33,460 nucleotides of DNA from Macrostomum lignano. Lineage: Eukaryota. Positions within the stretch are counted from its first letter, which is position 1, and every line of letters starts with the position of its first letter. The position numbers and the translations under genes were made by a program. Positions 1 to 33,460 of this stretch are shown piece by piece. Where the stretch lies: assembly GCA_002269645.1 (NCBI GenBank), contig NIVC01004849.1, positions 1 through 33,460 of the forward strand, in the 5' to 3' direction. The notes below the pieces were generated by a model that was given only the letters and a program-made list of their open reading frames with translations, was not told the DNA's origin and ran no database searches.

Positions 1-830
1 ACTAGGCTAGGCTTAGGACTTTATCAAATATCAACTGTCAACTGACATTATAATGTTAGACTAGATTTTAGGGCATAATAATAACCACACACACAAAAAA
101 ACTTAAATTTAGGCAGTAACTCTGATGGACATGGACTATGGTATGATTTTGCATTAAAAAGTGTCTCTTGCTGTTAATTAACTAATAAATGATTTAAAAG
201 TAGCAGACCCTAACTAACAAATTTAGATTTATGTAATATGATTTAACACAACAATGCACTATGTCTATGTTTCACAACAACAGATACAATGCCCCAGCGC
301 TCAAGCTTTTTTAAAATAGTAACTTTAACAGCCTATGCCTAGGGTAGGCAGGCCTTAGGCACTGCACACACCACATGTTTAAACTAGTTTCTGCGTAAGC
401 CTATAAATAACAAATTAGATTTACATTAATTAGGCCTGCATTATTTAATACATATATAAATAATGTATATAGGGGTCGATATATGTGGGCATAAGGACCT
501 GGCTATATTTTAAGAGTATTTATCTAGGCCTATAATTAATAAAGGGATTTATGTAGAAGCAAATATCTATAGCCTATAGGACGGAAGGGAAAGGGAAAGG
601 GAAACAAGGTGCGCTTTACGTTGGATTTTTTGGAATCCTTGGAAGTCAGTTCAACAAAAATGTGCGGAATTTTCCTACCTTCTAAAAATAAGAACAAAAA
701 AGAGAGTTTTCAGTACACCCTAATTAATATCAATATCTTCCTTAACTACTTTAGCTAGGCCAAAAACCATTTTAGAAAGAATACAGAATCGTTTTGTTTT
801 AAGTGACAAAAGTAAAATTTAACTTTGCAC

Positions 831-3800
831 TTAACCATTGTCAGCCGGGTCGTTCTCAAATTCTGGGAGGAGCGAAAATTTTAACAATTTTCCGAACATT
901 TACTATTGTTACTGCCGTATTGAAAATAATAGGACACTTTCATCCGTGAATAAAGATAATTTTTGGGTTGAAATTTATGTTGCAAAAGTGTTTTAAGTTG
1001 TCTTGCGGTATTAGGCGATATTAGGTGATGAAAAAATTCAAATTCAATCACTTCACCGATGTCGTAATTTTTGACACTATGATGTCTATAGCTAAAAAAA
1101 GTTGTTGTTGTGTTGAAAACTTGCTGTATTACATTTAAAATGAAAGCTTATATAAATTTAATTTAAGATTTTTTTTAAAGCTTAATAAACTGCACTATAA
1201 ATGATTTTATAGACGCTTAACTGTATGCCTAGCATTTCCGGTGGGATAGCCTCTTTGCGTCTCACAAAATGTATTTTTCAGCTGACGTCTAGAATGTGCG
1301 CTTAAAATGATATATTTTGATGCAGATAATTAGAAAAACATGTCTTATTATCTTTTTGTAAAAAATTGTTATGAAATAGAGCACTATTGTTGATAAAAAT
1401 AATTAAAAGCAACCATGCATCGCAATAAACTCCTACTTTGAAGCACAAAATAAATATCCTGTAACCACACTAGCATTCTCCATGGAGCACCTTTTGAGCT
1501 GAAATTTTACACAGATATCCAGTAAAGTAAACTGAGCAAATGATTTTTTTTGTTTTTGAAAATACTTCAATTTGGCTATGTATCAGTTAGTTCATTGGAC
1601 ATATTTATTATATTTTTATTAGAATCCTTGTAACCAAGCTACAGAGAAACATGTGCAAAACTGGACCTTGAAATTTGACCTGAATGATCAGCAAATGTGT
1701 ATCTCGAAATGATTTTTTTTGTTTTCATCAAGTCATTCTATGCTAATTTTTTCTGAAGGGAAAGATACCATATATTTAGAGTCAATAGGGGAAGCATTTA
1801 GACTTATTCAATAGTCATTAAAATTGCAACTATATTATTATAATATAGTAATAATATTATACATGTATTATATAGTAATATTAACTTCTAAGATGCCCTT
1901 ATAAATTTAAGTAAAGACAACAGGCCTTAATTAATTAATCAGCATTTTGAAGAAACTGACCTTATACAGATGGGCCCCAAGCTAAGAAATGAATGTAGAG
2001 CTTATTTCGTGTAAGGTATAAAAATCAATTTATTATAATATTAAATACTCCTAATAAATTGGTTAAATTAGTTATTTACCTTGAATTAATTTAATTTAAT
2101 AATAAATATATAAATTTGTTTCACTTCTTACTGCATTTAAATAGAGTACCTCTCTACTATACTATAATAGTATAGTAAAAGTATATATTAAAAAAGTATA
2201 GTAAAAAATTTTCTTTGGTTTAATCCCACCTTGCCTCAGTTTTTTAGTCTTAATACGAGCTAGATAGTAAGTGTTGATTAATTTGCTCCATCACCTTTTG
2301 CCACGGAAACAGCACATGTCGGACATGCAACACTCTTCCTGATCCCTGGATTCAAGATGACTGCTTCTGCTTCTTCAATGCTTGAAAACTGAGCTCATGG
2401 AGCTTTAGGTTATGCTGTCAGAGTGCTGCTGCCGGTGCTGTGTGTGTATGTGTGTGTCTTCTGCGGGTAGGTTCCCTGTCCCTCAGTTTAGCCACTGTTG
2501 TGGGCTAACTGGAGGAATTGCCGTTGTCGGTGCTGCAGATGGCACTGCATGGTAGTATTGACGCTGTCAGTGACGCTGGCAAAGGCTTGGACAAAGCTAG
2601 GTGCCGTCATTGTCAGGAGGACATGCGTGTGCTGCTTAGACCAGTGCGCACATTCGACTGGACTCGTATCTGGTGCAGTCTGGTGTATTCACTGAGATTG
2701 TGTGGATCTGCCTCCTCGCATCACCTCAACCAGGCTCAATTTCTTTTGTAGAATTTTCGTGCGCTGCTTAACTGCATCTTGTGCCTGCTGAGTGATGCCA
2801 AGAATTGTGCCACACAATAATTTGGCCCATAAACTACTCGTATATTATACATATGTATGCACAGCACACACACGCAGTTCATTCATATTAAATGTACTAG
2901 TTAATGGAATTCTCATCTCATGAGCTCTAGTCTATGGACAAACCTGAAATTACTAGAATATCTAGATAGATCTAAACTTATTTGAGCAGCGCGCTGCGCT
3001 GCGAGCAAATACATGTAGATTCCTTAGTGCAACTAATTAATAGTGTCGTACAGTCTACAGCCTGAAGTAGCCTGTGTAAGATGCGGAGGGATGATTTTTG
3101 CATAGGAAGCCACTACGGTAAGGTTGATGGAACTATGGGGAGGTGAGAGATTCAAAGCGAGGGACGGAAGCCATGCATAGTTCGATCATAAGTTTGATTA
3201 TTGCATGAGTCTGGGGATGCATTAACGAGAGGCGGACGAGAGCATAGAAATAAAGCGGGCTAAATATATGAATACACAAAATTACATGTACTAGCTAGTA
3301 ATTTCAGAATGGTCAGCGACTCCTCCGATTTGTATCCGCGACCGCGTGCCCACAAATCCCCCGGCAGACTCTGTCGCAGTTGGTGGTTGTGCACAGAATA
3401 CAATGTTAATTTTCGAGCTTCTCTGCAAAAAATGCGTGATGCACTCAAGATGCGTGCTATAGTCTACTTCTTTGATTGATGGCTGGGTTTTGCCTTTTCG
3501 CTTGTGATCATCAAAAGCTTGGGCGTCATTGCTACTGGTGTTTCAGTGTGCGCATTATGTCTGGTTATCATATTATGTGCATGTGCAGTGTCTTTTACCT
3601 ACATTTTTGTTTGTCTCTGTTTCCTGCATGCTCTTTCGCATTTTTACACCTCGCACATCCTCATTTTTCTCAATTAACAAGTGAAATCTTTTCTTAAAGA
3701 CTAATTGCTATTTTAGTTAAGCTAGTAGGTTTTTGGTAATTAAATAATTCAATTTTGTCTATTTTCCAAAAAGTTTCAAAAAATGAATTAATTAAAATAA

Positions 3801-4650
3801 ATTTGAATTATTTTAAGTTAATTGGAGTAAAATGTCTAATAAGTAACTATAATTTTTTATTTTAAGTACATGTAGCTTTGGTATAAGTATTAATGTAATG
3901 AGTACTTAAAGTAAAATCAAGCAAGTTATAGTTTTCAGAAATTATGCTACAAATAATCAAATATATACTAGTATCCGAATTCCTTTATTAAGGAACATGC
4001 AGTCGATATTAAATCCACAATGTGCTCTTTGGTGTTCAAGGATAGTTCCCTGACTTTTTCTATTATTAGTTAGATTTTATTATATTTAATGTAAAAATGA
4101 ACAATTCTATTCAAGGTAAAAATGAACATTCTTTATTTGTCGAATCATCTTGCCTTTGAAAAGATACATAGTGAAAACTTGATTTTTAATTCAAACTTTC
4201 AAGACTTATTTAGACTTCTTAATTCAGTGATTAGTTAAACTGATCGAAGTTCTTTCGAGTGCATGCTATAATAATTTCGCACTTTTTCGCACACGATAAT
4301 TTTAAATGTCTGGGATTTAGAGCAGAGTAACAAAATGCTGTGCTCAAAAACATTTCCTTTGTCAATTTCTTGTTCTTTTATTTTTGCAAAAGAAATTTAA
4401 CTGCATATTTAAAATAAAAATGGAAGAAAATTTTATTTTCTCTTTTAATATTTTTGTCGTTTATTTTCCGCAACAAAGAATAACAAATAGCCTTGATTTC
4501 TTCTCAATTTCAAGTTTTCTTGTGGTTTTAGTAGCAGCTTCTTACAGAAATTGTTGAAAGAATTTTTTTTGTACGATTATTAGTCGATGTATAAACTTTT
4601 TTTGCAATAACAAAAAGTTGTGACCTAGCTTTGAGAACGACCCAGCCATG
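831..4650. mobile_element. Candidate decayed piggyBac-like non-autonomous DNA transposon (right end incomplete)
   Basis: Left end reads TTAA-CCATTGTCAGCCGGGTCGTTCTCAAA (831-860). An inverted copy of the inner part, TTTGAGAACGACCCAGC, lies at ~4630-4646. The interior is mostly AT-rich. The outermost right TIR bases and the right TTAA are missing, and no transposase is recognisable. Confidence 0.35.
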
Positions 4651-6628
4651 GGCCTGTATGGCCAAATTCAGCAGGCTTTGTCTGAGCCAAACACGTACCA
4701 GTACCACATAACTAGGACTACAACCAGATGTGTCTAGCGATTCCCCCTCGGATATGGACTATAGAGTCCGGAAAGTGAACGGTCAGTGTCACAGCCCTCT
4801 ACTAACTGAACGACAACGAGTTGGCCAAGCCTGAGGAAAGGAGCATCTAATTCGCAGAAAAGCAAAAATTCGTGAGACGCTGGTGCTTCGTCAATGAGTT
4901 TCTGCAGTTTTCGCCTCTCGTAGCCATTATGCAGGACTGGAACGCTATAGTTGTTAAAAAACTAGGCCGCAGATCTCATTTGACTTTACATGTAGTTTCG
5001 GTCTCGAAGCAAAAATCTCTTCTTTCACTGCTTTTCTTATTTTATCACTCATAAATTGCGTTTTATCTTAGAAAGGCGCCGCCGGGGTTCAGTTGCGGGA
5101 CGAGGCATGTACTAAACTGTGTGGCTGCATGGTTAGTAGCAATTGCATCGAGCGACGGCTTCTGCTACCTCACACCGTCTCCGACAGTCGGTTGTATGCA
5201 CACCTCCGAGTCCCCTGATTTTGTTCTTAGCTCCAGTTTGGATACGGAGAGCAGATCGTTGTGTCAATCTTTTTTATCAGTAGCGTGATCAGTGCAGGCC
5301 TAGGTTGCAGAGCGTATCTGTAAGATGAAAAAGTGAATCATGGATGCAGGAAAGCTTTTTAAAAATGATGCGGGCAGAATAAGTCTGTATATCTCTGATA
5401 CCTTGCAGGAACGCAAAATGGCTTCACCCAACGTTTCTCAAAAAATCTAACCAAAGCTTCACCACCTTTGATATGGACAATGACAACAGCATAGACTCTA
5501 GAGCCCGGTGTTATGAAAATTCAATGAAAGCAGAGTTCGAAACCCTGATTACGCGGATTTGATTGAATGGGTGACTCACAACTCAATACCCTATCGACAA
5601 TAAGCAATGCGAGGATAACAAACAATGCTATATTTTTTCCGCGGGAAGATTGCAATAAACTCATCTAGTCTGATGACAGTTATTTAAAGTACAGAACGAT
5701 TTTCAGTCATTTTAATTTTTGTTGACTTGATTAGCTAGCGTTAGCTTGAATGAGTCTCAGCGAGAAATTGAACCCAGCGAGGACGTTACGTGTCGGCACA
5801 GGCTGAGGTCGCCGTTTTGCCTTGATCGTTCCGCGCTTTCCGAAAGCCAACTGTTTCTGAATTAGCTGGAGGCCCACGACAAGTGGTGATTGCTTTCCCT
5901 CTGATAAAAAAATCATGAGAAAGAAGGTCCATGAACTAGCTCATGCCATTAACGAACAGGGTTGATCGAGGTTACGGCACTCATGATAGTTCATCGGGCC
6001 TTGTGTTGACTCACTCAAATATGTCAAGCTACATGCAAATACGTTCTAATGCAATACTAGACCTGCATAAAAGATCCCACCCGTAGGAATCCAAGCATGC
6101 AAGACCCTCGTGCAGCTATGGACGATTACGGCAAGATATGGGAATTTTCATATGATGTAACCACGCTCTGGTCGCGGGATAGGGCATGGGAACTTTTTCG
6201 TAAGTGCCTCCTATCCCGTGTACCCCCCTGCACAGAGCCGTCGAGACTCGGCCAGGTTTCCGACCAGTCCTGGAGACTCCCGCTCTGCTGCACCCCCCTG
6301 CTGCCTTGGTTCCGTCTCCCCTGCCGCCACACCTGCCTTTCCGGAGCTCCCTGTCCCTCTCTGTACCCTCCCCTCTACCTTATCTCCCCTGCACTCCACC
6401 CTATTCTTCTGGTACTTCCCCTATCCCCCCCTCTTTTGTCTCTCTCTGCACTCTTTTCTTGCGCTGTCCCCTCTTTCTCTACGTCTACTTACAGTATGTT
6501 GTGTGCTCACCGTCCTCCCATCCTTTCCCAAACTCCCAAACGGTGACGCAAGTCGTGTGACCCCTTCTCCCCCCCGATGACTCATCGATGACTCACCCCC
6601 CTCTCTTGCGCAACCTTTTCTCATGCCA

Positions 6629-6935
6629 TTGTTCTCCTCCCCAAATTTCTCATGCGACACCCACCCCACCTCCGCTTCTATTGTTCTCATTTTTGATTCT
6701 TTTGTTCTCTCGACCCCCACCAATTATCACATTTTCTCCGATTTTCTCTTTCTTTTGTTCTCGTTTTCGCACCTAATTATCACCTTTTCTCCAATGTTTA
6801 CTTTTCCATTGTTCTCAGTTTTCCCCAATTATCCCCGATTTCCAATTCCTTTGTTCTCGACCCCAGCCCTATTGTTCTCAATGTTTGCTTGCGCAACACT
6901 TTCGCGACCACCCGCTGCGCCAATTATCCCCCCAC
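6629..6935 (+). repeat. Pyrimidine-rich U3-like array of short motifs (TTGTTCTC about 7 copies; (C)CAATTAT/CTAATTAT about 4 copies)
   Basis: Repeated motifs read directly in the C/T-rich part of the LTR upstream of its TATA box. Confidence 0.55.
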
Positions 6936-7001
6936 CCCACCTCCGGATTGCGCAATTTCCCGATTTCTCATGTTGCTATGCCGGTCTCATGCTTCTCATC
7001 A

Positions 7002-7093
7002 TGACTCATTCTGACGTCATTCTGCCGGCAGCCAATCAGAGAGAGGGAGCCATGGTAACGACCTTGAGGAGGCGGCTGTGAGGTCTATAAAAG
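7002..7093 (+). promoter_or_regulatory. RNA Pol II core promoter inside the solo LTR: AP-1, CRE, CCAAT box, RFX X-box half-site, TATA box
   Basis: TGACTCA 7002-7008, TGACGTCA 7012-7019, CCAAT 7032-7036, CCATGGTAAC 7050-7059, TATAAAAG 7086-7093, in canonical order and spacing. Two further TGACTCA sites lie at ~6578-6594. Confidence 0.7.
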
Positions 7094-8724
7094 GAAGCGA
7101 TTTCGGCATGAGAATCCTCAGCCTGCTCGACTCTTCCTCTCCTCGTCCTTCTTTGGACTTGCTGTCAGATTGAGTTCTGACCCATTCGTCTATAAGACGA
7201 ATCCCTGCCAGTCCGCGGTCTGCTACCGCCAAGTTATCCTTAGCTCCCCAAGTGAGCTCGCCTATCGGCCAGCGGTCTGATACCGCCCAGCATCATCAGC
7301 ATCGCCTGATCTACATCAGCGCCTCGTCGCTCCAGCGCATCGCCGCTTCACTGTCTGCCTGACTGCAGCCTACAGCCACCCTCGGTCACTCCGCCTCTCT
7401 CTCTCTCTGTGCAGCTGCCGGTAAGTTCCTGCTACTAATTTGAGCTCTAATTGCCTCTGCTTATCCGGGGTTTGCCTATTTTCCATTGTCTGATTAGAGA
7501 TCTGAGCCAATTGTGATACCGTATCTTTTGCTGTATTTTACTCAATAGTGAAGCCGCCTAATTGCCTGATTATTCGCCTAAGGGCCTAATTATTAACTAT
7601 TAACTAACTTCATCATTATTCAATCTTTCACCATCATTTAACTCATGGCTTGCTAAGCCTTTCTCCCGGGGTGGCAAAGCATAAGGGAGTTTGGGTAAGC
7701 TAATGGCCTCTCCCCGTGCAAAGCCCGCCTGTGTGAGTGCGTGCGGCGGGTTCGTGAGTGCGTGCAGTGGAGGGTGATTAGCGAGTCTTGGCACAGAATG
7801 GCAGTAGGAAGGTTGCAACCCCATGCTAACGCGTCCCTTCGCCCTGAGCAATCTAAACTATAGACAGTACATGTTCGCCTCATACTACTCTTAGTAATCA
7901 AAGTCGCAAGTCAGCCTCGCTCACAGCCACAAAGGATCCCCTGCTGAGAAATCCTCCAGGATTGAGCCAGAGTTCCCGATCATGCCTTAAGCAGAGTCCC
8001 TGTACTCGGCTGCATGCGTCTCCCCTGTTAGCCTAAATCCCCTGGTAACCAATCCAGGCGGGGCTCTAGCCTCGAGAGGTCTGGTAGAAAGATCCAGGTG
8101 CGCCAGGTCACATAGAGTGGTGGCAGCCACTCGGTCATACCATGACCGAGTGACCAACTATTGCACCTTGGCTACAGGTGGGGTCCATGTGGGTCCTTGG
8201 CCCTCTGGTCACGAAGCGCTACCAAAGCTACTAATCATGTGGGCGGGACAGTCTGGTGCTGGAGGTCCGTCAGGTCATTGCCCGGTCATAGGCAGCCTAC
8301 GGTCATCGCCCCCTCTAGCCAAGCGTTCGTCTCTCTATAGGAGCGGACAGGCGACAAGGGCGGTTACATCACATATTCTTATTAGATCGATCGAGGAATC
8401 AATAATATGAAAAAGTACTCATAAATCCTCACATGCACTGGTTCAGTGGTTTCTATGGTTTTGTGATACGTTTCGATTATTTGCGCTTAAACTGACGAAA
8501 GATGCTTGGTAGGTGTAAAACTAAAACGTAAACGGCTGAAAAGTGGGGGATACAGAGTATTCCCGATTTACCCTTAGTATCTATGGCATAATGCATAAAT
8601 AAATGCACAGAATGCATTCGTGTCTTACTAATTGACCCCGGCTTTGCTTTATAAAGCATGTCGCGCTAATATATTTGTACATGTTGTTTATCAAAGCTGT
8701 AGGCTACATGTGCATGCATCAACA

Positions 8725-11209
8725 ATGACTTGCTCCGGTACGCATCCTGATTCCCTTCAAATCGCCCAGACAGCAGTGCCGTCGGGTAGCACCGGAGACG
8801 AAGCCAGCAGCTCCAAACGGGCAAACTGCAAAAGCGCGGTTATTCTAGCCCACCCGTTTCCTCTAGCTGACGTGGCGGATGCCTTTCGAGATAAGTACAG
8901 AGCGTACATTGGCTATACAATTGAAACTGCAGGACAGCGGGAGCTCACTACTCATATGAGCAAGAATGCAATTGAGTAAGCTTTATTTCACTCGTCTATT
9001 TCTATACATTTATTATTATCCTGCATTGAACAATACTGATAGCTTTCACAAATGAATACTGTTTGGATTAGGGACAGGAGTGTGCTCAACCAGTAGTCTG
9101 CGCCTGATACCTGAACTGTTGTCATTGTTGCAGCAGATATAACTAGCCAACCATAATACTTCAAGTGATCTCGTGCACATACTCCACAAACGAACCAGAA
9201 AGAATACGACCGCAATGTCTTCATCATATCACTGCAGTATGAAAAAGTCAATCGAGTGCCTCGGATTCAGGCGTCTGGACGAAGACATGGCCGAGTGTTT
9301 GCTAGCTGATGCCGATAAACTGTCTCTGACCGTTTTGACTTCTGGCGACGAGAATCCAGCCATCTGTAAGATATCCGTATGGGGTTTTTGATCAGTACAA
9401 CACGGTTGATCTATTCGTAAAGTAAAAATCTTAATTTAGCACTAATAGCTTTTAAAACAAAAATATATTGGATAGCAGAGTAGCATTAGTCATTCAAAAT
9501 TATATTTTTCTTGAAGGCGGTAATTGATTTTGTAATCGTTTACTTTGTTCTATTAGTTCTTCTACCCGACTTGGAAAGTAGAAATTAAACCATGTATTGA
9601 AAGCTTTTTGTAAAGCTGAGTGGAATAAACTAAAAAGCGAAATAAGCAGAACGCGATTGGTACAAATCGAATTACTTCTATAGCTGGTCCAAGCTTCCTG
9701 ACAGCAAAGCTGAAGGCCGAGCCGCTCAGCGAAATTCTGGCCTGCGACTGGCAGCTTCACCAACACCTGCGACAGTTGGAGGAGAAATTGAGCCAAGCCA
9801 ACATAAGCTTCCTTACTGATTCCGGAAGAGTTTATAATATTGAATACTTCCTTCCGTTGGCTGTCTGCATGGCAGATGCCAAACATCTTGAGGAAACCCT
9901 CGGTGAGAATTTACGCAAATGAATTCATTGAATTAATGCGATTTTTGACAAATCTTGTCCGATAAATCATTGCAGCATCTCGACCTGGCAAATATCTGAT
10001 AAAATCATCCAGGTAAAGTTATATGCGGCAACTAGCAACAAAACTGAGAGTTAAATATGAGCATTGACACATGGCAGAGCTGCAGGGCCTTGGCGTGTAG
10101 GTTGCGCTGTTAGTACCATGCGAAACGCAGAGTCTGCATCCGTCTTCTTGCCAGTGCCTGCAGTGTCATTAGCGACTTCTCCTGCACCGCTTGTGGGCTG
10201 TTAACTCTGACTCTGAGTTTTGTTGTGGACCTGTGCGGAAGCAGTTGCTTGAATAGTGTTCGCTCGTGTTCAATTTCATGACTGGCCTTTTAATTATCTC
10301 GTACACTTCAGTGCATTATTTCATTCATCATTTTCTAAATCTTTTTAAGCCGACAGTTTACTTTACAGCCAACTTAAAAATAACCTTCCCTCGATTGCCA
10401 GCAGAAGTTCGAAACCTCGCCAGCGACAGCTGATTAACGTCCAAAGCAGCAACTCCGCAAAGGCTATCCGCGACTGCCTTCTCAGCGGGACACCTTTGCA
10501 ACAAGCGTCGCTACAGGCCTATATTGAGCAGCCACTGCTGGTTGACAAGCGCAAGTTCGACATCCGCACCTTCTTAATGCTTGTCTGTCCAAAGCGGGGC
10601 GGAGCTGGTGGCCGAACAAACGATTCCGGCTACTTCGCCTTCCACCATCCGGGCTTCCTGCATCTTCGTCTCGAGCCATTCAACCCGCAATATCCGGAGC
10701 CTTCGCAAGACGGACCGAAATATCAGACGAGTCAGCAGCTCATGGAGGCTTGCACATGGTATCCGGACGAGCTCAACGCTTACTTGAACAGAAAAAAAGG
10801 CTTCAGAATGCCCCCAGACTGGGTCAAAGTTAGGCTGTATCCACAAGCGAGAGCTGTTCTGGGCTACCTAGCTGGCTTGCTTCGATGGAACCTACATGAT
10901 CGCGTCTCCGCAACCAGCAGCTTCCGCATCATCAGCGCCCACATGCTTCTGGACGAGAGCCTCAGACTGCACCTGCTGAAGTTGGACGATGATGCGCCAA
11001 ATTGGAGCCGCCCAACCAGCGTGGTGGACTCCGTGCTGTCGAGCATTTGGCAGGAGGCTGTCTGTCTCGCATGCGAGATTGCCATCAGATTCAGAAGCGG
11101 CAGAACCATCAGCGATGATCACTTGGTAACCAGGCGGAACTTTCGCATGGTCTACAGCTCAGAGGATCTGTGTCTCGCCAGACAGAGCGTCACTTTGATG
11201 TACGACTGA
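8725..11209 (+). CDS. Divergent tubulin-tyrosine-ligase-like protein, closest in motif layout to TTLL10; exons 8725-8975, 9238-9365, 9684-9902, 9976-10012, 10369-11209 (~491 aa); start codon tentative
   Basis: All four introns are GT-AG and join in frame (1,476 nt total). TTL motif QAYIEQPLLVDKRKFDIR is present. TTLL10-like segments are YIG, EYFLP, YLIK, TWYPDELNAYL...PDWV, SFRIISAHMLLDESLRLHLL and C-terminal RRNFRMVY. AATAAA at 11323-11328. Confidence 0.8.
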
Positions 11210-11917
11210 TAGAGTTGCATTTCAAGTGTACTTGATAGTGAAATTTTCTCTTCCTTTTTAGTTTATCGGCCTTGTCTTAAAAATTGTACCATACTACTCG
11301 TTTTGCTAAGAGCAGGCATAGGAATAAATGCATGCATTTATTGTATCATTCTGTCTTTTTCAATCTAAATAAAGCACTTAGCTGTTCGACTCTTTTCATA
11401 AGAGATCTGAATTATGATGATATTTAAATTCTTACGTCTGAAGACGTATGAAGCTCGCAAATTCGGGAAGTACTTTTAATGACTACGAGGGCCGGGCACG
11501 TAGGAAGGGGTTGGGAGAGCGATAACTGTCCAAGATTCTTTAAGCGATACTCTTGAGGATAGTAGCGTGTTCACGCTTGAAAAAGTCAAATGACTACTAT
11601 GCGCAGGTGAACTATAGTGGGTAATCATAGGGCTAGAAGCAGTTGGGTGATTTTCCCACAAAGCCCAGCTTCTCATCTTTTTTGAAGGCTGATTACTTCA
11701 ATTTGAAGGTGAACAATATTGAGGTTATTAGAGTTAGAGGTTATTACGAGTAACTCAAATTTAGTAAGACAAGGAGCCTCCTCTCTGCGTCTATTACTTT
11801 ATTGTAGTTTATTTAAAGACACATAATTGCTTCCACAATTGTTCCAGTAACGAGTTAATCAAGTCCTATTTCAGCTTTATCATATCAGCCTAGCATAAGC
11901 TCTGCAGCTCGTATGCC

Positions 11918-12609
11918 TCATTCAGCCATCCAGATGTCGTCACTTACATGTATTTCGCCGCTCAAGGCGGTGGCAAAGCTGTTGAGGTGTCAGAGGCCGC
12001 TGCTGCCGTTGAAGCAATACGGGGACTTGACCAGACTCTTCGCCATGCGAGCTCAGCCCAGAGAGAGGTTGCAAATTCCGCAGCTGGGATGAGCGGATGG
12101 GCGGCGGAGGCGGTGACCTTGTGAAATCGACGGCCCTGGGAGCCTGCATGCAATGTGGGAAACGTATGGACAGAATACACTACATTTCACAGACGGAAAG
12201 TGAGTGAGAGTGAACATTCTCACAGATGGAATTTCTCTTGACTAAACCGTAAAAGCCGCATTTCCAGTGCAATAATCGTCTTTGCACTCCAGACCCTGTT
12301 GCTGAACCGCAGGAGCCGTAGCAGGAGCCACACTAATAGTAAAGGCCTGTCTGCACGCCTTCGTATCGAAAACCGCCGTACAGATCAAACATCGTGTCTC
12401 CTCTGGACAAGATCACCTGTCTATCGTAGTTAAATATAAACGGGCCGATCTGGTCGATGCCGGCAAGACCCCGCAAGTCTCTGTTAGATTGGTCAATGAG
12501 GCAGCTGGCAAAGACTCTAATGGCCTTCGCTGCCCCAGCAACTCGCGGAGACTAGCAGAACGGCCACTGCAACAGCTGCCCAAGCAGCGAGGACTCTGAT
12601 GTGGCTCAT
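11918..12609 (-). pseudogene. WSC-PAN paralogue copy 1, pseudogene
   Basis: Signal peptide MSHIRVLAAWAAVAVAVLLVSASC is followed by a degenerate WSC (SCLIDQSNRDLRGLAGI...YGGFRY, in-frame TAG, deletions) and a PAN remnant YCFNGSSGL*HL, where TGA at 11992-11990 replaces the conserved Cys. Several frameshifts. Confidence 0.75.
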
Positions 12610-13279
12610 ATCTTTCAGTGTTAAACTTATTTGTTGACTGAATTGAACCATGTTATTTATTACATGCCTTTCCGCACAGGATGGATGTTAAGCAAAGGCA
12701 AAAAATACACTGGAAGGAAGCTGCGCAATGCACGGTCAAACATTCTAATTTGGCAACCATATAATACAGAGACAGAAACCTTTAAAACATTGATTATAAA
12801 TGCAGTATGCAAATCCCTAACCCCTATCATCCCGTCTTTCAGAACTATTAGACCAAATATTGTCAATTCAATGGGTTAAGCAAGGCTGTTACTGTTTAGA
12901 GTCAGTTATATTAAATTCGAAAAAGCTATAAAAAATCCATCAGATCGATTCTACAAGTATTGCAACTAGACCGACCATATTTGGCTAGTCTAGGATTATT
13001 CTGGGATTTATTCTCACTTCTGTTAGAAAACAAAACCAACAAAAATACATTCTTTTTTTATTTTCACAGATTTAAAGGTCTGAATTGTGTTTGCAATTGT
13101 ATTTGTCGTAAATAGCTGCAAAAGTCTCTCTCTTATTAGTATTTATTATTGCACTCGAATCTAATAGTTAGTATTTCATTTGTGCCTTCGTCACCGAGTT
13201 CATGCACTGATTCAAAAAGTTAGCCAGCATAGTCTTCAGTCAAATCAGGAACAAAAAACTTATCCTGGACTTCAGGGCT

Positions 13280-13997
13280 TCAGCCGACGATCCAGACATC
13301 GCCAGTCTCCTTGTCGAATGCGGTGGCGAAGTTTCTGAGGCGGCAGAGGCCGCTGCTGCTGTTGAAGCAATAGGAGGAGGAGCTGGCAGACCGGGCGCAG
13401 GAGGCGCGCAATCATCCGACTCTGCGCCTTGACGTCCCAGCCCAGGGAGCCAGGCAGTGGCGACCAGCTTTGGAGCGACAGAGGTGGCGAACTTGCGAAA
13501 GCGAGTATTTTGCAAAGCTGAAATAGAATTTTTAAGGGCATAGAGCTCACTTTTCTCTATTGTAGCTTATTAGTAAAAATCTAACACTTCTCGACATACT
13601 CACTCGATGAGTACACATTTTCATAGATGGACTTTTGCAAACGACCTCCGCAAATCTGGCTAGCATTCCCGTAGCAATTCGTGTTTCACTCGGACTCTGG
13701 CGCTGGACCCCAGGAGCCGTAGCTGAAGTCGCACGAGCAGAAGCCGTAATCCTGCACCGCAGTGAATCGGAAACCACCGTAGGTGCAGATTTCACTGCAC
13801 AGCTCCACCGTCATAGCAAGTCCAACATCGATACCTTCTCTGGAATACTTGACTCTGAATGAGGCAAATTCTGCGATGCCAGCAAGGCCCCCAATGTCTC
13901 TGTTTAGTGCGTCTTTGTCAACAAAGCAGCCACATAGACGGGAGTGGCTTTGCGCTGGCAGAACGGCAAGCGTGACAACAACTTGCAGCATAGTCAT
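13280..13997 (-). pseudogene. WSC-PAN paralogue copy 2, pseudogene; exons ~13997-13604 and 13517-13280
   Basis: WSC GCFVDKDALNRDIGGL...MTVELCSEICTYGGFRF...CSCDFSYGSWG with TGA (13688-13686) in place of a conserved Cys. Deletion in the signal-peptide region and an 8-nt deletion in exon 2. PAN tail CFNSSSGLCRLRNFATAFDKETGDVWIVG*. Confidence 0.8.
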
Positions 13998-14954
13998 TTG
14001 CGGCGACTGAGATGTGCTTAGCAGCTTGGCAGGAAAGTAATGTTGCTCACAAGTTCTTATAGATGTCAAATGCATTGATAATAGGATCGCGTCTAAAACA
14101 TCAATATTCATTGCTTTCATGGGCTAATGGCCCCGACCTGGAGACACAAAAAACGAATTGACGAAGTGTATAATGTTGATCAAGTTTGCATGCCTTCTCC
14201 AAATAAAATTGACCCAGGAAGAATGAGATACTGGCTAATGGACTCGAGAAAAATTCGAAAAAAAGAGAGATAAAAAGTCAGGGTATTGGCTTGGTTGTGC
14301 AAGTTCTAGTTGTCCACGATGGCATACCGAGATGAGAGGTTGCGAAATGGAACGATGAACGAACAAAGTCGGGGGTAGTAGCCTCATCAAAACAAGCTGA
14401 TAAGCACGGTAAATTGATCAGATTGACAAGCACTGCCCAGAATGAGTAAACATAAGCTAAGCTAAGCTAAATTATTTAGGGTAATCTGATGCGCGCTACC
14501 TTCAAGGTCAGCAACGTCATAAGTTGCTTTAGAGAGGGAAAGAGTAGAAGTATTGTTTTAACACTTCGTAATTAAGTTTCCAAAGACTCTCTGAGTCTGG
14601 AGTCAGGGGTGCTGCAACTGCAGATAGAGAGTGTTGAATGCCTCCAGTGCCAGCTCATGAATCAGAATCCATCAGTCAGCTTTCATGTAATTAGGTGAGA
14701 AGCTCATCAAACTGGATTCTCAAGTTACTCCGCATCTTCTTTCATTTTTGCTTTACTTTGAAAATGCAACGATAGCCGTTTACCGTAGAATGAAAAAGAA
14801 GAAAATAAAAATCTATGATAAAACCAATTAAAACTTAACTTGCAAATGTCTTTGCTTTCTAACCAAAATTTATTATCAATTTCAAGTAGTTGGTCTGACA
14901 GGATTCCAAAAAACACAATGGGAAATCGAGTCATCGAAATCGGGCTCCGAGGCT

Positions 14955-15812
14955 TCAGCCGATTATCCAGACATCGCCAGTCTCCTTGTCGAATGCGGTG
15001 GCAAAGTTGCTGAGGCGGCAGAGGCCGCTGCTGCTGTTGAAGCGATACGAGGAGCAGCTGGCAGTCCGGGAGCAGGTGGCGGCGCAATCGATCCGGCTCT
15101 GCGTCTTGACGTCCCAGCCGAGGGAGCCGGCGAATTCGGCAGTGGTGACCAGCTTTGGGCGGCAGAGGCGGCGAACTTGCGGAAACGATGTACCTTGGAT
15201 CCTGAAAGTTGTTTTTTGCATTCGAGCTTGTTGGCAAATGTTTCAGGATAGTCTCAGCTTTCTCGTGCTTTACGAGCTTAAGTTGTACATTTAACCTGGT
15301 CGAGTGGAATTTTGTACTTTTTTGATCCCGGATGCATGAAAACTATTAGCTTTTAGTAAACCAGATCGGAATCCGAAAAAATTGTGCTCACCCGAGAAGG
15401 TACTCTTGTAGATCGAAGCCCGCAGAGAACTACCGCACACCTGACCATGATTGCCAGAGCAAGGATTGCTGCACTCGGCTTCCGGAGCGGAACCCCAGGA
15501 GCCGTAGCTGGAGTCGCACATGCATTCATTACTATTCTGCACTGCGGCGTATTGAAAGCCACCGTAAATGCAGATTTCGCTGCACAGATCCACAGTCATG
15601 TCATGTCTGGACACGATGCCTTGGCTTGGGTGTAAGACACTGTATATGCCAAGCTGGGCAACACCAACAAGTCCCAGCATGTCTCTGTCGGGTGGAAGTT
15701 TGTCAACGAAGCAGCCGACGTAGACCGGAGTGGCCTTGCGCTGGCACAGCGACTCACCGGCCAGCAGAGCAACAGCCAGAACATTCGCTAGCACGGAGAG
15801 TCTGCTCAACAT
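14955..15812 (-). CDS. Secreted WSC + PAN/Apple protein, copy 3; exons 15812-15392 and 15201-14955; one 1-nt deletion in exon 2 (real or sequencing error)
   Basis: Signal peptide MLSRLSVLANVLAVALLAGESLC, 8-Cys WSC domain, phase-1 GT-AG intron, PAN-type DCAATCSRTASCSSYRFNSSSGLC. Exon 2 is 247 nt, one short of in-frame; alignment to copy 2 (SVAPKLV) places the missing base in a C run near 15160. Confidence 0.75.
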
Positions 15813-16437
15813 GGTTTGTAGAATAGGTGGGGGTGGTCGATTTTGCTGTCTGTGACTCTTTCTTGTATTGCCTAATGTAGCCTTGATGGCGCCTGTCAAA
15901 CTGTTTCATGACTTTATAGATCAGCTCAGGCTAGGCTTTCTGAAAGATTTCTTTCTCTATGCAGGAAGTTTGCCAGGCCGCATTGTCTGTGCGGTGGTCG
16001 CTGATGATTGATGCCGATGAGCTGAAACTGCGGAGCAAACCGGATGGATTGAATGAGAGACAGAAGCTCTCGGTTAAATTTGTCCGCTCAGTAAGAAGAA
16101 GGAAAAGCAAGTCGATAAAGCTGTCTTACAATCATCGATTGAAAAGCAGTAAAAAATAATAGGACTAATTTAGGAAAAGATTTGAACCAATCGCCTAGGA
16201 AATCAAGCTCCTCGGACTCGCTATTAACAACAATTACAATTTTTGGGCATAGCAACAATATTCACGAGGCAGTGTATTTTAAGACATTACATGATCAGCA
16301 CATAACCACACGCTTTACCTCGTTCGAGATTCGGGAAGTCGCCAACACAACAGTATCAATAGCACAGACAATTGTCAATGCCATATGAATGAATTATAGA
16401 TCCGAACTCACTTTATATTACTCTATAGGATTTTAAG

Positions 16438-16640
16438 GGTGGCTAGAATAGAGCACAGCGGACTAGAATTCAGTACAGGTGGCTAGAGTAGAGCACAGAT
16501 GGCTAGAGTAGAGTACCGGTGGCTAGAGTAGAGCACAGGTGGCTAGAGTAGAGAACTAGAGTAGAGAACAGGGGCTAGAGTAGAGAACTAGAGTAGAGCA
16601 CAGAGAGTAGAGCACAAGAGTAGAGAACTAGAGTAGAGCG
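16438..16640. repeat. Minisatellite: ~20-bp unit GGTGGCTAGAGTAGAGCACA decaying into ~13-bp TAGAGTAGAGAAC/GCAC units
   Basis: About six 20-bp units followed by shorter derived units, read directly. Confidence 0.85.
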
Positions 16641-16732
16641 TCGTAGACAAGTTTTTACTCATTAACTATGTCTGCAGTACTTGAACTGGTTTCAGATTCG
16701 TTTCTCGCCAAGCTAAAGCCAGTTGCCAAAGT

Positions 16733-17551
16733 TCAAGTTGCAATCCAGACGTCGCCGGTCTCATTCGCCAAAGCGACGGCGAAGTTGCTGAGGCGGCAGA
16801 GGCCGCTGCTGCTGTTGAAGCGATAGGAAGAGCAGCTGGCAGTCCGGGCGCAGGAGGCTGCGCACTGCATCCGGCTCTGCGCTTGACGTCCCAGCCCAGG
16901 GAGCCGGCGAATTTGGCAGTGGTGACCAGCGGAGGGGAGGCAGAGGCGGCGAGCTTGCTAAATTCACGGCCATGGAAGTCTGCAACAAATACATAACCAG
17001 TTTTTCAAAATCAGTACAAGGGTTGTACTTTTACTTTTGCATCGGAAAAATTGCTTTAGTCGCTGCCACTTAATCTTTTTGGGAATTTTTTGGGAAAAAG
17101 GATAAAAAATACTGGAATTTCCTCTCACTTGATGGGTACACATTCTCGTAGATTGAGTTCCTGTACGCTCCACCGCACATCTGCTTAACGTTCCCGAGGC
17201 AGTGCTGGTTACACTCAGTCTCTGGCGCGGGACCCCAGGAGCCGTAGCTGGAGTCGCACGAGCAGGTGGCATAATTCTGTAGGCGGCGAACCGGAAGCCG
17301 CCGTAGCTGCAAATTTTGCTGCACAGCTCAGCTGTCATGTCGGACCTGGACAGAATTCCCTGCGTGATGTAGGTGACGCTGAATGGGCCGAGCTGGGCGA
17401 TGCCAACGAGGCCCTACATGTCTCTGTTTGGCGGAGCTTTGTCTCTGAAGCAGCCCGCGTAGACCGGAGTGACTTTGCGCTGGCACAGCGACTTGGAGAC
17501 CAGCAGAGCCACCACTACAGCAGCCGTTGCTGCAGAGAGTCTGGGACGCAT
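16733..17551 (-). pseudogene. WSC-PAN paralogue copy 4, pseudogene; exons 17551-17129 and 16979-16733
   Basis: MRPRLSAATAAVVVALLVSKSLCQRKVTPVYAGCFRDKAPPNRDM* has an in-frame TAG at 17416-17414, plus one frameshift in each exon. The WSC and PAN cysteine patterns are otherwise complete. Confidence 0.8.
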
Positions 17552-18329
17552 GGAATGCGGTTGTTGTCACTTGCGCGACCGTAAAATTTCAGGTCACTAT
17601 CGCAGTAAAGAGGGTTAGATGTCTCAGTCTCTTGCTTTTCTGATGAGTGGGATAAAGGCAGCACTTCATAGTTCGTTTTATACTTTTTTCCTGGCTTCTT
17701 TCGATGTTAAGAATAATAGACGGCAGCGGTGTGTTGTAGCCAGCAGTCAATAGAATCCCGTGTTTTAAACTAGTGGGTTCACGAGTAACTTTATTGATTG
17801 ATAGAATCGAATTCAATGCTGCTGATAGACATGCTAGAAACATGCCATGAGAATTATCTGCAGTCCTGGTATCATTTGGTATCTTTCCCAAGGGTATTCA
17901 GTGACAGAACAGGCAAAAAATTCCACCCTAGAGGTTCAAATTTCTCCATTTTCCAGTAGATTTCGTGAAACAATACGTTGAAAAGTGCCAGCATTTCAGC
18001 AAAGTTCGTCTATCCTTCGAAAAAAATTGTCCACCTCCATCCTTCAGTCTGCCGCGACCGATTCTGATTGCATTCTGATTGGCATTGCATGCTCTGCGAG
18101 AGTATTTCATGCACAGTTTGGTTAATTTCAAAGTGATTCCCTGAATAGTATCTGGTTAAAAATCTTGTCGATAAAATTTAGTCATACGAGTAACAAGCAA
18201 TTTAATTTTTTGATAAAAAATCTCATTTAGGGAAGCAACCGTTGAATTCCATGGAGATTGGGTGTCTTACCACACACTAAACAGTAGAAAAATAGCTAAG
18301 CCAAAATAGCTAACTTCATAGTGAAGTTA

Positions 18330-18860
18330 GACATACCTGTCTGTCGCTGAAAATAAGGTGAGAGTCTCAAAGTCAGACTCGAAACATTACTGAGAAGGCG
18401 CCACTCACACTACTGGAAAAACAATATTTTAAAAGTAGTCATCGTTTAGAACAGCAGTTCGCAGCACAAAAGTCAAGAAACGTAACAAACAGGAACGGCA
18501 CCAGCGTATCTAAGGATGTCTAGAAGGAGCCACAGAGGTATAGGAGGATCCGTCCGGTTTTTGTGCCGAGGTACATCGTCATGTTAGCGTAAATCAGCTA
18601 ATGGGAGTACCTGACGGGAGTACGGCCTTTTCAAGGTGGGTGGACATCCAGTCTATGTCGCCGATGAAGGCACCCACTGTTATTAATGCCCTTCGCAGAA
18701 CCTTCGAATACATTGGATTACCGAGAAATCTACGAGTAGTTTTAGACAAAGATGGCACTTTTTTTCTGAAGAGTTCAAACATTGATTATACGCTTACTTC
18801 TTCAGGAAACCATCAGTTCAATGGTTCATCAGTTCAACCCAAGTTCTACTTATAAACAGC
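18330..18860 (+). mobile_element. Degenerate Gypsy-type retrotransposon integrase (rve core) fragment
   Basis: AFSRWVDIQSMSPMKAPTVINALRRTFEYIGLPRNLRVVLDKDG...TSSGNHQFNG matches the rve pattern DxFSKW...I..LR..F...G.P..I.SDNG...S.YHPQSNG. The region has stops and deletions, and its boundaries are approximate. Confidence 0.7.
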
Positions 18861-19403
18861 ATCAAAACTATCCTTTGATTCTGCTACAAAATACCCTTTT
18901 AAGTTATTTATAAGCTCAAAACTTGTGCCGTCAATGGTAGGTTCAGTGTTCTTCTGTTCTATTCGTACATATTGCTTACATTTATATCTAGCTCAGACGG
19001 CTAGCAACAAAGACAAAGACAAAAGAAGTAGAGAGTACTGTACACTACAAGTACTGTAAGTACTCTCAGTTACATTTACCAATTTAAGTTTCAGCTTTCT
19101 TAACAGACTATTGTCCAGCATCTAAGTAGTGCAAAACGAAAAATTCCTACTCGTATGCTTTTCTCAACAGAAAACTGTAAAGTACATTTCGTGTCCCCAA
19201 CAAAAGAAAAAACGGACTGGGATTCTAACAGAACAAACTTATCATTTTTCAAGGGTGCCGAGGTGAGACTGGGCCAGCTTCTTTCGAACACCCCGACCGG
19301 ATGCTTTTCATTACATCCCATAGTCTCTGTAAGTTTTCATATCAAATACTGAATTTTAATGCCATGCACCGGCTGCCTGAAATGTGGGAAGACAGAAGTA
19401 GAC

Positions 19404-21348
<1,945 letters not shown>

Positions 21349-21689
21349 AGGGAGAGGCAAATTTAGAGAGAACAGAGAAAACATAATTGATATTGATGGA
21401 AGCTGCCATTCAGGCACTCGAGTGCAGTCATTCGAGCAAATTTTAATGGATTTTGCGATTTTAATTTAATCAAAAAACTTCACTGCTGTCTAATCTTGAC
21501 TTTTTATTCATTGAAGATAAATTCTGCAGCTGCTGTTTGCTGACTGCCAGCTTCACATGCAGCAATAAAACAAGTGATGATAAAAATTGAATTAAAAATC
21601 TGTCATCGCAGTCCCATTGTTAACCCGGCCTGGATTTCATTTCCCAATCTCAGTCAGGCATTCAGGCGCTGCCAAGTGAAGTGCATTGA

Positions 21690-21960
21690 GCGAGATGAGG
21701 ATGCCAGATATTGGGTGTCGCTGACTGTGCTCAAGGTTCTGCACCGCCTGCTGATTTACGACGCGACTTCGACGACGAGCCTACAATATCGACGCTCTAG
21801 CTCTCCAAAGATCTGCATTAAAAAACTGGCGCTACCGGAGAGATTGAGAATGGATCGAGGGACTCGACGTCATCACGCCGATCAAGGTGGCCAACTGGGA
21901 GATCTGGACCCAGCGCTTTGCCACCCGTATTGATTTTTTGTCAAGCGTCAGTCAGCATTA
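21690..21960 (+). pseudogene. Unidentified degraded coding-like island
   Basis: GC-richer, codon-like stretches (DEDARYWVSLTVLKVLHRLL; EWIEGLDVITPIKVANWEIWTQRFATRIDF) lie in different frames with stops. No family recognised. Confidence 0.25.
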
Positions 21961-24066
21961 ACTGTGCTGGGTAACTGCGTCTTCGGCGGCTGCGTGTGAT
22001 GATGTGATAGCGGGCGTGGTCGCGCACTGACGGTGGTAGAGAAGAACTGAGAGTTATGCTATGGCTCTTTATAAATATATTTTCCCGAAGGATAACTTTC
22101 TTTTCAAGAGTTTTTTATTTTGACGCAAAAATCACAATACAGAAAGAATTTGCATGTATTCGACATGCAGAAGCATCTGAAAAGCATGTGAATTAAAACA
22201 AAGTGACTTTGAAACCCTAAATTTGGAAGTTACTGTTGATTTTGAGAACAGGATAGGAAATGCTCTGAAATGATAGACTGAAGCTGTTCTGCTTTTGCTT
22301 TTAGGATGGCCTGCATGGGATAGCTCGGCTCCATGACCATTCCGCTGCTACATGTGACTGTGACCCTTTTTAAAGCGGATTCACTTACGTTCACTTGAGT
22401 TCACTAAGTAATGGAGAAATGGAGATGGAGTAACGAGGCATAGCGACAAGGTTAACAATAAACTGAAGGATTAGCACTATTACCTGATGACCCATGGGTT
22501 AAACCCATGGGCCTCTTATAGATATATTTTAGCAGAGCTACAATACTTTAAGTGAATGGGGTGACCCAGTCTCTTTCGGGAGGCTGGGAAATTTATGAGT
22601 CTGCCCTTAGTCTTTGACGGAATTATATTTTCCATAACATAAGCAGAGCTTACCATTAGCCCTCAGAAAAGCAATAAGTTTTGCATGTGGCCATAGATTA
22701 AAAAACAGGGAAAAGTGTTGTGCATAGGACAAGATATCAGGTACTTGTAGCTATTCATTGTCTACTCTTATATAAAAGAAAGGCTTTTGGGACTAACGAA
22801 AATGCCTCATCAATTGTGTCGCGATGAATAGCCCGGGTGCAAAGCTGCCGAAAAAAGAGTTAAAAGACACGCATGGTGGGAAGGACCATTAGTAGTGTTA
22901 AAGTGTTAGTAGTCCTTTTCATGGTGAAGCCTGATCACTGTACACTCGTATGTGATTAAGTTGTGGAGCACTAGAATCGGGAATGCAGGAGCTACCGTAT
23001 CACGTCTGACTTTTTTTACCATACTGATTGATTGTTCAAAGCAATTTCCGCACCTGCATCACGAACACAAATAGAATTGCTGTAATTTTTTTCGTCTGGA
23101 CTACGAACTCAAGTAAAAATATGAGAATACATTTTTTACAAACTGATGCATAATTTTGTATGCAAAACTAGCTTTGTAGTTTGTAACCAAGCTTTGGGAA
23201 TGCAAGTTTGCAATGAGTAGAATTACTAAGAGGATTAGGATCATTAAAAAAATTTTCACTCATTGAAGACAACTCGTCTAAGTGTTTCTATTGTCTAATT
23301 GTTTCGGTTGAAGAGGAGTACTTGTTGCTTGCCTACATGTCTATCCATGCTTTGTTGTGGATTCGTCAGTAAACAGCATATGCTGAATTGAAATTTTAAT
23401 CGGGCTATGTCAGCCCTAAAGGTGCTCTCATATATCTTCGAAATTTCATATCTCCGACAGCATATTTTTCATATTTCCGACACTTCATATCTCTGTTAAG
23501 GTTATTTGGTTTGAGATAGTTTTAAGCTTGTCAAAGACAAGTCATGAAGTGAATTTAAAATTTTTCGTAGATACGGAACCACCTGTCTGTCCAGTGCGCA
23601 GATTAAGTCGTACAGATCGATCGGGAAGTGTTTTAAAAAAAATTTTAATGTTACAGCCAAGCAATTTTCCGGATAATATTTTCGATTTTTTAGCTTCAAC
23701 AAAGAAGTGGCGAAGAAGAAGTCTCGTTCTATTTTTATTTGCTCATTACGAGTATTAGTGAGTTCGTCATTCAGAAACTTGCTGATGTGATGCGATCGTA
23801 TTGCATGTAGTAATTGGGATAAACATTGGCTCAAAAAATCCTTAGAAGCTTAGGACGACAATCTTTGTCAAACATCAAACTTGCATCAAACTGCGACTGC
23901 CATGTCCGACAGCGCTGACAATTTTAGCTCTAAGGCCAAGGTAATCAGATATAATAATCTGATTATATCTGATCAGTGAATCTGATTCACTTTCACCGTC
24001 TGTCAAATATCGTGAAGCGCCGTTTATTTAGGTGTTGTTTAGACAAAGCAGCTCTCGAGACTGGCC

Positions 24067-25085
24067 TTAGTTGGCGATCCAGACGCTGCTGAAGTTTCCA
24101 CTCGCCGGGATGGCGGTGAACCGGCTGACCCGGCACAGCCTTCCGCTGCTGTTGAACCGGTAGGCCAGGCAGTCCCACTGAGCAGCCAGACGGCAGATGG
24201 TCGCGCACTGGATCAGATCAATAGCCGGCAGGCTCAGTTCGGCTGCTCCTTTGAAGTTGGCATCGAGAACTAGCAGCGGGACGGTGGCGGCGGCGACTCG
24301 GCGAAACCGGCGGCAGTCGCTGAGCTGCAAGCTATCTATAGGGTTTTGGATAGCAAATTTCACTGTTGATTTGCATTGGTCCCTGATGAACGATTAAAGT
24401 CAAGTTCGGTTTCCTTGACTTTACATTCAAATGAATGCTGGGTGCAAACCAGATGACTTAATTAACATTTCTTTCCTAAACCGGAACGGAATCTGATGGT
24501 TGCGGACTCAGTCTAACATAAAATTCGAGCTCTAATTTACAACTATTTGCCTATTTTGACTGTGTTGTAGAATAGGAAATTAAGATTTATCATAGAACAG
24601 TTGTGCAGAAACTTCAACTGAACAAGAACTATGGTTCCCTGATTCGCAACTGCCCATTGGACTGTACCTGAGTACACGTTCTCATAAACGGAGTTGCGGA
24701 ATTGGCCACCACAGGTTTGAGACACATTGCCCATGCAGGCCATGTTGCACTCCAGCTCGCTTACTTTGCCAAGCGAACCGAACTGCCAGTCGCAGCTGCA
24801 CTCCTTGCTGTATTGGAGGGCAAAGTACCGGAAACCGCTGATGTCGCAGACCCGGCTGCACAGCTCCACCGTCAGAGACGGGCTGGACAGAATTCCCTTC
24901 TCCGTGTGATTGACGCCGAATTGACCAAGTCTGGAAATTCCAACCAGACCTACGATGTCTCTATTTGGCATGGCCGCATCCGCGTAGCAACCAACATAGC
25001 TGACTGCGGCTACAGTTCGCTGGGCCAGCGACGGAGCGACTAGCAGAGCTGCAGCAAACACGACAAGTTGCAGGCGAATCGCCAT
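24067..25085 (-). CDS. Secreted WSC + PAN/Apple protein, copy 5, intact; exons 25085-24668 and 24335-24067 (228 aa)
   Basis: Signal peptide MAIRLQLVVFAAALLVAPSLA and 8-Cys WSC (YVGCYAD...LTVELCSRVC..GFRYFALQYSKECSC...ECNMACMGNVSQTCGG). The phase-1 GT-AG intron joins in frame (418+269 nt). PAN-type QCATIC...DCLAYRFNSSGRLC. Several N-glycosylation sequons. Confidence 0.88.
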
Positions 25086-26236
25086 CTTGGACTGTTTTGG
25101 AAAATCCTGCAGCAGTTGCGTCTGAGCAAAGACATAATAGAAAAATTGAAAGCTGCTTAACAAGCCGGCAGGATTAACTCATCAGAAGGCAACTGGTCCA
25201 CCGTCTCTCTTGCTTTGGATTGGAGGAAGGAAAATACTTGTAAAAACTGGCTGCCGTTGTTCCCAGCCTTCAAAAACTGACTGCAATGATTTCTGTTTGA
25301 GAGCACATGGAGAGTGCAATATAAATAGAAGATCATGGTTGAAACCTACCTACATTCAGCTTACTTTGCAGCGTTAGAAGAAAAAATACATGAATTTTGC
25401 GTTGTGTCTACAAACATCCAATTTTTAGACCGGGTTCAGCATTTGGCCTTTTTGTTTCACCGATCCGCCGTTCAGCATTCATGAGCCAGAATGTAAGGAA
25501 GCCATTATGGGTCTGTTCCATAGGCTCGCTCGGGAGCTATACGAGTAGAAAGAATGGGCTGCACGTAGAAGAGAGCGGATGCCAATCGGATAATAATAGT
25601 TGTAAACGTTTCGAATTTTGGCTGAAAGGAAAATCGACAACTATATTTCAGCAAAGCAAAAGTTCAACCAGAGAAAACCCGAGACGCGGGACTTTGCAGG
25701 ATTCAAATGGCATGTCTAGTCGATAAAAACCCCGTTTGAGTCGAAGTAAAGCAAAGTCTTTAGGGGGGTTCTATTCGTGCAGTCCATGAGGTACTCAATT
25801 GATGGCTGCCTAAACTCCGACGCCATGAGGCTTTGGACGGGTGCCAAAACTAATTAGCCACTATAACTAACTCCGCAAGCATCGCGTACTTATCATCTGC
25901 AATAAGTTCCGTTTGAGAGCGATAACGTTTAAGTCTAATTTATGTCAGCTTCACGCCAAAAGGGATGGAACAAGGGAAACATATATGTTAAATATCGAGA
26001 TTCAAAAAAACTAATTCCCGGTTCAGATTAGCATTCCCGGTTGCCTGCACAGAGACTCTGAGTAATTTAGGCTTTTACGCTACAAGGATTTCAAACTATG
26101 CAGTGCCCTCTGTTGCCTGTAAACTCTGTCTTCTATCTAACTACAGCTCGATCGCCTGAACCGAAAAATCTTATTTAAACTTCAGAGCCTTTGATTGGGA
26201 GGTAGCAGAGCAGCTCAGCGGGAAGCGCGTCGGACT

Positions 26237-26551
26237 CTTGCGTCACGACACCCTGGTTCGCCTTGCGTCACGACACCTGGTTCGTTTTGCGTCACGACAC
26301 CTGGTTCGTCTTGCGTCACGACCCCCTGGTTCGCCTTGCGTCACGACCCCTGGTTTGTCTTGCGTCACGACCCCTGGTTTGTCTTGCGTCACGACCCCTG
26401 GTTTGTCTTGCGTCACGACCCCTGGTTCGTCTTGCGTCACGACCCCCTGGTTCGCCTTGCGTCACGACCCCTGGTTTGTCTTGCGTCACGACCCCTGGTT
26501 TCGTCTTGCGTCACGACCCCTGGTTCGTCTTGCGTCACGACCCCTGGTTCG
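26237..26551. repeat. 24-bp minisatellite CTTGCGTCACGACCCCTGGTT(C/T)GT, 13 copies
   Basis: Contiguous units of 24-25 bp with no spacers. It explains the CVTTPG/RHDPWFVL artefact ORFs. Confidence 0.95.
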
Positions 26552-27422
26552 AATCCGTGCGCAAACACATTCATTTGGGGCTTGTGTAAATGCACATAGA
26601 TTGGCACACCCATGGGACAACCCCTCAATGCAGAGAGTGTACATTTCTGACGATTAGACAGTCAGGACCGCAGTACACCCTGTGTGAGCGTGTGTACGAG
26701 TGCGTGCCTGCATACAGTATCGGTGCGCTTGTATGTCCCCAGGAGTCAGCGAAATGGGCAGAATTGCAAATATGCATAAGCATTGAATGCACTATATAAT
26801 ACACACAGCGCCTTTCATTGGCAGAATATTTTATGCTGCTAATGTCAGTAATATCGATACCAGCTCAGAAATGCTACAACTCCAAGTTTGAGATCTTCGT
26901 CCTAATGGCGCCACCCAGCTAATAAAAGCCGTAGAGTATTGGGCTCGAAATAATTAAATTGTCATAAAGCTGAACAAAATTATGGTTTATTGGATTCAAA
27001 ATGATCAGATCACCGCAAATAGAAGTGTTTTTATGTCAAAATATCAAAACACACGAATTCTATTGTATTTTTCTCATTAATAATATGACTGTAATTTTTG
27101 TACAAGCAAGCGTGGGTTTGCGAGAAAGAAAATCGAGTAAAATAGCAACTCTAACCGGACTCGAAGAAATTTGGAAAAATGTTATGAAATATACAGCTAG
27201 CTAAATATCATTTATGAGAAATGCGAAAAATGAACGAAAAAATGAAGCATTGTTACATCACAATTGTATATTGTCAGCCCTACTTTGCGAGCAGGAATAG
27301 GAGTTTCCGAGGGAGCTCGAGGCTTCCCAGTTCTGCCCAACAAGGAGTCATAATATACCATTGATATTTATATTATATATTATATTATATACCATTCATA
27401 CTAGTGTTATAGTTAGCTGAGA

Positions 27423-27960
27423 CTGTCTATGGTAAAATCCCATTTACTCCAATGCATTCAGTCGGTTTCACGGCCCGCTGAAAACGTCTATGGCAAAGTC
27501 AGAAGAAAGCGGGGTCAAGGGGGCGCTGAGCACACCAGCACTCTATGCCAGCGAGTGTCGACCATAGACAGAAAATCTTCAGTCTCGCCAGTCTGATTTC
27601 CGTATCTATGATTAAATTGAAAGCTTGCAGTACCAACTAGGCCGCAAAATGGAATACTAAGCATTATTAAGCAGCACTAAGCTTTACTTTTAAAATATAC
27701 AAGTTGTAGAAAGATTAACTAGATACTTATATGCATACGATTTTTTTACTTATTGAAGTCGGCCATAGATTATTGCAGCGGGCGGGATGCCTTGCGTTTT
27801 ACCGCGTTTCAGCACGCCTAGGCTAACTATAATTGTATTATTAGTAGGCTTTTTACCATAGATATTTTCCGCTGCTAGATGGGGTGCGGGGCAAGAGCGT
27901 CCGTTAGGGGGTTGGGGGCGAAGCCCCACATTCTAACCATAGACAATCGGGCACGCCTAA
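27423..27960. mobile_element. Possible MITE/TIR-element remnant with repeated CCATAGA motifs
   Basis: Perfect 11-bp inverted pair CTGTCTATGGT (27423-27433) / ACCATAGACAG (27561-27571), further CCATAGA motifs at ~27763, ~27857 and ~27937, and a GGGGGCGAAGCCCC hairpin at ~27914-27927. No TSD found. Confidence 0.3.
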
Positions 27961-28504
27961 AGACTCACTGACTTAAACTTTTAAATACTCAAAGCTTAAA
28001 CAAATAGAAACAAAAATGGAGAAAAAATATGAGCTAGTATTTACACGCTTTACAGGATGAAGGTTAACTACTTAAAGTAGCCGAAAGAGAACATGAGTAT
28101 AAAAATAAAGATATATATATGCATATTTTTCGACCCGTAGAGTCTAATAATATTTAGACCCGTAGTTCTAGAGTGGTAGCACAAAATATAGCAGCGATGC
28201 GCATTCAGACTACTGCTGAAAAAAACGTTTTTTATTGTATAAGAATTATCAATGGCTGCAAGGTGTGGCAAATATTTTTTGGCTAATTGTGCCTGTCAGT
28301 TTCACAGTTATTGTTTTTGTACTGCAGGTATTAACACCAGCCGAAATAAGCAGGTATATCTATCATACTTGAGGCTGAAATTGCAGAATTGCAGACATAA
28401 TTAGAAATCCAAATAGTAACTGTTAAGCTCTTAAATACATATATCAGACTGACACCTTTAAAGCCTTTAAATGCACACCACTCACCAAATTTAAGGCGTC
28501 AGTC

Positions 28505-29687
28505 TCAAGCTTTCCTATCATCAGAGTCCCAGCCATTATCTTTAATCAGGTGCGCCAGCTCGATAATGTATTTTCCCTCTTTGTAGCGCTGCGAGCTCTC
28601 AAAGGCGCGCTCGTATTTCCAGCCTAGTACGGTTCGACAGCCGTGACAGTAAATGTCCGCCACGCTGTGCAAGCCAGTGAGCAGCAGCCGCTCCTCCGCT
28701 GGACCAACAATCACGTTCACTACGCGATCGAATAGGTAGGCCCTGCCCTGGCTGCCCTGTGGGTCGGAGAGATTGGCTGCTCTGACTAAACAGTGTCTGA
28801 ATTTAATAGGCTAGCTCCTATACAAGGACTGTTGGAATGCTTAGTCAGGGAAGGAATTGAGGTGGCTGACTGGACTGGAGATGCGGGGAAGGGAAGGGAG
28901 TGGGGTGGCTGGCTGGACTGGAGATGCGGGGAAGGGAAGGGAGTGGGGTGGCTGGCTGGACTGGGGATGCAGGGAAGGGAAATGAGTGAGGCGGCTGGCT
29001 GGACTGGAGATGCGGGGAAGGGAAGGGAGTGGGGTGGCTGGCTGGACTGGAGATGCGGGGAAGGGAAGGGAGTGGGGTGGGTGGCTGGACTGGAGATGCA
29101 GGAAAGGGAAGGGAGTGAGGCGGCTTTCTGGACTGGAAATGCGGGGAAGGGAAGGGAGTGAGGTGGCTGGCTGGACTGGAGATGCGGGGAAGGGAAGGGA
29201 GTGGGGTGGCTGGCTGAACTGGAGATACGGGGGAGTGAGGTGGCTGGCTGAACTGGAGATGCGGGGAAGGGGAGTGGGGTGGCTGGCTGGACTGGAGATG
29301 CGGGGAAGGGGAGTGGGGTGGCTGGCTGGACTGGAGATGCGAGGAATGGAATGGAGTGGGGTGGCTAGCTGGACTGGAGATGCTGGGAAGGGAAGGGAGT
29401 GGGGTGGCTGGTTTGGATGGAAAGATTTCATGTACCAGTGTCCACAAGTAAGCAAGCCCAACCAGCCACTATGAAAGAGTTGCTAATAATTCAGCAAGCC
29501 TTACATGAAAACTCTTGCTAATTAGGTCAGCATGAGCAGCCAGGTGAGCTCGGCAGTGCATGCAGGCATAGGTGCGCTCGCAGTCGCCATTGGGTGACAA
29601 CTGGTCAACACCACTGACACTGCTGCAGACTCGACCATTGCCACTGTTATTGCCAATGTCAAGATAAACTTGAAATGTCCTGCCCAT
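28505..29687 (-). CDS. YPEL: Yippee-like protein (YPEL1/2/3-type); exons 29687-29505 and 28756-28505 (144 aa)
   Basis: [24 protein letters not shown]|[76 protein letters not shown]. Both CxxC motifs are intact, and the phase-0 GT-AG intron falls at KSF(H)|GSQG. Confidence 0.95.
28858..29412. repeat. G-rich ~43-bp minisatellite in the YPEL intron (~13 copies, some shorter variants)
   Basis: Unit TGGGGTGGCTGGCTGGACTGGAGATGCGGGGAAGGGAAGGGAG read directly. It is the source of several artefact ORFs. Confidence 0.95.
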
Positions 29688-31421
29688 TGACAGAGTGTAT
29701 ACAATATGCAGTCCAGAACAAGATGAGACTCAACTGATGAAACACTGGACTAAGTGCACACCTGGTCTTCCAGGTAGATATACACTAAAATGATAAAAAA
29801 CCAATGAAATTTTCTTCAATAGATGAACAATAGGCAACATTCAGTTAGTACATGCATAATATAGTGAATAAAATTCTTATTAAAACCTGCTTCAATAGGT
29901 TTTTGGTTAATAAAAAATTGAAGATATTTTTGACTATAGTGAAATTTAAACCCAACTATAATTATATTAATAATTGACAATTTTTGCTGCACTAGAATTG
30001 AGCAATCTAGACACACAAAATTCAAGAACACAGGCAAACTTTTTGCTGCATACCTTCTTCAACAAGCATCAAATTGCCAGCACTTGATCATTAAGACATT
30101 AAACCATTCTATTAGAAGGTCATATTGTTTTTTATAAATGCAAGAAAAAATATAAATAAATTATCAAAGGAATTCTCTATTTGGTATTTTTGTTTTTAAA
30201 TAGCTGATTTAATATTTGTTAGAGGCAAATTATTATATTGAATATTTGGCTTATTATACTAGCATCAAAAAAAAATTCTATAATTTATCTTTAATTTCTA
30301 TTTTTATATATTAATATTTAGCTATGACTATCCTATTCAGCAATTATTAGAATTAGAAGTATCAACTTCTATGCTTAAAATTTCTAAATATTTAACTCTA
30401 TTATAACAAAATCATGAAATCATAAATATATAACTATCATCCCTTTTACTCATAGTTATATTACTGTCTTTCTACATCAAGGTAGATCCAAGGGGCCATG
30501 GATCCTACTTAGCTAGGGCCGAAACATTTGGGCCAAATATTTTTACATTATTATTATTTTTGACCTATTGTATGTATCACTATTAAAATTACTTAGTGAT
30601 TTTAATATAGATATAGATTGGTCCCTTTCCTTAATTTTTTGTCTCTAAATTTCCAAAACTAAAAGTCTAATTTTGTCTTGAAACAAGTGACAAGACGAAC
30701 ATATTATTACTCAGACTACTTATACGATGCTGCAAAATCCGAACAACAATTTAGGGGCCGGAATAAAAATTCGAGTGATCGTGGCTTTCAAATTAGTGCT
30801 ATTTTTGTTGCTGCTCTAACTTGATTAAAACACATGCTTTGAAGGTTAAAATCCAAATGAGTTTGAGTAGGCCTAATTGATTCAGAAGGAGTGAGAATTT
30901 AAATGCAAAGCACCACGCTGTCGTTGGCAAGACGTATATAGCATATCCAATAAAGAAGTATATATATAGAGTCCGTTGTTTTAGATCGATTGGAGATCTT
31001 GCGTAGCGGGCGAATACACCCCACTCACATTATTGTATCTCTGGAATTGCATTAGCTATTGATCCTTTTGATATGCACAAAATTATTGAGCGAATGCGTT
31101 TTAGCTATAGCCAATGCGGGTTAGTCGACGCGGCCGGAATTTTGTAATAGGAATAAAAAAATAAGATCTTAATACATGTGCATGTATTTGCCAACAACCA
31201 AAGGAGGAATGGGCCAGTGCCCTGCTTGGGATCTTACGCGATCAAGAGTAACAACTGGAACGAGGGGCGATTTCAGACATACGAGCGTAGACATAAAACG
31301 ATGCCCTGCCCTTCTAACTTGAATACCAATTTTATGCACAACACGTCGAATTAAGTATGATCTTTCGTAGCTACTGTACCAGCTGGAACGAAAGTGCCAG
31401 CATTACAAGTATCTGTGACGC

Positions 31422-31661
31422 CAGTGGCGGATCTAGAGTTTCATTTTGGGGGGGGCGGTCCAAGTTTGGGGCGCCAACAAGAGTGTAAGGGGCGCCAATT
31501 TTTAAGCTAGGGGGCGCAAAAATGCGTGTAGAGGGCGAAAAATCAAGTTTAGGGGCGCAAAGTTAGGTTTTTGGGGGGCGCAATATGTTCGGTCAAGCTA
31601 TTTTTGGGGGCGATAGCCCCCCGACCCCCCCCCCCCCCCCTCCCTCCTAAATCCGCCCCTG
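31422..31661. mobile_element. hAT-type MITE, 240 bp
   Basis: TIRs CAGTGGCGGATCTAG / CTAAATCCGCCCCTG match at 13/15. The 8-bp flanks TGTGACGC (31414-31421) and TGTGATGC (31662-31669) differ only by a CpG-type C>T change. Repeated internal GGGGCGC motifs. Confidence 0.8.
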
Positions 31662-32181
31662 TGTGATGCTCAATGTCGTAGTTATGCCAAATTTACCACA
31701 AATGAAACAAATTACAGGCAAAATTCAAGATCGATAATGTAATCTAACAGAGCATGTGTGCGTTAATTGGTGCGCAATGCAGTATAGTATACAACAGACA
31801 GTTAATACGTGCGGATTGTAGATGCTGATAAAAATGAGTACGAGCTAAAGCCTACTCGCGTGCAATCTAATTATCATAGGTAGGTAAGATCACTGAGGTG
31901 TACGTGAATTAGATTATTGTAGAACAACATCTTGTGTTTTACTATACATGTACAAGCAATTGATAGTTTCACTCGAAAAGTGCTTTATACAGCAGTAGTA
32001 TATAGAGCGAAAGAAGTCACTGAAAATCATAAAAAAATCGCGAAAAATAAAAACCGAAACTTAACATTCAATTCGAAACGTACAGTTGGTTACAGTGTCA
32101 TTGCTTCACTTATTCAATTCCGGGCATTCCTATACTCCTGCTCTAATCCAATGCAGCTCAGCAGTAATGGCAACAGTTTAA

Positions 32182-33460
32182 TCAGGCAATCTCGATAGCA
32201 GCCGCCTTCTCTAGGCCCAGCTCCTTGATCACGTCCTCCCTGAGCTTGAACTTCTGCACCTTGCCGGTGACGTCTCTAAACAGAACGTAGCGCGGGGATC
32301 TTGAAGTGGGCGATTTCATCCTTGCAGTAGGCTCTGAGCTCCGCCTCTGTCAACGAACATTCCAGGCCGTAACGGACGAACAACGCAGAGCTCCTCGCCC
32401 ATTCGTTCGTCTGGTACTCCGACGATTTGGGCGTCAGCGATGGCTGGATGCCGTGCAGAAATTCTCAATTTCTACCGGGTAGATGTTCTCCCCGCCGCGG
32501 ATGACCATGTCCGGATTCGGCCTCGAATGTGACCGTAGCCGTCAGCATCCAGAAAGCCGATGTCGCCGTGCGGTACCAGCGGTCCTCGCCGATCACCTCC
32601 GAGGTCTTCTCGGTGTCGTTGAAGTAGCCGCGCATCACCGCATAGCCCACGGATGCAGATTTCGCCGCGCTGTCCTATTGGCAGCGCGCGGCCCTCCGGG
32701 TCCTGCGATTTTACCTCCATGTGCGCCGACGGACGCCCAAACTGAGGCCGTCCGCTTCTCCAGACTGTCGTCCGGCATGCCCTGAAACGTGACAGGGCTG
32801 TTCTCCGTGGTCCCGTACGCAATGTCACGCGGTCCATGTGCAGCTCGGACACGATTCGGCGCATCACCTCCACCGGACAGGCGATCCGGCAATGATGCCA
32901 GTTTGCAGCGACCGGAGATTCGCTTGCTAACGTCAGGCCTGGGACAGATGTCGATGAACATTGTTGGCGCGTGCCATAGAGCGCCGTGCACTTTTCCGTC
33001 TCTACAGTGCTCAAAGTAGCCGCCGGTTCGAAGCTGGGCGACGATAGATGCAGGTTGCTCCGTGCAGTACAATCTGCAGGTTGCCAAGGCCCATGCCGAA
33101 GCAGTGATAGAACGGCACCTGAACGCAGATGCGCGCCACGTGTTTGTGGAATTCGCCACCGCATGCCGACGAACGTACGCATTGTTAGAATATTGTGATG
33201 CGTTAGCGCCGCTCCTTTCGGACTGCCTGTATGCCCGAGGTGAACTGGATGTTGATTACGTCGTCCATTTGCAGGCGCTCGGCGAGTTTGTGAAGCTGCT
33301 TCCGCGTGTGGGATCGGCGCTTCCGGCTCGACACACCTCATCGTACAGAAAGGCACCCGGCCGCTCCTCCTGACCCATCATCACCACGTGAGACAGCGAG
33401 GGCATGACCGAGCTTGACAGACGCCCACTCGCGACTTTGGCAGCTCCGGCAGAGTTCACA
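32182..33460 (-). pseudogene. ACSF2-like AMP-binding acyl-CoA synthetase, 3' part, many frameshifts (pseudogene or uncorrected assembly); 5' end lies beyond the window
   Basis: Motifs across frames: DDVINIQFTSG(T)TGSPKGAALTHHNI, PFYHCFG, AYGTTENSPVTF, GEICIRG..VMRGYF, WYRTGD, DMVIRGGENIYP, GVPDERMGEE, KIPRYV..., TGKVQKFKLRE. Stop codon at 32184-32182. No intron seen. Confidence 0.85.

Follow-up and report, generated by a model that had tools for sequence, protein, structure and literature searches.

The gene and its exons

The window analysed here is the entire contig NIVC01004849.1 of Macrostomum lignano (33,460 nucleotides), and the gene of interest lies on its plus strand, from a start ATG at 8725 to a TGA stop at 11207-11209. 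Its five exons, all joined across GT-AG introns, give a spliced sequence that encodes a product of 479 aa and whose remaining two frames carry 19-21 stops. The product is identical to the annotated M. lignano protein BOX15_Mlig010902g1 (P0001), and the public annotation sets the exon bounds:

8725-8975, plus strand: exon 1 (251 nt); carries the ATG and codes for aa 1-84; GT donor at 8976; agrees with P0001 and P0002
9238-9365, plus strand: exon 2 (128 nt); acceptor ...cactgcag/T set by P0001 (...KNAID/MKKSIE)
9684-9902, plus strand: exon 3 (219 nt); contributes to the N-terminal and central domains; its counterpart is the 213-nt exon 3 of the paralogue P0003
9976-10012, plus strand: exon 4, a 37-nt micro-exon coding for ASRPGKYLIKSS; contains the ATP-binding K209, with the next Pro replaced by Ser
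10405-11209, plus strand: exon 5 (805 nt with its stop TGA); degenerate loop, hinge, KFDIR, former HLTN, former Mg ligands and C-terminal helices

The initial annotation had rightly described five exons and an open frame; the length that it gave, ~491 aa, is replaced by the 479 aa of the public annotation, the discrepancy being due to the choice of the exon-2 acceptor (other in-frame acceptors at 9166 and 9199 lead to 504 or 493 aa) and of the exon-5 acceptor, a NAGNAG site (10402 or 10405) at which the annotation picks 10405. The N-terminal ~35 aa are predicted to be disordered (pLDDT below 50 in the AlphaFold model). The residue K209 occupies the column of TTL K150, and the micro-exon that encodes it is found with equal length (37 nt) and at an equal position in P0003 and P0004. 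A missed exon in intron 4, bearing the Gly-rich loop ('AELQGLGV' at ~10070-10095), was considered and rejected because the loop of the annotated product aligns without gaps with that of the paralogues, which share the micro-exon and the intron.

The public models of the locus conflict with one another: P0001 is 5'-partial, P0002 is devoid of exon 4, P0094 begins in exon 2 and P0095, a fusion, runs to 2668 aa.

Fold, family and paralogues

The Pfam TTL family (PF03133) matches the window protein at 27.5 bits, above its curated threshold of 20.1 and well beyond chance, the match spanning only aa 260-295 (36 residues). Both Pfam TTL and a sequence search of the PDB recognise the QAYIEQPLL-KRKFDIR stretch (10514-10567) only, and the PDB search with the single protein gave marginal matches, so that a clade profile was needed: the profile of the M. 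lignano clade matches TTL at E = 5e-20. The AF2 model is confident (pLDDT 82, pTM 0.83), and its best Foldseek matches, TTLL11, TTLL6, TTL and TTLL7, all have a probability of 1.00, with target-normalised TM scores of 0.44-0.70. As modelled, the window protein has the TTL/TTLL ATP-grasp fold.

Within this superfamily, the nearest named family is TTLL10, a protein polyglycylase that elongates glycine chains on tubulin and NAP1. The best 18 non-spurious matches of an exhaustive search were looked up by name; nine of them come from other species, and wherever these bear an informative name (seven of the nine), it is TTLL10 or TTLL10-like. With the clade profile, TTLL10 reaches 115-140 bits, against 75 for TTL, 58 for TTLL6, 55 for TTLL7, 44-47 for TTLL3, 46 for TTLL5 and 34 for TTLL11, the families that were scored; TTLL1, 2, 4, 9, 12 and 13 do not appear among the named matches of the exhaustive search. 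An echinoderm protein among the lower-ranked matches is auto-named 'probable beta-tubulin polyglutamylase', and a 2177-aa Caenorhabditis protein (P0019) with 21 matching stretches was discarded as a false positive, being a translated tandem repeat.

The window protein and TTLL10 have in common the C-terminal helices that follow LLExN, but the former is shorter (479 aa) and falls outside the animal TTLL10 cluster in a neighbour-joining tree. In this tree, drawn without bootstrap, the M. lignano paralogues form a separate clade beside that cluster, and the expansion to which the window gene belongs is confined to Macrostomum and counts at least 13 loci. The designation "TTLL10-like" of the initial annotation is appropriate as regards the nearest named relatives, and probably does not extend to one-to-one orthology. 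In the word-indexed and exhaustive protein searches (1.8 billion representatives), the close matches are all M. lignano proteins. By sequence comparison, the window gene is a fast-evolving member of the Macrostomum-only expansion, and probably no one-to-one orthologue of TTLL10.

The sister of the window gene in the tree is BOX15_Mlig027127g3 (P0003), an active-type paralogue which it matches at E = 6e-94 and from which it is set apart by a branch ~3 times longer. The two proteins are 38-39% identical and share the same N- and C-terminal architecture, and their genes both have five exons including the 37-nt micro-exon. They differ in that P0003 retains KP, HLTN, GVD and LLEFN and therefore appears ligase-competent, although its subclade is already without the second Gly of the loop. 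All of the other M. lignano paralogues examined (12/12) keep K..G, HLTN, GxD and LLExN.

The active site

In TTL, Mg is coordinated by D318, E331 and N333 (PMC3563685): D318 is a Mg ligand (PMC3563685), and E331 binds Mg, its substitution in E331Q giving a catalytically dead enzyme (PMC3563685, PMC7293026). We compared the corresponding positions in a family alignment of 62 sequences, the window protein and 61 relatives. The motifs concerned are the following:

10405-10432, plus strand: degenerate Gly-rich (phosphate-holding) loop, RSSKPRQRQL against xxGxxGxGIxL
10514-10567, plus strand: QAYIEQPLL (aa 249-257) and KRKFDIR (aa 260-266), the nucleotide and substrate-carboxylate motifs, kept
10718-10735, plus strand: former HLTN(Q), now KYQTSQ; the N242 column is Ser321, and the paralogues are 7 aa longer in this segment
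10922-10954, plus strand: FRIISAHMLLD (aa 385-395) against FRIxGVDFLVD; His391 stands in the D318 column and Ser389 in that of the Gly
10973-10999, plus strand: LLKLDDDAP (aa 402-410) against LLE(F/V)NxxP; E331 is Lys404 and N333 is Asp406

The window protein is the sole deviant at the columns of D318, E331 and N242, which are invariant in the 61 other sequences (61/61). The initial annotation had read SAHM in place of the GxDF aspartate, LLKLDDDAP in place of LLE(V/M)NxxP, and no HLTN, and the alignment bears out each of these readings: His391 stands at the first site and Lys404 and Asp406 at the second, a region which also holds an in-frame insertion of one residue, while the invariant Asn of the third has become Ser321. 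Depending on the alignment used, the HLTN site reads YQTS or falls within the 7-aa gap, and this segment is the only internal low-confidence part of the AlphaFold model.

The same annotation had proposed that the KP..(N/S)QGxGI loop was replaced by a long S/R/Q-rich linker, of which the replacement stands and the length does not. After YLIK, the protein continues as SSRSSKPRQRQL (aa 206-221), the KPxxxxxGxGI loop reading KSSRSSKPRQR, with P216, Q218 and R219 in the columns of the loop Gly, Gly and Ile; the first of these Gly (G1) is present in 58/61 of the other sequences, the rest being two gaps and one Ala. The S/R/Q-rich stretch matches the KPxxGxxG loop of the paralogues residue for residue and without gaps, and its coding sequence spans the 37-nt micro-exon and the intron, just as it does in P0003. 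An inserted linker after YLIK was therefore rejected, and the segment is a substituted loop whose length is unchanged with respect to the paralogues.

The retention of the QxYIxxPLL and KFDIR motifs holds as well: QAYIEQPLL and KRKFDIR are both found with their key residues unchanged, and the residues kept by the window protein in the 62-sequence alignment are K209, Q249, Y251, K262, D264 and R266. In TTL, the Arg of the KFDxR motif holds the acceptor carboxylate. The features of a competent TTL/TTLL ligase that are absent are the equivalents of D318, E331 and N333, HLTN and the Gly-rich loop.

Inactive members of the family have been described elsewhere. The sampled TTLL10s all keep the Mg ligands, HLTN and the Gly loop, which the window protein lacks. 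Human TTLL10 is presented, in Rogowski 2009 as relayed by PMC4137062, as an intact and expressed but enzymatically inactive polyglycylase. The flatworm protein resembles it in belonging to the TTLL10 lineage and in being intact though apparently inactive; the sampled mammalian and bird 'inactive' TTLL10s, in contrast, still carry the K, G-loop, HLTN, GxD and LLExN elements, whereas in the flatworm protein the metal and phosphate site is gone entirely. Rogowski is said to have traced the inactivation of human TTLL10 to a couple of substitutions. TTLL12, which has a TTL-like domain and no detectable glutamylase, glycylase or tyrosinase activity, was proposed to be a pseudoenzyme whose TTL domain serves tubulin binding (PMC10883266, PMC3520985). 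Its orthologues are ancient, broadly conserved and carry an additional SET-like domain, whereas the window gene derives recently, and in this lineage alone, from a TTLL10-like ligase and encodes a single domain.

Catalytic loss, decay or rewiring

The explanation we favour, with a probability of roughly 0.6, is that this TTLL10-like gene was duplicated within the Macrostomum-specific expansion, lost catalysis and is maintained by selection as a pseudoenzyme acting through binding. The initial annotation had likewise proposed a catalytically dead paralogue rather than a recent pseudogene, and we retain this reading because the residues of the Mg/ATP site are gone while the frame, the splice sites and the fold persist. 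The shared exon layout of the sister P0003 and the loss, unique in the 62-member alignment, of the catalytic columns argue in its favour. A duplication inside the expansion of TTLL10-like ATP-grasp ligases would have produced the gene, and catalysis would have been lost afterwards, through the replacement of the Mg-coordinating Asp by His and Glu by Lys and the disappearance of the phosphate loop. The protein would then be incapable of the acyl-phosphate, Mg-ATP-dependent ligation of the TTL/TTLL enzymes, and selection would maintain its gene as that of a pseudoenzyme. The vestigial pocket would most likely bind an acidic substrate tail or a nucleotide, and/or the conserved C-terminal helices would bind partner proteins; by such binding, the protein would modulate the active paralogues or compete with them. 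Tubulin, NAP-like proteins or others may be named as candidate substrates. The initial annotation's proposal of a scaffold or microtubule binder, plausibly in cilia or sperm, is a conjecture. Against this explanation, the accelerated branch and the reduced retention of invariant sites would also fit an early pseudogenisation, the Pfam match covers only 36 residues, and a non-canonical metal site made of His391 and Asp406-408 is conceivable.

The most serious competitor, to which we nevertheless grant a clearly lower chance, is decay: in a recently polyploid genome with many redundant TTLL10-like copies, this duplicate would have lost its function and be drifting as a young pseudogene that has yet to pick up a stop codon. 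The paralogues are indeed many and the assembly is highly redundant (PMC5730564), the branch of the window gene is long, and the protein retains 57-62% of the paralogue-invariant sites against 80-99% in the active paralogues. Searches of the literature and of supplements for Mlig010902 and for Macrostomum TTLL expression gave no table or record naming the gene, which is compatible with decay, but the gene model derives from an RNA-seq-guided annotation (PMC5730564).

Over positions 1-13000 of the window, three independent contigs agree in every base, and a fourth matches from 9681 on; within the gene, the only differences between this fourth copy and the window are two nonsynonymous and one synonymous substitutions in exon 1 and a few changes in the introns. 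The density of these exon-1 differences is about that of the flanking non-coding DNA, as a pseudogene would have it, and a dN/dS from the assembly copies, with three contigs identical and three exon-1 substitutions in the fourth, was set aside as uninformative. The dN/dS values against the paralogues are upper bounds only, since dS is saturated (pS 0.67-0.76), and the searches returned no orthologue from other species on which a lineage-specific value would rest.

The divergence of the window branch weighs against decay. Its dN is ~0.41 (three-point decomposition of 0.61/0.61/0.40), far above what a neutral open frame tolerates: in simulations of neutral point substitution, an open frame as long as this one stayed intact with a probability of 0.07 at 0.05 substitutions per site and 0.009 at 0.1, dropping to 0 from 0.2 upward, which leaves to neutral evolution at most ~0.05 substitutions per site of the branch. 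The five exons all have GT-AG sites, every indel with respect to the paralogues is a multiple of three, and the predicted fold is confident. Where the five nearest paralogues do not vary, the window protein keeps 61% of the positions, against an identity of 28% at the other columns. With a dN of ~0.4, an open frame, in-frame indels and 61% of the paralogue-invariant residues kept, the gene does not behave as a freely decaying pseudogene.

We consider it improbable that the protein is a rewired enzyme, in which His391 and Asp406-408 would bind a different metal, Lys404 would replace one cation, and ligation or another nucleotide-dependent reaction would be carried out. The retention of K209, of the QxY hinge and of K262, D264 and R266 implies that the binding of adenine nucleotide and carboxylate may survive, and three Asp follow one another at the former LLExN site. 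However, D318, E331 and N242 are invariant in 61/61 relatives, HLTN has disappeared too, as has the Gly loop that holds the phosphate, and we know of no ATP-grasp enzyme with a Lys at the position of E331. Even the conservative E331Q substitution abolishes the activity of TTL (PMC3563685, PMC7293026). Lastly, an artefact of annotation or assembly (the odd residues arising from sequencing errors, or the model being chimeric or mis-spliced) is hardly credible: the public models P0001, P0002, P0094 and P0095 do disagree, but the four assembly copies are identical over the extents given above, the exon plan agrees with that of the paralogues, and the deviant residues need many separate codon changes.

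A retained pseudoenzyme would provide a clean natural example among the tubulin-code ligases, with a same-genome sister of identical architecture that keeps the catalytic residues. Pseudoenzymes often prove to be regulators of their active relatives. Could the gene be the dedicated non-catalytic member of a private set of at least 13 ligase genes that Macrostomum derived from TTLL10, serving as a subunit for regulation or targeting, or as a 'reader' competing for acidic tails, and so tuning its active sisters on the cortical microtubules of the elaborate sperm or on epidermal cilia? We regard this role as speculative and rather unlikely; if true, it would be the first case of a pseudoenzyme derived from a glycylase and acting as a regulator, in an animal in which RNAi and transgenesis are feasible. 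Taken alone, the window gene is an incremental addition, since inactive TTL-family proteins (TTLL12 and human TTLL10) are known already, and the large, unreported, Macrostomum-specific TTLL10-like expansion is perhaps of more interest than the single gene.

Gene structure and surroundings

The window, spanning the whole of contig NIVC01004849.1 (assembly GCA_002269645.1, Mlig_3_7), carries at 8725-11209 of its + strand a spliced gene whose five exons were recognized by six-frame translation and splice-site inspection. The exon boundaries were fixed by its annotated public protein P0001 ('hypothetical protein BOX15_Mlig010902g1, partial [Macrostomum lignano]'), which is only 95% identical to our first gene model because two acceptor choices differed, and is identical to it elsewhere.

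Exons of the window gene, as fixed by P0001
8725-8975, + strand, exon 1
9238-9365, + strand, exon 2
9684-9902, + strand, exon 3
9976-10012, + strand, exon 4, a 37-nt micro-exon
10405-11209, + strand, exon 5, with the TGA stop at 11207-11209

AG/GT boundaries are found at every exon, with canonical splice sites throughout, and the product numbers 479 aa. The five exons and the intact frame of the initial annotation are thereby retained, but not its length of ~491 aa, which is explained by further in-frame acceptors at 9166, 9199 and 10402. Exon 5 starts at a NAGNAG tandem acceptor (ccagCAG/AAG, 10400-10405), whose upstream AG, if used, would add one Ser to the degenerate loop. Two other public models of the locus look like annotation errors: the 451-aa P0002, named 'Mab-21 domain-containing protein' in UniRef, and P0095, a 2668-aa 'protein kinase domain-containing protein' of which the gene is made a fused part.

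Other features of the window
6000-7100, C/T-rich, strongly skewed segment (GC skew -0.41) containing a 53-nt tandem repeat
13686-14120, 15291-15899, 16964-17338 and 24543-25163, - strand, tandem family of small WSC-domain proteins (Pfam PF01822)
19404-21348, (TTAG)n microsatellite, ~489 units, 97% match
26236-26551 and 28847-29411, minisatellites (units: one 24-nt x13, one 43-nt x13.5)
32472-33356, - strand, ORF with a partial AMP-binding enzyme match (acyl-CoA synthetase-like; PF00501, E = 8e-10)

The WSC-domain proteins, two of which match PF01822 at E = 8e-16 and 3e-14, are apparently secreted; within their array at 13-17 kb, internal repeats are 85-92% identical, and the assembly copies begin to differ there. 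The microsatellite accounts for the extreme GC skew of the composition profile, and the two minisatellites for long spurious ORFs on both strands. The ORF at 32472-33356 probably belongs, as one exon, to a gene that extends past the contig end, and the Pro/Ser/Leu-rich pseudo-ORFs of 6000-7100 have no Pfam match. From a contig bearing another copy of the locus (L007), window 847-4642 is missing, 3.8 kb of AT-rich sequence devoid of notable ORFs or terminal repeats; this contig carries upstream, past the window start and on the opposite strand, a CC2D2A-like ciliary transition-zone gene (DUF5523/CC2D2AN-C2/C2).

Fold and family

The window protein is a member of the TTL family. Its above-threshold match to Pfam TTL (PF03133) is limited to the stretch QAYIEQPLLVDKRKFDIR, and a profile built from it and its five nearest paralogues retrieves TTL first (E = 5e-20) and then TTLL6, TTLL7, Pby1, TTLL3 and TTLL11. 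The AlphaFold2 model (62-sequence alignment as input; mean pLDDT 82, pTM 0.83), poor only over the first ~35 residues and in the loop that formerly held HLTN, shows a folded TTL-type protein, which Foldseek matches in the PDB to TTLL11, TTLL6, TTL and TTLL7, each with probability 1.00.

In both protein searches the close relatives come from M. lignano only, where at least 13 paralogous loci exist: Mlig027127, 014139, 005294, 030802, 006572/024006, 030094, 027771/011895, 023574, 010031/026571, 002769/015915 and three UniRef-only models. Among the first 18 non-spurious matches of the exhaustive search, whose names were checked, nine come from outside Macrostomum, and the seven with informative names are all TTLL10 or TTLL10-like (skate, paddlefish, eel, rodents, marsupial, bird and the flatworm Cichlidogyrus); one lower-ranked echinoderm protein bears the automatic name 'probable beta-tubulin polyglutamylase'.

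Clade profile scores
TTLL10, 115-140 bits
TTL, 75 bits
TTLL6, 58 bits
TTLL7, 55 bits
TTLL3, 44-47 bits
TTLL5, 46 bits
TTLL11, 34 bits

These names and scores make the initial label 'TTLL10-like' a fair one, but it probably does not extend to orthology: in the neighbour-joining tree, the genes of Macrostomum group in a separate clade next to the animal TTLL10 cluster, and the window gene is nested in this Macrostomum clade as sister to P0003, an active-type paralogue with its ligase motifs kept, on a branch ~3x as long. On this tree the window gene appears as a derived and fast-evolving product of a lineage-specific expansion, and probably not as the TTLL10 orthologue.

The active site

The protein was aligned with 61 relatives (n=62), comprising 13 M. 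lignano paralogues and TTLL10-type proteins from vertebrates, a monogenean, a ctenophore and others, and TTL numbering was transferred through a HMMER alignment to Xenopus TTL.

Catalytic positions: TTL residue, window protein, other 61 sequences
D318 (Mg ligand, GxD of GxDF): H391; D 61/61
E331 (Mg ligand, LLExN): K404; E 61/61
N242 (HLTN): S321; N 61/61
N333 (LLExN): D406; N 56/61
G of GxD (GxDF): S389; G 59/61
P after the ATP lysine (KP): S210; P 53/61
Gly-rich loop Gly/Gly/Ile: P216/Q218/R219; G 58/61, G 52/61, I 51/61

At the D318, E331 and N242 columns the window protein alone deviates (1/62), and the K..G loop, HLTN, GxD and LLExN are present in all 12 other M. lignano paralogues examined. 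D318 and E331 are the TTL ligands of the two Mg ions at the ATP phosphates; R202 of TTL binds the carboxylate of the acceptor, and the mutation E331Q abolishes catalysis (PMC3563685, PMC7293026). These column losses and the roles of the residues in TTL bear out the initial annotation for the GxDF aspartate (read as SAHM), the LLExN site (read as LLKLDDDAP) and HLTN. K209 (column of TTL K150), Q249, Y251, K262, D264 and R266 are kept.

The Gly-rich loop had been described as replaced by a long S/R/Q-rich linker. Its replacement is real, but nothing is inserted: the loop is of the same length with substituted residues, KSSRSSKPRQRQLINV versus KPARGSMGEHMQLVRI in P0003. The active paralogues P0003 and P0004 share the 37-nt micro-exon and the intron by which the loop is split; the loop being of equal length as well, an exon missing from the 390-nt intron was rejected. 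The sister subclade P0003-P0007 has its Mg ligands and HLTN intact, while other residues already stand in place of the second Gly and the Ile of its KPxxxxxGxGI loop (GSMGxH/K/M), so that loop divergence preceded the loss of catalysis in the window gene.

Selection and possible role

The locus is present in four copies in the assembly, whose redundancy is documented (PMC5730564). Three are identical over window 1-13000 (L002 and L003: 0 substitutions), and the fourth (L007) is identical from 9681 onward, with scattered differences up to 9680, including two nonsynonymous and one synonymous change in exon 1. An annotation or assembly artefact is very unlikely in view of the three identical contigs and the conserved exon plan.

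Synonymous sites are saturated against the paralogues (pS 0.67-0.76). The nonsynonymous distances, 0.61 from the window gene to both P0003 and P0004 and 0.40 between these two, assign dN ~0.41 to the branch of the window gene and ~0.20 to that of each active paralogue. In a simulation of neutral point substitutions, the ORF stays open with a frequency of 0.07 at 0.05 substitutions per site and 0.009 at 0.1, and in no run from 0.2 upwards; the change on the window branch is therefore not neutral. The two other frames of the spliced sequence each hold 19-21 stops, and wherever the gene differs in length from the paralogues the frame is preserved. Of the 150 positions invariant in the five nearest paralogues, 61% are kept, against 28% identity elsewhere; in a leave-one-out test each active paralogue keeps 80-99%. 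These comparisons suggest purifying selection that is relaxed yet genuine, the active site being specifically freed from constraint. A decaying duplicate that is still open is improbable, though the strongest of the alternatives; a switch to neutrality may have come late, no more than ~0.05 substitutions per site ago. Transcription is indicated indirectly, the NCBI gene models for this assembly coming from genome-guided RNA-seq assembly (PMC5730564); the window gene is named in none of the literature and supplementary tables found.

The window protein lacks the Mg ligands, the HLTN Asn and the phosphate loop, and still has the Lys, the residues of the adenine hinge and of KFDxR, and the conserved C-terminal helical region. 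The formation of an acyl-phosphate intermediate would be beyond its reach, and any action would therefore be exerted through binding; an active site rewired around His391 and Asp406-408 is unlikely, more so than decay. The vestigial pocket could be occupied by acidic tails or nucleotide, or partner proteins could be bound, and this binding could modulate the active sister paralogues or compete with them. The candidate roles put forward in the initial annotation, as a microtubule binder or in cilia or sperm, would be plausible. Precedents for such a protein are the TTL-like domain of TTLL12, which has no ligase activity and serves tubulin binding (PMC10883266), and human TTLL10, which is enzymatically inactive (Rogowski 2009, as cited in PMC4137062). 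Dead members of the TTL family are already known, and a more notable by-product than the window gene itself is the Macrostomum-specific expansion of TTLL10-like genes, which had not been reported.
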